Part shown: positions 1-64,000 of the stretch, one piece after another
How positions within the stretch are numbered: position 1 is the stretch's first letter
Layout of the letters: each line of letters begins with the position of its first letter
NCBI GenBank assembly: GCA_030390025.1
Contig: CM059431.1
Coordinates: forward strand, 143,718,001 to 143,782,000
Direction of reading: 5' to 3'
Length of the DNA stretch: 64,000 bases
DNA from: Squalus acanthias
Lineage: Eukaryota
Notes under the pieces: model-generated
The model's database searches: none
The model's input: the letters and a program-made list of their open reading frames with translations, nothing else
What the model was told of the DNA's origin: nothing
Program-made: the position numbers and the translations under genes

Positions 1-220
1 AATGTGGAACTTGCTATAATATTGAGTATTTGAGGCAATTAGTATGCATGCATTTTAGGGGAAGCTGTATAAGCACAAGAGACAGAAAGAATAAAAGGAT
101 ATGCAGGTAGTCTTAAATGAAGAGGGGTTGGAAGAGGCTCGTCTGGAGCATAAATGCCGACACCGGCCAGTTAGGCCGAGTGGGTTCTTTCTGTGCTATA
201 AACACTATATAACTCCATAG
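1..220 (+). mobile_element. CR1-type LINE 3' end fragment
   Basis: A degenerate WNxL-type RT tail followed by a ggccgagtggg...ttctgtgct 3' UTR like the other CR1 ends in this window. Confidence 0.6.
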
Positions 221-404
221 CAAAATACTGCAGGTACTATATAACTCCATGTCACTAAATCAGGTGGACAGCGAACTGATCAATGAACACAGTCCGCTGC
301 TCAGTCTCTCGGACTCCCATGTGTTGCTCAGCTTCAAATTCTCCCTGGAAACAAATTGAAATGTTGTCTGAGGCTCAGCATTGAAGTATTAACGTATCTT
401 TTCA

Positions 405-965
405 ATGCTCTCCTGGCCAATATCCCATCTTGCAATCTCCGTGAACTTGAGTTCATCCAATAACTCTGTTATCCGTAACCTAACTCCCGCCAAGTCCCGT
501 TCGCTCATCACCCCTGTGCTCGCTCACCTATATTGGCTCCCGGTCAGGCAACACATCGACTTAAAAATTCTCAACTTTTTTTTCAAATGCCTCCATGGCC
601 TCGCCCTTCCCTATCTCAGTTACCTCCGCTCGTCCTACAACTCTCCGAGACCTCTGCACTCTGCCAATTCCGGCCTCTTGCGCTTCCCTGATTCCAGTCG
701 CTCCACCATTGGCATTCGTGCCTTCAGCTGCCGAGGTCCTCAGCTCTCGAATTCCCTCCCTAAACCTCTCCGCTCTCTAACTCTCTCTTTCCCTCTTTAA
801 AACACTCCTTAAAACCTGCCTATTCGATCAAGCTTTTGATCACCTGTCCTATTATCTCATTATGTGTCTTGGTGTTAAATTCTTGTCTGATGACGATCCT
901 GTGGATGTCTTGGACGTTTTATTACATTAAAGTCGATGCTTAAATGCAATTTGATATTGTTGTTG
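405..965 (+). mobile_element. L2-type LINE 3' fragment
   Basis: Encodes ITPVLAHLYWLPV...RAFSCRGPQLSNSLP, typical of the L2 ORF2 C-terminus, and ends in a (ttg)n tail. Confidence 0.8.
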
Positions 966-3900
966 TGTGTGTGTATCCACAGATGCTGAATGTTTGTAGC
1001 ATTTTCTGGTTCTCCTTCACAATTAAAGCAACATAAATGTATTTATTTATTTATTTTCTTCCTATTGCGACTCATAAGGTTTGAAATTATTTAGAAACCC
1101 ATTATAAATAAAAGGCAAATAATCTACTGAATTAATTTTCCTATACTGCCAAGAAGACAATGCACGCCATCTTTAAACGGTGATATTTTATTTTAATATA
1201 GTTTATCATGTTATATTTCAAAACTAAAACGTTGGTTATACAAGGAAAAACTAATAGTTTATTTCAAATACCTATCGACCTATAAATCAGACTGTGGAAA
1301 TCCGAAAACGCACAATCCATTCAGGGTATTGTGTCAATTTGGTAGCAATGATGCACTTGGTAAATGTGTAAAAGGTAATGGAGTAATAAGACTAAATACT
1401 TAAGGAATTGATTCACCTGTAACAGTTATTCGCATCACTAATGACGTTACACAGGCTGATATGACAAGAGAAGATGTATCTGATTTAATAGATGTTGAGA
1501 TTGATATTGTACTGACCAGAGAAGATGTATCTGATTTAATAGATGTTGAGATTGTTATTGTACTGACCAGAGAAGATGTATCTGATTTAGTAGATGATAA
1601 AAGTGCTATTGTACTGACCAGTGAATATGTAACTGATTTAATAGATGGTGAAGGTGCTATTTTACTCACCAGAGAAGATGTATCATTTTGTAGATGGTGA
1701 GAGTGTTATTTCACAGATCAGAGAAGATGTTTCTGAATTAGTAGATGGTGAAGGTGCTATTGTACTGACCAGAGAACATGTATCTGATTTAGTAAATGAT
1801 GAAGGTGCTATTGTACTGATCAGAGAAGATGTTTCTGCTTTAGTAGATGGTGCGGCTGTTATTGTACTGATCAGAGAAGATGTATCTGATTTAGAAAGTG
1901 ATGCAGGTGCTTTTGTACTGACCAGAGAAGATGTTGCTGCATTAGTATATGGCGAAGTTGTTATTGTAATGACCAGAGAATATGTTTCTGATTTAGTAGA
2001 TTTTGAAGTTGCTATTTTACTGACGAGAGAAGATGTATCTGATCTAGTAGAATGTGTGGGTGCTATTGTACTAACCAGAGAAGATGTATCTGATTTAGTA
2101 GATGGTGAAGGTGTTATTGTACTGAGCAGAGAAGATGTATCTCATTTAGTAGATGGTGAGAGTATTATTGTACTGACCAGAGAAGGTGTTTCTGATTTAG
2201 TAGATGGTGAGAGTGTTATTGTACTGAACAGAGAAGGTGTTTCTGATTTAGTAGATGGTGAGAGTGTTATTGTACTGACCAGAGGAGGTGTATCTGATTT
2301 AGTAGATGGTGAAGGTGTTATTGTACTGACCACAGAAGATGTATCTGATTGAGTAGATGGTGAAGGTCCTATTGTACTGACCAGAGAAGGTGTATCTGAT
2401 TTAGTAGATGTTGAGAGTGTTATTGAAATGACCAGAGAAGATGTATCTGATTTAGTAGATGGTGAAGGTGCTATTGTACTGACCAGAGAAGATGGTTCTG
2501 ATTTAGTAGATGGTGAGAGTGTTATTGTACTGACCAGAGAAGGTGTATCTGATTTAGTAGATGGTGAAGGTGCTATTATACTGACCAGAGAAGATGTATC
2601 TGATTTAGTAGATGGTGAAGGTGTTATTGTACTGACCTGAGAAGATGTATCTGATTTAGTAGATGGTGAGGGTGGTATTGTACTGACCAGAGAAGATGCA
2701 TCTGATTTAGTAGATTTTGAAGGTGTTATTGTACTGACCAGAGAAGGTGTATCTGATTTGGTAGATTTTGAAGGTGTTATTGTACTGACCAGAGAAGGTG
2801 TATCTGATTTGGTAGATGGTGAGTGTGTTATTGTACTGACCAGAGAAGGTGTATCTGATTTAGTAGATGGTGAAGGTGCTATTTTACTGACCAGAGAAGG
2901 CATATATGATTTAGTAGATGGTGAATTTGCTATTGCACTGACCAGAGAAGGTGTATCTGATTTAGTATAAGGTGAGGTTGTTATTGTACTGATCAGAGAA
3001 GGTGTATCTCATTTAGTAAATTGTGAAGATTTTATTTTACTGACCAGAAAAGATGTATCTGATTTAATAGATGGTGAAGGTGTTATTGTACGGACAAGAG
3101 AAGATGTATCTGATTTAGTAGATGGTGAAGGTTTTATTGTACTGACAAGAGAAGATGTATCTGATTTAGTAGATGGTGAGAGTGTTATTGTACTGACCAG
3201 AGAAGGTGTATCTGATTCAGTAGATGGTGAGGTGGTTATTGTACTGATCAGAGAAGATATATCTCATTTAGTAAATGGTGAAGGTGTTATATTGTACTGA
3301 CCATAGAAGATGTATTTGATTTAGTAGATGGTGAAGGTCCTATTGTACTGACCAGAGAAGGTGTATCTGATTTAGTAGATGTTGAGAGTGTTATTGAAAT
3401 GACCAGAGAAGATGTATCTGATTTAGTAGATGGTGAAGGTGCTATTGTACTGACCAGAGAAGATGGTTCTGATTTAGTAGATGGTGAGAGTGTTATTGTA
3501 CTGACCAGAGAAGGTGTATCTGATTTAGTAGATGGTGAAGGTGCTATTATACTGACCAGAGAAGATGTATCTGATTTAGTAGATGGTGAAGGTGTTATTG
3601 TACTGACCTGAGAAGATGTATCTGATTTAGTAGATGGTGAGGGTGGTATTGTACTGACCAGAGAAGATGTATCTGATTTAGTAGATTTTGAAGGTGTTAT
3701 TGTACTGACCAGAGAAGGTGTATCTGATTTGGTAGATTTTGAAGGTGTTATTGTACTGACCAGAGAAGGTGTATCTGATTTGGTAGATGGTGAGTGTGTT
3801 ATTGTACTGACCAGAGAAGGTGTATCTGATTTAGTAGATGGTGAAGGTGCTATTTTACTGACCAGAGAAGGCATATATGATTTAGTAGATGGTGAAGGTG

Positions 3901-5169
3901 CTATTGCACTGACCAGAGAAGGTGTATCTGATTTAGTATAAGGTGAGGTTGTTATTGTACTGATCAGAGAAGGTGTATCTCATTTAGTAAATTGTGAAGA
4001 TTTTATTTTACTGACCAGAAAAGATGTATCTGATTTAATAGATGGTGAAGGTGTTATTGTACGGACAAGAGAAGATGTATCTGATCTAGTAGATGGTGAA
4101 GGTTTTATTGTACTGACAAGAGAAGATGTATCTGATTTAGTAGATGGTGAGAGTGTTATTGTACTGACCAGAGAAGGTGTATCTGATTCAGTAGATGGTG
4201 AGGTGGTTATTGTACTGATCAGAGAAGATATATCTCATTTAGTAAATGGTGAAGGTGTTATATTGTACTGACCATAGAAGATGTATTTGATTTAGTAGAT
4301 GGTGAAGGTGCTATTGTACTGACCAGAGAAGATGTATCTCATTTAGCAGATGGTGAAGGTGTTATTGTACTGATCAGAGAAGATGTATCTGATTTAGTAG
4401 ATGGTGAAGGTGCTATTGTACTGATCAGAGAAGATGTATCTGATTTAGTAGATGGTGAAGATTTTATTGTACTGACCAGCGAAGATGTTTCTGATTTAGT
4501 AGATGGTGAAGGTGGTTTTGTTCGGAGCAGAGAAGATGTTTCTGATTTAGTAGATGGTAAGGGTGTTATTGTACTGACCAGAGAAGGTGTATCTGATTTG
4601 GTAGATGGTGAAGGTGCTATTGTACTGATCAGGGAAGGTGTATCTGATTTAATAGATGGTAAAGGTGTTATTGTACTGACCAGAGAAGGTGTATCTGATT
4701 TAGTAGATGGTGAAGGTCTTATTGTACTGACCAGCGAAGATGTTTCTGATTTAATAGATGGTGAAGGTGCTATTGTACTGACCAGAGAAGACATGTCTGA
4801 TTTAGTAGAAGGGGAAGGTGTTATTGTACTGACCTGAGAAGATGTATCTGATTTAGTAGATTGGGAAGGAATTATTGTAATGACCTGAGAAGATTTATCT
4901 GATTTAGTAGAAGGGGAAGGTGTTATTGTACTGACCTGAGAAGATGTATCTGATTTAATAGATGGTGAGAGTGTTATTGCACTGACCAGAGAAGATGTAT
5001 CTGATTTAGTAGATGGTGACGGTGTTACTGTACTGACCAGAAAAGATGTATCTGATTTAGTAGATGGTGAGAGTGTTATTGCACTGACCAGAGAAGATGT
5101 ATCTGATTTAGTAGATGTTGAAGGTTTTATTGTACTGACCAGAGATGGTGTATCTGATTTAGTAGATTG

Positions 5170-5275
5170 TGAGAACAGAGTTAGCTCTCTCCACGGATGC
5201 TGCCTGGCCGCTGAGTCTTTCCAGCGTTTCCTGTTGTTATTTCGGATTTCCAGCATCCGCAGTATTTTGCTATCG
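5170..5275. mobile_element. ~100-bp short interspersed (Penelope-type) repeat fragment inserted in the 51-bp array, copy 1
   Basis: The array is interrupted by ...ccacggatgctgcctggccgctgagtctttccagc...ggatttccagcatccgcagtattttgc. The same tail recurs at ~41420-41452. Confidence 0.75.
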
Positions 5276-6549
5276 TATCTAATTTAGTAGATGATAAAGG
5301 TGCTATTATACTGACCAGTTCAGATGTATTTGATTTAGTAGATGGTGAAGGTGCTATTGTACTGACCAGTGAAGATGTATGTGATTTAGTAGATGGTGAG
5401 GGTGTTATTTTACTGACCAGAGCAGATGTATCTGATTTAGTAGTTGATGAAGATGTTATTGTGCTGACCAGAGAAAATGTATCTGATTTGTTAGATGAAT
5501 AAGGTGTTATTGTACTGACCAGAGAAGGTGTATCTGATTTAGTAGATGGTGAGGGTGTTATTTTACTGACCAGAGCAGATGTATCTGATTTAGTAGTTGG
5601 TGAAGTTGTTATTGTGCTGACCAGAGAAAATGTATCTGATTTGTTAGATGAATAAGGTGTTATTGTACTGACCAGAGAAGGTGTATCTGATTTAGTAGAT
5701 GGTGAGGGTGTTATTTTACTGACCAGAGCAGATGTATCTGATTTAGTAGTTGATGAAGATGTTATTGTACTGACCAGAGAAAATGTATCTGATTTGTTAG
5801 ATGAATAAGGTGTTATTGTACTGACCAGAGAAGGTGTATCTGATTTAGTAGATGGTGAGGGTGTTATTTTACTGACCAGAGCAGATGTATCTGATTTAGT
5901 AGTTGGTGAAGTTGTTATTGTACTGACCATAGAAGGTGTTTCTGATTTAGTAGATGGTGAAGGTGCTATTGTACTGACCATGGAAGGTGTTTCTGATTTA
6001 GTAGATGGTGAAGGTGCTATTGTGTCAACTAGAGAAGGTGTATCTGATTTAGTAGATGGTGAAGGTGCTATTGTACTGACCAGAGAAGATGTATCTCATT
6101 TAGTAGATGGTGAGAGTGTTATTGCGCTGACCAGAGAAGATGTATCTGATTTCGTAGGTGGTGAAGGTGCTATTCTACTGCCCAGAGAAGATGTATCTGA
6201 TTTAGTAGATGGTGAAGGTGTTATTGTACTGACCAGAGAAGATATATCTGATTTAATAGATGGTGAAGGTGCTTTTGTACAGACCAGAGAAGGTGTATCT
6301 GATTTAGTAGATGGGGAAGGTGTTATTGTACTGACCTGAGAAGATGTATTTGATTTAACAGATGGTGACGGTGTTATTGTACTGACCAGAGAAGATGTGT
6401 TTGATTTAGTAGAAGGGGAAGGTGTTATTGTACTGACCAGAGAAGATGTATCTGATTAGTAGATGGTGAGAGTGTTATTGCACTGACCAGAGAAGATGTA
6501 TCTGATTTAGTAGATGTTGAATGTTTTATTGTATCTGATTTAGTAGATT

Positions 6550-6655
6550 GTGAGAACTGAGTTAACTCTCTCCACGGATGCTGCCTGGCCGCTGAGTCTT
6601 TCCAGCGTTTTCTGTTGTTATATCGGATTTCCAGCATCCGCACTATTTTGCTGTC
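6550..6655. mobile_element. Same ~100-bp inserted repeat, copy 2
   Basis: Near-identical to 5170-5275, with the same left junction (gatttagtagattgtgagaac). Confidence 0.75.
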
Positions 6656-7326
6656 GTATCTGATTTAGTAGATGGTGAAGGTGCTATTATACTGACAAGT
6701 AAAGATGTATCTGATTTAGTAGATGGTGAAGGTGCTATTGTACTGACCAGAGAAGATGTATCTGATTTAGTATATGGTGAAGGTGCTATTGTACTGACCA
6801 GTGAAGTTGTATCTGATTTAGTAGTTGTTGAAGATGTTATTGTACTGACCAGAGAAAATGTATCTGATTTGGTAGATGAATAAGGTGTTATTGTACTGAC
6901 CAGAGAAGGTGTATCTGATTTAGTAGATGGTGAAATTGTTAAGGATTGACCAGAGAAGATGTATCTGATTTATTAGATGTTCGATGTGCTATTGTACTGA
7001 CCAGATAAGATGTATCTTATTTAGTAGATGGTGAAGTTGTTATTTTTACTGACCAGAGAAGATGTTTCTGGAATAGTAGTTGGTGAAGCTGTTTTTGTAC
7101 TTACCAGACATGATCTATCTGACTTAGTAGATGGTGAGATTGTTATTGCACTGACCATAGAAGGTGCATCTGATTTAGTAGATGGTGAAGGTGCTACTCT
7201 TCTCATCAGGGAAGAAGAATCTATGCTTAAAGATATTGAGCTGCTATTGAAATTGGGAGATGATGTTTCTGAATTAATAGATGATGAAGCTGTTACTCTA
7301 CTGGCCTGGGGATGATGTATCCTGAT

Positions 7327-10300
7327 TTAGGAATGATGAACGTGCTGTAGTACGGACCTGAATGTTGTAGCCTGATTAGTAGATGAGAGTGGTACTATAT
7401 TGAACTGGGATAGCGTAGCCTGATTAATAGATGATGATGGTGCTGTATTGATCTGGGATGGTGTAATCTGATTTATAGATGATGGTGATGCTGTATTGAC
7501 CTGGGATGGTGTAATCTGATTTATAGAGGATGATGGGGCTGTATTGACCTGGGATGGTGTAATCTGATTTATAGATGATGGTGGTGCTGTATTGACCTGG
7601 GATGGTGTAATCTGATTTATAGATGATGGTGGTGCTGTATTGACCTGGGATGGTGTAGTCTGATTTATAGATGATGTTGGTGCTGTATTGACCTGGAATG
7701 GTGTAGTCTGATTTATAGATGATGCTGGTGCTGTATTGACCTGGAATGGTGTAGTCTGATTTATAGATGATGATGGTGCTGCATTGACCTGGGATGGTGT
7801 AGTCTGATTTATAGAGGATGATGTTGTTATATTGACCTGGGATGGTGTGGTCTGCTTTATAGATGATGAACGGACTCTAGCACTGTCCTGCGATGTTTTA
7901 GATACCGCAAAAGTTAATGTCGACGCTGAATTTAAAGCCGGAAGCAGCATTGGTCTCATAGTGACAGCTGATGACTGTTGCATGGTTCTACCTGTCAGGG
8001 AGGGTGGAAACACATTGTTGTTTTCGGTCGATGATGGGGCCCTTGCCTTGTTGGAAGACGGAGGCACATTCACACTGTACAAGCTGGGCACACTCGCACT
8101 GCTCACGATAGGCACAGTCTCACTGGTCACAATGGGCACACTCGCACTGCTCACGATAGGCACAGTCTCACTGGGCACGGTGGGCACAGTCTCACTGTTC
8201 ACGATGGGCACAGTCCCACTGTTCAAAATGGACATCGTTTCACTGGTCACGATGGGCACAGTCTCACTAGTCACGTTGTGCACAGTGTCAATGGGCACGA
8301 TGGGCAGAGTCTCACTGGTCACGATGTGCACCGTCTCAGTGATCACGATGGGCACAGTCTCACTGGGCACGATAGGCAAAGTCTCACTGGTCACGATGGG
8401 GACAGGCTCAGTTTTCACGATGGGCACACTCGCACTCCTCACGATTGGCACAGTCTCACTGGTCATGATGGGCACCGTGTCAATTTTTACGATGGGCACA
8501 GTCTCACTGGTCACGATGGGCACAGTGTCACTGGTCACGATGGGCACAGTGTGAGTGGTCACGATGGGCACAGTCTCACTGGTCACGATGGGCACAGTGT
8601 CACTGGTCACGATGGGCACAGTGTGAGTGGTCACGATGGGCACAGTCTCACTGGTCACGATGGGCAGAGTCTCAGTGGTCACGATGGGCACAGTCTCACT
8701 GGTCACGATGGTCACAGTCTCACTGGTCACAATGGGCACAGTCTCACTTGTCACGATGGGCACAGTCTCAGTGGTCACGATGGTCACAGTTTCACTGGTC
8801 ACGATGGGCACAGTCTCACTGGGCACGATGGTCACAGTCTCACTGGGAACGATGGGCACAGTCTCACTGGTCACGATGGGCACAGTCTGAGTGTTCACGG
8901 TGGGCACAGTCTCACTGGGCACGATGGGCACAGTCTCACTGGTCACGATGGGTACAGTCTCACTGGTCACTATGGGGACAGTCTCAGTGTTCACGATGGG
9001 CAAAGTCTCACTGGTCACGATGGGCACAGTCTCACTGGTCACGATGGGGACAGTCTCAGTGTTCACGATGGGCCAAGTCTCACTGGTCACGATGGGCAGA
9101 GGCTCACTGGTCACGATGGGCACAGTCTCACTGGTCACGATGGGCAAAGTCTCACTGGTCACGATGGGCACAGTCTCACTGGTCACGATGGGCACAGTCT
9201 CATTGGTCACGATGGGTACAGTCTCACTGGTCACGATGGGCACAGCATCAGTGTTCACGATGGGCACAGTGTCACTGGTCACGATGGGCACAGTCACAGT
9301 GTTCACGATGGTGACGGTCTCACTGGTCACGATGTGCACAGTCTCAGTGTTCACGATGGGCACAGGCTCACTAGTCACGATGTGCTCAGTCTCAGTGTTC
9401 ACGATGGGCGCAGTCTCACTTGTCACGATGGGGACAGTCTCAGTGGTCACGATGGGTACAGTCTCACTGGTCACGATAGGCACAGTCTCAGTGGTCACGA
9501 TGGGCACAGTCTCACTGGTCACGATGGGTACCGTCTCACTGGTCTCGATGGGCAGAGTCTCAGTGGTCACGATGGTCACAGTCTCACTGGTCACGATGGG
9601 CACAGTGTCAGTGGTCACGATGGGCACAGTCTCACTGGTCACGATGGCCACAGTCTCACTGGTCACGATAGGCACAGTCTCACTGGTTACGATGGGCACA
9701 GTCTCACTGGTCACGATGGGCACAGTCTCAGTGGTCACGATGGGCACCGTCTCACTGGTCACGATGGGCACAGTCTCACTGATCACGATGGGTACAGTCT
9801 CAGTGGTCACGATGGGTACAGTCTCACTGGTCACGATGTGCACAGTCTCAGTGGTCACGATGGGTACAGTCTCACTGGTCACGATGGGCACAGTCTCAGT
9901 TGTCACGATGGGTACAGTCTCAGTGGTCACGATGGGCACATTCTCACTGGTCACGATGGGTACAGTCTCAGTGGTCACGATGGGTACAGTCTCACTGGTC
10001 ACGATAGGCACAGTCTCAGTGGTCACGATGGGTACAGTCTCAGTGGTCACGATGGGCACATTCTCACTGGTCACGATGGGCACAGTGTCACTGGTCACGA
10101 TGGGCACAGTGTCAGTGGTCACGATGGGGACAGTCTCACTGGTCACGTTGGGCACAGTCTCACTGGTCACGATGGGCACAGTCTCACTGGTCACGATGGG
10201 CACATTCTCACTGGTCACGATGGGTACAGTCTCAGTGGTCACGATGGGTACAGTCTCACTGGTCACGATAGGCACAGTCTCAGTGGTCACGATGGGTACA

Positions 10301-11483
10301 GTCTCAGTGGTCACGATGGGCACATTCTCACTGGTCACGATGGGCACAGTGTCACTGGTCACGATGGGCACAGTCTCAGTGGTCACGATGGGGACAGTCT
10401 CACTGGTCACGTTGGGCACAGTCTCACTGGTCACGATGGGCACAGTCTCACTGGTCACGTTGGGCACAGTCTCACTGGTCACGATGGGCACAGTCTCACT
10501 GGTCACGATGGGCACAGTCTCACTGGTCACGTTGGGCACAGTCTCACTGGTCACGATGGGCACAGTCTCAGTGGTCACGATGGGGACAGTCTCACTGGTC
10601 ACGTTGGGCACAGTCTCACTGGTCACGATGGGCACAGTCTCACTGTTCACGATGGGCACAGTCTCACTGGTCACGATGGGCACAGTCTCACTGGTCACGA
10701 TGGGTACAGTCTCACTGGTCACGATGTGCAAAGTCTCACTGGTCACGATGGGCACAGTCTCACTGGTCACGATGGGTACATTCTCACTGGTTACGATGGG
10801 CAGAATCTCCATGGTCACGATGGGCACAGTTTCACCGGTCACGACGGCTACAGTCTCACTGGTCACAATGGGCACAGTCTCAGTGGTCACGATGGGCACA
10901 GTCTCACTGATCACGATGGGCACAGTCACACTGATCACGATGGGCACAGTCTCACTGGTTACGATGGGCACATTCTCACTGTTCACGATGGGCACAGTCT
11001 CACTGGTCACGATAGGCACAGTCTCACTGGTTACGATGGGCACATTCTCACTGTTCACGATGGGCACAGTCTCACTGGTCACGATAGGCACAGTCTCACT
11101 GGTCACGATGGGCACAGTCTCACTAGTCACGATGAGCACAGTCTCACTGGTCATGATGGGAATGGTCACACTGGTCATGAAGGGCACAATCGCACTGATC
11201 CAAGAATCCATAATTGTGGATAAACTGGAAGCCACTAAGGATGCTGTAGAAGTTGGAGGCTGGGCTGTTGAACTGGGCTGTTGACCTGATCTACCAAGGG
11301 AAGAGGAGGTTTCCATTGATGCAGGGTGATTGGGCGATCGAGGCGCAGTTGAACTTCTCATGGACGTGGTTGTACTTTTGATGCGGTGGTTCACAATCCT
11401 GGAGTTGATAGAAAGTGGATTCTGGGATTCGCTGAGCGTCGGCAGCCCATTGGTCGCGGAATGCGCTCTGGTCATAGTTGTCA
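7327..11483 (-). CDS. Giant mucin-like (PTS-rich) exon, probable final coding exon of the cobalamin-binding protein gene
   Basis: Strong acceptor TTGTTTCTCCTACTTTGCACAG (AG at 11484-85), phase 1 and in frame with exon 6. The frame is open to TAA at 7327-29 and encodes ~1385 aa dominated by TSETVPIV and QVNTAPSSSINQITPS repeats. The link to exon 6 is inferred from phase and adjacency. Confidence 0.72.
7360..7870. repeat. 48-bp coding tandem repeat (QVNTAPSSSINQITPS on minus strand), ~10 copies
   Basis: Unit tgtattgacctgggatggtgtaatctgatttatagatgatggtggtgc. Confidence 0.93.
8090..11190. repeat. 24-bp coding tandem repeat (TSETVPIV on minus strand), roughly 125-130 copies
   Basis: Unit cactggtcacgatgggcacagtct, repeated with no frame-breaking indel. 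Confidence 0.97.
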
Positions 11484-11564
11484 CTGTGCAAAGTAGGAGA
11501 AACAATGTCAATAGATTATTGGAGGCAACGGGCAGTAAAGTTGGACATGGGCGAAGACGGAAAA

Positions 11565-11720
11565 CTGGGGGAATCACATTTGCCAACCGTTTTGCAACAC
11601 GCCTGATATTCGGTTCTGTTGGAAATAGTGGAATGAATATCGGGGTTTATAAAGAAAGAAACGGGCGACCGATGACATACCGTCGGTTTTGCGGCCCTGC
11701 TCTTGTCGAATTTCACCCAC
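11565..11720. mobile_element. Palindromic MITE-like short repeat
   Basis: Similar to 12496-12674: acacgcc(t/c)gatattc...gaatatcgg...gttttgcg...tgtcgaatttcacc. Confidence 0.55.
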
Positions 11721-12039
11721 AACTTCTGGAGACACGCTCAGAATCAGCGCATGTGAAAAGTGGAGCTCAGGCACAAACCAGCTCTGCATTCCAGTTAGTG
11801 CGACCATTGTCATATGTGAAGATCCCTGAGGATATCTACATTGGTGAACCTCCCGCTGGGAGTGAGGCCAAGCAGATGGCTCAGGGCGTCCAATTATTTC
11901 ACTTAGAAAACTGAGCAAACATAAAGGATTCAGGAAGGTCAAGGTGTGAATGGGTAAAATCCCAGCTTCAGTGCTCCTGGCAAATACCCTGGAGAAAATA
12001 TCATGAAACTGGACGGTGATTTAAAACTAACAGACGATG

Positions 12040-12260
12040 AATTGTTATGATCTGGAATGCACTGACTGAAAGTGTGGTGGAAGCAGATTCAAAGTCATTT
12101 CAAAGGGGATTTAGATAAATATTTATAGAGGAAAACTGCAGGACTATGGGGAGAGGGCAGGGCACTGGAACTAATTGGATTGCTCTTTCGAAGCGCCGAC
12201 ACAGGCACTATGGGTCGAATGGCCTCATTCTACACTGTTTCCTTCCATGATTCATTTCCA
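12040..12260 (+). mobile_element. CR1-type LINE 3' end fragment
   Basis: tggaatgcactg...gtggtggaagcagattca...ggg(t)cgaatggcct 3' end motif. Confidence 0.7.
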
Positions 12261-12495
12261 TTGGCTATTTCTTCTGCATTTTGATTCCTAACCCCATGCG
12301 AGTAGCTTCCCATCTGTACAGCCTGGGAGCAGCGCATCCAGGAAATTCTTGATCTCAGCTTTGCATTCTGGGAACGGAACCTGCCCGATTTTCCTTCCGT
12401 TATTTTCGTTGCAGCTTCTGTTCGGGCCGTGTAACCTTCCCGTCACATTCTCCCTTATTTACCCCGCCTATGCAGCTCTTAAAGCTGAGAGGCGT

Positions 12496-12674
12496 GGTGA
12501 AATTCGATGGGGATGGGGACGCGACACAGGAGGAATCGCTCTCACCAACCATTATATACACGCCCGATATTCAGTTCTTTTGAAGTCAATTGGACCGAAT
12601 ATCGGGCGGAGCGGATATCGGACGCCTGATGCGACACCGTTCGTTTTGCGACCTCGCCAATGTCGAATTTCACC
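12496..12674. mobile_element. Palindromic MITE-like short repeat
   Basis: Terminal inverted repeat ggtgaaattcga/tcgaatttcacc and internal palindrome cgcccgatattc...gaatatcgggcg. Related cores lie at ~15970, ~22340, ~26480 and ~34140. Confidence 0.6.
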
Positions 12675-12713
12675 GTCTCCCATACTTAGTCCGGTCTGTT
12701 GCTGTACCCTTAC

Positions 12714-12900
12714 CTTTATATACAGGACAGGTTATCTTGTTCACGTCCAGGTAACTCTTTCCTCCCAGGGCTATCGCCACCTGTGACATTGTTGTAAGGT
12801 TTTCCCAGTTTCCCCGAGAAATTTCTTGCACCATTTTCTGCACAGACTTGGTGCAATTATAGACACGTGAGGTGAACACGTTTATGTTTTCGTCCAGGGC
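12714..12900 (-). CDS. Cobalamin-binding protein gene, exon 6 (end of alpha domain)
   Basis: CAG acceptor and GTAAGG donor; 187 nt, phase 0-1. Translates ALDENINVFTSRVYNCTKSVQKMVQEISRGNWENLTTMSQVAIALGGKSYLDVNKITCPVYK, matching the family pattern AL...NC...EI..G..N....Q....L.GK.YLDV..+TC. Confidence 0.93.
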
Positions 12901-13144
12901 CTGGAGTGTAAAGAAGGTAACAATATTTTGAATATTCAATGTTAATGATCCGGAGATCATTTAGTGTGAGCACATATGAACTCTGTTTCAAAGCTCTGTA
13001 GCATAAAGTGGGAGTCATTGGAAATAAAAATCGGGAGAGATCGGGCTGCAGATTCGTCATCACCCATTTTACACCATCGCACAAACTCAAATCCTACCCC
13101 ACGTGCGTTCTGACCAGGGTACAGTTTAGATTAGATTGCAGTGT

Positions 13145-13440
13145 GGTGAGACCACACTTCGAGTATTGTGAATAGTCCTGGTCCGGTGAGACCACACTTA
13201 GAGTATTATGAATAGTCCTGGTCTGGTGAGACCACACTTAGAGTATTGTGAATAGTCCTGGTCTGGTGAGACCACACTTAGAGTATTGTGAATAGTCCTG
13301 GTCTGGTGAGACCACACTTACAGTATTGTGAATAGTTCTGGTCTGGTGAGACCACACTTAGAGTATTGTGAATAGTTCTGGTCTGGTGAGACCACACTTA
13401 CAGTACTGTGAATAGTTCTGGTTTAGACCACAATTAGAGT
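13145..13440 (+). repeat. 40-bp tandem repeat (~7 copies) derived from CR1 RT sequence
   Basis: Unit gtgagaccacacttagagtattgtgaatagtcctggtctg corresponds to the CR1 VRPHLEYC...WS segment. Confidence 0.9.
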
Positions 13441-13597
13441 ACCGTGCACTGCTCTGTTCTCCATATTACTAAAAGGAAGTAAAGGCACATCTCGAAGGTG
13501 CAATAAAAATATTGGCAATGATTATACCAGAATTCTGTGGTTATAACTATTAGGAAAGTTTTATCAGTTTGGGTGTTTTTCTATAGAAAAGAGAAGG

Positions 13598-15420
13598 GAA
13601 CCCAAAAATCTTCTACCAGCATGTAAACACTAAGCGGGTAGTAAGAGGCGGGCTGGGGCCTATTAGGGACAAAGAAGGTGATATATGCTTAGAGGCGTAG
13701 GGTAAGGCTAGAATACTCAAATAGTACTTTGTATCGGTGTTTACTAAAGAGGTGGATGCTGACAAAATATCGGTAGAAGTGGAAAAGGTAGAAGCAATGG
13801 AAGGGGTGAACATTGATAGACAGGACCTACTAGAAAGACAGGGTATGCTGCGAGTGGATAAGTCGCCTGGTCCAGATGGCTTGCATCCCAGGTTGCAAAG
13901 GGAATTGGGGGAGGATATAGCAGAAGGGCTTGCCATAATTTTCCAATCTTCGCTAGATGCGGGGGAGTTGCCTAAGAATTGGAAAATGGCAAATGTGACA
14001 ATATTGTTCAAGAAAGGGTTTAAGGACAATCCAAGTAACTATAGGTCGGTCAGTTTAACATCAGTGGTGGGTTACGTTTTAGAAACAATACTCAAGGAAA
14101 AAATTAACGGGCAACGAGTGGTTTAACCTAATTAAGGAGAGCCTACACGATTTGTAAAAGGCAGATCATGTTTCACTAATCTAATTGAAATTTTTGATGA
14201 AGTAACAGGGAGGATTGATAAAGGGAATGTAATGGATGTTGTCTACATAGATGGCTGGTTAACAAAATTGAGTTTCATGGATTAGATGGGTCAGTGGCAG
14301 CTTGGATAAGGAATTGGCTTAAGCACAGAAAACCACGAGTTGTGGTAAATGGCTATTTTTGAGACTGCAGGATGGTAGACAGTGGTGTTCCCCAAGGGTC
14401 AGTGCTGGGGCCACTGCTTTTCTTGATATATATAAATGACCTGAATATTGGAATACAAAGTAGAATTTCTAAATTTGCTGATGACACCAAACTTGGCGGG
14501 GGAGGGGTGGGGGTGGTGTGGCAAACAGTGAGGATGATACCAATCGGCTGCAACAGGACATAGAAAGGCTAGCAGAATGGAAAGTGAAGTGACAGATGGA
14601 ATTTAATACAGAGAAGTGTGAGGTGATGCATTTTGGCAGAAGGAACAGGGAAAGGCAATATACACTTAATGGCACAATCTTAAAGAGTGTGCAGTGACCC
14701 AGGGACGTGGGGGTTAATGTCATAGGTCCCTGAAGGTGGCAGGACATATTGAGAGAGTGGTTAGCAATGCCAATGTGATTTTGGGCTTCATAAATAAAGG
14801 TATTGAGCACAAAGGTAGAAAAGTTATGCTCAGCCTCTTTAAGGCGCTGGTTAGACCACAACTGGTGTATTGCATCCAGTTGTGGTCACCAAAGTTTAGG
14901 ATGGATATGAAGGACCTTGAGAAAATGCAGAGGAGATTTACCAGAATGGTTCCGGGGATGGGGGATCTTAGCTACAAGGACAGTTTGGAAAAGCTGGATT
15001 TGTTTTCATTAGAGCAAAGGAGGTTGAGGGATGATTTGATGGAGGTTTACAAGATTATGACGGGTTTGGATAGGCTAGACGGGGAAAGGCTTATCCCACT
15101 AGGTGATGATACAAGGACCAGGGGACAACGATTTAAGGTTTTGTGCAAGAGGTACAAGGGGGATGTGAGGAAAAAAAAATTTATGCGGCGAGAGGCGAAG
15201 ACCTGGAATTCGCTGCCGACGAAAGTTGTGGAAGCGGAGACACTCAATGCTTTCACGGGGAGACTGGGTAGGCATTTGATGGAATAAACTTGCAGGGCTA
15301 CGGGGATGGAGCGGGGGAATGGGACTGACTGGATTGCTCTACAGAGAGCCGGATTGGACTCGATGGGCCGAATGGCCTCGTTTTGTGCCGTTATGTCTCT
15401 ATTAATCTTTGATTCTATTA
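13598..15420 (+). mobile_element. Degenerate 5'-truncated CR1 LINE (RT), nested in an older CR1 fragment (13440-13597 and 15421-15780)
   Basis: [36 protein letters not shown] and WNSLP motifs with stops and frameshifts. The host CR1 resumes at 15421. Confidence 0.9.
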
Positions 15421-16365
15421 CTGAAAGGTGAACTAAAAGAGGTCTTCAAAATTATGAAAGGATTTGATAAGGTAAACGTAGAGAAGATGTCTCCACTTGC
15501 AGGGTGAGTCCAAAACTAGGGTCCATACATATAAGATCGCCACTCATAAACCCAACAAGGAATTTAGGAGAAACTTCTTAACGAGAGAGTGGATAGAAAT
15601 TGTAACTCGCTATCACAAGGAGTAGCAGAGGAGGCGAATAGCAAAGATTGATTTAAGGGAAATCTACATGAAGGAGAAAGGAATAGAAGGATATGGTGAT
15701 AGGGTTAATAGGGCGGGAGGAGCCTCGTGTGGCCCACAAACACACGAAAGGCCTGTTTCTGTACTGAACATTCCATTTAAAGATTGTCCTCTTTGAATTT
15801 GAAGTCAACTAGTTTCTCAATATAACAAAACCATCCTGTTTACATTGCTTATCGTCACTTCAGTGTATTGATTTAATGAGCATTGAGTCATTCGCTTTCT
15901 TTTGTGGTAACTTTAACTTTGAGCGATGATGCACAATGGCCAATTTTGAATTAACCGCCCATTGTATACCACGCCCGATTTTCCTTTGCATTGAATCCAT
16001 GGAAGGTAAAATCTGGCGCCTGTAAATTAGAGAGCAATTGGATATTACCCATTTTACACCTTCACCAAAAGTTAAAATCACCCCTTAAATCTATTTCAAC
16101 CAATGCCCTCCGCTCCTGGCGAGTTCTATCCCATGAAAGATATCGAGGTGTCTCAGAATCTTCCAACAGGCTGTATTTTGCATTGCTTCACACTGAACGT
16201 CATCTGAACACATTAAGCACCGATACACCAATATGGCAATATCGTTTCTATGCTCTAATTGTTTATGGTCCATCGCTTAATATGTTGCGAAGAAGCTGTT
16301 AATTACTAACTGCCCTTAGCGCTAATTAAACTAGAAACCTATTTTCTAATTTCACATCACCATAC

Positions 16366-16541
16366 CTGCATGGCCAGCCCTGTACTGCTCAAGCTCCCAA
16401 TGGTCCCGTCCTCTCTCACTTCACTTAGAATCCGCCTCATTATCCACATTAATGCCTTTGCGATGTCAAGCCGAGATCTGCCTCTTGGTTGTTGCGAGTG
16501 TATCCAACACCTCAGACTAAGTGCCGCGGTGGCCATTGTAT
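16366..16541 (-). CDS. Cobalamin-binding protein gene, exon 5 (alpha domain)
   Basis: TAG acceptor and GTATGG donor; 176 nt, phase 1-0. Translates (D)TMATAALSLRCWIHSQQPRGRSRLDIAKALMWIMRRILSEVREDGTIGSLSSTGLAMQ, matching the VDTxAMAxLALxC and DGxIGxxxSTGLAMQ family signatures. Confidence 0.93.
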
Positions 16542-16669
16542 CTACAACACAGGAAACAATTACCATCGGTTCATGGAGTAAATTTGACAGGAGGGTCGGT
16601 AACGAGAGGACACAGATGTACGATATTGACAAAAGATCCTGAGGGGACATGGGGAGTCATTTTTATTTT

Positions 16670-16900
16670 TTATGCAGCGAATATAACCTGGAATGGACTG
16701 CCTGAACGGGGGGTGGAAGCAGATTCAATGGTGACTTTAAAAAGGGAATTTGATATATACTTGATAAGGATACAAATACAGGGTTATGGCCTATGGGGAA
16801 AGAGAAGGGAGAGTGGGATTAATTGGGGAGCTATTTCAAAGAGCCTCCACAGGTAAGATGGGCCGACATGCCTCCTTCTGTAAGTTTGGCTGATTCTATG
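16670..16900 (+). mobile_element. CR1-type LINE 3' end fragment
   Basis: Encodes WNGLPERGVEADS...KREFDIYL, followed by the 3' UTR motif. Confidence 0.75.
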
Positions 16901-17274
16901 ATGTCCGAAGCCGACAAGGCACGAGCGATCCGAGAACCCATTGATGAAGAGACGCTTCCCAAATTTCCAATCATTTTACTCACAGCCGGTGACCAATGGA
17001 CTCCATCCAGCACAAGTTTACCAATCATTGATTGCAGTGACACGGCCTTGTCCCGAAACAGAACTGTACGGGTCTTAGCTAGAAATTGAATTGGGGGTAA
17101 TGGGGACAAGACTGAGATTATGAAATGCTACTTGTAATAAAACATGCAAGGGGTGAAATGGCATTTGGGCGGGAAATCAATTCAGGCGAAATCGCATTTT
17201 ACGAGCGTTATTTAGTTCTATTGGCCGTTTTGCGGCCCCGCCCAGGTCCAATTACAGCGCCCACACTTCTCCAA

Positions 17275-17635
17275 TCGTAACCTGTGAACCCAGGTAACCA
17301 CTTTCAAAACTCCATCAAATGGATATCTTCAACAATCGTAACCCGTGAACCCAGGTAACCTCCTTCAAAATTCTAGCAAATGGATATCTTCACCGACCGT
17401 GACCTGTGAACCCCGGTAACCTCTTTCTAAAACTCCATCAAATGGATATCTTCACTGACTGTAACCTGTGAACACCGGTAACCTCTTTCTAAAACTCCAT
17501 CAAATGGATATCTTCCCCGACCGTAACCTGTGAACCCGGGTAACCTCGTTCAAAACTCCATCAAATGGATATCTTCACTAACCGTAACCTCTGAACCCGG
17601 ATAACCGCTTTCAAATCTCCCTCAAATGGATATTT
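17275..17635. repeat. ~60-61-bp tandem repeat, ~6 copies (intron 4)
   Basis: Unit cgtaacctgtgaacccaggtaacctctttcaaaactccatcaaatggatatcttcacc. Confidence 0.9.
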
Positions 17636-17676
17636 TAGAAATTATAAATTGAAACGTCTTGTCTGCTCAGACACAC

Positions 17677-17832
17677 CTACAGTTAATTCTTTCCCGTGTT
17701 GAGCGATCTTCCTGAGATGAGCCCGGATGAAATTATGAATGAGAAAGCCCGGGACAGGTTCCTCCTCCTGACACAGCGCCAGGATCGCCAGGCTGGCTTC
17801 AGTAAAGGCCTTGAGAGAATATCCAGCGTTTT
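17677..17832 (-). CDS. Cobalamin-binding protein gene, exon 4 (alpha domain)
   Basis: CAG acceptor and GTGTGT donor; 156 nt, phase 1-1. Translates NAGYSLKAFTEASLAILALCQEEEPVPGFLIHNFIRAHLRKIAQHGKELTV; SLAILALCQ is the intrinsic-factor-type motif. Confidence 0.92.
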
Positions 17833-18284
17833 CTGTAAATACAGTGACAGACTCCAATGTTAGTGATGTGCTCCACATCTGAATAACGGGAACAACAGAT
17901 GTGAGAATTCCTCACTAGTTCGTTCTCGATCATCTCTGTGTGCCAGAAATCAGGCCAAGGATTTAAATGAATTAAATAGAATTGGTGTAGAATTTACAGC
18001 ACAGAAGGAGGCTTTTCGGCCCAACAGGTCTAATTATGCTCCACATGAACCTTACTTCATCTCACTGGAGCAGCTTACCCGAGGGAGCAATTCCTTTCTC
18101 CTTCGTGACCTTGTCTAACTTCGCCTTAAATACATCTATACAATTCGCCTCAACTTCTCCTGTGCTATCAAATTCCACATTCTCGCCACTCTATCGGGAA
18201 AATAAGTTTCTCCTGAATCCCCCATTGTTTTTAGTACTGACTCTACAGCGGACTACTGCTCTCCAGCATGGTTATCCAATCCAC

Positions 18285-21200
18285 ATGATTATGGAGAGAG
18301 GTACAGACTGAGCTGTGAGTGCAATTGGAATTTATGGGGACAGGTACAGACTGAGATGTGAGTGTAATTGGAATTTATGGGGACAGGTACAGACTGAGAT
18401 ATGAGTGTGATTGGAGGTTATGGGGACAGGTACAGACTGAGATATGACTGTGATTGGAGGTTATGGGGACAGGTACAGACTGAGATATGAGTGTGATTGG
18501 AGGTTATGGGGACAGAGACAGACTGAGATATGAGTGTGATTGGGGGTTATGGAGAGAGGTGCAGACTGAGATGTGAGTGTGATTGAAGGTTATAGGGACA
18601 GGTACAGGCTGAGATATGAGTGCGATTGGAGTTTATGGGGACAGTTACAGACTGAGATGTGAGTTTGATTGGAGGTTATGGAGAGAGGTACAGTCTGAGA
18701 TCTGAGTGTGATTCCTCGTTATAGTGACAGGTACAGACTGAGTTGTGAGTGTGATTGGAGGTTATGGAGAGAGGTACAGTCTGAGATGTGAGTGTGATTC
18801 CTGGTTATGGGGACAGGTACAGACTGAGATGTGAGTGTGATTCCTGGTTATGGGGACAGGTACAGACTGAGATGTGAGTGTGATTCCTGGTTATGGGGGC
18901 AGGTACAGACTGAGATATGAGTGTGATTGGAATTTATGGGGACAGGTACAAACTGAGATATGATTGTGATTGGAGGTTTTGGGGACAGTTACAGACTGAG
19001 ATGTGAGTTTGATTGGAGGTTATGTGGACATGTACAGACAGAGATATGAGTGTGATTGGAGGTTATGGGGACAGGTACAGAATGAGATGTGAGTGTGATT
19101 GGAGGTTATGGGGACAGGTACAGACTGAGATATGAGTGTGATTGGAGGTTATGGGGACAGGTACAGACTGAGATATGAGTGTGATTGGAGGTTATGGGGA
19201 CAGGTACAGTCTGAGATGGGAGTGTGATTGCTGCTTATTGAGAGAGGTACAGACTGAGATGTGAGTGTGATTGGAGGTTATGTGGACAGGTACAGAATGA
19301 GATATGAGAGTGATTGGAGTTTATGGGGACAGGTACAGACTGAGGTATGAGTGTGATTGGAATTTATGGAGACAGGTACAGACTGAGATGTGAGTGTGAT
19401 TCCTGGTTATTGGGACAGGTATAGACTGAGATGAGAGTGTGATTGCTGGTTATGGAGACAGGTACAGACTGAGATGAGAGTGTGATTGGAGGTTATGGGG
19501 ACAGGTACAGACTGAGATGTGAGTGTGATTGGAGGTTATGGGGACAGGTACAGACTGAGATGTGAGTGTGATTCCTGGTTATGGAGACAGGTACAGTCTG
19601 AGATGTGAGTGTGATTGGAGGTTATGGGGACAGGTACAGACTGAGATGTGAGTGTGATTCCTGGTTATGGGGACAGGTACAGTCTGAGATGTGAGTGTGA
19701 TTCCTGGTTATGGGGACAGGTACAGACTGAGATGTGAGTGTGATTCCTGGTTTTGGAGACAGGTACAGTCTGAGATGTGAGTGTGATTCCTGGTTATGGA
19801 GACAGGTACAGACTGAGATGTGAGTGTGATTCCTGGTTATGGAGACAGGTACAGACTGAGATGTGAGTGTGATTGGAGGTTATGGGGACAGGTACAGACT
19901 GAGATGTGAGTGTGATTGGAGGTTATGGGGACAGGTACAGACTGAGATGTGAGTGTGATTGGAGGTTATGGGGACAGGTACAGACTGAGATGTGAGTGTG
20001 ATTGGAAGTTATGGAGAGAGGTACAGACTGAGATGTGAGTGTGATTGGAGGGTATTGTGTGAGGTACAGACTGAGATGTGAGTGTGATTGGAGGTTATGT
20101 GGACAGGTACAGAATGAGATATGAGAGTGATTGGAGTTTATGGGGACAGGTACAGACTGAGGTATGAGTGTGATTGGAATTTATGGAGACAGGTACAGAC
20201 TGGGATGGGAGTGTGATTACAGGTTATGGAGAGAGGTACAGACTGAGATGTGAGTGTCATTCCTGGTTATGGGGACAGGTATAGACTGAGATGTGAGTGT
20301 GATTGGAGGTTATGTGGACAGGTACAGACTGAGATATGAGTGTGGTTGGAGGTTATGTACACAGGTACAGACTGAGATATGAGTGTGATTGGAGGTTATG
20401 TGGACAGGTACAGACTGAGATATGAGTGTGATTGGAGGTTATGTGGAAAGGTACAGACTGAGATATGAGTGTGATTGGAATTTATGGGGACAGGTACAAA
20501 CTGAGATATGATTGTGATTGGAGGTTATGAGGACAGTTACAGAATGAGATGTGAGTGTGATTGGAGGTTATGTGGACAGGTACAGACTGAGATGTGAGTG
20601 TGATTCCTGGTTATGGGGAGAGGTACAGACTGAGATGTGAGTGTGATTCCTGGTTATGGGGAGAGGTACAGACTGAGATGTGAGTGTGATTCCTGGTTAT
20701 GGGGACAGGTACAGACTGAGATGTGAGTGTGATTCCTGGTTATGGGGAGAGGTACAGACTGAGATGTGAGTGTGATTCCTGGTTATGGGGACAGGTACAG
20801 ACTGAGATGTGAGTGTGATTCCTGGTTATGGGGACAGGTACAGACTGAGATGTGAGTGTGATTGCTGGTTATGGGGACAGGTACAGACTGAGATGTGAGT
20901 GTGATTCCTGGTTATGGGGACAGGTACAGACTGAGATGTGAGTGTGATTCCTGGTTATGGAGCGAGGTACAGACTGAGATGGGAGAGTGGTTGGATGTTA
21001 TGGAGAGAGGTACAGACTGAGATGTGAGTGTGATTGGAGGTTATGGAGAGAGGTACAGACTGAGATGTGAGTGTGATTGGAGGTTATGGGGTCAGGTACA
21101 GACTGAGATGTGAATATGATTGCTGGTTATGGGGACAGGTACAGACTGAGATATGAGTGTGATTCCTGGTTATGGGGACAGGTACAGACTTAGATGTGAG

Positions 21201-21460
21201 TGCGATTGCTGGTTATGGGGACAGGTACAGACTGAGATGTGAGTGTGATTCCTGGTTATGGCGACAGGTACAGACTGAGATGTGAGTGCGATTGCTGGTT
21301 ATGGGGAGAGGTACAGACTGAGATGTGAGTGTGATTGCTGGTTATGGGGAGAGGTACAGATTGAGATGTGAGTGTGATTCCTGGTTATGGGGACAGGTAC
21401 AGACTGAGATGGGACTGTGATTGGAGGTTATGGAGAGAGGTACAGACTGAGATGTGACTG
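18285..21460. repeat. 43-bp minisatellite, ~74 copies (intron 3)
   Basis: Unit gagatgtgagtgtgattggaggttatggggacaggtacagact, with an alternating attcctggtt variant. Confidence 0.97.
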
Positions 21461-21548
21461 TGTTTGTTGGTTTTCAGCTTGTGTTTGCTGAAAGATGCTT
21501 CTCAATCTCTATGCAAATAACATGGCTAAAGTATGAGTCTACATTTAC

Positions 21549-21719
21549 CTTTAGAAGTTGTTATCCTAGGTATGTGATGCAGTTCACTGTACAGCCTCTC
21601 ATGTAGCATCTCCACCAAATTCACCTCCTTGTTCCCTGCCGATATCTTGGCGGAGTTCCGACAAGAGGATCTGAAGGCTAAGATGTGGTAAACCAACTGG
21701 TCTATGGGGAAGTGTTCAC
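21549..21719 (-). CDS. Cobalamin-binding protein gene, exon 3 (alpha domain)
   Basis: Not in the ORF track. Pyrimidine tract plus CAG acceptor and GTAAAT donor; 171 nt, phase 1-1. Translates EHFPIDQLVYHILAFRSSCRNSAKISAGNKEVNLVEMLHERLYSELHHIPRITTSK, matching the GQLxLxIxALxSSC family motif. Confidence 0.88.
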
Positions 21720-22699
21720 CTGGCGGCAGAGGAACAAACGAGATTCAGTTTGTTCTGACTGGGTCCATCAATACCTAACTGGTTAGTGATTATAAATTCC
21801 TCTTCTGCACTCTGAAGACTTGTATTAATATTCCACCTTATTCTAACTCTCAAAGTGCTTCAAGTACAATAAATTATTTGAAGTGCAGCTACCCTTGTTA
21901 TATCGACCAATTCGGGAGCCATTTTGTGGACAGTCATATCCCACAAACAGCACTGAAGTAGTTAACCAGTTCTAAATTCTTAACTAGCGACACGGTAAAT
22001 GGATTAACTGGTAATGTATTTCATTGGTACTTGTGACATCTTGTGTCCAATTGGTTGTCGAGGTTGTCTATGAAAGAAGAGTGGCTGCATTTCATTGGCT
22101 GTGAAGCAAATGCACGACAGAAATGTAAGTTTCTCCCTCTTCACTCTCCTCTCTCTTTAAACTACTTTGGGTGTTAGCTGGGGAATAAATGTTGGCCAAG
22201 TCCCCGGCAGCATTCTCCCTTCTTGTTCCAATAAAGCCGTGTCAGCTTCAAATTCCACAAGAAAAGATTCTGGGGATAATTTTAGATTCAGACGATATTG
22301 TAAAATAGGCGACACCGAATTGGCCTCCGATTAAAGATCCCGCCCGATTTTCACCTACATTGCAATGGAAAATCAAGCGTGGTGTAAAAGGGCAGCTGAT
22401 GCAACTTAGAGCAGGGGACAGTGTAATGATTTCTGATTTCAAAACAACGAGAGAGCAAGAAGCAGAACCACCGTGCAGGATGGGGGAATATAGGGTTTAG
22501 GTGGAAGAACATCGGAATGTTTAGACCTGCGAAATAATTTCCATAATAGTATCATGAACAAAGGTGGTGCAATAAATGACTGCTCGGCCCATTCACCTGA
22601 GGGCAGAATTCCAGCGAGAAGTCTCCCTCCCTCCCTCTCTTCATCTTCCTCTGTATGTGTCAGTTTCCCTCTTTCTCCATCTCACTCTTTCTCTTCCTC

Positions 22700-22701
22700 A
22701 A

Positions 22702-22733
<32 letters not shown>

Positions 22734-22955
22734 GTACAGACTCGGATATATATGTACACACATACACATATAAACACTTTCAGACACGTATACACACACA
22801 GACACACATATGCATACAGAAGCACAGACACACAGAAACGCAGAGACATACACACACACAATCGCAAAGAAACCCACAGAAAGATATACACAAAGAAACA
22901 TGGAAACACACACACACATATACATATACACACAAACACACACACACATATACAG
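22700..22955. repeat. Degenerate (CA)n/(TACA)n microsatellite
   Basis: Low-complexity CA-rich run. Confidence 0.9.
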
Positions 22956-23645
22956 AAACTTCAATGGCACATTGCTGCAAATTAATCCCTGGGATCTTGA
23001 TTCAAATGGTTGTGAAATTGTAGACTGTAATAAAATGAACTGCACTGGGGAAAAGAAGGAGAATCGCATGAGGTGTGTGAACTTTCAACATTGGCTCTCA
23101 CAAAATAGGCGCCACCGACAGTCATATTAGCTGCTATTTTTAAATTACCCTGTTTATTTTAAATGGACGAAATCCTCTATTCGGAACATTGGAATTGCTG
23201 GGGTGACTAAAGACAAAGGTGCCTCTAATTCTTCGTCTACCATCCTTGTAGTCGCATGATACAATGACATTGAGGTTGTTGTATAATCATCGTAATCAGT
23301 CTCTATAAATTAGTTTATAACAGACACAGACACGAGGCGAGGAATACCCGGTGCTGGAGAGCTTTGTGAACCATAGATACAAAATCACCTGTTCCTCCCA
23401 AGCACGCTACACTGACCATGTGTAAAGTCTCAAATTACACATATACTCTATCTCAAATGTTACGTTTTAATGTCAAACAGAGCAATACGACATGAACGGG
23501 CTAGAAGTTGGGTCACTATTATCATGGGGCCATTTCTAGGTTCCAATTTCCTTCATTAACAATAGTTTGCCAGCCACTCATCCTGTCAACAGTAATAAAG
23601 ATTTTATCCAGATACATCCACATTACCTAATAGTTGACTCCTTAC

Positions 23646-23828
23646 CTGATCCAACCTTTCTAACAGCCGCCTCACTCAGCCTTCGGAGAATGTCTTGTTC
23701 ACTCTGCAGATCATGCTCACTCCCCAGGCGCAGGGCAATGAAAGCCCCGGGGTCTGGCTCCACGGACAGATCACTCAGTTTCCTCTCTATACTCCGGAGA
23801 AGTGATTTCTGCTGATTATCTGGAGCCG
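23646..23828 (-). CDS. Cobalamin-binding protein gene, exon 2 (alpha domain)
   Basis: CAG acceptor at 23829-31 and GTAAGG donor; 183 nt, phase 1-1. Translates APDNQQKSLLRSIERKLSDLSVEPDPGAFIALRLGSEHDLQSEQDILRRLSEAAVRKVGS; PDPGAFIALRL resembles the family motif (P/L)NPSIxIxLxL. Confidence 0.88.
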
Positions 23829-23899
23829 CTGGAATCCACAACCCAATTATTAATCCACTCGCGTGTAATGAACATTAAGATAGCAGTAACACTTAAAGA

Positions 23900-24950
23900 G
23901 CTTGAGGATAATCAGAAGGCGCATGTGGCCGGTGAACACAACATATGAACATACAGTAAGAACATGTATTGTGGTAAACAGTGAGGAGGATAGTAGCAGA
24001 CTTCAGGAGGACACAGACAGACTGAGGAGAGGTAATATAAACCAAATAGTACAATTGTATTCGGGGCGCAGGAAGAGAGAGACCTCGGGTTCACGTACAC
24101 AAATCTCTGAAGGTGACAGGACTTATTGACAAATCTTTAAATAAAACATGGCGGGATCCTTGGCTTTCCAAATAGAAGCGATGTTGTGGAGATGCCGGTG
24201 TTGGACTGGGGTGGACAAATGTGAGAAGTCGCACAACACCAGGTTATAGTCCAAATAAAGCTCTTGGACTATAACCTGGTGTTGTGCGACTTCTCACATT
24301 TCTAAATAGACGCACAGAGTAGAAAAGCAAAGAATTTGTGGCAAAGGTTTATTAATCATTAGTTAAGCTTCAGTTGGTGCATTGTGTCCAATTCTGAGCA
24401 ACACACTTTAGTCAAGGCCTTGGAGAGGATGCAGAGGAGATTTACAAGAATGGTAGCAGGGATGAGGGCCTTCAGTTATGTGGAGAGACTGATGAAGCTG
24501 GGATTGTTCTCCTTAGAGTAGAAAAGGTTAAAGGGAGATTTAATAGGGGTGATCAAAATCCTGAAGAGTTTTGATAGAGTAAATAAGAAGAAACTACTTC
24601 CACTGGCAGAAGATTCAGTGTCAGAGGACAAACACTTAAAGTAACTGGCAGAAGAAACATCGGGGAATGGCGGTGTGGGGGGAGGGGTGGAATTAAAGAG
24701 ATTTAAAAACAATTCAGCAATGTTGCTGCGATCTGGAATGCATTGCCTGAAATGGTGATGGAAACATATTCAATACTAAATTTCAAAAGGGGAATTAGAT
24801 GAATACATGAAGAGGAAAAGGGGCAGGAATTTGGGGAAAGAGCAGGGTGGGTGGACTATTTGCTCTTTCAGAGAGCAGACAGAGGTACGATGGGCCGAAT
24901 GGGCTCCTTCTGCACTTAAGGTTCCATGATTCTATAATTCTTTGATTCTA
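23900..24950 (+). mobile_element. Degenerate CR1 LINE 3' portion (intron 1)
   Basis: RT C-terminal remnants (RLQED, RRFTRMV, WNAL-type) and the 3' UTR motif; interrupted at 24180-24300. Confidence 0.8.
24180..24300. mobile_element. Penelope-type inverted-repeat insertion with deleted centre
   Basis: Hairpin aatgtgagaagtcgcacaacaccaggttatagtccaa...ttggactataacctggtgttgtgcgacttctcacatt, flanked by an imperfect duplication tttccaaatagaagc/tttctaaatagacgc. Confidence 0.75.
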
Positions 24951-25029
24951 AATTACGAAAGAACTCAGTTAAAGGATAAACATCAGGTTTAGGTTCAACA
25001 CTGGGAACTAATCAACAGATCGCACTTAC

Positions 25030-25099
25030 TGCATTGCTGAGATGTTGCCGGGTACGAGACACTGAAGAGCAGGAGTGTGAGGGTCATCACCGGGGGCAT
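25030..25099 (-). CDS. Cobalamin-binding protein (transcobalamin/intrinsic factor family)-mucin gene, coding exon 1 (signal peptide)
   Basis: ATG at 25099 translates MPPVMTLTLLLFSVSYPATSQQC: a hydrophobic core, then Cys, then a phase-1 donor GTAAGT at 25029. Exon 1 of the TCN/CBLIF family has the same layout. Confidence 0.85.
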
Positions 25100-25499
25100 T
25101 GTTGACCGCGAGCCGCGGGCCCTGTTTTAGGCCCTCCTGAGTGCAGTAGGGAGGTAGACTGGGCAGCGTGACTCGGATTGTAACCGGGAAACTGGACGGA
25201 TTGGCTCAGTGGGCTGTTTCACCTTTTAACGCGGCGGTCGGAGGCGGGCTTTAAGTGTGATGGAGTGAAGCAGTCTGTGGTGATATCAGAAATCGGGTCA
25301 TTTCGGGAGTGCTCCGTCACTGGAATTCAATTTATTTCATCTGAACAGCAGGTTACACCCACTCCGCGCTCACTGCCAGGCACCAGAAACAATCCCTGTA
25401 AACTGAGGCAGCCTCACGGTTTCTCACTCAATGCCACCGAGTGTTTAACTTGCTTTGTTTTGCGCAGTCTTTCAGGAACAGCGGTATAGGAAATGTGTT

Positions 25500-26060
25500 T
25501 AGGAACATTAAAAACAGGAGCAGGTTGTTCAGCCCCTTGAACCTGATCCGCTCTTCAGTCAGATCATGGCTGATCTGCACCTCAGCTCCATTCACCCGGC
25601 TTTGCTCCATATCCGGCGGTGCCCTGACCCAGCAGAAACATTTTGGTCTCAGTCCTGAAATCTACAATTGATCCCCAGCATCCACAGCCTTTTGGGGGAG
25701 CGAGTTACAGATTTCCACTACCCAGTCTGTGAAAAAACACTTCCTGATTTCACTCCTCAACAGCCTGGCTCCAATTTTAAGTTTGTGTCCCCTTGTTCTA
25801 GATCCCCCCACCAAAGGATCTTGTTTCTCCCTATCTGCCACATCGGAACATTTTATAATTTCAAACATCTCGATGAGATCACCCTCAATCTTCTAAATAC
25901 AAGGGAATTCAAGGCTAGTTTATGCGACCTGTCCAATGAATTTAATCCAATTTACTTCACCTGAGGAAGGAGTGATAGCTCCGAAAGCTTGTGATTTCAA
26001 ATAAAACTGTTGGACTATAACCTGGTGTTGTGCGACCTCTCAATGAATTTAACCCATTGT
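25500..26060 (-). mobile_element. CR1 LINE 3' fragment with a Penelope-type insertion at ~25950-26040
   Basis: Minus strand reads RTRGHKLKI...FFTDWVVEICNSLPQK. The insertion is flanked by duplicated caatgaatttaa. Confidence 0.75.
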
Positions 26061-26161
26061 AGTTCTGAGTAAAAACAAAACTGCGGCAAATATCAGGGTG
26101 AATTGTTCTGTTTCATGGGGCTGCAAGAAAGTGGGGATTGAGAATCTGGATTTAAAAGCAG

Positions 26162-26209
26162 CGCCCGAACAGGGACTTGAACCCTGACACTCAGATTAAA
26201 AGTCTGATG
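26162..26209 (-). tRNA. 5'-truncated tRNA-Lys(TTT) pseudogene
   Basis: The reverse complement CATCAGACTTTTAATCTGAGTGTCAGGGTTCAAGTCCCTGTTCGGGCG matches the anticodon arm, T arm and 3' acceptor strand of vertebrate tRNA-Lys-UUU, followed by a TTTT run. The D arm is replaced by a SINE-like fragment. Confidence 0.85.
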
Positions 26210-26509
26210 AGATGTTAAATCGTTGCCTCGTCTGCCCTCCCCGGTGGACACTAAATATCCCACCGCAATATTGGAAGAGGATCAGAGGCTCAATCGAATC
26301 AGCCGCCTGTTAAAGTCTGCACCTGATTTTCCATCCCATTCCATTCAATGTTAAGGAAAATCAGGCAGCTAATTCCACATCGGTCGTTTAGAACATCTAC
26401 CGAAATTCAAATTCATGTGTACAAATTCCTCTTGGAGGTCAGCTCTACAGGGACTCTATCGCACTGGCTGCCTGTTGTACCCGCCGCTTCATATTCAATT
26501 CTAGTGAAG

Positions 26510-26995
26510 CCAATGGAGCTCAATATCAGGCGGGGAGTGTAGGGGCCGATAATGGGCCCGAATATCAGGCGGGGAGTGTAGGGGGCGATAATGGGACTGA
26601 ATATCAGGCGGGGAGTGTAGGGGCCGATAATGGGACTGAATATCAGGCGGGAGTGAAGGGGCCGATAATGGGACTGAATATCAGGCGGAGAGTGTAGGGG
26701 AGCTGATAATGGGACTGAATATCAGGCAGGGAGTGTAGGGTGGCTGATAATGGCGCTGAATATCAGGCGGGGAGTGTAGGGCGGCCGATACCGGGACTGA
26801 CTATCAGGCGGTGAGTGTAGGGCGGCCGATACCGGGACTGAATATCAGGCGGTGAGTGTAGGGCGGCCGATAATGGCGCTGAATATGAGGCAGGGAGTGT
26901 AGGGCGGCCGATAATAGGGCTGAATATCAGGCAGGGAGTGTAGGGCGGCCGATAATGGGACTAAACATCAGGCGGGGAGTGTAGGGGCGGCCGAT
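26510..26995. repeat. ~38-41-bp GC-rich minisatellite, ~12 copies
   Basis: Unit gaatatcaggcggggagtgtagggcggccgataatgggact. Confidence 0.9.
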
Positions 26996-27609
26996 GCGAT
27001 TCAACCCGTTTTGCACTGCTGGTGAAGGATAATCTTAGCCTCAGGGTGTGGGATGACCAGCGCACAGTTTCACTCCCGACCTGTATGTACTTCGCAGGTG
27101 CAGCGGTTAAATCATATTTTACCTCTTAGACAGTTTGACATTGGTAAGGTACTGTCAAGCTGTCAATCTCCCCTCTGTGTAAAGAGACATACTGCTTGTC
27201 TTTTTCCTAAACTCTGCCTTCAGCAGAAGTTCTCAGTGTTCAGTGATATTGGTGGAATAATGAGATGTTAAAAGTTACCCCTTCGCAGCAGATTCCCTAT
27301 AATTGGCAGCCTTATCTCGGCCACTTCCTTCTGAAGTAACCAGACACGGATCTTGCCTGACAGGTGCCCAATGGGACACGGCAACCTACTTACCCAATGC
27401 AGGGGAGAGGCGCCTTAACAATGGCTCGGCGTCAATCACCAGTAAAATTAATCCACGGCTGAGAACTTCCCGTCAAGTGGAGCCGATCCCCCTCCAGCAA
27501 TTCATAGGAATCTGTCAACAGAATCTAATTTATAAATCACCAACAATGGAAGCAGGGAACTCCCCACTCAGCAACGGCACTGATGAAAGAAGAAAGAAGA
27601 ATGAAAGAA

Positions 27610-28050
27610 AATCAGACAGACAGAGATATTTCCTACATACAGCGCATTTCACGACCTCAGCGATTTACAGCCAATTAAGTACTTTTTGAAGTGTAGTTAA
27701 TGTTGCAATTTAGGAAACGGTACCGCCACGTTGTGCACAGCGAGGTCCAACAAACAGCAATGAGATGAATAAACAGATCATCCGTTTTTAGTGTTTTCAA
27801 GGGATAAATATTGGCCAGGTCACCGGGGAGAACTCCGATAATTTTCTTTGAAATAGTGGCATTTTTTACTTCCACCTGAGAGAGCACTTAATTCTAAGTT
27901 CTCTCCAAAAGTCGACACCTCGGACAGTGCGCCGCTCCCTCAGCACTGCACTGAAGTGTCAGCCTAGAATTATGTGCTCAAGTTTCTGGAGCAGAACTTT
28001 AACGCAAGGTTCTGAATCAAGATTGCTACCAACTGAGGCACAACTAACAC
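27610..28050 (-). mobile_element. SINE-like element
   Basis: Contains cctcagcactgcactgaagtgtcagcctaga...tgctcaagt. Its tail region recurs at ~21850-21970 and ~39580-39770. Confidence 0.55.
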
Positions 28051-28369
28051 GCTTAATGAGCCAGCTTATTAGGTGAATCTTTTCACTGTTTGGAAGCAAA
28101 TTCAATAGTAACATTTAAAATGGAATTGGATATATACGTAAAGTGGCCAAACTTGCAGTGCCAAAGGGCAGCTGAATGGACAAAGACACGATGGGCCGTA
28201 TGGCATCTTTCTGTGCTGTACCGTTCTCTGATTCTATGATTAAGGTATAACTGAGTTCAGTGAGTGAAACAGAAAGATCCAAACCGATGGATATAGATAA
28301 AGGTGTGACTGAGTACAGTGAGTGATACAGAGAGTCAGCAGCAGAGGGCGATAGAATGACATGGTGATT

Positions 28370-28930
28370 TTAACGTAGTGAAATGTCACAAGGTGGTTCC
28401 CAGGGGCGTTATCAAACTAACTGTGACACCGAGCCACAGAAGGAGATATTAGGACCGGTTGACCAGACGCTTGTTGAGAAAGGTAGGTTTTTAGGAGCAT
28501 CTGAAAGGAGAAGAGTGAGAGGTGGAGAGGTTCAGGGAGGGAATTCCACAGCTTAGGGCTCAGACAGCTGAAAGCACGGCCACCAATGGTGCAGCAATTA
28601 GAATCGGGGATGAACAATAGGCCTTAATTGGAGGAGCGCAGAGATCTCAGAGGGTTGTAGTGCTGGAGGACGTTACAGAGATAGAGAGGGGGCGAGGCCA
28701 TGGGGGATTTGAGCACGAGGATGAACATTTTAAAATTGAGGCATTGCCAGACCGCGTCAATGTTGGTGTGCGAGTCAGAAGCTCATCTCAGTGTCAAATA
28801 CGAACCCAATGTTGCGAACGGTTTAGGTCAGCCACAGAGAGTTGTCAGGGAGAGGGATGGGGTCAGTGGCGAGGGAACGGAGTTTGTGGCAGGGACCAAA
28901 GACATTGGTTTCATTCTTCCCAATAATTAG
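28370..28930 (-). mobile_element. L2-type LINE 3' fragment
   Basis: Minus strand reads GGRAFSCLSPKLWNSLPEPL...LKTYL; same family as 405-965. Confidence 0.75.
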
Positions 28931-29319
28931 TTGGAGGAATTTTTTTTTCAAAACTAGGTTTCAAACATTATCCTTTTTCTCGAAGATGAAGATTAGTTCC
29001 TGTCTCTATTCCGAGCAAAATTGTTAACACCTGCAGGAAGATCACACGTATAATTACGCTAGCATTACTAACCGGGAAATGTGTTCAAAAGTACATTTAG
29101 GAGTTGTACTGTTTTAATGTCAGTCTCATGGGCATCGCCAGCAAGGCCAAGTTTATTGTCCATCCCAAGTTGCCCCTTGAGAACGTGGTGGTGGGCCGCC
29201 ATCTTCTTCAACCGCTGCAGTCCATGTGGCAAAGGTACTCCCACTGTCCTGTTAGTTAGGATGTTATAGGATTTTGGCACAGCGACGATGAAGATACGGT
29301 GATGTATGTCCAAGTCGGT

Positions 29320-31710
29320 ATAAAAACATAAGAAATAGGAGCAGGAATAGGCCACTTGAGCCCTTGAGCCTGCTCCGCCATTCAATAAGATCATGGCTGA
29401 ACTTGGGCTCAAAGTCACTTCCCAGTCCGCTCCCCATAACCCTTCACTCCCTTATCTTGCAAAAATCTGTCTATCTCCGCCTTAAATGTATTTAATGACC
29501 CAGCCTCCACGGCTCTCTGGGGCAGAGAATTCCACAGACTTACAACCCTCTTAGAGAAGAAATTCCTTCTCATCTTAGTTCTAAAAGGGCGACCCTTTAT
29601 TCTGAAACTCCCACGAGGGGAAACATCCTCTCTGCATCTACCTTGTCGAGTCCCTTAGTATCTTATATGTTTCATTAAGATCACCTCTCATTCTTCTAAA
29701 TTCCAATGAGTATAGGCCCAACCTGCTCAACCTTTCTTCATAAGTCAACCCCCTCATCTCTGAAATTAACCTAGTGAATTGTCTCTGAACTGCCTCCAAT
29801 GCAAGTATATCCTTCCTTAAATAAGGAGACCAAAACTGTACGCAGTATTCAAGGTGTGCTCTCACCAATACACTGTACAGTTGTAGCAGGACTTCCCTGC
29901 TTTTTAACTCCAACCCCCTTGCAATAAAGCCCAACATTCCATTTGCCTTTTTGATTAATTGCTGTACCTGCATGCTAACTTTGTGTTTCATGCACAAGGA
30001 CCCCCAGGACACTCTGAACTGTAGCATTTTGCAATCTCTCTCCATTTAAATAATGATTTGCTTTTTTATTTTTCCTGCCAAAGTGGATAACCTCGCACTT
30101 TCCCACATTATACTCCATCTGCCAAATGTTTGCCCACTCACTTAGCCTATCTATAATCCCTTTGCAGATTATTTGAGTCCTCTGCACAACTTGCTTTCCC
30201 ACCCATCTTTGTATCATACACAAACTTGGCTACATTACACTTGGACCCTTCATCCTAGTCATTAATGTAGATTGTAAATAGTTGGGGCCCCAGCACCGAT
30301 CCCTGTGGCACCCCACTAGTTACCGTTTGCCAACCGGAAAATGGACCATTTATCCCGATTCTCTGCTTTATTTTAGTTAGCCAATTCTCTATCCATGCTA
30401 ATACATTACCCCCAATTCCGTGAGCTCTTATCTTATGCAGTAACCTTTTATGTGGCACCTTATCGAATGCCTTCTTGAAATCCAAATGCACCACATGCAC
30501 TGGCTCACCTTTGTCCACCCTGCTCGTTACATCCTCAAAGAACTCCAGCAAATGTGTTAAACATGATTTCCCTTTCCTAAAACCATGCTGACTCTGCTTG
30601 ACTGCAGTATGTTTTTCTAAATGCCCTGCTACTACTTCCTTAATGAAGGACTCCAGCGTTTTCCCAACGACAGATGTTAGGCTAACTGGTCTATAGTTTC
30701 CTGCTTTCTGTCTCCCTCCTTTCTTAAATAGAGGTGTTACATTTGCGGTTTTCCAATCCGCTGGACCCTCTCCAGAGACCAGGGAATTTTGGTATATTGC
30801 AACCACTATCTCTGCTTCCACTTATTTTAAGACCCTGGGATGCAGGCCATCTGGTCCAGGGGACTTGTCGTCTTTTAGTCTCATTATTTCAGCAATTACT
30901 TTTTCCTTAGTGATAGTGATTGTCTTTAGTTCCCCCTCCCTGTGGCCCCTTGATTATCCATTATTGGGATGTTGTTAGTGTCTTCTACCATGAAGACAGA
31001 TACAAAATATTTGTTCAGAGTCTCTGCCATTTCCCCGTTCCTCAATATTAATTCCCCAGTCTCATCCTCTAAGGGACCAACGTTTACTTTAGCTGCTCTC
31101 TTCCTTTTTATATACCTGTAGAAGCTCTTGCTATCTGTTTTAATATCCCTTTCTAGTTTACTCTCATAATTCATCTTCTCTCTATTAATTTGTTAGTCAT
31201 CCTTTGCTGGTTTTTAAAAATTTCCCAATCCTCTGGCCTCCCACCAAACTTGGCAACATTGTATGTCTTCGTTTTCAATTTGATACCAACCTTTACTTCC
31301 TTAGTTAGCCAAGAAATGTGCTCCCTTCTCTTAAAATCTTTCTTTCTCACTGGAGTATATTTTTGATGAGAGTTATGAAATATCTCCTTAAAGGTCCACC
31401 ACTGCATTTCAACTGTCTTACCTTTAACTTATTTTTCCAGTCCACTTTAGCCAGTTCTGCCCTCATGCCATCTTTGTTTAAGATCAGGACACTGGTTTGA
31501 GATACAACTTTCTCACCCTCCAACTGACTTTGAAATTCAACCATGCTATGATCACTCTTTCCTAGAGGATCCTTTACTATGAGATCATTTATTCATTATG
31601 TCTCATTGCACAGTACCAGATCCAAGATAGCCTGCTCCCTGGTTGGTTTCATTATATAATGTTCTAGGAAATCATCCTGGATACACTCTATGAACTCCTC
31701 CTCAAGGCTA
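29320..31710 (-). mobile_element. Degenerate CR1 LINE (end of endonuclease through RT to 3' UTR)
   Basis: [44 protein letters not shown] and HLEYCVQFWSP motifs with frameshifts. Confidence 0.92.
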
Positions 31711-32374
31711 CCATCATCAGCAAAAGATGGCAAGAAAATGTTCAGGATTATTTTTGTACATAATGTTGTAAGGAATACTTGAAGGATAACATGGGTGGAA
31801 GAAGAACCTATAACATCTTGATACCGGGAAAGACAGAAGATAAAATCTTGCAGTTAAATGGCACCTTGCAGGGCGTCGCAAAGTGTTTAGAGGACAATGA
31901 AATATTTTTAAGTGTATTCACTGTTGAAACGCGGCAGCCAATTTCTAAAGAAAAGGTCCCACAAGCAATGAGTTAAATGGCCAAATACTGAGTGCAGGAG
32001 TGAGTTTTTGTTTTAGAGATAGTAATTCCATCTCTGAGTCAGATGGTGAAGGGTTGAAGCCCCGCTCCAAACAGATCCCAACGTGTAGAGACTGAAATAT
32101 ATTCTGCACATTAGAGCTTTTCAGAAAGACCTCAAATTGAGATACACAGGTTACGATGAGATCAGGTATAGCCGTGTTGTAAAGGGAAGCAGAAAGATTT
32201 ATTTCCCTTAGCACCCGAGGGTGACTGACCGTCAGATGAACAGCGAGGGCCAGACATGGAGAGATGGTTTGCTTTTGGTCTATTGATGAACATTCCCTCA
32301 CCGTCACAACCTTGCCTTTTGGAGGAGCTGTGGCTTAGTTCAGGCAATTCTTGACATTTCCTCTGGTGGGAGAG

Positions 32375-32630
32375 ACCAGAACAATTAGAGCTAGGAAAAT
32401 TCAGGAGTGATGCCAGAAAACACTTCTTCACACAGAGGACAGTGGAGATCCAGAACTCTCTCCTCAAAAAGCTGTTGAGGCTGGGGTTCAGTCGAAATGT
32501 TCAAAATTGTGATAGATCGATTCTTGTTGGGTTAAGGAAACAAGGTGGTAGATGGAATAAGGATAGCGATCAACCATGATCTAATTGAATGGCAGAACAG
32601 GCTCAATGGGCTGAATTGCCCAGTTCTTAC
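32375..32630 (+). mobile_element. CR1 LINE 3' end fragment
   Basis: Degenerate KHFFTQR..NSL region and 3' UTR. Confidence 0.65.
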
Positions 32631-35109
32631 CTATAGAAGGAGATAGAGAGAGAATTGATAGAGAGGGGCGGTAAGATAGAGCGGGACAGAGAAAGAAAAT
32701 GAGTGACTGTCAAAGAGAGAGCTGGAAGATTAGAGGAAACAATAGCAAAGAAAGAGAGAAAAAGATATTTAAGGAAAAACAGAGAGGGATGAGAGAAGAT
32801 AGGAATAGGGGAGAGGTAAACCAATAGAGATGGAGAAAGAGAAAGAGAGAGCTCTTCCCGCTCTCCCTCCGCGTGGTTCTCCAGAAAGCGTGAACTGTTT
32901 CTATTGTGGCATAACTGCGGCTGAGAGTGCTTGGTTAGATCAGGCAGAGGCTCTCATTCGATAGTTGAGTTCGGTGGCGGTGGGGACGGGGGGAGGGGGA
33001 AGGGGCGGGGGGTTCAGCTGCATGTTACCAGAGAGTCAGAGCAGGTTTAGCATTTGGTCTCTGGTTAAGCAGATAACCAACAAGGAAAGATTTTTCTCAT
33101 TTGATCCGGAAATATTGAGGTTGGGTTGTTGATGCCAATAGAGGATTGGATAACTTGAGATGAGCAGCTGTGTCCTCTTCTCCTCACTGGGCGGACTGAC
33201 CCCTGGGTTTGTATCTGTACACCTGAGGTTCGGCTTTTCCCATCCGGTCACCCGCCAGGCACTGGTTCAATACTCAGTACTGAACCTGGGGTATTCACCT
33301 AGACCACATGCTGTTTCTCTGAGATCTTTATGTACATTGTACCTACAATCCTATTCATAGCTTGACATCTGCTGCATGTCTCATCATGCAGATGGATTTA
33401 GATTTAATCCCGTTAGCTGTGGATCAGTGATAGCACATTCGCTTCTAAACCAGAGGGCTGTGTGTTATAAGCCCCTGTTAGACGCTGGTATTCATTGTCC
33501 CAACAAATACATGTCAAGGGAGCAGATTAACCTTTAAACTTACCTCCTCAGTGAGGGGCCGTCAGGGTTTTACCTCCCAGCCTATGTCTAGAAGTGAATG
33601 ATGCCTAATATTGCTCGCTGAACTGTCTTATATCTCCCAGTTCCGACTGAGTATGAGTTCACCTCACCGACTCTCGATTAGGATCCCCACAAGCTATTGA
33701 GTGAATGATTTAAAGCTTTCTTGCCAAATCTTCAAAGAAGTCAGAAAGCAAATCATCCACTCACAACTGTTTACTGACTCCCAAATCATAATTATCATTA
33801 TTTATACATTGGGTATAATAATAATTAAGTAGAAACAGCTGTAGACAGGTTCGCCTAGCAATTTTAATAACACCCAATTAATAGGCAGACAATTAACACA
33901 ATGAATAAGAAAGGTTTTATAATCAGCTCAGTGTATCACCGTAATTCAGCATTAGCTGGATCGCTGATTATCACATTCTAGTTGAGATCAGTGTGTGAGA
34001 TGACTGCAGACTGGGTAGATTAATTGCGGATTGACTATTTGGGGATCTGATGAATTAACAGCATTAGATCACCAGACTGTGGAACAGATTGGAGGAGAAA
34101 TTCACCTCGGGCGATAGCGAATCGGCGGCTCATTGTGCGCTGGGCCCGATTCTCTTTCCCATTGACTGTGGCTTTAACCCAATCGGCAGCACATTGTGCA
34201 CTCGCCCGATTCTCTTTCTCATTGACTGTTGCTTCCACCGATGAGATGTTAACCCAGGACTTCGTCTATCTGTTCAAGTGGATCTAACAGATCCAACAGC
34301 AATGATACAAGAAGAGATGGGGAGCTGCCCAGTGAAGAATACCTATCCCTCAACTTGCTGCTTGGGTGTGAAACTTAGTGTTAGAAATCTGCGGCCTCAC
34401 AGAAACCGTTCAATTTCATTTCAATAATTCCAAACAACAGTTTTACGCCACAGTGACAAGTTTTCCCCATTCTTTCTCGAGCTGTGGGTGTCGGTGGTAA
34501 GGCCCAATTAATTACCCACTCCAATTAGCCTGAGAAGGTTCTTCTTGAACCGTTAATGTAGCTGTTTGATACAACTGAGTGGTCCACTGCGGCACTTCAG
34601 AGGGCAGTTAGAATCATAGAAAGTTACAACACGGAAGGAGGCCATTTTAGCCCATCGTGTCCGCGCCGGCCAACAAAGTGCTATCCAGCCTAATCCCACT
34701 TCCCAGCTCTTGGTCCGTAGCCCTGCAGGTTACAGCATCCCAAGTGCACATGTAAGTACTTTTTTAATTTGGTTAGGTTTCCCGTCTCTACCACGCTTTC
34801 AGGCAGTGAGTTTCAGACCCCCACAATCCTCTGGGTGAAGACATTTCCCATCAAATCCCCTCTAAACCTTCCCCCAATTATTTTAAATCTGTGCCCCCTG
34901 GTTTTTGACCCCGCTGCTAAGGGACATAGATACTTTCTATCCACATTATCTAGGCCCCTCATAATTTTTATACACCTCAATAAAGTCGCCCCTCAGCCTC
35001 CTCTGTTCCAAGGAAAACAGACCCAGCCTATCCAGTCTTTCCTCATAGCTAAGATTCTCTACTCCCGGTAACATCATTGTAAATCTCCTCTGTACCCTCC
35101 CTAGTGCAA

Positions 35110-35324
35110 ATGTGAGAAGTCGCACATCACCAGGTTATAGTCCAACAGCTTTATTTGAAATCACAAGCTTTCGGAGCGCTGCTCGATCGTCAAGTGACTT
35201 CACCTGAGGAAGGAGCAGCGCTCCGAAAGCTTGTGATTTCAAATAAAGCTGTTGGACTATAACCTGGTGATGTGCGACTTCTCACATTTGTCCACCCCAG
35301 CCCCACACCGGCATCTCCACATCA
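35110..35324. mobile_element. Penelope-type inverted-repeat insertion with target-site duplication and hammerhead-like motifs
   Basis: A ~90-bp inverted repeat flanked by cctccctagtgcaa (35096-35109) and cctctctagtgcaa (35325-35338). Confidence 0.85.
35200..35236 (+). ncRNA. Minimal hammerhead ribozyme-like motif
   Basis: tcac-CTGAGGA-A-GGAGC-agc-GCTCC-GAAA-GC-TT-gtga gives a CUGANGA box, stem II, GAAA, a UH triplet and stem I tcac/gtga. Sister copies lie at ~25957-25994 and ~37338-37372. Confidence 0.65.
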
Positions 35325-37012
35325 CCTCTCTAGTGCAATCACATCTTCCCTGTAATGTGGTGACCAGAACTGTACGCAGTACTCTAGCTGAGACCTAACT
35401 AGTGTTTTATACAGTTGAAGCATAACCCCCTGCTCTTGTATTCTATGCCACGGCTAATAAAGGCAAGCATTCCGTATGCCTTCTTAACCAACTTATCTAC
35501 CTGGTCTGCTACCTTCAGGGATCTGTGGACATGCACTCCAAGGACCCTTTGTTCCTCTACATTACTCAGTGTCCAACCATTTAATGTGTATTCCCTTTCC
35601 TTGTTAGCCCTCCCCAAATGCAGTACCTCACACTACTCCGGATTGAATTCCATTTGCCACTGTTCTGCCCACCTAACCAATTTATTGATATCTTCCTGCA
35701 GTCTACAGCTTCTTTCTTCAGCATCAACCACACAGCCGATTTTAGTATCATCTGCAACCTTCTTAATCATACCCCCTATATTCAAGTCTAGATCATTGAT
35801 ATATACCACAAAAAGCAAGGGGCCCATTACTGAGCCCTGCGGAACCCCACTGGAAACAGCCTGCCAGTCAAAAAAAAAACACACATCAACCATTAACCTC
35901 TGCGCCCTGTCTCCGAGTCAGTTTTGAATCCAACTTGACACTTTGCCCTGGATCCCATGGGATTTTAACTTCTTGACCAGACTGCCATGTGGAACCTTAT
36001 CAAAAGCGTTGCTAAAGTCCATATGCACTACATCAAACACACTACCCTCATCTACCCTCTGTTACCTCCTCAAAAAATTCAATCATATTTGTCAGACACG
36101 ACCTTCCCTTAACAAATCCGTGCTGACTATCCTTGATTAATCCGTGTCTTTCTAAATGAAGATTTATCCTGTCCTACAGAATTCTTTCCAATAATTTTCC
36201 CACCACCGAGGTTAGGCTGACTGGCCTGTAATTACTTGGTCTATCCTTTTCTCCCTTTTTAAACAAGGGTACCACATTAGCAGTCCTCCGGCACCAAACC
36301 TGAAGCCAGAGAGGATTGCAAAATGATGGTCAGGTCCTCTGCTATTTCCTCTTTTGCTTCGCTTAACAGCCTGGGATACATTTAATTCGGGCCTGGGGAT
36401 TTATCCACTTTTAAAGCTGCTAAACCCCTTAATACTTCCTCTCACTTTGTTTATTTCATCTAATATTTCACACCAGTCCTTCCTGACAGCAATGGCTGCT
36501 TCGCCCCTCTCCTTTATGAAAACATACGCAAAGTATTCATTAAGAACCCTACTGGTGTCTCCTGCCTCCACACTCAGATTACCATCATGATCTCTAATAG
36601 GCCCTATAAGCTAACATAACAGTCAACCACATTGGTGAGAAACTGGAGTAATACACAGGCCAGGTAAGTACGCCAGGTTTCCTTCCCAAAACTCGGCCAG
36701 AATAATGGTCACTGATATTTTTTTAAATTCCAGTTTCTATTAAACTGAATTCAAATTCGCAAACTGCCATCTGAACTCATGTTGTCTGGATTATTAGCAG
36801 TCTCTGGATTACTAGTCCTGTAACCTAACCACAACACTACCCTATCCTGATAGTTGAAATCTACTCCATTAACTGGCCATTTAACCCACTGCAATTTGTG
36901 GGCTTTGAGCACGAATTGCTTACCAAAGTGACTGTGCCTCAAAAGTAAGTGAAATGTGTTATAAAATACAAGTTTCTTTCTTCCTCCGATTACCTGTTCT
37001 TCTCACTGTGTA

Positions 37013-37422
37013 TATGAGAAGTCGCACAACACCAGGTTATAGTCCAACAGTTTTATTTGAAATTACAAGCTCAACCGGGATCTCGGGTTCATGTCACGCT
37101 ATAGAACGTGACTCGACATCGTTGTCTGTTTTTCCAGTTTTTAAAAAAAATAAAAAAGTTAAAAGCTTAACTGCAGACGGCAGCATTTGACACGTTGGAC
37201 CCCCTGTGACCCACCTCATTGTCTTAGCTGTACTCTGATGTGTCTTTGATGTAATACCTCCCTGACGGATTGTATCTCTGCAGACACATTGTTCTCTGTT
37301 TATATATACTGTGTAATCGATTTGTATTCCCTCACTGTACCTGACGAAGGAGCAGCGCTCCGAAAGCTCGTAATTTCAAATAAAACTGTTGGACTATAAC
37401 CTGGTGTTGTGCGACTTCTCAT
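37013..37422. mobile_element. Penelope-type element remnant with ~55-bp inverted termini
   Basis: atgagaagtcgcacaacaccaggttatagtccaacagttttatttgaaattac at the left end and its reverse complement at the right end, preceded by ctgacgaaggagcagcgctccgaaagctc. Confidence 0.8.
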
Positions 37423-38358
37423 TTTTATATATTTTATGTTAGTGAATAGATATTAACACATGTCTGACTTCTGATATTTAAGTTAAACCAGAGTCTAGTC
37501 CCTCGGCCCCTCGATCTGTCAGTCTGTGGCCCAGGTGATATCTAACATCGGGTCAATATCGTTGTGTGCTTGTTGTTCCAATCTAGTCATTAGCGATTAC
37601 AATGTATTATTGGTTCCCATCCCTTGATTTTTGACATCTGTTGAATACAGTGAAACTTCGCTATTTATTATACTAGAGTGAGGAAAGAAAGAGTAAAACT
37701 GCATATGGTGGGAATGTAAAAGAAAACAGAAAAAATTATAATGTACAGGAGGTCAGTCTGTATCTGGAAAATAATTTAATTACAAAAGAGTTACATCACA
37801 ACCAGCATGATCCAGATCAACCTATCCTCTCTCCGCTGCCGATCCTGCTTTGTATTTAGACCACTGTCGTTTTTAGGCCCAGAGTGGCTCAGATAATGGG
37901 CCCTGTCCATTTACTGTGGTGTAGCTTCCACTGGTTCACTGAACTTTCACAACTTGTTACTCATTGAGTGGGTGGGTAAATTTGCCACTTCACCTTCTTT
38001 ATTGGACACTCTCCAGTGTGTGTGAAATTCACCCTTCAGTGTGCAAATAACAGGAATAGCGATGGAACTGATTCTACACTAAATGCATTGCTTCAGCAAA
38101 TATTGATTCCTTATTTTGGGGAGGCAGTAAACATTTAAAATAAAGTTCCGATTCCATGGGTACACTATGCACAGGAACCTCCCCAATAGGATACTCTCCC
38201 TGGTTCACACCGGACAGTGGGCGTTGGTCCCTATCGAGCAGTGGGATCCATCCCAGCTGAACAAACCCTGTCCCCATCCTGAATCCACACATGTTCGCTT
38301 CCCAGCAGGGTCACTGGGCACTGATATTACCCAGGGTTCCCGCGCAGTATTACCCCAA

Positions 38359-38784
38359 ACCCAGGAATACTGAGTGAGATTGTCAGTGTCCCACTGCAGC
38401 CCAGACTGAGCCCCACCCTGGGCCCTTCCTGTCTGTGCATTTCCCCAGTGCCCCATTGGGGAACATTCAGCCCCGGATATCCTGCAGAAGCAGCGCTGTG
38501 GGGCCGGGCGGCTGAGTCTCGTGACCCTGTGGCTGGGCCTCTGACCTCACAATGGGAGATGACGCCTCACTGGGAGAGACACCCAGGAATACTGAGTGCA
38601 ATTGTCAGTGATCCACTGCAGCTCAGACTGAGCCCCACCCTGGGCCCTTCCTGTCTGTGCATTTCCCCAGTGCCCCATTGGGGAACATTCAGCCCCGGAT
38701 ATCCTGCAGAAGCAGCGCTGTGGGGCCGGGCGGCTGAGTCCCGTGACCCTGTGGCTGGGCCTCTGACCTCACAATGGGAGATGA
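38359..38784. repeat. Direct duplication of ~204 bp (period 222) downstream of the NLR stop
   Basis: 38359-38562 and 38581-38784 are nearly identical. Confidence 0.92.
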
Positions 38785-38925
38785 CATGCGCTCAGCTCGA
38801 GCTGGAAACACTTAAAGGGGCCGATAGGATTTAATCCTGAAGCACGGCCGCTTAAAGGGGAGGGGCAGAAAATCGGCCCACAATGGTCATATAATGAAAC
38901 CAGTGATGGTCATTATTTGAAATGT

Positions 38926-39347
38926 TCACACTTCCACACTCAGTCCGCGTCTTGTTCCCTTCAGCAATTCCAGCTGATTCTGTCCGGTTGAACTAAACCG
39001 ATTCTTCCACAGCCTCAAACAGATTAAAGATTAAACAGGAAATTAACAGAGTGAACAACAGTGTAAATAACAGGGAGACTGAGGTTAATATTTCAATAAT
39101 AATTACAGACAAATATTATCGATAGTGACTGAATCCCGTTTATATTTTATTTGACATTAAACATTAACACAAACACTCACACGATCCGCTCCAGACTCCT
39201 GCAGGTCAGTATGAGGCGGCGGAGAGCGGGGACAGATTGGTCTGTGAAGGAGTTTAACTCCAGGTTCAGAACCGTCAGTGACCGGTTTGTCCGAGAGCGG
39301 AGGCTAGATCCTCAGCACAAGAATCTGTGAGACGGGCATCATCCAAC
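38926..39347 (-). CDS. NLR last two exons (39181-39347 and 38926-39013)
   Basis: LDDARLTDSCAEDLASAL[1-nt deletion]TNRSLTVLNLELNSFTDQSVPALRRLILTCRSLERI, then LWKNRFSSTGQNQLELLKGTRRGLSVEV*. Confidence 0.8.
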
Positions 39348-39863
39348 CTGGGGATGAGAGAGAGAAATAACAGGAATCAGAGTGAATCCCCAGTGTTTAT
39401 TAGTAACAGTACTGCTGATTAATGTCAATGTGCGATGTTTATTAATAACACTATTACTGAAAAGAGAAGGAAAGAAAGGTAGAAAGAAGGAAGATAAAGA
39501 AAAGTAAAAGGAAGGAAGAAAGAAGAAGAAAGGAGGAAGGAATAGAAAAATAAAAAATAAACGAAAGAGAAAGGAAGGCCGGACTTGCATTCTATCACAG
39601 ATTTCACCACCTCAGGAAACCCCGAAGTGTTTGACAGCTATTGAAGTACTTCTGAAATGCCTCCACTGTTGTAATGTAGGAAACACGGCAGCCACATTGT
39701 GAACAGCAAACTCCCACAAACAGCAACCTAATAATGACCAGATTACCTGTTGTACTGATGTTGGTTCCAGCTTTGTCGGATAGTCCTGCTGTCTTCAAAG
39801 TAAGTACACCCCCATGTCTCTCAATCCCTGCACCCCCTTTATTTTTATTAGTCTGGTACTTAC

Positions 39864-40034
39864 CGCAGTCTCTGTATTTTACAGTCCGGGTTCTTCAGAG
39901 CCGCACACAGTAGTTTCACTCCTGAATCTCGCAGTTTATTTGTACCAAGGTCCAGCTCCGTCAGTGACCGGTTTGTACTGAGAGCGTCGGCGAGATCCTT
40001 GGTGCAAACAGCTCAGAGACCATTATCATACAGC
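39864..40034 (-). CDS. NLR LRR exon (171 nt) with in-frame stop
   Basis: [64 protein letters not shown]. Confidence 0.88.
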
Positions 40035-40345
40035 CTAGGGATCAGTAAAAAATAAAGAGAGAAATATAAATAACAGATAATACAAATTATATACAGTGTT
40101 TATTAATAACTATTACTGTTATACAGTGTACATTTAATGCTATTAAGGGTTTATAAATAAACATACTGATGTTAATAAAAACTCTACGTTATCATTAGTA
40201 TAAGTAATAGTCTTAAAAATGAAAACTGTCCATGAAAGGAATAATGTGCAGTTTTTATTAATAACACTATTACTGATACTAATAATAAGTACAGTGTTAG
40301 ACATCCAGTTATTATAAACACAATCTCACAGAGTTTGGTACTTAC

Positions 40346-40516
40346 TGCAGTTTCTGTATTTTGCAGTCTGGGTTCTTCAGAGCTGCAGACAATAGTTTCA
40401 CTCCTGAATCTCCCAATTTGTTAGTACCCAGGTCCAGAACCATCAGTGACCGGTTTATACTGAGAGCGGAGGCGAGATCCCCGGCACAGGAAGCGGTGAG
40501 ATCATTTTCATCCAGT
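40346..40516 (-). CDS. NLR LRR exon (171 nt)
   Basis: [65 protein letters not shown], a ribonuclease-inhibitor-type LRR pair. Confidence 0.93.
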
Positions 40517-40789
40517 CTGGAGATAAGAGAGGTAGTGGAAATCATAATAGGGCGGTCTTAACGACTTTAAATTAGCAAATAGGGGAGGGCTGAAGTGGAA
40601 ATTGTGGTACCAATAATAGTTAAAAAAAAAACGAAAGGGAAGAGAGAAGAGAACAGTCAGAAATCGTACTTTAGGTAAAGGGAAAACTAAAATATATAAA
40701 TTGATTAAACCAGGAGACAGAAATAAGAAACATGTGAGTATAACATTCGAGCTGAAGGAAAGGTTAGGGAGGGTGGCGCAAAAAAGCGG

Positions 40790-43700
40790 TCATTATACAA
40801 ATGCACGGAGTATAAACAATTAATTGAATGAACTGGAAGTTGAAATTAAACTTGGACGTTATGACATGGCTGCAAGACGTTCAGGACTAGAAACTAAAAT
40901 ATACTTGGTTATAAGCTCTACAGCAAAGACAGGAAACATGGTAGAGGAGGTGTGTTAGCCTTAGTGATTAAGGATGAAATCATATCAATGAAGAGAGAGG
41001 TCAGCAGACACTGGGGACTTTATTGGAATAATTAAGATATAGGAAAGGATTTGAAACTGTAGTGGGACTTGTGTAGCGTCCCCCTGGTAGCAGCTGTGAA
41101 GTGCTAGATTGTATAAATGCAGAGTTAAGAGACGCGTGGAGCAAAGGCAGAGTGGTTTTAATGGGGGACTTCAACTTTTATATCGATTAGAATAAGCAAA
41201 CTGCAGCTGTCAGAAAGGTAGTGAATTTCTTGAGTGTGTCTGGGAAAGTTTTCTACAAAAATATGTTCTCGAACCAAAAAGTGGACAGGCTTAGATTTAA
41301 TAATGAGCCAGATTAGTTAACAGTCTAACGGTGTGTGATCATTTATCCAATTGCAATCATAACATGATCGAGTTTAACGTAGTGTTTGAACGGAGAAACG
41401 CGAAACAGCTACTAAAATTCAGATTTCCAGCTTCCGCAGTATTTTGCTATTGTACTAAAATTCTAGGTTTAGGTGAGGCCGACATCAACGGGCTGAGACC
41501 GAGACTCTCACAGTAAACTGGACAAATCTGTTAATGGGTAAAACGACAGAGGCTCCGTGGGACATCTTAAAAAATAATTTAACATGATGCAGAATCAGAC
41601 TTATTACATGAGGGGCAAGGATCTAAAGAGGTAAGAGACAGCAAACTAAAATAAAACACATACAATAATGCAAAAAAGCACAGGTCCAGGTGAATGTGAA
41701 AGATACAAAGAACAGCAAAGGGCAGCAAAACAGAGAGTAAGAGCTACAAAAGGAGATGATGAAAAGAAACTTGCAAGGGATATCAAAATCAACACAAATC
41801 ATTTTTACAATTACATAAGGGAAAAGAGGGTAGTCAGGAGCAATGTTTGCCCCTTGAAAACTGATATCGGTGATATCGTCTATGATAAGGAAATGGCGGA
41901 CATGTTGAATAATTACTTTGCGTCAGTATTTACAGTAGACGAAGAGATAGTATGCCGAACATCCCAAGGAGACTAATATTGAATCAGGGACAAGGACTGA
42001 ATAAAATTAACGCAAGCAAAATAGCAGTAATGAAGATGATAATGGCAATAAAGATTGACAAATCCCCAAGACCAGATGCTTTCCATCGCAGGGATTAATG
42101 GAAACACGTGAGCAGATTGTACATGCCATAACTATAATCTTCCACAGTTCTCTAGATTCATGAACCGTCCCTTTAGATTGGAAATTTATGCATGTCATTC
42201 CGCTATTTAGAATGGTGAGAAATTGAAACCAAGGAATTATAGACCAGTTAGTCTAACATCAGATGTCAGGAAATGACTGGAGTCTATAACTAAGAATAGG
42301 GTGACTGAACACCTTTGAACATTTTCAGCTGATCAGAGATATCCCCCATGGGTTTGTGAAAGGTCGGTCATGCATGACAAACCTGCCTGAATTTTTTGAA
42401 GAGGTGCCTAAAGTAGTGGACAGGGGCATGTCTATGGATGTTGTTCACATGGACGACCAGAAGGAATTTAATAAAGTCCCGCAGAAGAGACTGCTAACGA
42501 AGGCGGAAGAGCACGAAATTGAAGGTCAATTATTGACATGGTTAGGAATTGGCTGAGCGGCAGGAAAACGAGAGTAGGGACAATGGACAGGTGCTACCCT
42601 TTGCAGGATGTGACTAGTGGTGTCCCGCAAGAATCTGTTTTGGGCCTCAACTTTCACAGTATTTATTAACGACTTAGATGATGACATAGAAAGCCATTTA
42701 TCCAAATCTGCTGATAACAGAAAGATAGGTGGTATTGTGGCAGTGAGATTAAAGCATTACATTGCAATGGCGTATTGACAGATTAAGTGAATGGGCAAAA
42801 CTGTTGCAAATGGATTTCAATGTAGGCAAATACGAGGATATCCACTTTGGGCGTAAAAAAGAATAGACTTTCTAAATGATAAAACGCTAAAAGCAGCGGA
42901 GGTCGAAAAAGACTTGGGGTCCAGCTACATAGATCAATAAATGTCACGAACAGGTACAGACAATAATCAAAAAGACTGATGGACTGCTAGCCCTTATGTC
43001 TAGAGGACGTAAGGATGAGAAAACAAGGTTCAGTTGGGTCGATTGAGGGGTACAAGGTAGCAAGGAATGAGCTAAAAAAAGAGCTTAGGAGAGCTAGGAG
43101 GGGGCATGAGAAGTCCTTGGCGGGTCGGATCAAGAAAAACCCCAAGGCTTTTTACTCTTATGTGAGAAATAAAAGAATGACCAGGGTGAGGGTAGGGCCG
43201 GTCAAGGACAGTAGTGGGAACTTGTGCATGGAGTCAGAAGAGATAGGAGAGGTGATGAATGAATACTTTTCGTCAGTGTTCACCGAGGAGAGGGGCCATG
43301 TTCTTGAGGATGAGAGTGTGATAAAGGTGGATAGGCTGGAGGTGGTAGATGTTCTGAGGGAAGATGTTTTAGCAATTTTGAAGAACCTGAGGGTCGATAA
43401 GTCCCCTGGGCCAGATGGGATATATCCTAGGATTCTTTGGGAGGCAAGGGAGGAGATTGCAGAGCCTCTGGCTTTGATCTTTGGGTCCTCACTGTCCACG
43501 GGGATGGTGCCAGAGGACTGGAGAGTGGCGAATGTTGTTCCTCTCTTCAAGAAAGGAAATAGGAATGACCCTGGTAATTATAGGCCGGTTAGTCTTACTT
43601 CGGTGGTTGGTAAGATAATGGAAAAGGTCCTGAGGGATAGGATTTATGACCATTTGGAAAGGGGCAACTTAATCAGGGATAGTCAACACGGATTCGTGAA

Positions 43701-45555
43701 GGGTAAGTCTTGCCTAACAAATTTGATTGAATTCTTTGAGGAGGTAACTAAGTGTGTAGATGAAGGTAGAGCAGTTGATGTCGTATACATGGATTTTAGT
43801 AAGGCGTTTGATAAGGTTCCCCATGGTCGTCTCATGAAGAAAGTAAGGAGTTGTGGGATAGAGGGAAATTTGGCCGATTGGATAAGTAACTGGCTATCTC
43901 ATAGAAGGCAGAGGGTGGTGGTGGATGGAACATTTTCGGACTGGAGACCAGTTACCAGCGGTGTGCCACAGGGGTCGGTGCTGGGTCCTCTGCTGTTTGT
44001 GATTTTTATCAATGACTTGGAGGAGGGGACTGAAGGGTGGATCAGTAAATTTGCTGATGACACCAAGATTGGTGGAGTAGTGGATGAGGTGGAGGGCAGT
44101 TGTAGGCTGCAAAGAGACATTGATAGGATGCAGAGCTGGGCCGAAAAATGGCAGATGGAATTTAACCCTGATAAGTGCGAGGTGATTCATTTTGGTAGGG
44201 CAAATTTGAATAAGGATTACAGGGTCAACGGCAGGGTTCTGAGGAACGTGGAGGAGCAGAGGGATCTGGGGGTTCATATCCACAGATCTCTGAAGGTTGC
44301 CACTCAAGTGGATAGAGCAGTAAAGAAGGCCTATGGTGTGTTGGCGTTTATTAACAGAGGGTTTGAGTTTAAGAACCGGGAGGTTATGCTGCAACTGTAC
44401 AGGACCTTGGTGAGACCACATTTGGAATATTGTGTGCAGTTCTGGTCACCTCACTATAGGAAGGACGTGGAAGCATTGGAAAGAGTGCAAAGGAGATTTA
44501 CCAGGATGCTGCCTGGTTTGGGGGGAAGGTCTCATGAGGAAAGATTGAGGGAGTTGGGGCTTTTCTCTTTAGAGCGGAGGAGGATGAGAGGCGACTTAAT
44601 AGAGGTTTATAAGATGATGAGGGGGATAGATAGAGTGGATGTTCAGAGACTATTTCCTCGGGTAGAGGCAGCTGTTACAAGGGGGCATAACTATAAGGTG
44701 CATGGGGGGAGATATAGAAGGGATGTCCGAGGTAGATTCTTTACTCAGAGAGTGGTTGGGGTGTGGAATGGACTGCCTGCTGTGATAGTGGAGTCGGACA
44801 CTTTAGGAACTTTCAAGCGGTTATTGGATAAGCACATGGAGCACACCAGAGTGATAGGGAGTGTGATAGCTTGATCTTGGTCTCGGACAATGCTCGGCAC
44901 AACATCGAGGGCCGAAGGGCCTGTACTGTGCTGTACTCTTCTATGTTCTATGTATGACTAGAGTACAAGGGGATAGAAGTTATGTTGCAGCTATACAAAG
45001 CCCTGGTTATACCACACCTAGTGTTACTGTGAACAGTTATGGGCCCCACATCTTAGAAAGGATGTATTGGCCTTGGAGGGAGTTGGCGTAGGTTTACCAG
45101 AATGATACCCGGATCCCAAGGGTTTAATTACGAGGAGAGATTAAAAAATAGGGTTGTATTCCCTAGAATGTAGAAGGTGATTTGATCGAAGTCTTCAAGA
45201 TATTAAGGGGAACAGATGTTGTAGCGAGAGAGACACTAATTCCACTGGTTGGGGGAATCTCGGCCAAGGAGGCATCATCTAAAAAATAGAACCAGATCTT
45301 TCAGGAGTGAAATTAGGAAACACTTCGACACAACAATGATGGCAGAAGTTTGAAACTCTCTTCCACAAACAGCAATTGATGTTAGATCAATTCTTAGTTT
45401 TAAATCTGAGATTGATATAATTCCGTTAACCAAATGTTTAGGGATGTGGGCCAAAGGTGGGTATATGGAGTTAGGTCGCAGATAAGCCATGATCTCATTG
45501 AATGGCGGATCAGGCTCGACGGGCTAAATGGGCTGCTCCTATTCCTCTGTTTCTA
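40790..45555 (+). mobile_element. Old near full-length CR1 ORF2 (endonuclease + RT), split by a younger CR1 at 43010-44955
   Basis: Degenerate NARS, GGGV, MGDFN and HNMIEF endonuclease remnants plus RT remnants. The host sequence rejoins across the insert (tctagaggac...tagagtacaagggg). Confidence 0.85.
43010..44955 (+). mobile_element. Young 5'-truncated CR1 LINE with uninterrupted 619-aa RT ORF
   Basis: ORF 43015-44874 has [38 protein letters not shown] and KFADDTK, and ends in a (ttctatgt)n tail. Confidence 0.97.
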
Positions 45556-45759
45556 AAGAGAAACAGAGAGAGTGGGTGGGGTGGGTGGGACAGAAAAAGA
45601 AATCACATCAAACAAGGTAAATAATCAATGATTATTAACACTATTACTTATATTGTAATAATGTAGTGTTTCTTAATAACACTATTACTGATACTAATAA
45701 TAATGTACAGTGTTAGACATCCAGTTATTATAAACACAATCTCACAGTCTGATACTTAC

Positions 45760-45846
45760 CGCAGTTCCTGTATTTTACAGTCCGGGTTCCTCAGAGCCTC
45801 AGACAGTAGTTTCATTCCCGAATCTCCCAGTTTGTTGCTCTCCAAT
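45760..45846 (-). CDS. NLR LRR exon (87 nt)
   Basis: [37 protein letters not shown]. Confidence 0.9.
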
Positions 45847-47008
45847 CTAAAGACAAACAGACAGAGAATGAGAAACAAACTGAATCAAAACGTGGATTAA
45901 AATTTTCTCTCTCGGATATTACTGAACACATTGAAGAAACTTCAAGAAATTAATCAATAGATTTTCCTGTCACTGGGAATGAATCTCACTCTGTCCAACT
46001 CCCCATATATTCAGGGACTGTCAATAAATGTATTTGTTGAATAAAGTGCTGTCTGTGTGAAGCCTTTAAATGTCCCTCAGTCTGGTCTCATTCCCTGATG
46101 ATCAGAATTACCCTCCTGGAGCTCAGTGATCGGCTTCGTCAAGTTGGGGAAACATGTCTCATTTCTGCTGCTCCTTAAATCCAGGATTTTATGGGAATGG
46201 GGCGATTTTCCCCGAATTAAATGATAAAGTGGTGATTCTCTGTACTTTATACTCTGTGCATTATATTAATCTGAATAATATCTCGGGGTGTTATATTGCG
46301 AAACGCTAACAGCTGCTGTAAAATCCGGCCCCCAGGATTTTATAACAAGGAGAGTTTATTCTGTCCCGTTACAAGTTTTAAATGTCCCTGTGCTCCTAGT
46401 TTATTGGGGAGGAGAGTCTCTCACTTCATTCCCCATTAAACTGGCTCTGCATTTATTTCAGGTGTAACTGGCCCAACAGTTTTGGGGAATTTTCGGAAGT
46501 TCCCTCCCGGAGCGGGGCCTCACAAACAGGGGGCGGATTATGGGGAATTCCCGGGTTCACTGCCCCCGGTTTACCCAGGAGCCGCCCACTGTGTGCGAGG
46601 CCCCACCGCTGGCCGGTGTGTGTCTGTACTCCAGGGCTAATACCCCACAACACGTTAGATTGGAACCTTTTCACTGAAGTGTCGGTCTGGATTACCACCG
46701 TTGGGCCCGTATCCACGACCTTCTGTCGCAAAGACGCAAGTGCTGCGCGAAGACTCTTCTGTTTCAGGTGACCTGCATTTGCTGGTCCGATCAAGAGTAT
46801 AACATCCGTACATGTTCACAAGCATCAATTTTAGATTCTCCAGTAATCAGGGAATTACTAACCATCCTCTTATTATTGGTCATATTTGTGTTGAATCTGC
46901 TTCTCTCTGGTTTAACTGAACTGTTTGTTTCCCTTCATTACAGAGCAACAACACAATCCGTGACTGTTCTACAATTCGCCCAACAGTTAGAGACAAATAA
47001 ACAGTTAC

Positions 47009-48781
47009 CTCAACACCTGGCATTTGTGCAGTTCGGGTCCCAGCCGCTGGAGTCCTTCACACTGAATGCAGCACTCCCGTAAATCGAGGTGTTTTATTGT
47101 ATCACAGAGTCCAAGTACATGCGAGAGGGCCACACAGTCAATCGGAGTCAGTGTCATGCCACTAAATGCAAGCGCTTCCACAGATCCCACTGTTATCCGA
47201 GCCAGTGCTTTATTCTGAGACTCAAACAGGTAGTGGAATGTGTTCAGGAGGTTCCTTTTACCAGTTTCACTCTCTGTGTTTCCAATCTGTCCTTCAACCT
47301 TCTCCTTCACCCAGTCAATCACTCGGCAGGTGGTTTGATGAAGAAATGGCCCCAGAAACTCCTCCAGGGGCCGGGCTGCCTGTGGAGAGGAGAGACCAGC
47401 AACAAAACGCAGAAATATCTCAAATCGCCCATCTTCCTTGCTGTGGGCTTCTCTGAGGAGTTTCAGGATGTCCCCGGGATCTGGAGTCAGGAATTGTGTC
47501 GAGTGCGGCTACAAACTCTTGGATGGTGAGGTGCGGGAATGTGTACACCACGCTCTGGGCAGAATCATCTCTCTCCAAAAGTTCCATCATGAACCCAGAC
47601 AGGAACTGGGAAGGTTGCAGATTGTACTTGATCAAATCTCCATTTCTAAACACTATCTTCTTCTCGGAGACTCCTGTGAAGGCCATCTCACCAAGCTTCA
47701 GTAACACATCACGGGGGCTTTCAATCTCTCGACCGTGGTTTTTCAGAATGTTGTAGATATAGTAGGAATATAGTTGGGTGATGGTCTTGGGAACTCGCTG
47801 CTGATTCCTGTCTCTTTGTGTGAAGAAGGGGCCCAGTGCCAGACCGAGGATGAAGCAGTAGGAAGGGTTGTAGCTCATGGTGTACAGGATCTCGTTCTCC
47901 TCCACGTGTTTGAAAACAGCTGCTGCCACCGTCTGATCTTCAAAAAACTTGTTGAAATATTCCTTCTGTTCTTCACCAACAAATCCCAGGATTTCAGCCC
48001 AGACACTGATCTCAGCCTTTTCCAATAAATGTAATGCAGTGGGGCGGCTGGTCACTAGCACTGAACATCCTGGGAGCAGCTTGTGCTGTATTAAACTGTA
48101 CACAATGTCAGACACTTCACACCAGTCTTCGGGATCTGTGCACATGTGCTGAGGTTCTGTGTATCTCCGATTGTCAGCAAAATCGATACTGTCCTTGAAT
48201 TCATCCAGACCATCGAATATAAACAGCAGTCCCTCTGGGTTCTTCCAGAGCTCTCCCAGAATATTCCCAAAGTAAGGATACAGATCCAGTATCAGATTCC
48301 TCAGGTTTATTCCACAGTTAATAGCGTTCAAATCCCGGAATTTAAAGCTGAAAACAAATTGAAAGTGTGGGTATATTTTCCCAGTGGCCCAGTCATGAAC
48401 AATCTTTTGTACCATTGTTGTTTTTCCAATCCCTGGGACTCCGCTCACTGCTGCTGAACTCCCAGAATTGGATTGCCGGAAGAAACTCTGAATTTTCTGG
48501 AACAAACCTCCTCTCCGGAAAAACTGCTCTGGAACAATTGATCAGTTCGGATTTTTTCCAGCTCTCTCGGAGATGTTGCTCTCTCCACTCTTCATGGTCT
48601 CGGCCTCTTGCCAGCAGTTCATGTTCTACAAGTGTCCGATCTCGAACACTAGAAATGACCGTTAGCTCAGCGTATCGATCAACCAGCTGGAAGACCTTAA
48701 CCTTCTCCTTTATTAGGATAGTGTTCACTCTCAGTGTTTCAGTTTGTACCCGGAGTGTTTCCTTGTGTTTCTGTTGAACAT
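47009..48781 (-). CDS. NLR NACHT exon (frameshifted)
   Basis: Walker A GVPGIGKTT, Walker B LLFIFDGLDE, sensor VLVTSRP and winged-helix YTFPHLTIQEFVAA. The frame changes near 48565, 48515 and 47500. Confidence 0.95.
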
Positions 48782-50469
48782 CTTCAATTAGAAGAGACAG
48801 AAAGTGGTTCTCAATGTTAGTTGTATTGACAAAAAAACAACTTCTCAACACCCCTTTATTATTCATTGAAATGTTGCAAGTATGAATTTGCAGCTTTAAT
48901 AGACGTGTGGATAGAAATTAAACTCAGTTAATGGAAACCTGGCTTTAAAGTGAGCAATGGCTGAGAAAAATTTCAAATCCTCACTTGATTCTAACATTCA
49001 CTGAAGATGGAGATTACTATGAAGGTGATTTTTTCCCTCTGATGGTTAATACTGTCCGACCTGCCCTGTGCTATAGAAATCTCATTATAAAGCCACACAT
49101 GATCCTGGTTATATGACAGCAGTGGTTCTGGTGGATCAATATGTGAAACGGTCAGTGGAGCTTCCCTTCTGCCGCAATGGATTGGTTGCTCATCGAGAGG
49201 GGCAATGTGCAAAAGATCCACTGTTACTCTATCCGGCCTTGGGCAGGTTATCTGGGTTGGTGTGGGCACTGGGAGAGGGACAGACTGTGAATGTACAGAA
49301 GTTCCACCGATAGTGTGTCAGGTCCTGGGCAGGATATCTAGGTTATTGAGGACACTGGGAGAGGGTCAGACTGTGAAAGGAGAGAACTTCCACCGTTAGT
49401 GTGTCAGGTCCTTTGTGTGCTTCTAATTACCTAATCACAGGAAGAATGTTATTGCAATGGTGAAGATGCAGAGAGAAATAAGATGATTAAGCCACAATTA
49501 AGGCAGAGAAAAGGGTGCGGTGTTAGATTTGGTTCATTTGTAATTAGAGACTTTGGATATTGAATTATTGATCAGAAATTCTAACGGAATTCACAAAATT
49601 AATGCCGGAATGAGAAAAATAATGATCACAATTAAAAAAAAGAGAAAACTGACACTAAGACGCCAGGAGTAAGAAGGGAAGTCCGGGTAATCTTTTTCAC
49701 CAAAGGGTAATAGAGCGGGAGACCAGTTACCAGGGAGGACACTAAGGGGCATTGTAATAGTGGAAAGAGACAATTGGTTGTGTTTCTGTGGATACTCAGA
49801 GGAGGGGCAGGTGGGCTCATCTCTAACAGGGACAGACTTGTTTGGACCAAAGTGACCTTTTGTTCCCCTAAACATCCTCCTGTTGTGTTTCAGAAAATGT
49901 GAACAGTTTTGCAGTAATTTTACACCTATATTATTTTTATATAACTGTCTCGTCAGAAAACCGATCAGAATCAAAAATAGAACTACCGCCCACTTCACTC
50001 AGTATTACGTCACGGAAGACAGAGTTAATTTCAACAGTTACAATTATTACATTCCATCGTTTCATTTGGATACGAGTTTCCTACAATGTAGTTTTGAAAA
50101 TTACAAATATGTTTCTGATAATCAGTAAATTGGGAATCAAAAGCCTCCTGAATGAAAGGACGCTTCCTTCAATACAACAAGTTTCTCTGTGCCTAGTTTG
50201 TCTGTTTCACTGCCAGTGTGAATCGGTCCAATCAGTTTCTAATTACCCATAACATTGCCTTTATCTCATGTACCTCCTCGGTTAATGTTTGATTGAGTGA
50301 ACATCTGTAGAGCTTCTCAGATTGGATTGAACACTATCAGACGGTTCATGACGTGAGGCACAATGGTAATACTTAAATCTTTCCCATTTCTCGGCCACTC
50401 TTCCGACAGTTTGTGCTGGATAGAAACCCAGGGGCAGAGTAACTTCCACATCAGGCTCAAGGACCTATG

Positions 50470-51075
50470 TCACAGGGTATAATGATCCTGTCAGGTGTCT
50501 ATGGAGTTTCACAGTGTATCAGGATGCTGCCAGGGGTTCATGTTTTAGGATCCTGCAAGTTGTGTCTGGTGATTCACAATGTCAGGTTCCGTACAGGTGT
50601 GTATGGGGTTTCACAGTGTATCAGGGTCCTCCTAGTTGTGTATGGGGTTTCACAGTGCATCAGGATCCTGCCAGGTGTGTACGGGGTTTCACAGTGTATC
50701 AGGATCCTGCCAGGTGTGTATGGGGTTTCACAGTGTATCAGGATCCTGCCAGATGTGTATGGGGTTTCACAGTGTATCAGGATCCTGCCAGGTCTGTATG
50801 GGGTTTCACAGTGTATCAGGATCCTGCCAGGTGTGTATGGGGTGTTCACAGTCTATCAGGATCCTGCCAGGTCTGTATGGGGTTTCACAGTGTATCGGGA
50901 TCCTGCCAGGTGTGTATGGGGTTTCACAGTGTATCGGGATCCTTCCAGGTGTGTATGGGGTTTCACAGTGTATCAGGATCCTGCCAGGTGTGTATGGGGT
51001 TTCACAGTGTATCAGGATCTTGTCAGGTCTGTATGGGGTTTCACGGTGTATCGGGGTCCTGCCAGGTGTCTATAG
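50470..51075. repeat. 39-bp minisatellite, ~14 copies (NLR intron)
   Basis: Unit gtgtatggggtttcacagtgtatcaggatcctgccaggt. Confidence 0.95.
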
Positions 51076-51353
51076 GACTTCACAAGTGATAGAAATCAGC
51101 AGCTGGATTTTGTGAAATGATAGTAACGTCCGCATATTTACAGGAAATGTCAGAAATGGTCTGAATTGTATCTTGAACCTGCACAGAATAGTTTTGGATT
51201 GATGACAAATCTAAATGACGTCCAATCCTATTTGTCCAGTCTTTGAACTTCTGCTTCCCAGATTCTGACAACCTCTAAAGAATCCGTTACAGTCAAACAT
51301 TCTGATTCTCAGAAGTGAGATAATAGTTTTTAAATCTTAATTTCCTCAATTAC

Positions 51354-51419
51354 CTTTCAGGTGCATGGGTATTTCGGATAAACCTCGTGCGATGTTCATA
51401 TAATCAAATGGACCAGAAC
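51354..51419 (-). CDS. NLR linker exon (66 nt)
   Basis: CAG/GTAATT, phase 1-1; (G)SGPFDYMNIARGLSEIPMHLK. Confidence 0.7.
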
Positions 51420-51524
51420 CTGTTTAAATCAATTAACTTTCATGAAATCAGATCTGTGTAATATTATAGTAAAGTCTTCAGTGTTTAAATTAGTACTTGA
51501 ATTGAGTGTGTGTTTTTACCGTAC

Positions 51525-51696
51525 CGAGTTCCTGTATTTCTTTCAGTATTTTATCCAGCTTTGGTACCCCGTGGCGCATTTTCACAAAGGATTCCCACAT
51601 CACTCTTCGGGCCCTAGAGCCTTTCTCCATCACCAGGTTTAGGAGAAGTTTGGAACTGCCCGCCCAGTTTCCCTTCTCCACGAGATCAGTGACTTT
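51525..51696 (-). CDS. NLR N-terminal death-fold-like exon B
   Basis: CAG/GTACGG, phase 0-1; KVTDLVEKGNWAGSSKLLLNLVMEKGSRARRVMWESFVKMRHGVPKLDKILKEIQEL resembles CARD helices (LLxLVMEKGxxA). Confidence 0.82.
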
Positions 51697-52559
51697 CTGT
51701 AAAGTATAATAATGAATATATTGAGGAGCGGAGAATGAGAGGGATAGGATCTGCTTTGTGATGGGATCTCCCAGTTGTTTTGAGCTGAGAAAGCAATCAC
51801 TGGGCCGGGTACTGACACATTCTGAACATGGGCTGAATATTCTGTAAACATCATGATCCACCATTAACGGAAAAGAAATGTGATGAATTATACTTCCAGG
51901 AGAGAAAGGAATCACTGAGAATTTGCAGCAGTTTTAATGTGATTAGTTTTCTCTCTCCTTTCGTGTCCAACGTGACATCAGATTACTGATTGACGATATG
52001 ATACACTCGTTTCTCACATTTTTTCCTGCTGCCGCACTTTGTGATTTAATTAGAAATAAAGCAGTAGCGAGTCAGAACTCCAGTTACAGGGAAGGAACGA
52101 ATCTGAAGTGAGAGAAGCAGCTCGAAAACTGTGAGAAATTATCGCTGACTAATTGAAACAATCACTGTTGATGTATCGGGCCGGAGAATCGACCAATTAA
52201 AATAAAGATGAGAAATCAAATCATTTGTTCCCTCGGTAATTAAAATGGCACCCATTATTTGACACATCCGCTGCCGGTATGAAACCTCGGTAACCGGGAA
52301 CAGATATCAGCAATGGGGTTGGTATAGTCAGGACTTTCTTCCTCAAAGCTTAGATTTATATAACACCTTTAAAGCAGAACATAAATCGTCGAAAGGCACT
52401 TCACAGAGGTGCAATCAGACAATGGACACAGAGACGGCGAGGCGTCGAGGACGAGAGCGTGCTGATTAAGTTACTGGACGAGTAATCCAGGTATAATGGT
52501 TCAAATCAATTCGTTGTCGTTTCCTGAATTTGAATTTATATTCGAATCTGAAACATTTC

Positions 52560-55500
52560 GAAATAAATAGCTGGTATTAGTAAAGATTGTCGTAAAACCT
52601 AATGTCCTTTACGTCTGGTCTATACGTGACTCCAGTCCTTCACCAATGTGGTGGCCTCTCAAATGGCGGAGAAAGCCTCTAGAAAGAAAGATATAGAAGA
52701 ATAAAACCAGGCAGACCGCTCGGCTTCGGCACTGGATTCAGAGACGACAAAGGGACATCCAGCCCAGTCAACCCTGCAAAACCCTCCTCACTAACTCCTG
52801 GAGACTGGTGCCAAAGTAGGGAGCAGTGGACCACATAATAGTCAAGCAACGTTCTGATGTAGTGATAGTTATAAAATCATATTTATCAGCCAACGTCTCA
52901 GGCTCCTCCATCAGCATTCATCGGTATTTCCTGTCCCACCGCAGGACAGACCCACCAGTGGTGGGTCACAGTGATATACCCTCAGGTGCAAGTGCCCTGG
53001 GAATCATTAACTTTGACATAGAAACATAGAAACATAGAAAATAGGTACAGGAGTAGACCATTCGGTCCTTCGAGCCTGCACCGCCATTCAATGCGTTCAT
53101 GGCTGAACATGCTACCTCAGTACCCCATTCCTGCTTTCTCGCCATACCCCTTGATCCCCTTAGTTGTGAGTGTTATATCTAACTCCCTTTTGAATATATT
53201 TAGCGAACTGGCCTCAACAACCTTCTGTGGAAGAGAATTCCATAGATTCACCACTCTCTGGGTGAAGAAGTTCCTCCTCAGCTCGGTCCTAAATGGCTTC
53301 CCCTTAATCCTTAGACTGTGACCCCTGGTTCTAGTTTTCCCTACCATTGGGAACATTCTGCCCGCATCTAATTTGTCTAAACCAGCCAGGATTTTAAATG
53401 TCTCTATAAGATCCCCCCTCATTCTTCTGAACTCCAGAGGATACAAGTTCAGTTGACCCAATCTTTCTTGATATGTCAGTCCGGCCATCCCAGGAATCAA
53501 TCTAGTGAACCTTCGCTGCACTCCCTCAATAGCAAGAATGTCCTTCCTTAAGTTAGGAGACCAAAACTGCGCACAATACTCCAGGTGTGGCCTCACCAAG
53601 GCCCTGTACAACTGCAGCATCACCTCCCTACTCCTGTACTCAAATCCCCTTGCTATGAAGGCCATCATTCCGTTTGCTTTCTTGACTGCCTGCTGCACTT
53701 GCATTCCCACCTTCAGTGACTGATGTACCATGACGCCCAGGTCTCGTTGCACGTCCCCTTTCCCTAATCTGCCACCATTCAGGTAATAGTCCGCCTCTCT
53801 ATTTTTACCACCAAAGTGGATAACCTCACATTTATCCACATTGTACTTCATCTGCCATACATTTGCCCATTCACCCAACCTGTCCAAGTCACTCTGTAGC
53901 CTCCTAGCATCCTCCTCATTGTTCACACTGCCTCCCAATTTAGTGTCATCCGCAAATTTGGAGATATTACATTTAATCCCTTCGTCCAAATCATTAATAT
54001 ATAATGTAAACAGCTGGGGTCCCAGCACCGAACCCTGCGGTACCCCGCTGGTCACTGCCTGCCATTCTGAAAAGTACCCATTTACTCCTACTCTTTGTTT
54101 CCTGTGTGCCAACCAGTTCTCAATCCACGTCAACACATTACCCCCAATCCCATGTGCTTTAACTTTGCTCACCAATCTCTTGTGTGGGACCTTGTCGAAG
54201 GCCTTCTGAAAGTCCAAATACACCACATCTACTGGTTCCCCCCTGTCCACCCTATTGGAAACATCCTCAAAAAATTCCAGAAGATTTGTCAAGCATGATT
54301 TCCCTTTCACAAATCCATGCTGACTTGGACCTATCATGTCGCCACTTTCCAAATGGTCTGTTATGACATCTTTAATAATTGCTTCCATCATTTTACCCAC
54401 GACCGATGTCAGGCTGACCGGTCTATAATTCCCTGCTTTCTCCCTCCCTCCTTTTTTAAAAAGAGGGGTTACATTGGCCACCCTCCACTCCATCGGAACT
54501 GATCCAGAGTCTAAGGAATGTTGGAAAATGATCGTCAAGGCATCCACTATTTCCAAGGCCACCTCCTTAAGTACTCTGGGATGCAGACCATCAGGCCCCG
54601 GGGATTTTTCAGCCTTCAGTCTCATCAATTTCCCCAATACCTTTTCCCGACTAATAAGGATTTCCCTCAGCTCCTCCCTCTTACCAGATCCTCTGACCCC
54701 TTTTATTTCCGGCAGGTTGTGTGTGTCCTCCACAGTAAACACCGAACCAAAGTACTTGTTCAATTGATCTGCCATTTCCTTGTTCCCCATTACGACTTCC
54801 CCTGTTTCCGACTGCAGGGGACCTACGTTTGTTTTTACTAACCTCTTTCTTTTTACACATTGACTCCGGAGCCAATGAAATCTCATGCCTTCAGGTCAAA
54901 CATGTGCAAGGAAACCTCCTGTTGATTCCCACCTTCCCTCAGCCAATTAATCAGTACTCCTCAATTTTGAACACAACTTGAAGGAAGCACTACAGGTACC
55001 AAAAGGTGCAGAATGTACATTAGGTGGGAGATTTCATGTCTATTTCCCAGCTAATTCGATATCAAGAAAAAAATGAATGCACTGGGCACAGCAAATGCTA
55101 CAGGTCCCAACAACGTTCCGGCTGTAGTGTTGAAGATCTGTGCTCTGGAACTAACCGCACCTCTAGTCAAGTTGTTCCAGTACATCCAGAACACTGGTGT
55201 CTACCCAACAATGCAGAGAATTGTCCAGGTATGTCCTGTCCACAAAAATCAGGACAAATCCAACCCATGCAATTACCGCCCTATCAGCCTGCTCTCAATC
55301 ATCATGAACGTGTTGGAAGGAGTCATCAACAGTGTTATCAAGCAGCATTTAATCACAAATAAACTGCTCACCGAGGCTCAATTTGAGATCCACCAGGACC
55401 AATTGGCTCCAAACATGGACCAAAGAACTGAATTCCAGCTGAGGTGAGAGTGACGGTGCTTAACATCAAGGCAGTGTTCGACGTGTGTGGCACCATGGAG

Positions 55501-56330
55501 TGTGGTTGTTGGAGGCGAATCGTCTCAGCACCAGGACATCACTGCAGGAGTTCCTCGGGGCAGAGTCTTCGGACTAACTATTTCAGCTGCTTCATCAATT
55601 ACCTTACCTCCATCATAAAGCCAGGAGTGGGGATGTTCACTGATGATTGCAGTGTTCAGCTCCATTTTCAATTCGTCAGATAATGAAGCGGTCCATGGTC
55701 GCATGCAGCAAGTCCTGGACAAAATCCAGGCTTGGGCGGACAAGTGGCAAGTAACATTCGCGCCACACAAATGCCAGGCAATGCCCATCTCCCACAAGAG
55801 TGTCCAACCATGTCCATTTGTCATTCAGTGGCATTGCCAACGTCTATTCCCTACCATTGACTAGCCACATAAATCTCGTGGCTACGAGAGCAGGTAAGAG
55901 GCTGGGTATTCTGTGGAGAGTGTCTCACCTCCTGGCCACCCAGAAGCCTCTCCTGCACCTACAAGGCACAACTGCGGTGTGTGATGGAAAACTCTCCACT
56001 TGCCTGGATAGGTGCAGTTGCAACAACACTCAAAGATCCACGCAATCCAGGACAAATTAATACACTTGATCGGCAGCCCACCCGCCACCTTAAACAGCCA
56101 TTCCCTCCACCAACGGTGCACCATAGCTGCCGTGTGTACTATTTACAGAAAGCACTGCAGCAGTTCACCAAGGCTTCTTTGACAGCACCTCCCAAACACG
56201 TGCCCTCTGCCACCTAGAAGGACAAGAACAGCATGTGCATGGGAACCCCATCAGCTGCAAGTTCTACTTCAAGTCAGAGACCATCCTGAATTGAACATAT
56301 ATCGTCGTTCCTTCATCGTCACTGTAAATT
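52560..56330 (+). mobile_element. Degenerate non-LTR retrotransposon (APE + RT), split by a younger CR1 at ~53018-54860
   Basis: Endonuclease-like remnant at 52826-53015, then KATGP-like, NYRPISLLSII, MFTDDC and WADKWQVTFAPHKC remnants. Confidence 0.8.
53018..54860 (-). mobile_element. Young 5'-truncated CR1 LINE with uninterrupted RT ORF (589-aa ORF call)
   Basis: Full RT motif set, (catagaaa)n tail at ~53017-53040 and flanking duplicated ttgac. Confidence 0.97.
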
Positions 56331-56519
56331 GAGAGCCAAAAGGCCCAGCGCCGGCTACAGAGGGAACAGGACAAGCAACAGAATGTTTCCTTAACCAATC
56401 AGATTGAGGAATCCTTACTGATGCTCGCAAAGTCTGAACCAGAAACTTTCAGTTAGGATAAAGAATTGAATGACAGATCACGTGCAGAAAGTGAAATAAA
56501 GAGGGAAAGAAAGATTGAT

Positions 56520-56900
56520 TCAGATTGGATTTCACTGAAACATACAAAATTCTTACAGGGCTCGACAGGGTAGATGCAGGGAGGATGTTTCCCTGGCTGG
56601 GGAATCTAGAATCAGGGGTCACAATGTCAGAATAAGGGGTCGGCCATTTAGGACTGAGGTGAGGAGAAATTTCGTCACTCACAGGCTGGTGAATCTTTGC
56701 AATTATCTACCCCAGAGGGCTGTGGAGGCTCAGTCGTTGGATATATTGAAGACAGAGATCGATAGATCTTTGAATATTAAGGGAATCAATGGATATCGGG
56801 GATAGTGCAGGAAAGTGGAGATGAGGTGGAAGATCAGCCATGGTCTTATTGAATGGCGGAGCAGGCTCGAAGGGACAAATGGCCTATTCATGTTTTTATG
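56520..56900 (+). mobile_element. CR1 LINE 3' fragment
   Basis: ETYKILTGLDRVDAGRMFP-type remnant and 3' UTR. Confidence 0.8.
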
Positions 56901-58094
56901 TTTAGAGGGAGCGAAAATAGAGACAGAAGGAAAAGGTACAGACATTGATTCTTTTTTGTTTGTACAGCTCCAACAATAATTACAATCCAAAGGAATGAGA
57001 TTACACACTTGTAAAAGTTAATTTTCTGTGCCAGAGAGGTTGTCTGACATTAGTTAAGAATGATCACACCGTTAAACAAATAAGTACACTGGAATAGGCA
57101 AGCCCTGACTTTTCCTGGCGAGTTTCCTGTGTATCTATCAGGTAAGTACAGTAATGTTACGCCGTTCCATGCATTTCAATGGCGAGTCTCTCGGCGAGAT
57201 ACCATTCTCGCGCAGCTTTTGGAGCAGCAGGGAAACTCGGACAGGACCTTCCTGATTTTCGTGTTTAACTCCGCATGTGCGGTCGCTGGAAATTACTGTC
57301 CAATTTACACTTTAATAACAGTGAGCGCTGTTAGCCCCACCGTTATTTCTACTGCAAAATCTGGTCTGTTACAAAAATATGAAACTAACAATATTTCATC
57401 CCCCAGTCACTCACTCTGAACAAAATGATACAGAAACCAAACCATTAAAGTGAGCGGACGGAAAATGACAGACTGAGAAATCTCAATTTCCTGATGTTCC
57501 TCCCTGGGAGGTGACGTCCCACACCAAGAGCACAGGGGCTGGTAATTTACCCAGTAGTGTATAATTTTGGACAATCTATTTATACAATGTAAAAGCAATG
57601 GAAAAACTGGCGTGCCATTGCACTAGGATGTTAGCAGGGCTGTGGAGTTACTGTTAGAGACTGCGATTTGAGAACGTTGGACTCATTCCACTAGAGGTGA
57701 GCAGATTAAGTGAGGAGTTGCTGCAAGTCTTCAGATTCTGAAGTTACGATCAAAAAAATTGTTACTGATAGTTTCCACTGATTGGTCATAGGGCACATAT
57801 TTCGGCTAATTCGAAGAATTCGCGGTGAAGGTTGATAAATTTATTTAAACTCGAGGCGGTTAGAAAGCATAATCCAATCGCACAGACTATTGTGGAAGCA
57901 AGTCGACAATTTTTTGAAAAATTCTATTTCTATTGCTGCATGGATAGAAAGGAATGCTGGAGTATCGAGAGTGAACAGAAGATTGCACCTGGACTCATTG
58001 GGATACTAATCATAATGCGGGCAGCAGGAGTTTGGGATTAGATGGGCTTTTTTAAGGACACCAAATGTACAGGAAATTGTCATTAGATCCAGAG

Positions 58095-60025
58095 GCATAT
58101 TAACAGTAATGGGTAGTGAGCAGGAGGTTGGGATTAGACTAGGTGGGATATTAACGGTAATGGGTAGTGAGCAGGAGGTTGGGATTAGACTAGGTAGGAT
58201 ATTAATGGTAATGGGCAGTGAGCAGGAGGTTGGGATTAGACTAGGTGGGATATTAACAGTAATGGGCAGTGAGCAGGAGGTTGGGATTAGACTAGGTGGG
58301 ATATTAACGGTAAAGGGTAGTGAGCAGGAGGTTGGGATTAGACTAGGTGGGACATTAACAGTAATGGGTAGCGAGCAGGAGGTTGGGATTAGACTAGGTA
58401 GGATATTAATGGTAATGGGCAGTGAGCAGGAGGTTGGGATTAGACTAGGTGGGATATTAACAGTAATGGGCAGTGAGCAGGAGGTTGGGATTAGACTAGG
58501 TGGGGTATTAACGGTCATGGGTAGTGAGCAGGAGGTTGGGATTAGACTAGGTGAGATATTAACAGTAATGGGTAGTGAGCAGGAGGTTGGGATTAGACTA
58601 GGTGAGATATTAACAGTAATGGGTAGTGAGCAGGGGGTTGGGATTAGACTAGGTGGGATATTAACAGTAATGGGTAGTGAGCAGGGGGTTGGGATTAGAC
58701 TAGGTGGGATATTGACGGTAATGGGCAGTGAGCAGGAGGTTGGGATTAGACTAGGTGGGATATTAACGGGAATGGGTAGTGAGCAGGAGGTTGGGATTAG
58801 ACTAGGTGGGATATTAACGGTAATGGGCAGTGAGCAGGAGGTTGGGATTAGACTAGGTGGGATATTAATAGTAATGGGTACTGAGCAGGAGGTTGGGATT
58901 AGACTAGGTGGGATATTAACGGAAATGGGCAGTGAGCAGGAGGTTGGGATTAGACTAGGTGGGATATTAACAGTAATGGGGAATGAGCAAGAGGTTGGGA
59001 TTAGACTGGGAGGGATATTAACGGTAAAGGATACTGAGTAGGTGGTTAGGATTAGACTAGGTGGGATATTAACGGGAATGGGCAGTGAGCAGGAGTTTGG
59101 GATTAGACTAGGTGGGATATTAACGGTAATGGGCAGTGAGCAGGAGGTTGGGATTAGACTAGGTGGGATATTAACGGGAATGGGTAGTGAGCAGGAGGTT
59201 GGGATTAGACTAGGTGGGATATTAACGGTAATGGGCAGTGAGCAGGAGGTTGGGATTAGACTAGGTGGGATATTAATAGTAATGGGTACTGAGCAGGAGG
59301 TTGGAATCAGACTAGGTGGGATATTAACGGAAATGGGCAGTGAGCAGGAGGTTGGGATTAGACTAGGTGGGATATTAACAGTATTGGGTAGTGAGCAGGA
59401 GGTTGGGATTAGACGAGGCGGGATATTAACGGTAATGGGCAGTGAGCAGGAGCTGGTGATTAGACTAGGTGTGATATTACCAGTAATGGGTAGTGAGCAG
59501 GAGGTTGGGATTAGACTAGGTGGGATATTAACAGTAATGGGCAGTGAGCAGGAGGTTGGGAATTAGACTAGGTGAGATATTAACAGTAATGGGGAATGAG
59601 CAGGAGGTTGGGATTAGACTAGGTGGGATATTAACAGCAATGGGCAGTGAGCAGGAGGTTGGGAATTAGACTAGGTGAGATATTAACAGTAATGGGGAAT
59701 GAGCAGGAGGTTGGGATTAGACTAGGTGGGATATTAACGGTAATGGGTAGTGAGCAGGAGGTTGGGATTAGGCTAGGTGGGATATTAACAGTAATGGGCA
59801 GTGAGCAGAAGGTTGGAATTAGACTAGGTGGGATATTAACGCTAATGGGCAGTGAGCAGGAGGTTGGGATTAGACTAGGTGGGATATCATCAGGAATGGG
59901 TGGTGAGCAGGAGGTTGGGATTAGACTAGGTGGGATATTAACAGTAATGGGTAGTGAGCAGGAGGTTGGGATTAGACTAGGTGGGATATTAACAGTAATG
60001 GGTAGTGAGCAGCAGGTTGGGATGA
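58095..60025. repeat. 51-bp minisatellite, ~38 copies (NLR intron)
   Basis: Unit atgggtagtgagcaggaggttgggattagactaggtgggatattaacagta. Confidence 0.96.
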
Positions 60026-60783
60026 GAGTAAATTGCCTAGATTATCAACTTGGAAAGTTGGTATCAGGTCGACTGTCCATTATACACCCTGCCCGATTAT
60101 CATTTCCATTTAGTTCTATTCCATTAAAGGTAACTGACAGAACATTACAGGCTGCTTGCTGTAATTTCCTGAAGTGATGTCCCAGGGAGTGACGTTCCAC
60201 GACAGGTTCTACCGCCCGGATTGAGTCTCTGCCGAAGTTGGAATTGACCCCCGGTGATGCAGGGGGAGGAAAAACCTGCACAGCCTCGGGTTTTCAATCC
60301 TCATTTTTTGGGGGTTAGTTGTCCTGTTTGGGTCTCATACATTTTAGCCATTTTACCCTTTTGTTTTTGTTCTTGAAGAGCCTCTCATTTACTGCGCAGA
60401 TTATTCTTCTCATCTCTCAGTTCCTTAATTTCCATTAAGTAGTTCCAGGTCAGTAAACTCATGACCTTCCATTTAATCCCGGTTAGTTGCCTCTGGTCTC
60501 TCCTTTTCCCAGTCCCACTAAAACTGTTTCCCTTTGTTTTCAGTCCACACAAGAGTTGTATCGGAACTGTTCCCCTGTCCTTTGTACAGATACTGTCGGA
60601 TCCGCTGGGTATTTTCACCTCTTCATATCATAGCTTCAGATTCACAATATTTTCAGTTTTATACATTTCTTTCCTATTTGACCTGTTTCTCTTCCGTAAC
60701 ATTCTATGATTCTAAGATCTGATTTCCTGTCAGTTCTGTGATGTTTGAATAATTCAAACTCATTCTGTGTCCCTCCCACTCAC

Positions 60784-60950
60784 CCGATGTTCTTGTCCAC
60801 TGAAATGCCTCTCATATGTTAACAACGAGCTGACTCCGTCCACCCCTCCTTCAATCGCCTGTTCCAGTCTGGCCCGGTAGAATTTCGTGAACTGGAACAG
60901 CTGGTAATCGTCGCACTTTGTCAAGAACTCAGTGATTGTAGAGTTCGGAT
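60784..60950 (-). CDS. NLR N-terminal death-fold-like exon A
   Basis: CAG/GTGAGT, phase 1-0; DPNSTITEFLTKCDDYQLFQFTKFYRARLEQAIEGGVDGVSSLLTYERHFSGQEHR. Confidence 0.8.
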
Positions 60951-61149
60951 CTGTGAACACAAATGGAGAAAACTAAACACATTATCCACTTTCTGCCCAG
61001 CTGCTACATTTCATCTTATACCAAACGGCTAAAGCTTCCTGTAAGCCACATTATCAAACACCTTCAGAAAACCCATACGCACGTCATGTACGACATTCCT
61101 TTGACCTGTATAGTCACGTCTCAACACAACTGCATCTTAATGTGTTGGC

Positions 61150-62095
61150 AGATTGGCCTCATGACTGGCAAGTGCGGTTTATCTTGGATAAGTGCCATGT
61201 TATGCCTGTGGACAGGGCGAATGCTCAACATTCATACACCCTTCATGGAGAAGCATTAAAGAAGGGGGAGAAAGGAAGTGCAGACATCTCTAAAGGTACT
61301 GGAGCAATGCCGTGAAGCGATGCTAGAGCTAAGAGGGTGTTGGGGTGCATTCATAGGACAGTTGGGTATAAGACGACCTATTTTGTCCTAGTACAAGACC
61401 TTGGTAAAGGCCTCACTTGGAATACTGTGTCCAGTTTTGGTCTCCGCACATGGTGGGTGATATTGAGGCTTTGAAACTGTTGCAGAGGAGGGAAATTAGA
61501 CTAATTCCCACTATAAAGCAACTTAGTTACCAAGATAGGCTAAGAGTTTGGACTCTACACTTTAGAGAAGCAAAGATTTACGGGTGATCTGATTGAGGTT
61601 TATAAGATGATGAAGGGAATAGATTGTGTTCCAGTTGACAGCTTAGGGAGGGACAGGGGTCACAATTTTAAGTTGTGCAAGGCCAGATTTAAGTTAGATG
61701 TCAGGAGGTGGTTCTTTTCCAAGGAGAATAGTCAACTTCAGGAACAGGATGCCTTCTCTTGCGGTGGACGCTGACTCGCTGAATTCCTTCAGGCGAGAGC
61801 TGGACCTGTTCCTGTTTGGGGCGGACATCACCTCTTACAACAGGAAGACACTTCCGGGAATTCAGTGCAAGAGTGATCTGCTGGACTAGTTTCAATCGCC
61901 TAGATGGTCGGAGAGGAATTCCCCGTATTTTAATCCCCCAATTTGGCCTGTGTTTTTACCTGTTTGTTTCCACCTCACCCAGGAGATCACATGGTTCTGT
62001 TTGGGACAGCTAGAACAAAGTATGACAAAGTATTGCAATTGCCTGGGAAAGTCTGGATGGACCAAAGGGTCTTCACCTCTCCGTCATTGTTCGTA
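61150..62095 (+). mobile_element. Degenerate CR1-type LINE 3' portion
   Basis: PHLEYCVQFWSP, GDLIEVYKMM and NSFRRELD remnants. Confidence 0.8.
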
Positions 62096-62689
62096 AAATT
62101 GTCATATACGACTTTTCTACAGCTAATCCGTTCCAGCCTCCCCTCATCACCCTCTTTATCGCTAAATGCTCATGAATTCGAACTGGATTAACAGATTTGA
62201 GGAGTTTTGACACAATAGTCTCTGGTTACCAGATTGATCCTCTCTCCACATTATAACAGAATCATCACTTGGGCTCCTTCAGTCCACCTGAATATTTTTG
62301 ATATCAAACGTGGGTTGAAATGCTGTGCTCAGTCCCTCCTATCTCCTCTCTGACTTCCTTTAACAGTCTGGGGTGCATTATTTCTGAGCCCAGTGACTTC
62401 TCCACCTCGGCTACTTTACTCAGATCCAAATCCTTCTCTACAGTGATCTTCACTGTGGATCCACATCCTCCTCTAGTACAACAACATTCTCACTTCAACC
62501 ATCATTTTAGAAAGTAAAGGAAATATTTTGTATCTCCCCAAAATTGCATCCTCCACAACTAGTTTCCCCAGGCCCCCCCTCTATCTCACCTCCACTGCTT
62601 GCTGGCCTGCAAAACCCACTGAGAATTGTACTGTCTCCCTTCCTATTGCTGAACTGCATACATATGGATTCCATCTTATCATAGCTCCC

Positions 62690-62920
62690 TGGAACACCCG
62701 TATGTTCTAAACCTCTCCGCCTCTCTCTCTCTCTCGCTCTCCTCCTTTCAGTCATTCCTGAAACCTTACCTCTTTGAGCAATCTTTTGCTCACCTTTCCT
62801 AATATGTCCTTATGTGACTCGGTGTCAAATTTTGATTGATAACATTCCTGTGAAGCACATTGAGACGTTTTACAACATTGATGCCGCTATATAAACGCAA
62901 GTTTGTTCTTGTTGTTGTTC
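62690..62920 (+). mobile_element. L2-type LINE 3' end
   Basis: Matches the 3' UTR of the 405-965 element and ends in (ttg)n. Confidence 0.65.
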
Positions 62921-64000
62921 TTGCGCTGTCATAGAATGCTTTATTAATATTGGCGTCCACAACTTGTTTGCACTTCCCTCAATATGTTATCACCAGGAAC
63001 ATCTCCCTCTGAATCTGTGAAAACCCAGGCCCTGTCTTATAGATACTAGATCACATCTCTCATGCTTCTGAATGTTTGGAATGATTTGTACACTCACACA
63101 CACAACACTGAATACTAGCTCCAACGTTTGGAATGTTGACTAGTCCCGGTTTATTTATTTATTTTTTTAAATCAAGTGACTTTATCTCTCACTATTTCAA
63201 ATCCTCCTTCCTTTTTCTTGCCAATAACTTTTCACTATTTCTTAAATCTTCTGTTTCAGCTCCAACATTTTTATTAATTCCACTCTCTAGTCTCAGATCC
63301 GGATATTTCCCACTCTCCAGTCACATCGCCTGATACCCTCCCACTGCTCCATTCGCCTTTTCAGTAAAACCATTATTGTTTGTCAGTACAGATCGCAGCC
63401 GTCCCTTCCCTTCTCCCTGAACTCACCCTCGTGCCCGAAGATCGTGAACACTTCCCTCCTGCTCCAGCCCTGCAGCCGCACATTGACCAGCCTCATATTT
63501 CCCTCCTGACGCAGCCCAGTGCAAAACAATCTGGAGATCAGCAGCTTGAGGCCTGGTTTCTTAGTTCAGTGCCTAAGTGTTAATAGTCCCTCTATAAACG
63601 TATTTCTATCCGTGTTACTGGTTCCGACCATGGCTATTTTCTGCTCTCCTTTCCTTCCCAGAGGTATTCCCACCCGTTCCAGGATGTTCTTCCTGCTGGT
63701 ACCAGGGATGCAACTAACCATTCGGCACCTGCTCAGGGCTGAAGAAGAGCTTGTTTATTCCTGACTATAGAATCTCCCACCAGTATCGCTCTCCTATACC
63801 TGTGCCCCACCTGCCTCTCACCCCCGCCCCACTCGGGGTGGCCTCCTGCTCCCTGGTACCACACTGTTGCTCAGGAAGACCCTCCTCCGAGTCACTGTCT
63901 CTATCCACCTTACACTCTACAATACCAGGTATCCATTAGACAGTTCGAGTACTCAGGGGCTCCCTCCACCTGTGACTGCGGTGTCCCTCTAGATGGTCAC

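Follow-up and report, generated by a model that had tools for sequence, protein, structure and literature searches.

The last-exon VNTR of carboxyl ester lipase (CEL) is subject to single-base insertions and deletions (PMC11102595), and as described there CEL resembles the shark locus analysed here in joining a globular domain to a repeat tail held in one exon, in which single-base changes cut the tail while distal insertions are tolerated. In contrast, the CEL VNTR is short and its changes are polymorphic or somatic, whereas the shark cut is seemingly old and shared, and its abandoned 5.7-kb array still duplicates. The described gain of mucins by exonic PTS repeats (PMC9417175) is similar in that P/T/S-rich exonic repeats join an existing protein and change in copy number in a lineage-specific manner, but that report concerns mammals and gain, and its main text makes no mention of the terms premature, stop codon, pseudogen or untranslated; the shark locus represents the side of loss. 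The alpha domain (PF01122) of the shark gene is shared with the cobalamin carriers TCN1, TCN2 and CBLIF and with skate Tcn3 (PMC4350170), and in the same account TCN1, TCN2, CBLIF and three skate proteins have both alpha and beta domains, whereas no beta domain was found for the shark gene. In the literature outside subscription journals, we found nothing on a transcobalamin of cartilaginous fish with a mucin, and none of the titles listed dealt with this locus or its undescribed shark gene family.

The window, by which we mean the whole 64,000-nt stretch of Squalus acanthias DNA that was analysed, contains a minus-strand gene encoding a protein of 1,699 aa, with a cobalamin-binder alpha domain (exons 1-6) and a PTS tail (exon 7):

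25030..25099, minus strand: exon 1, beginning MPPVMTLTLL, signal-peptide-like as called by eye, with a phase-1 donor
12714..23828, minus strand: exons 2-6, cobalamin-binder alpha domain, with PF01122 matches in 5/5 exon frames, in order
23828-23646, 21719-21549, 17832-17677, 16541-16366 and 12900-12714, minus strand: limits of exons 2-6, with phases 1, 1, 1, 0 and 1
7327..11483, minus strand: coding part of exon 7, a 1,384-residue PTS tail with its stop, TAA, at 7329-7327
8063-11197 and 7309-7869, minus strand: coding arrays of exon 7, of 24-bp and 48-bp units respectively

The spliced frame of exons 2-6 is open with AG/GT ends, and the acceptor at 11483 continues from the phase-1 donor of exon 6, which makes the exon 7 acceptor phase 1. 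P, T and S account for 46% of the coding tail, which consists of long tandem repeats within one exon, and the product is predicted from sequence to be a secreted mucin-like protein with an O-glycosylated, mucin-type PTS domain. The TNYYQ motif of cobalamin carriers aligns with KAFTE in the shark gene.

The clade of the window protein (support 100/100) includes Narcine bancroftii XP_069792302.1, named 'mucin-2-like', and Mustelus asterias XP_078087635/6, named 'cobalamin binding intrinsic factor-like', with alpha-domain identities to the window protein of 59% and 69%. The Narcine protein combines an alpha domain with a 627-aa PTS tail and no beta domain, and its tail differs from that of the window in showing, by eye, no 24-, 48- or 51-bp units; the Mustelus automatic models differ in ending soon past exon 6, with no tail. 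The sister clade is alpha-only (support 96/93). A profile built from 39 C-terminal domains detected no beta domain in six frames of the window (best E 2.9), in a search in which an alpha profile, as control, picked up exons 2-6; this custom profile was used instead of the Pfam beta model PF14478, which matched 1 of 9 proteins and missed the beta-bearing P0010. Nor was a beta domain detected in six clade or nearest-relative models (P0001, P0002, P0003 and P0049, and P0005 and P0006 of the sister clade), which are automatic models that may miss exons. Used as protein queries, exon 6 yielded none of 4 candidates and exon 5 yielded 1 of 112; the exon 5 search was insensitive, as it missed the Narcine protein. 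A local alignment of the start of the window tail with the Narcine tail (score 62) was discounted as low-complexity. We propose a multi-copy, beta-less gene family of sharks and rays, characterised by an alpha domain and a PTS tail.

The stop-free frame of exon 7 is closed on the minus strand by the TAA at 7329-7327. Judged by the repeat register, the sequence lacks a base at 7360 and carries a surplus one at 7305-7311. The TAA lies inside the shifted frame between these two indels, and after the second indel the first frame picks up again as QASRVTASSSINSETSS, remaining open for 93 codons:

7359..7360, minus strand: missing base, which shifts the last 11 codons and introduces the TAA; apparently younger, or private to the window copy
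7305..7311, minus strand: extra base, apparently the older, shared truncating change, which alone ends the frame at TAG 7300-7298
7048..7326, minus strand: junction, 93 untranslated PTS-like codons in hybrid 48/51-type units

An earlier sequence-only reading of this DNA had placed the TAA at 7327 between two compensating indels. Both indels are where it placed them, but they are not one compensated pair, other copies carrying the downstream indel only; its further observation, that the frame resumes as PTS sequence and runs into a 51-bp array, is borne out by the open codons in the same register and the hybrid units. Contigs from 4 of 17 sequencing runs were compared, with differences given among the rows listed (41 letter and 4 indel rows lie beyond them). 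The extra base at 7305-7311 aligned without a gap in records 27 and 30 of run X14 and in records 7 and 8 of run X1, and is missing from two other X14 contigs, which may be misplaced array units. The base at 7359/7360 is present in both covering X1 contigs (records 7 and 8, where it appears as the single gap of each). X14 record 27, gapless over 7112-7360 (21 differences in 249), has this base too, as the first letter of its loose end. The X1 state at 7360 refers to two contigs from about 55% of that run. The X1 records reach fewer than 31 letters past each indel on one side, which is below the bridging threshold. In X1 record 7, 6 of the 6 remaining letter differences spare the TAG, and TAG 7300 is therefore directly visible in a sister-copy contig; X1 record 5 retains, gapless, the extra base near 7045. 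The two gaps of X10 record 14 fall at positions outside the rows listed, and that species may have either state at 7360. As the extra base is common to sister copies and to another shark, the truncation looks old and shared, rather than private to the window copy. We propose that the missing base at 7360 is a later change or an assembly slip, altering the last codons only. The very high depth at 7416-7450 was set aside as a probable simple-repeat match, and summed contig depth was not taken as copy number. Gapless junction contigs of relatives were dropped as a sign of selection, indels being rare in the array anyway.

The array beyond the junction is non-coding today, and has both decayed and grown:

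1462..7193, minus strand: 51-bp array, 111.8 copies of the consensus SDTSSLVSTITPSPSTK
6556..6655, minus strand: foreign insert, copy 1, 100 nt, which replaces 26 nt of a unit and shifts the frame
5175..5274, minus strand: foreign insert, copy 2, 100 nt, differing from copy 1 at 6 of 111 nt, with shared flanking units
5436..5894, minus strand: three copies of a three-unit, 153-bp higher-order repeat, with 3 and 2 differences in 153
2349..4290 (4290-3320 and 3319-2349), minus strand: tandem duplication of a 971-bp block, with 5 differences in 971
7019, 6098, 4341, 4237, 3982, 3266, 3011 and 2144, minus strand: in-register stops in the array, in addition to 8 frameshifting events there

Eighteen lesions (10 frameshifts and 8 stops, at most 14 of them independent) lie in 5,944 nt, compared with a count of zero over the 4,123 nt upstream (P ~6e-4). 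Eight AATAAA occur within the array, the first at 6974. The two 971-bp copies hold an identical +2 shift and two TGA, and duplication that followed the decay accounts for at least 1.3 kb of the array; 10 kb is therefore no ancestral exon size, and the ancestral exon of about 10 kb in the sequence-only reading is not supported.

The 51-mer is related to the coding 48-mer. Their alignment score of 62 was reached by none of 5,000 shuffles, and seven other arrays in the window score at most 26 in the same comparison. Indels of -1, +3 and +1 bases separate the two units, neither of which uses the frame that contains TAA, and 12 of the 17 codons of the 51-mer are P/T/S, which was matched by 2 of 5,000 base shuffles. 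As the relationship far exceeds chance, the array is likely to be a fossil coding repeat, the once-coding continuation of the PTS exon. Absence of the array from relatives, which would have counted against the sequence-only reading, was not seen: two related sharks have the junction and 51-bp units. The homology and the lesions together favour, at a grade of 'most likely', the earlier proposal that the distal array was freed from coding constraint and decayed.

A reasonably probable reading, in our view, is that one copy of the beta-less family had a terminal exon of mucin type and that these 5.9 kb are its dead distal part. In its old form the tail would have passed through the 48-bp units and on through the 51-bp units related to them, most likely to end at TAA 1400, with a brief 3' UTR and the poly(A) signals beyond. 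A one-base insertion at the junction, whose presence in another shark suggests that it is old, would have cut the tail at TAG 7300, the stop seen in one sister-copy contig. The shortened gene would have stayed under selection, as its clean upstream frame suggests, while the freed array would have behaved as a minisatellite, acquiring the stops, indels, foreign insert and block duplications seen here, probably by a turnover that involved unequal exchange. Loss of base 7360 would be later, or an assembly slip affecting the final codons only, and the array today would be 3' UTR or downstream flank.

The old end of the exon is the part of this account most open to an alternative. After the last units, unique sequence (...MRITVT) leads into a donor-like site:

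1411..1419, minus strand: donor-like CAG/GTGAAT, cut at 1417/1416, a candidate site matching the consensus
1400..1402, minus strand: TAA in the repeat register, five codons past the donor-like site, a candidate ancestral stop
918..1263, minus strand: AATAAA at 1263, 1192, 1055/1051/1047 and 923, with T-rich DNA after 1263 and 1055, a candidate 3' end
6969..6974, minus strand: first AATAAA past the present stop, within the array, an alternative present-day 3' end

The TAA at 1400 and the AATAAA-like sites past the array are located as had been described, with that at 923 in addition. The phase-1 donor claimed at 1417/1416 exists as a site, but is phase 1 in the local repeat register only: the distance from 11483 to 1417 is 10,067 nt (2 mod 3), which becomes 0 mod 3 when the ten frameshifts, +5 in sum, are corrected for. 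It seems unlikely to us that the fossil coding exon was spliced from this site, as a true donor, to one or more small non-beta exons, or was a composite splice/read-on exon ending at TAA 1400. The site has a good consensus, lies 45 nt past the array end in phase 1 of the repeat register, and outscores the donor of exon 1 on a six-donor matrix; the gene's own phase-1 donors likewise read on to a nearby stop, and TAA 1400 is therefore no proof of an old stop. However, equally good sites occur 78 times in the 128 kb of both strands, GT sites scoring at least as high on this crude matrix numbering 33 of 3,563 on the minus strand and 45 of 4,212 on the plus strand, and the donor-like site is above chance only modestly. 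No downstream exon was identified within 1-1400, and the site is followed by dense AATAAA, unlike the introns of the gene: the first 500 nt beyond TAA 1400 contain four separate sites, compared with 3 in the 13.5 kb of the gene from 11484 to 25030. TAA 1400 and the AATAAA sites after it agree no less well with an old terminal exon than with a donor. Beyond 1400 the DNA has 70% A+T, and about one AATAAA would be expected there by chance on a rough estimate. The rough chance of an in-phase donor-like site within the 60-nt unique tail is 1-4%, which favours a true donor. No RNA run was among the 17 rows listed; run X13, guessed to be RNA, gave only 51-mer-like pieces and left 7200-7379 uncovered, and has no bearing on where the mRNA ends or whether the gene is expressed.

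We consider it rather improbable that the array was never translated, the protein having always ended near 7300 with a 3' minisatellite seeded from its last diverged coding units. Such a history would agree with an out-of-frame junction common to copies in two species at a divergence of at least 8%, and with the C-rich strand of the window's minisatellites, which can read as P/T/S. It would also agree with the lack of a selection signal in the array, where the substitution pattern shows no trace of purifying selection (in 80 non-duplicated units, per opportunity, stops 1.8, missense transversions 1.75 and silent transversions 1.18), although this is expected if most change followed the cut. 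No translated, open 51-mer was found in relatives by a six-unit query covering proteins of 180-2,000 aa, in which 1 of 8,000 scored candidates passed; this candidate, the unnamed metagenome protein P0096, is unrelated and has a chance repeat. Against this history, the three indels between the 48- and 51-mer leave the codon count whole and the PTS frame free of stops, the junction is open for its 93 codons in the same register, and two X14 contigs are without the extra base. Counting against a coding past, on the other hand, 51-bp units form a second array at 58097-60027, whose frame stays open for 518 codons with 47% P/T/S and no sign of a gene, and repeat period and openness therefore prove little alone.

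The sequence-only reading had envisaged a phase 1-1 exon of about 10 kb inserted in the alpha-beta linker and spliced on to beta-domain exons, which now appears quite improbable. The phases agree after lesion removal, Heterodontus P0010, a shark paralogue at greater distance, has an expanded linker and a retained beta domain, and ...RITVT faintly resembles the first beta strand of canonical carriers. However, splicing on to beta-domain exons finds no counterpart in the window, the clade models or the sister-clade P0005/P0006, none of 86 alpha-domain relatives exceeds 993 aa, at least 1.3 kb of the array is younger than the lesions, and in canonical carriers the linker leads straight into the beta domain, whereas nothing beta-like follows the shark array. 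The profile gave no support to ITVT as a beta-strand remnant. The locus lends no support to a giant alpha-mucin-beta vitamin B12 carrier.

That the lesions are assembly errors in an exon open today is scarcely credible: several indels lie within short base runs, and the window's state at 7360 occurs in 0 of 2 covering X1 contigs (about 55% of the run), but restoring base 7360 only leads to TAG 7300, all eight stops arose by substitution, neither the insert nor the lesions duplicated with their blocks are read errors, the extra base near 7045 recurs without a gap in X1 record 5, and 4.1 kb of upstream repeats are free of errors, such that the decay is no assembly artefact and assembly errors cannot open the region.

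We tentatively raise the possibility that a single base at the 48/51 junction separates long-tailed from short-tailed forms of the family. Sister copies or relatives might then in part read through, giving proteins of about 3,000-3,700 residues, and others might stop near 7300 and retain the array as a non-coding store that grows and could conceivably be revived by exchange between copies. Run X14 contains contigs both with and without the extra base, as long and short forms predict.

The protein of the gene model thereby stops at 7327, or ten codons further on, and the 5.9 kb beyond are best annotated as non-coding repeat DNA. The present length of a dead array is as such not the size of the ancestral exon. 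The locus provides a record of the shortening of a mucin tail by a one-base cut, in which the gene persists and the leftover array keeps turning over, and decay together with growth as non-coding repeat is nothing unusual for the repeats of mucins. If long and short forms coexist, they would offer a testable case of tail-length switching in a shark gene family.

The 51-bp array behind the stop codon of this gene is real, and former coding repeats are its most likely origin. Judged from its closest protein matches, the window derives from a cartilaginous fish. The gene and the sites behind it are as follows, with numbers falling in the 5' to 3' direction.

7327-25099, minus strand: whole gene predicted from sequence, an intact cobalamin-carrier alpha domain fused to a 1,384-residue proline-, threonine- and serine-rich (PTS) tail
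7193 to 1462, minus strand: 51-bp array, from tandem-repeat detection and unit alignment
6655-6556 and 5274-5175, minus strand: foreign insert (partial third match at 41448-41419, 27/30)
1417/1416, minus strand: donor-like CAG/GTGAAT, by consensus match
1402-1400, minus strand: TAA behind the donor-like site, from sequence
1263, 1192, 1055-1047 and 923, minus strand: AATAAA sites, from sequence

Six small exons and one large exon, joined at AG/GT boundaries, give a frame that stays open for 1,699 codons, from which we infer splicing of the alpha-PTS gene; the frames of exons 2-6 match PF01122 in 5/5 cases, in the order of the model. Exon 7 begins at 11483 (phase 1), and its coding part (46% P+T+S) contains approximately 130 units of 24 bp and 11 units of 48 bp. 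In alignment, the position of the TNYYQ motif of cobalamin carriers is occupied by KAFTE. Intron 3 is mostly filled by a 43-bp minisatellite (approximately 74 copies, 18289-21466), and introns 4 and 5 hold further arrays with units of 61 and 40 bp.

The 51-bp array is not coding at present. Unit-by-unit alignment of its 106 regular units identified 8 in-register stops (7 TCA-to-TGA changes at the first codon and 1 TAA at 7019), and there are 8 frameshifting events within the array and 2 more at the junction of the 48-bp and 51-bp repeats. Four of these 18 lesions are duplication copies, leaving at most 14 independent, against none in the upstream 4,123 nt (P about 6e-4). Across the 80 units that remain without the insert rows, the second copy of the 971-bp block and 7 units of the 153-bp repeat, rates per opportunity were 1.8 for stops, 1.75 for missense transversions and 1.18 for silent transversions. 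It had been considered that the lesions might be assembly errors in an exon open today, but no such correction can open it, since further stops or a shift lie behind each corrected indel: with the base at 7360 alone restored the frame meets TAG at 7300, and with both junction indels corrected it meets a shift near 7045 and then TAA at 7023 or 7019.

It is nonetheless probable, judging from its repeat unit, that the array was formerly coding, as the sequence-only reading proposed. The 51-mer aligns with the coding 48-mer at a score of 62, reached by 0/5,000 shuffles and compared with at most 26 for seven other arrays in the window. The length changes between them (-1, +3 and +1 bases) add a whole number of codons and let both units avoid the frame with TAA; 12/17 codons of the 51-mer are P, T or S (equalled in 2/5,000 shuffles), and at the junction the first frame resumes behind TAA 7327 for 93 PTS-like codons. 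Three observations count against past coding. Substitutions within the array carry no trace of selection, and a search covering proteins of 180-2,000 aa returned none with an open 51-mer. Thirdly, an unrelated second 51-bp array at 58097-60027, with no gene context seen, serves as a control for mucin-like frames arising by chance: its minus strand stays open over 518 codons (IPPSLIPTSCSLPITVN; 47% P/T/S), and a frameshift lies near 59560-59630.

The junction itself is as first described, with a base missing at 7360, an extra base at 7305-7311, TAA at 7329-7327 between them and the frame then resumed. Contigs of 4/17 listed sequencing runs were aligned to 6930-7450 at 85% likeness. In the richest run, X1, both listed contigs over 7359 have the base missing from the window (289.8/289.8 depth, with 55% of the run read) and no other gap, extending only 17-20 letters beyond the indels on one side. 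These two contigs differ from the window at 6 and 3 further letters, and so are probably sister copies or alleles; in one, record 7, all six differing letters leave the TAG untouched, so that this copy ends at 7300. X14 comes from another organism; its record 27 aligns without gaps over 7112-7360 (21 differences in 249), with a loose end beginning with the restored base, and record 30 likewise has no gap across 7305. Thus contigs with the base restored at 7360 keep the extra base, and the two indels do not behave as one compensating pair. Two further X14 contigs among those listed, with 50.6 of the 196.5 depth, have one base fewer at 7305, and could represent open copies or else array units placed wrongly; record 14 of X10, from a further organism, covers both sites with two unplaced gaps. 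The simplest reading of these contigs is an extra base of old, shared origin and a missing base that arose late or is an error. Decay of the array behind a premature stop would still fit this, with the extra base, not the compensated pair, as the probable older cut.

At least 1.3 kb of the array was added once lesions existed, since duplicated blocks copy the lesions, and approximately 1.6 kb is recent. The two copies of a tandemly duplicated 971-bp block (5 differences) have a +2 shift and two TGA in common, and three copies of a 153-bp repeat are 98-99% alike. There are two copies of the frame-breaking foreign insert of 100 nt, which differ at 6 of 111 nt and have common flanks over approximately 370 nt. 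The insert takes the place of 26 nt of one unit with no target-site duplication visible, and resembles filler from the repair of a break; it may be one end of an interspersed repeat common in sharks. Three X1 contigs have the insert with a consensus unlike both window copies, and it may therefore be present in other gene copies. The approximately 10 kb proposed for the ancestral exon is the present-day sum.

The array's end was proposed to be a splice donor. The site at 1417/1416 is present, with good consensus, and is in phase 1 once the lesions' net +5 is removed; as equally good sites occur at approximately 0.6 per kb, the rough chance that the 60-nt unique tail would hold an in-phase one is 1-4%, which is modest, after-the-fact support. 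However, four separate AATAAA lie within 500 nt behind it, two followed by T-rich DNA, compared with 3 in the gene's 13.5 kb (11484 to 25030). High A+T content weakens this density argument; an old terminal exon is moderately favoured over a donor. Loose ends in X10 match the unique array end, which therefore exists in another shark, but they stop short of the GT.

Neither of the striking parts of the sequence-only reading, the 10-kb symmetric exon and the beta-domain exons beyond it, was supported. A profile made from 39 of the 95 proteins collected (their last 125 residues) found no beta domain in six frames of the window, which ends at position 1 (best E 2.9), while an alpha profile recovers exons 2-6; the domain is present in 60/95 of these proteins. 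In a tree of 32 rows the window protein groups with Mustelus asterias P0001 and Narcine bancroftii P0003 (support 100/100), adjoining Pristiophorus and Hypanus models that are alpha-only (96/93). All relatives are automatic models, and 0/86 exceed 993 aa. P0003 has alpha and a 627-residue PTS tail without beta, an ab initio model from Chiloscyllium combines a partial alpha with a similar tail and also lacks beta, and the sister clade (P0005, P0006 and P0091-P0095, from a sawshark and two stingrays) comprises short alpha-only models without beta or tail. This absence from the window, both tailed models and the sister clade points to a putative loss of beta that preceded growth of the tail. The only linker expansion seen in a shark protein that keeps beta, a short T/L/P/S repeat in Heterodontus francisci P0010, belongs to a different paralogue in another clade. 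The chondrichthyan carriers described in PMC4350170 all have both domains, unlike the window gene as predicted.

Elsewhere in the window, NACHT, winged-helix and HD2 domains of an NLR gene (47005-48917, minus) are split over three overlapping frames, so that it is probably a frameshifted pseudogene. Two LINE reverse-transcriptase frames, at 42991-44874 (plus, 627 codons) and 53117-54895 (minus, 592 codons), are open; these copies are young, and their open frames are a sign that the assembly is accurate. Two 222-bp copies 97% alike lie at 38359-38785, where a plus-strand frame is open for 169 codons.

No paper listed in our literature search concerned this locus or its family. In related work, the last-exon VNTR of CEL is cut by single-base changes while distal insertions are benign (PMC11102595), and mucin repeat gain is treated (PMC9417175). 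The probable fossil array is an ordinary case rather than a striking one, in which a mucin tail would have been cut long ago and the freed array then subjected to minisatellite turnover. The 5 contigs at 7255 in X10 and 7 in X14 represent several junction variants per run, which would fit a multi-copy family. If the extra base is old, the shortened gene would have stayed under selection, as its upstream frame is clean while the array gained up to 14 lesions.

Follow-up and report, generated by a model that had tools for sequence, protein, structure and literature searches.

The window analysed here is a stretch of 64,000 nucleotides from Squalus acanthias (GCA_030390025.1, CM059431.1, 143,718,001-143,782,000), which contains on its minus strand a gene running from position 25099 to 7327. 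Its first six exons (70, 183, 171, 156, 176 and 187 nt) are bounded by AG/GT borders, and the running sums of their lengths yield phases of 1, 1, 1, 1, 0 and 1; the exon lengths, phases and borders given in the initial annotation were all recovered at the implied coordinates. Exon 1 (25030..25099, minus strand, 70 nt) supplies the ATG and a signal-peptide-like start (MPPVMTLTLLLFSVSYPATSQQC), and ends in phase 1 at a GTAAGT donor. It is 92-94% identical to its counterparts in two paralogs and its start is resembled by that of the Mustelus protein P0013; as read from the sequence, it probably encodes a signal peptide.

The next five exons, likewise on the minus strand, encode an alpha domain of the transcobalamin/intrinsic-factor type: exon 2 (23646..23828), to which Narcine and Mustelus proteins align in tblastn; exon 3 (21549..21719); exon 4 (17677..17832), which carries SLAILALCQ; exon 5 (16366..16541), which runs from DTMATAALSLRC to STGLAMQ and corresponds in the alignment to intrinsic factor residues 150-207; and exon 6 (12714..12900), which contains the end of the domain (GKSYLDVNKITCPVYK) and a phase-1 GTAAGG donor. 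The Pfam Cobalamin_bind comparison that had been proposed as a check matches PF01122 to all five colinearly, at profile positions 29-79, 90-128, 136-180, 183-240 and 253-297 of 317. Spliced in silico, exons 1-6 give 314 aa free of stops, in which SLAILALCQ, DTMATAALSLRC, STGLAMQ followed by AL, and GKSYLDV are present. Intron 3 contains a 43-nt minisatellite of 73.9 copies (18289..21466).

Intron 6 (11484..12713, minus strand, 1230 nt) has a repeated, TE-like element inside and terminates in a phase-1 acceptor with a polypyrimidine tract (TTGTTTCTCCTACTTTGCACAG, AG at 11485-11484). Beyond it lies a putative exon 7 (7327..11483, minus strand; 4157 nt, comprising 1385 codons and a stop at 7327-7329), which encodes a PTS- and V-rich tail and is open in the frame required by the exon 6 donor. 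The predicted CDS thus has 5100 nt and 1699 aa, in agreement with the acceptor, exon and product originally put forward. In the three RNA runs compared, only transposon parts were covered by reads.

The alpha domain and its relatives

The best solved relatives of the alpha domain are the structures of human intrinsic factor (2PMV, 3KQ4). The Mustelus homolog, modelled with AlphaFold (pLDDT 77.6, pTM 0.80), recovers 2PMV with an E of 7e-11 and a TMq of 0.70, with haptocorrin and transcobalamin next. Further, among 10 family proteins three cysteines are conserved with few or no exceptions, and the window protein appears to match three of the four disulfides given for rat TC, with Cys at each of the six positions concerned. 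In a tree, the window gene, a paralog and the Mustelus and Narcine proteins form one clade (support 100/100) apart from the canonical binders. Over the whole alpha domain, identity is 70% with Mustelus XP_078087636.1, 59% with Narcine XP_069792302.1 and 37% with a canonical Heptranchias CBLIF-like protein, and the predicted homologs match the window one exon at a time, with the borders in the same places. Hence, the proposed membership of the TCN/intrinsic-factor family is borne out by Pfam, sequence and fold matches, and the tree.

Gastric intrinsic factor (CBLIF/GIF; 2PMV, 3KQ4), TCN1 and TCN2 share the PF01122 alpha domain with the window gene, and human intrinsic factor has an identical SLAILALCQ in addition to the STGLAMQAL and GK.YLDV motifs and Cys at three disulfide positions. 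However, these proteins continue into a linker and a beta domain (DUF4430), in place of which the window gene has the ~1385-aa repeat tail; moreover, the latter is multi-copy (at least 13) and belongs to a long-branch clade separate from the canonical CBLIF/TCN binders. The boundary between exon 6 and the repeat exon coincides with the point at which intrinsic factor passes into its linker and beta domain. A search for beta exons that reached 10 kb downstream, in 274 kb covering the window and the mucin-type loci, found no beta domain, whereas at the canonical alpha+beta loci (C1824, C13 and C474) the beta exons lie 3-9 kb behind their exon 6. Genome-wide, only 4 beta exons were found, as against at least 13 alpha-tail copies. 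The earlier suggestion that the tail stands in place of the linker and beta domain is in keeping with both the position of the boundary and the beta-domain search.

The two halves of the family can also be separate gene products: teleost Tcn-like proteins with the beta domain alone (DUF4430 only) are mentioned in PMC4350170 and PMC11107200, and represent natural half-binders of the family. However, these retain the opposite half, i.e., the beta domain with the primary cobalamin site, and are short and repeat-free. Among elasmobranchs, the little skate Tcn3 is described as a highly divergent, elasmobranch-specific cobalamin binder with alpha and beta domains and stomach-enriched expression (Lopes-Marques et al. 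2014, PMC4350170); going by this description rather than by sequence, it resembles the window gene in its divergence and is set apart from it by the beta domain.

The closest alpha domains are found in two Mustelus asterias models annotated as 'cobalamin binding intrinsic factor-like', XP_078087636.1 (330 aa) and XP_078087635.1 (372 aa), with 70% identity over 297 aa and the same exon borders; unlike the window gene, they end 2 and ~70 residues after exon 6 and lack a PTS tail. From a weak match (E 0.11), one of the two appears to translate the beginning of the exon 7 region in a different frame. By contrast, the electric ray Narcine bancroftii has a predicted 993-aa protein, XP_069792302.1, in which an alpha domain is followed by a PTS tail. 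As in the window gene, PF01122 is its only domain, and the T/S/P/V tail contains V-V-T-E..T-V-P-like units; it differs in that the tail is shorter and degenerate, with no near-perfect 24-nt units, and in that no obvious signal peptide can be read from its predicted N-terminal sequence, whereas the window gene has a signal-peptide-like start. In this protein (P0003), PF01122 occupies residues 72-374 and leads directly into ~620 aa of repeats that are degenerate but of the window tail's type; they can be aligned with array 1 (see below) and show ~30% identity to the exon 7 product (E 4e-19). The Narcine entry is an automatic, uncharacterised NCBI model labelled 'mucin-2-like'. Its existence qualifies the initial statement that no described protein of this architecture was known, which holds for the literature to the extent that our search found no paper on an alpha domain joined to a PTS tail.

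The repeat tail

The putative exon 7 opens with a non-repetitive start (11198..11483; about 94-95 codons), followed by array 1 (8063..11197; 130.6 copies of a 24-nt unit with the consensus TSETVPIV) and array 2 (7309..7869; 11.6 copies of a 48-nt unit, SSINQTTPSQVNTAP), all on the minus strand. The unique start (94 codons) was open in 118 of 5000 shuffles; its frame agreement with exon 6 adds to this result. Compared with its consensus, array 1 has 62 synonymous and 148 non-synonymous codon changes and none to a stop, the synonymous share (30% of codon changes) being about neutral. It has a single open frame on the minus strand; however, all three frames of the opposite strand are also long and open, and an open frame within the arrays therefore proves little. 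When the arrays are pooled (1472 units), a single change, the G>T of GAG, creates a stop; it was counted 4 times, as compared with 7-42 times at the six other G sites.

A further array on the same strand, absent from the initial annotation, lies 3' of the stop and continues to position 1462 (array 3, 1462..7193; 111.8 copies of a 51-nt unit, TITPSPSTKSDTSSLVS). It has 9 in-frame stops, with 56 synonymous and 348 non-synonymous changes, and is also found behind paralogs. In the window copy it is probably not translated, being either 3' UTR or decayed.

In composition the tail is 46% S+T+P and 30% V+I, with no cysteine and no membrane anchor. The Pfam search found no family in exon 7, and no VWD, C8, CK, SEA or TM domain in the tail. 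Like secreted non-gel-forming mucins, the window gene has one large S/T/P repeat exon, a varying repeat number and a signal-peptide-like start; the tail departs from them in its low S+T+P and high Val+Ile content, and its glycosylation is only predicted. Given the missing domains and the modest S+T+P share, the tail is better called mucin-like than gel-forming, and the original description as a 'giant mucin' does not hold. It is probably extended and O-glycosylated.

Copies and selection

The window gene is not unique: it belongs to a set of at least 13 copies of recent origin (90-98% identical), several of which are pseudogenes. In C1142, 10 nt are deleted from exon 4, one nucleotide is inserted into exon 6 and exon 7 contains a stop. 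C3500 lacks both its donor and its acceptor and is also interrupted by a stop, C1065 is missing both splice sites, and in L012 the donor reads GG. The repeat exon is the same in all 12 other copies, ~1.2 kb behind exon 6. The exon 7 acceptor AG is retained in 11 of 13. Stops interrupt the unique start in two copies, both of which bear further lesions, and it is open in the other 11. Read-through from array 1 to array 2 is seen in only 4 of 13, and in the other 9 the array is interrupted by a stop or a frameshift; some of these interruptions may be assembly errors. Flanks are common to the copies for more than 3 kb past the gene, and the copies would therefore have spread as larger segments. 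Copy number and array length vary, and together with the pseudogenes this points to birth-and-death turnover. The region that harbours the family abounds in amplified NLR immune genes.

The head, i.e., the alpha exons, is under purifying selection: comparisons among three intact copies gave dN/dS values of 0.34, 0.32 and 0.20 (binomial p 0.001, 0.023 and 0.0003), and the density of variable sites is 0.107 in exon 6 as compared with 0.179 in intron 6. The tail shows no protein-level constraint and evolves at about the rate of the intron; variable sites have a density of 0.206 in the unique part with which exon 7 opens, against the intron's 0.179, and are spread evenly over the codon positions (about 16/21-22/21).

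Nature of the product

We favor, with a probability of about 0.6, the reading that the window gene belongs, as an apparently intact copy, to a subfamily of TCN1/TCN2/CBLIF that is specific to elasmobranchs and was recently amplified, and in which a Thr/Ser/Pro/Val repeat exon replaces the linker and beta domain. The predicted 1699-aa product would consist of a signal peptide, a ~290-aa disulfide-braced, intrinsic-factor-like alpha6/alpha6 barrel and the ~1385-aa tail. With the exon 6 to repeat exon splice (12714->11483), secretion and tail glycosylation that we infer, it could be a mucin-like glycoprotein, secreted and non-gel-forming, whose head is globular and which the tail might retain in or on mucus. 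The head could bind corrinoids weakly, close onto a separately encoded beta-domain:cobalamin complex, or have acquired a new ligand for the barrel.

A direct role in cobalamin capture has to be set against the biochemistry of the family. In PMC5599065 and PMC11107200, the beta domain is described as binding cobalamin first, with the alpha domain then closing on it, and isolated TC-alpha as purified without cobalamin, while TC-beta needed washing to remove it. As cobalamin is clamped between the two domains after the beta domain has bound it, picomolar affinity for B12 is improbable for the head by itself. Additionally, KAFTE in exon 4 occupies the position of the haptocorrin motif TNYYQ, given as a corrin-contact motif in PMC4350170; intrinsic factor has SAFYG there. 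The originally suggested B12/corrinoid scavenger conflicts with the published domain biochemistry, and a stand-alone scavenger is unlikely. A true cobalamin-binding mucin, capturing B12/corrinoids in mucus unaided for uptake or nutritional immunity, would accord with the selection on an intrinsic-factor-like head and with the statement in PMC11107200 that the alpha domain and the beta domain, when isolated, each retain some cobalamin-binding ability; the NLR-rich surroundings fit a defence role but do not show one. Against the order of binding, the empty TC-alpha, the unmatched numbers of beta exons and alpha-tail copies, the lack of a beta domain in the 274 kb searched and the absence of TNYYQ, it appears improbable.

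An unlikely but more serious competitor is a secreted protein of ~320-370 aa restricted to the alpha domain and ending soon after exon 6, with the arrays being non-coding minisatellites of the last intron, 3' UTR or downstream region, and their open frame following from a unit length that is a multiple of 3 and from a low potential for stops. Such a product is what the two Mustelus models depict; the tail's intron-like rate and absence of codon-position bias, the interruption of 9 of 13 copies before array 2, the open opposite-strand frames and the clear decay of array 3 also point this way. However, it leaves as coincidence that the exon 7 start, arrays 1 and 2 with their sole open minus-strand frame, and the exon 6 phase all agree on one frame, and sits poorly with the shuffle result, the acceptor kept in 11 of 13 copies and the finding that no other G>T in the pooled arrays is as rare as the one creating a stop. 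Moreover, the Narcine model runs from the alpha domain into a 620-aa degenerate tail, an open frame not explicable by homogenised repeats. The least probable reading, and a highly doubtful one, is a non-functional relic, whereby segmental duplication has multiplied a decaying, beta-less TCN-like pseudogene and the open frame of the window copy is due to chance. The lesions in C1142, C3500, C1065 and L012 and the shared flanks are what it would predict, but it is contradicted by the dN/dS values (p at most 0.023 in all three comparisons) and the greater conservation of exon 6 than of intron 6. Further, the subfamily is common to the shark and ray lineages with an open, 59-70% identical alpha domain, which implies long-term maintenance.

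Structure and relationships of the cobalamin-binder-like head

A search of the minus strand for AG...GT intervals of the proposed lengths, open in some frame, recovered exactly the six exons implied by the initial annotation: exon 1 (25099-25030), with an ATG start, the reading MPPVMTLTLLLFSVSYPATSQQC and a GTAAGT donor, followed by exons 2 (23828-23646), 3 (21719-21549), 4 (17832-17677), 5 (16541-16366) and 6 (12900-12714), the cumulative lengths of which give the phases 1,1,1,1,0,1. The spliced product is a 314-aa head devoid of stops, in which the previously singled out transcobalamin/intrinsic factor motifs are present. Further downstream, the phase-1 acceptor TTGTTTCTCCTACTTTGCACAG at 11485-11484 begins a 4157-nt putative exon 7 (11483-7327), which is open in the frame set by the phase-1 donor of exon 6, resulting in a CDS of 5100 nt (1699 aa) with its stop at 7329-7327, again as had been proposed.

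The Pfam Cobalamin_bind profile (PF01122) matches exons 2-6 in order when these are compared separately, covering profile positions 29-297 of 317 in a colinear fashion (29-79, 90-128, 136-180, 183-240 and 253-297, respectively), which bears out the proposed family membership. Exons 5 (35.2 bits) and 6 (40.7 bits) on their own exceed the 25-bit cut-off, and both are also picked up by a genome-wide scan with the same profile. The solved structures nearest to the head in sequence are those of human intrinsic factor (IF), followed by haptocorrin (HC) and transcobalamin (TC). An HMMER search with exon 6 against 1.84 billion representatives returned 12 matches, including two Mustelus asterias models of 330 and 372 aa (XP_078087636.1 and XP_078087635.1) labeled "cobalamin binding intrinsic factor-like", a 993-aa Narcine bancroftii model labeled "mucin-2-like" (XP_069792302.1), and a canonical 430-aa "CBLIF-like" protein from Heptranchias with both PF01122 and the β-domain (DUF4430, PF14478). 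All of these align with the window protein exon by exon with identical borders, the identity over the whole α-domain being 70% for Mustelus, 59% for Narcine and 37% for the canonical Heptranchias protein. In the phylogenetic tree, for which the initial annotation had called, the window copy, one of its paralogs and the Mustelus and Narcine proteins form a clade on a long branch with a support of 100/100. An uncharacterized 494-aa protein model from Rhincodon typus (XP_048476665.1), placed on a very long branch of the same tree, combines the end of an α-domain, ~130 aa rich in P/S/T/A/G and a second α-domain, and may have arisen in annotation by the joining of tandem genes.

For the Mustelus protein, which stands in for the window protein, the AlphaFold model (pTM 0.80) retrieved only IF, HC or TC chains at ranks 1-15 of a Foldseek search (E 7e-11 to 3e-8, TMq 0.65-0.71), with 2PMV as the best (7e-11). 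By way of this 70%-identical homolog, the head is predicted to adopt the α6/α6 helical barrel of the family. The 314-aa product has six cysteines (in QQC, SSC, LALC, SLRC, YNC and ITC); positions C282, C324 and C118 are invariant or nearly so in a 10-protein alignment, and the window cysteines would correspond, in terms of predicted pairing, to three of the four α-domain disulfides listed for rat TC in PMC11107200. At the site of the haptocorrin corrin-contact motif TNYYQ, as described in PMC4350170, the window protein has KAFTE, and the Mustelus and Narcine proteins have KTFNE and KVLTE. This replacement is not decisive because intrinsic factor itself has SAFYG at this position.

The second domain of the cobalamin-binder family, namely the β-domain, is lacking in the window gene. 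Its absence behind the head had been claimed before, and is upheld by both Pfam and tblastn: with a canonical shark linker and β-domain as the query, no match was found at window-type loci in 274 kb, comprising the whole window, a further 10 kb downstream and all fetched paralog loci. A tblastn of the same kind did locate β-exons on the sequences C1824, C13 and C474, where they lie 3-9 kb downstream of exon 6 of the canonical-type loci. For the genome-wide search, tblastn with the canonical protein was chosen over the PF14478 profile, as introns split the latter; it detected only four β-exons, while the profile scan gave no match at E <= 0.001 and a single weak match on C474 (E 2.9). The canonical-type cobalamin-binder genes of this genome lie at C1824:105250-111664, C13:56460526-56496029, C474:6963-62829 and C12:103838524-103849179, and their β-domain exons are on C1824, C13 and, in two places, C474. 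Compared with the CBLIF-like protein of Heptranchias, the C1824 gene shows 61-65% identity.

The repeat arrays and the predicted tail

Tandem Repeats Finder delineates three arrays on the minus strand: array 1 (8063-11197), with 130.6 copies of a 24-nt unit encoding TSETVPIV; array 2 (7309-7869), with 11.6 copies of a 48-nt unit (SSINQTTPSQVNTAP); and array 3 (1462-7193), with 111.8 copies of a 51-nt unit (TITPSPSTKSDTSSLVS), which was missing from the initial annotation. The earlier description of the tail as a giant mucin holds insofar as a long tandem-repeat region rich in Ser/Thr/Pro is contained within one large putative exon. It fails in other respects: S+T+P amounts to only 46%, which is lowish by mucin standards (T 21.9%, V 19.1%, S 12.6%, P 11.5%, I 10.8%, E 8.2%), and no Pfam family was found in the 1384-aa tail, be it the VWD, C8, TIL or CK domains of gel-forming mucins or the SEA domain and transmembrane segment of membrane mucins. 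Given this composition, the count of zero cysteines, the lack of Pfam domains and the non-hydrophobic C-terminus (...FRSVLQHVHHS), the predicted tail fits a secreted, extended stalk rather than a gel-forming or membrane mucin, and, going by its composition, it is probably O-glycosylated.

Array 3 is taken as untranslated in the window copy, because it contains 9 in-frame stops and displays 56 synonymous versus 348 non-synonymous changes. It has a higher-order structure, with ORF blocks recurring at an offset of 971 bp, and a non-repeat insert (IRYDSKI.RMLEIR.NNRKRWKDSAARQHPWRELT.FSQ) occurs in it twice, near 5283 and 6664, as well as in the copies on C3500 and C1065. Poly(A) signals are so frequent in this AT-rich array as to be uninformative. 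The idea that the TSETVPIV unit arose from the linker and first β-strand of canonical binders (VTQAVPIRV) was considered and dropped, as the observed score was not significant, being reached by 30/500 and 69/500 shuffles.

The gene family and the coding status of exon 7

A scan of the 3.7-Gb genome with PF01122 yielded 46 exon matches, and at least 13 loci are of the window type, with eight on C7, the sequence carrying the window at 143718001-143782000, in the stretch from 137.8 to 143.7 Mb, and the others on C3361, C3500, C3521, C1065 and C1142. The exons of the other copies are 90-98.7% identical to those of the window, full exon sets having been compared for 2 of the 12 and exons 3-6 or 4-6 for two more. 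In all 12, ~1.2 kb separate exon 6 from the start of the repeat exon, and the three array types follow as in the window; such arrays are absent behind the canonical-type exons at all six fetched loci. The duplication unit is larger than the gene, since homology extends >3 kb past array 3 in four copies. Several copies are damaged: that on C1142 is disrupted in exon 4 by a 10-nt deletion, in exon 6 by a 1-nt insertion and in exon 7 by a stop after five codons; that on C3500 has lost the donor and the acceptor and has acquired a stop; that on C1065 has lost both splice sites; and one C7 copy has GG as its donor. Overall, the exon 6 donor is GT in 10/13 copies and the exon 7 acceptor is AG in 11/13, while the array length ranges from ~25 to ~270 units. 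With at least 13 near-identical copies, variable arrays and frequent pseudogenes, the family clearly exemplifies recent birth-and-death evolution, here within a large genome of the shark type.

The head has been maintained by selection, as indicated by dN/dS values of 0.34, 0.32 and 0.20 over the α exons of the three intact-looking copies with most exons (binomial p versus neutrality of 0.001, 0.023 and 0.0003, the comparisons being non-independent), and by the lower variability of exon 6 (0.107 variable sites per column across 13 copies) relative to intron 6 (0.179). Selection has not preserved the residues of the tail: over its unique first ~95 codons, exon 7 has 0.206 variable sites per column, distributed as 16/22/21 over codon positions 1/2/3, and synonymous changes make up 62 of the 210 codon changes in array 1, which is about the neutral share.

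The reading of exon 6 and the putative exon 7 as a single head-tail fusion is assigned a probability of about 0.6. Putative translation of the repeat domain is argued for by frame logic and the Narcine gene model. The unique first part of exon 7 is free of stops in the sole frame compatible with exon 6 and, at the same time, with array 1, which has just one open minus-strand frame. It stays open in just 118/5000 shuffles, and is open in 11/13 copies, the remaining two being otherwise broken. Between arrays 1 and 2, one frame is open, with the other two containing 3 and 4 stops. Among 1472 array units pooled from the 13 copies, which are not independent of each other, there are only 3 in-frame stops, and in the same non-independent pool the stop-creating G>T change is the rarest of its type (4, versus 7-42 at six other G sites). 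Most importantly, the Narcine model passes directly from the α-domain into ~620 aa of similar repeats (~30% identity to array 1, E 4e-19); as these are degenerate, their open frame is not explicable by homogenized units.

Against coding, open frames are cheap in such arrays, given that open frames of 1062 and 797 aa also exist on the plus strand over the array DNA. Moreover, read-on into array 2 is seen in only 4/13 copies, 8 frame-changing slips occur across five copies, apparent frameshifts inside array 1 being seen in the C7 copies at 142.25, 138.41 and 143.13 Mb and in those on C3521 and C1065, and both Mustelus models end right behind the α-domain, with one of them apparently taking up the beginning of the exon 7 region in a different frame (19 aa, E 0.11). 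Reads from three small runs carrying the same species label (~0.00 of words) gave depth over 11150-18250 only at transposon-like parts of introns, and their joints in this interval were irregular, with none at an exon border, a pattern that speaks neither for nor against the fusion. Were the arrays non-coding, one would be left with an amplified α-only IF-like family, which would still be unreported, though of modest interest. An expressed fusion would amount to a new vertebrate use of half a vitamin carrier on mucosal surfaces, and would allow the question of an independent α-domain function to be addressed directly. A 148-aa open frame within intron 6 (11574-12020, minus strand), with counterparts of 152-170 aa in at least six paralogs, coincides with very high depth from the three small runs, and probably belongs to a dispersed repeat rather than being an exon.

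The combination of an α-domain with a mucin-like tail was not found in the literature searched on cobalamin binders, mucin-like repeats and elasmobranchs, in agreement with the earlier statement that no described protein of this kind was known; however, one public-database entry, the unstudied automatic model from Narcine, does have this architecture. In protein searches, a word-based comparison of exon 6 with longer proteins gave no match, the Narcine α-domain matched only the Narcine protein itself among proteins of 546-1738 aa, and the tail gave only low-complexity bacterial matches among those of 761-2422 aa; as these searches are insensitive, other species may carry the architecture too. 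PMC4350170, the only paper on chondrichthyan binders that was found, describes Tcn1/Gif, Tcn2 and Tcn3, the last being a divergent protein with both α- and β-domains, unlike the β-less window clade. A natural β-only form is known in teleosts, according to PMC4350170 and PMC11107200.

Possible functions and the genomic surroundings

Cobalamin carriers act as two-domain clamps. In PMC5599065 and PMC11107200, cobalamin is described as being bound first by the β-domain, with the α-domain closing over it afterwards; the separated TC-α and TC-β assemble only upon addition of cobalamin, and TC-α was purified cobalamin-free while TC-β had to be washed to remove it. Since the β-domain binds first and TC-α purifies empty, the β-less head would, by analogy, probably not scavenge cobalamin at high affinity by itself, and the initial suggestion of a B12 scavenger is thus disfavored.

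Of the options that remain, we would prefer the one in which the barrel has adopted another ligand or partner, ahead of a half-clamp docking β-domain:cobalamin complexes, with a weak, multivalent corrinoid binder in third place. A more specific proposal, which we consider improbable, would see these proteins as fast-turnover secreted mucus proteins of elasmobranchs that constitute a split, mucus-anchored intrinsic factor. Here, the tethered α-domain could shut on cobalamin already held by a free β-domain, supplied either by the host or by a microbial DUF4430-type protein; alternatively, the α-domains, locally present at high density, could bind corrinoids weakly. In both versions, the mucus layer would be where B12 traffic is concentrated or withheld, and the family, set in a region rich in NLR genes, would be evolving in the manner of immune gene families.

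Several other elements were observed in the window. An NLR-type exon on the minus strand (47008-48541) combines a NACHT domain (2e-36) with those of the NOD2 winged-helix and NLRC4 HD2 types; there are 382 candidate copies of its DNA genome-wide, with all 40 of those scored being 94-100% identical, and several of the copies lie within 137-144 Mb of C7, as do α-tail genes, at no fixed spacing to the latter. LINE-type reverse-transcriptase ORFs (RVT_1, 3e-37 and 2e-34) occur at 42991-44871 (plus strand), 53120-54895 (minus strand) and, within intron 5, 13600-15450; the last fragment accounts for intron 5 being 2 kb longer than in the paralogs. Most of intron 3 is filled by a 43-nt minisatellite (18289-21466; 73.9 copies, 90% identity) with a strong GC skew. 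Finally, a long tandem repeat at 58009-60174, with a GC skew of 0.68, is open on both strands, for example with IPTSCSLPITVNIPPSL units in a 518-aa frame.

Follow-up and report, generated by a model that had tools for sequence, protein, structure and literature searches.

An intrinsic-factor-type alpha domain with a predicted mucin-like repeat tail, encoded by a multicopy gene family in Squalus acanthias

The minus strand of the window (the whole 64,000-nucleotide stretch analyzed here) carries six exons (Table 1) that together make up 943 nucleotides, i.e., 314 codons plus 1 base, without a stop codon. All splice sites are canonical, with GT donors in exons 1 to 6 and AG acceptors in exons 2 to 6. 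The encoded 314-residue head is an intrinsic-factor (IF)/haptocorrin (HC)-type alpha domain; since exons 5 and 6 each exceed the PF01122 cutoff of 25 (35.2 and 40.7 bits, respectively), the match is not due to chance. A preliminary description of the locus had listed six alpha-domain cysteines, two N-glycan sequons, and several motifs, all of which we located: the cysteines at residues 23, 104, 162, 205, 268, and 310 (QQC, SSC, ALC, LRC, YNC, and ITC), the sequons at residues 267 (NCT) and 286 (NLT), and the motifs DT, STGLAMQ, MSQV, GTIGSLSS, and FTE (at 17806). The six cysteines occupy family-conserved alignment columns; the pairing of the three disulfides was taken from rat TC (PMC11107200).

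Table 1. Features of the window gene and its surroundings
Feature	Position	Strand	Remarks
Exon 1	25030..25099	-	Holds the start codon, a signal peptide predicted by eye, and the first Cys; GT donor, phase 1
Exon 2	23646..23828	-	Alpha domain
Exon 3	21549..21719	-	Alpha domain; Cys104
Intron 3 minisatellite, ~43-bp unit	18300..21450 (ends approximate)	.	Noncoding, read directly; fills intron
Exon 4	17677..17832	-	Alpha domain; FTE replaces YYQ; Cys162
Exon 5	16366..16541	-	Alpha domain; DT kept; Ser243 replaces Asn/Asp; Cys205
Exon 6	12714..12900	-	Closes the alpha domain; contains Cys268, Cys310, and both sequons; GT donor, phase 1
Predicted exon 7, coding part (1,385 codons)	7327..11483	-	Splice inferred; stop TAA 7329-7327
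24-bp coding tandem array, 8-residue unit	8063..11197	-	~131 copies; in the window copy, free of frameshifts and stops
48-bp coding tandem array, 16-residue S/T/P/Q/N unit	7309..7869	-	~12 copies
51-bp array past the stop, 17-residue PTS unit	1462..7193	-	Broken: 6 frameshifts, 7 stops counted
Two AATAAA signals	1187..1263	-	1263-1258 and 1192-1187; candidate 3' end

A fold other than an alpha6/alpha6 barrel would have refuted the preliminary description, but the structure model (pLDDT 85.7) of the orthologue from Mustelus asterias (P0001; XP_078087636.1, "cobalamin binding intrinsic factor-like"; 69% identical head) matches the IF/HC/TC alpha barrel. The best PDB match of this orthologue was IF (sequence E value of 1e-21; Foldseek E value of 2e-11, TM 0.69), followed by HC. 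With relatives drawn from a HMMER search (86 hits), the window gene was placed on the TCN1/IF side of the tree, in one clade (SH-like 100) with the Mustelus protein and a 993-residue protein from the ray Narcine bancroftii (P0002; XP_069792302.1, "mucin-2-like"; 59% identical head). Word-index protein searches returned one or the other of these two proteins alone. The ESM Atlas was uninformative, giving just bacterial alpha/alpha-barrel clusters (≤0.85), and a two-copy fold prediction of the orthologous head (score of 0.00) provided no verdict either way.

What is absent from the window gene is PF14478, the C-terminal beta domain that is the hallmark of the IF/HC/TC carriers. The preliminary description had found no beta exon in positions 1 to 12700, and a beta profile extended this absence to the entire 64-kb window and to 100 kb beyond position 1, where a regular-expression search for beta motifs likewise gave only chance matches. 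Beta exons in this 100-kb stretch would have refuted that description. In five beta-bearing loci, the same profile detected all 15 of the 15 expected exons with scores of at least 14.2 bits, and it did not exceed 7.3 bits at any alpha-family locus. Across the genome, 11 distinct beta-exon places were found on three contigs, all of which also carry alpha exons, and for two of the sets an assembly end or partial duplication leaves the structure ambiguous. In favor of a beta-only partner acting in trans, as previously suggested, two beta-exon sets on contig C474 are not accompanied by a visible complete alpha set, and beta-only binders are known from zebrafish (PMC10778862), but no clear beta-only gene was present among the genome's beta matches, leaving the suggestion unsupported.

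Nor does the gene appear to end with a bare alpha domain, as had been assumed: an in-frame, mucin-like repeat exon comes next, on the basis of a predicted splice. Among six pyrimidine-rich acceptors in intron 6, the one at 11483 matches the exon 6 donor in frame and opens 1,385 codons, giving a predicted protein of 1,699 amino acids. The predicted exon 7 product is rich in T (21.9%), S (12.6%), P (11.5%), V (19.1%), and I (10.8%), with S, T, and P together making up 46%, and is devoid of Cys. Both this PTS exon and the broken 51-bp array that follows it had been omitted from the earlier account of positions 1 to 12700.

An improbable alternative is a short product consisting of the alpha domain alone, with the repeat exon untranslated or skipped. 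In line with this, both Mustelus database models terminate shortly past the alpha domain and lack a PTS tail; sharks and rays contain a compact alpha-only sister clade, to which contig C12 of this genome contributes; and codon-level constraint is not significant in the 105 nonrepeat codons that open exon 7 (19 synonymous and 43 nonsynonymous variants, P = 0.23). However, exon 6 closes with an open phase-1 donor, for which the five other acceptors would supply only 2 to 21 codons, and a PTS tail is present in the automatic models of both the Narcine protein (625 residues, with no beta domain) and a Chiloscyllium protein (P0048; GCC19399.1), in which it follows the alpha exons and its start aligns weakly with that of exon 7 (28% over 64 residues, E value of 0.008 in a two-sequence search). 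Moreover, the reading frame is better preserved in the 24-bp array (8 frameshifts and 3 stops in 33.7 kb from 13 loci) than in the post-stop 51-bp array (46 frameshifts and 37 stops in 38.7 kb), a comparison from which the 48-bp counts, which mix arrays in two loci, were left out. Counting against a coding tail, tandem repeats alone can yield long open frames, and the opposite strand over the same array contains frames of 1,062 and 797 amino acids. No RNA data set was listed for positions 10900 to 12900. Contigs from three same-species runs, whose RNA status was guessed, covered repeats within 11230-18300 without any exon joint and had zero depth in bins 17602-17837, 16186-16421, 12646-12881, and 11230-11465; this depth speaks neither for nor against expression.

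The 51-bp array is likely a relic within the 3' untranslated region, and the pair of AATAAA signals beyond it is found at identical offsets in all eight copies on contig C7. A continuous 10-kb mucin exon was ruled out, as the 51-bp array is broken and lies behind the stop. We also consider it extremely improbable that a very diverged beta domain lies past the repeat arrays, giving a carrier in which a giant mucin linker separates the alpha and beta domains. Past the 51-bp array, 4 of 9 loci do have a GT (at approximately position 1415), and in a sister gene type (P0009 and the end of contig C474) the beta domain is preceded by a P/T-rich linker some tens of residues long. Yet that GT is missing from the other five loci, the 51-bp array comes after a stop in each of the five copies with a matched junction, the Narcine model terminates without a beta domain, and, in the 100 kb lacking any beta signal, a 7TM-like gene begins already 14.2 kb beyond position 1.

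Mucins have been defined functionally by exonic tandem repeats and a T+S content above 20% (PMC9417175). The predicted whole protein has in-frame exonic 24- and 48-bp repeats and 31% T+S, figures that depend on the inferred splice, and would satisfy this definition. All 1,286 windows reach 25% S+T with 5% P, and 1,212 reach 30% S+T. For a PTS domain, the window threshold is 40% S+T; since just 26 of the 1,286 windows attain it and Val and Ile account for 30% of the tail, the tail would be an atypical mucin. Pfam detected none of the gel-forming (MUC2-type) domains (VWD, C8, TIL, and cystine knot) in the Cys-free exon 7 and no membrane-mucin SEA or EGF domain. A 19-residue hydropathy scan revealed no transmembrane helix near the C terminus, the highest value (1.96) falling within the repeat, in a segment containing Pro and Glu.

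The preliminary description had also pointed to differences at ligand-contact positions, and these turned out to affect near-invariant columns throughout the clade. In a reference set of 24 alpha-plus-beta relatives, column 152 is Tyr/Phe in 24, column 153 is Gln in 20, and column 243 is Asn/Asp in 24; all three are altered in the window gene and in the Mustelus and Narcine orthologues alike. In the window copy, columns 150 to 153, 243, and 245 are changed, whereas columns 194, 195, 246, and 292 are kept. Besides the TNYYQ-type motif, the alpha-side pocket motifs that contact cobalamin comprise DT, G[N/D]x[Y/F]S, and Gln. The TNYYQ-type motif itself has a described role in the pocket (PMC4350170). 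The alpha exons are nonetheless under purifying selection, with 32 synonymous versus 56 nonsynonymous variants among nine copies (P = 0.004); the constraint on the head is moderate, at about 0.5.

The head has likely lost tight vitamin B12 binding. It is unlikely, in our view, that it still binds corrinoids weakly, such that the mucin retains B12 or its analogues within mucus through sheer numbers of gene copies and molecules or the head closes on a free beta domain in trans. Asp194, Thr195, Ser246, Gln252, Gln292, and the six cysteines are all kept in the window copy, human IF binds its ligand with FYG in place of YYQ, and TC domains, once separated, reassemble on cobalamin (PMC5599065). On the other hand, separately expressed human TC-alpha was free of cobalamin after purification, while TC-beta retained it (PMC5599065), and the Narcine orthologue has additionally lost the Asp and Thr of DT as well as Gln292, which argues against a conserved pocket.

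The genome carries 14 loci of this alpha-head family, and the repeat exon is present in all 13 that were examined past exon 6, at 1,230 to 1,231 nucleotides downstream, with the GT donor kept in 10 and the AG acceptor in 11. We regard it as quite unlikely that the family is merely decaying in the wake of segmental duplication and that nothing important is made from the window copy. Such decay would fit the damage (to a splice site, exon, or frame) in or beside the alpha part of 5 of the 13 loci, the scattered tail stops (281 to 1,883 residues), and the coduplication of the neighboring 7TM-like gene; some unplaced copies may, moreover, be haplotype duplicates. The window copy, however, has six intact exons and a tail that is open to within approximately 9 codons of the stop position common to other copies, and the constraint on the alpha exons and the orthologues in another shark and in a ray also argue against decay.

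Given the lack of a beta half and the predicted repeat tail, a secreted mucin-like protein is likelier than a working B12 carrier. We therefore favor, as the probable reading, a seven-exon gene predicted to encode a 1,699-residue mucin-like protein that is secreted and has a repurposed B12-carrier head, which likely no longer binds B12 tightly; among the earlier options, a changed function fits best, while the bare alpha product gives way to the repeat exon. The gene likely belongs to a multicopy shark-and-ray family and is likely not a working B12 carrier. The beta domain may have been lost in an elasmobranch ancestor, after which, in one daughter lineage, a P/T/S linker at the start of exon 7 would have expanded into the repeat tail. 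O-glycosylation of this tail would supply mucus-type bulk, and the disulfide-bonded head might have been retained to dock onto a protein or surface ligand other than tightly held B12. Far more tentatively, these genes might represent undescribed mucosal defense mucins of sharks and rays, in which the beta-less IF head would provide recognition (of microbes, of a receptor, or, by avidity, of corrinoids) on a length-polymorphic stalk, with birth-and-death turnover in a duplicated region containing NLR genes.

In current descriptions, cobalamin carriers clamp their ligand between two domains, the exceptions being the beta-only members of teleosts. Here, the alpha half, i.e., the weaker binder, has been kept under selection with an altered pocket and a predicted mucin-like tail, suggesting a function of the alpha barrel without tight B12 binding. 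Among the papers covered, none describing genes with an alpha head and a PTS tail was found; databases label such genes "intrinsic factor-like" or "mucin-2-like," annotations that can now be corrected. The latter name, given to the Narcine protein, is a misnomer, because Pfam detects PF01122 alone in it.

The window gene shares with gastric IF (CBLIF) and HC (TCN1), both PF01122 plus PF14478, the alpha6/alpha6 head, the three disulfide positions, the glycosylation sequons, and the exon phases but differs in lacking the beta domain, in its predicted 1,385-residue repeat tail, in its altered YYQ and G(N/D)x(Y/F)S motifs, and in having 14 loci instead of one. The Narcine and Chiloscyllium tails are likewise PTS/V-rich and free of Cys, although the former is shorter, with less regular repeats. 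Tcn3 and Tcn1/Gif of the little skate are, similarly, extra elasmobranch-specific paralogues of cobalamin binders, yet all three carriers of that species retain both domains (PMC4350170), in contrast to the alpha-plus-tail arrangement predicted here. Zebrafish Tcnba and Tcnbb, described as beta-only, high-affinity cobalamin binders (PMC10778862), are single-domain relatives from the same family but form the mirror case, with the beta domain kept. Finally, as in the "mucinization" of Prol1 to Muc10 (PMC9417175), a secreted protein without a transmembrane anchor would have gained copy-number-variable, T/S-rich exonic repeats. Whereas the mammalian precursors were small proline-rich proteins, the shark gene keeps a folded ligand-binding domain and would have had a whole domain replaced, which would widen the concept to a folded carrier.

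The preliminary description had proposed an alpha domain with six cysteines and without a beta domain, and we consider this observation real. The motifs that it named lie on the minus strand of the window, where joining six exons (25099..12714), all with canonical splice sites, yields 314 codons plus one base, with the six alpha-domain cysteines at residues 23, 104, 162, 205, 268 and 310 and the two N-glycan sequons at residues 267 and 286. Exons 5 and 6 each separately passed the Pfam cutoff for the alpha-domain family PF01122, and the AlphaFold model of the Mustelus asterias orthologue (XP_078087636.1; pLDDT 85.7) matches intrinsic factor (IF), haptocorrin (TCN1) and transcobalamin (TC) at E values of 2e-11 to 8e-9. 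Of the four rat TC disulfides given in PMC11107200, three match the cysteine spacing of the window gene.

The reported absence of a beta exon also held: a beta profile, built from 33 database proteins and applied to 41,113 six-frame segments, found none in the window or in the 100 kb past position 1 of its contig (C7). This profile gave 12 matches of at least 14.2 bits in a first set, all on contigs C474 and C13; a second set added four, located on C1824 and C474. Together they comprise one duplicate and all 15 exons expected from the five loci known to carry a beta domain. No locus of the window gene's family scored above 7.3 bits (E = 9.8). Searches of the whole genome with PF14478 (the beta-domain family), a beta exon from the same genome and a shark beta domain yielded at least 1, 5 and 9 matches, respectively, among the best candidates scored, with zero on C7. 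We regard a hidden beta domain as very improbable. A gene that we take to be 7TM-like starts 14.2 kb past position 1 (L003); its single-exon ORF was duplicated along with the gene under study (92 to 93% identical in sister copies A and F on C7), and two more such ORFs further on are ~70% identical to it. On C474, positions 54090-73407 hold a second exon 6 and three beta exons, with exons 2 to 5 not in view (a partial duplication), and positions 78400-85155 hold a beta set on the reverse strand that includes a P/T/S-rich linker and is cut off upstream by the contig end; these two sets are the only candidates for a beta-only product.

An HMMER search with the Mustelus protein returned 86 hits, 20 of which were named; the second, a Narcine bancroftii "mucin-2-like" protein (XP_069792302.1), combines an alpha domain with a 625-aa Pro/Thr/Ser-rich (PTS) tail and has PF01122 as its sole Pfam domain. 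A FastTree phylogeny covered 53 alpha domains (without P0074 and P0087; 5 rows were truncated in part). There, four copies from the Squalus genome form one clade with the Mustelus and Narcine proteins (SH-like support, 100; stem, 0.75), while the sister clade (94) contains compact alpha-only shark and ray proteins, including a gene on contig C12. Both beta-less clades fall on the TCN1/IF side. This tree suggests that the beta domain was lost once, before the shark-ray split. The gene's nearest relatives point to a cartilaginous fish as the host. The C12 paralogue (103838500-103849800; L019-L020), whose tree neighbours are Pristiophorus, Hypanus and Hemitrygon proteins, keeps YYQ, has a short candidate last exon (~9 codons) and shows no beta exon within the 17 kb downstream. 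Additional beta-less paralogues may exist at C1824:198000-228000 and C3652:1410000-1440000, where alpha-exon sets have no beta match within ~20 to 27 kb downstream. Outside elasmobranchs, database models from lungfish (P0034) and frog (P0020), possibly partial, show PF01122 as sole Pfam domain.

In cobalamin carriers, pocket residues other than TNYYQ also contact the ligand. Compared with 24 alpha-plus-beta proteins, the window copy has Thr at column 152 (Tyr/Phe in 24/24), Glu at 153 (Gln in 20/24), Ser at 243 (Asn/Asp in 24/24, confirming the change described earlier) and Ser at 245 (Tyr/Phe in 23/24), and all four columns differ in Mustelus and Narcine too. Asp194, Thr195, Ser246, Gln252 and Gln292 are retained; positions 194, 195 and 292 are changed in Narcine. 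Overall, 29/41 conserved columns are kept, versus 31 to 41 in the proteins defining them. TNYYQ is said to hydrogen-bond the corrin ring (PMC4350170), and PMC5599065 states that human TC-alpha made alone carried no cobalamin, that TC-beta did, and that the two join only in its presence. We rank weak B12 binding, or binding in trans, second and consider it unlikely.

The donor of exon 6 is a phase-1 GT. Among six pyrimidine-rich acceptors in the following 1.23 kb, five open 2 to 21 codons and the one at 11483 opens 1,385; the exon 6-7 joint is predicted from frame and acceptor. Exon 7 would comprise ~105 codons free of repeats, ~131 tandem copies of a 24-bp unit and ~12 of a 48-bp unit, with a stop codon at 7329-7327. 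It is 46% S+T+P and 30% V+I, lacks Cys, and has neither a Pfam match nor a C-terminal hydrophobic stretch; the predicted full protein has 1,699 aa (T+S, 31%). Coding is favoured by the in-frame acceptor, by orthologous database models with PTS tails, by weak, colinear similarity of the exon 7 start to the Chiloscyllium tail (GCC19399.1), and by the 24-bp array, with 8 frameshifts and 3 stops over 13 loci (33.7 kb), compared with 46 and 37 in 38.7 kb of the 51-bp array, stop opportunity differing only ~2.4-fold. Against this, the first 105 codons show no significant constraint (p=0.23), the opposite strand likewise has long open frames, and there are Mustelus models without a tail. A short alpha-only product, ranked third, is unlikely.

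The TAG ahead of the 51-bp array occupies an identical place in 5/5 copies with a matched junction motif, and the window copy terminates ~9 codons before it owing to a one-base deletion. Two AATAAA signals lie 3' of the array in 8/8 C7 copies, a weak test given that these are ~95% alike. The array contains two alike non-repeat insertions of ~90 bases each (~6640-6560 and ~5270-5180). In sister copies A, B, E, F and G it is short, and its distal 184 to 235 codons are open, possibly a relic of an older, longer C-terminus.

Further features located in the window
Feature	Position	Strand	Remarks
51-bp array	1462-7193	minus	reads as PTS; 6 frameshifts and 7 stops in window copy
LINE-type reverse transcriptase ORF, 627 aa	42991-44874	plus	RVT_1
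NLR gene	47005-48541, probably up to 51933	minus	NACHT, NOD2_WH and NLRC4_HD2 domains; pieces in differing frames
LINE-type reverse transcriptase ORF, 592 aa	53117-54895	minus	RVT_1
Minisatellite	58006-60177	–	open frames run long on either strand (518 aa on minus)

Across the genome, PF01122 matched 72 times. Of the 14 loci of the family, eight are distributed over 6 Mb of C7, some in one orientation and some in the other, and the remaining six belong to unplaced contigs; exon 7 is present in 13/13 loci followed past exon 6, and on C3762 exons 2 and 3 alone are visible in 30 kb. In eight loci (the window copy, A, C, D, E, F, G and C3521) the alpha part is open and the two splice sites are present; the tails there measure 310 to 1,883 residues. 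Pairwise dS among the nine copies with full alpha exons is 0 to 0.105; their variants number 32 at 220 synonymous sites (0.145 per site) and 56 at 722 non-synonymous sites (0.078; p=0.004), and intron 6 varies at 0.149 per site (10 copies). Decay, with five damaged loci on its side and this non-synonymous deficit against it, is improbable and ranked fourth.

Ranked first, and in our judgement probable, is a secreted, mucin-like glycoprotein whose head was repurposed. Its tail would arise by expansion of the P/T/S linker, a plausible origin because the tail starts at the junction encoding that linker in the carrier family and because a sister gene type has a longer linker ahead of an intact beta domain. 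A literature search largely outside subscription journals found nothing on an alpha-plus-mucin or alpha-only binder; mucinization itself has already been described (PMC9417175).
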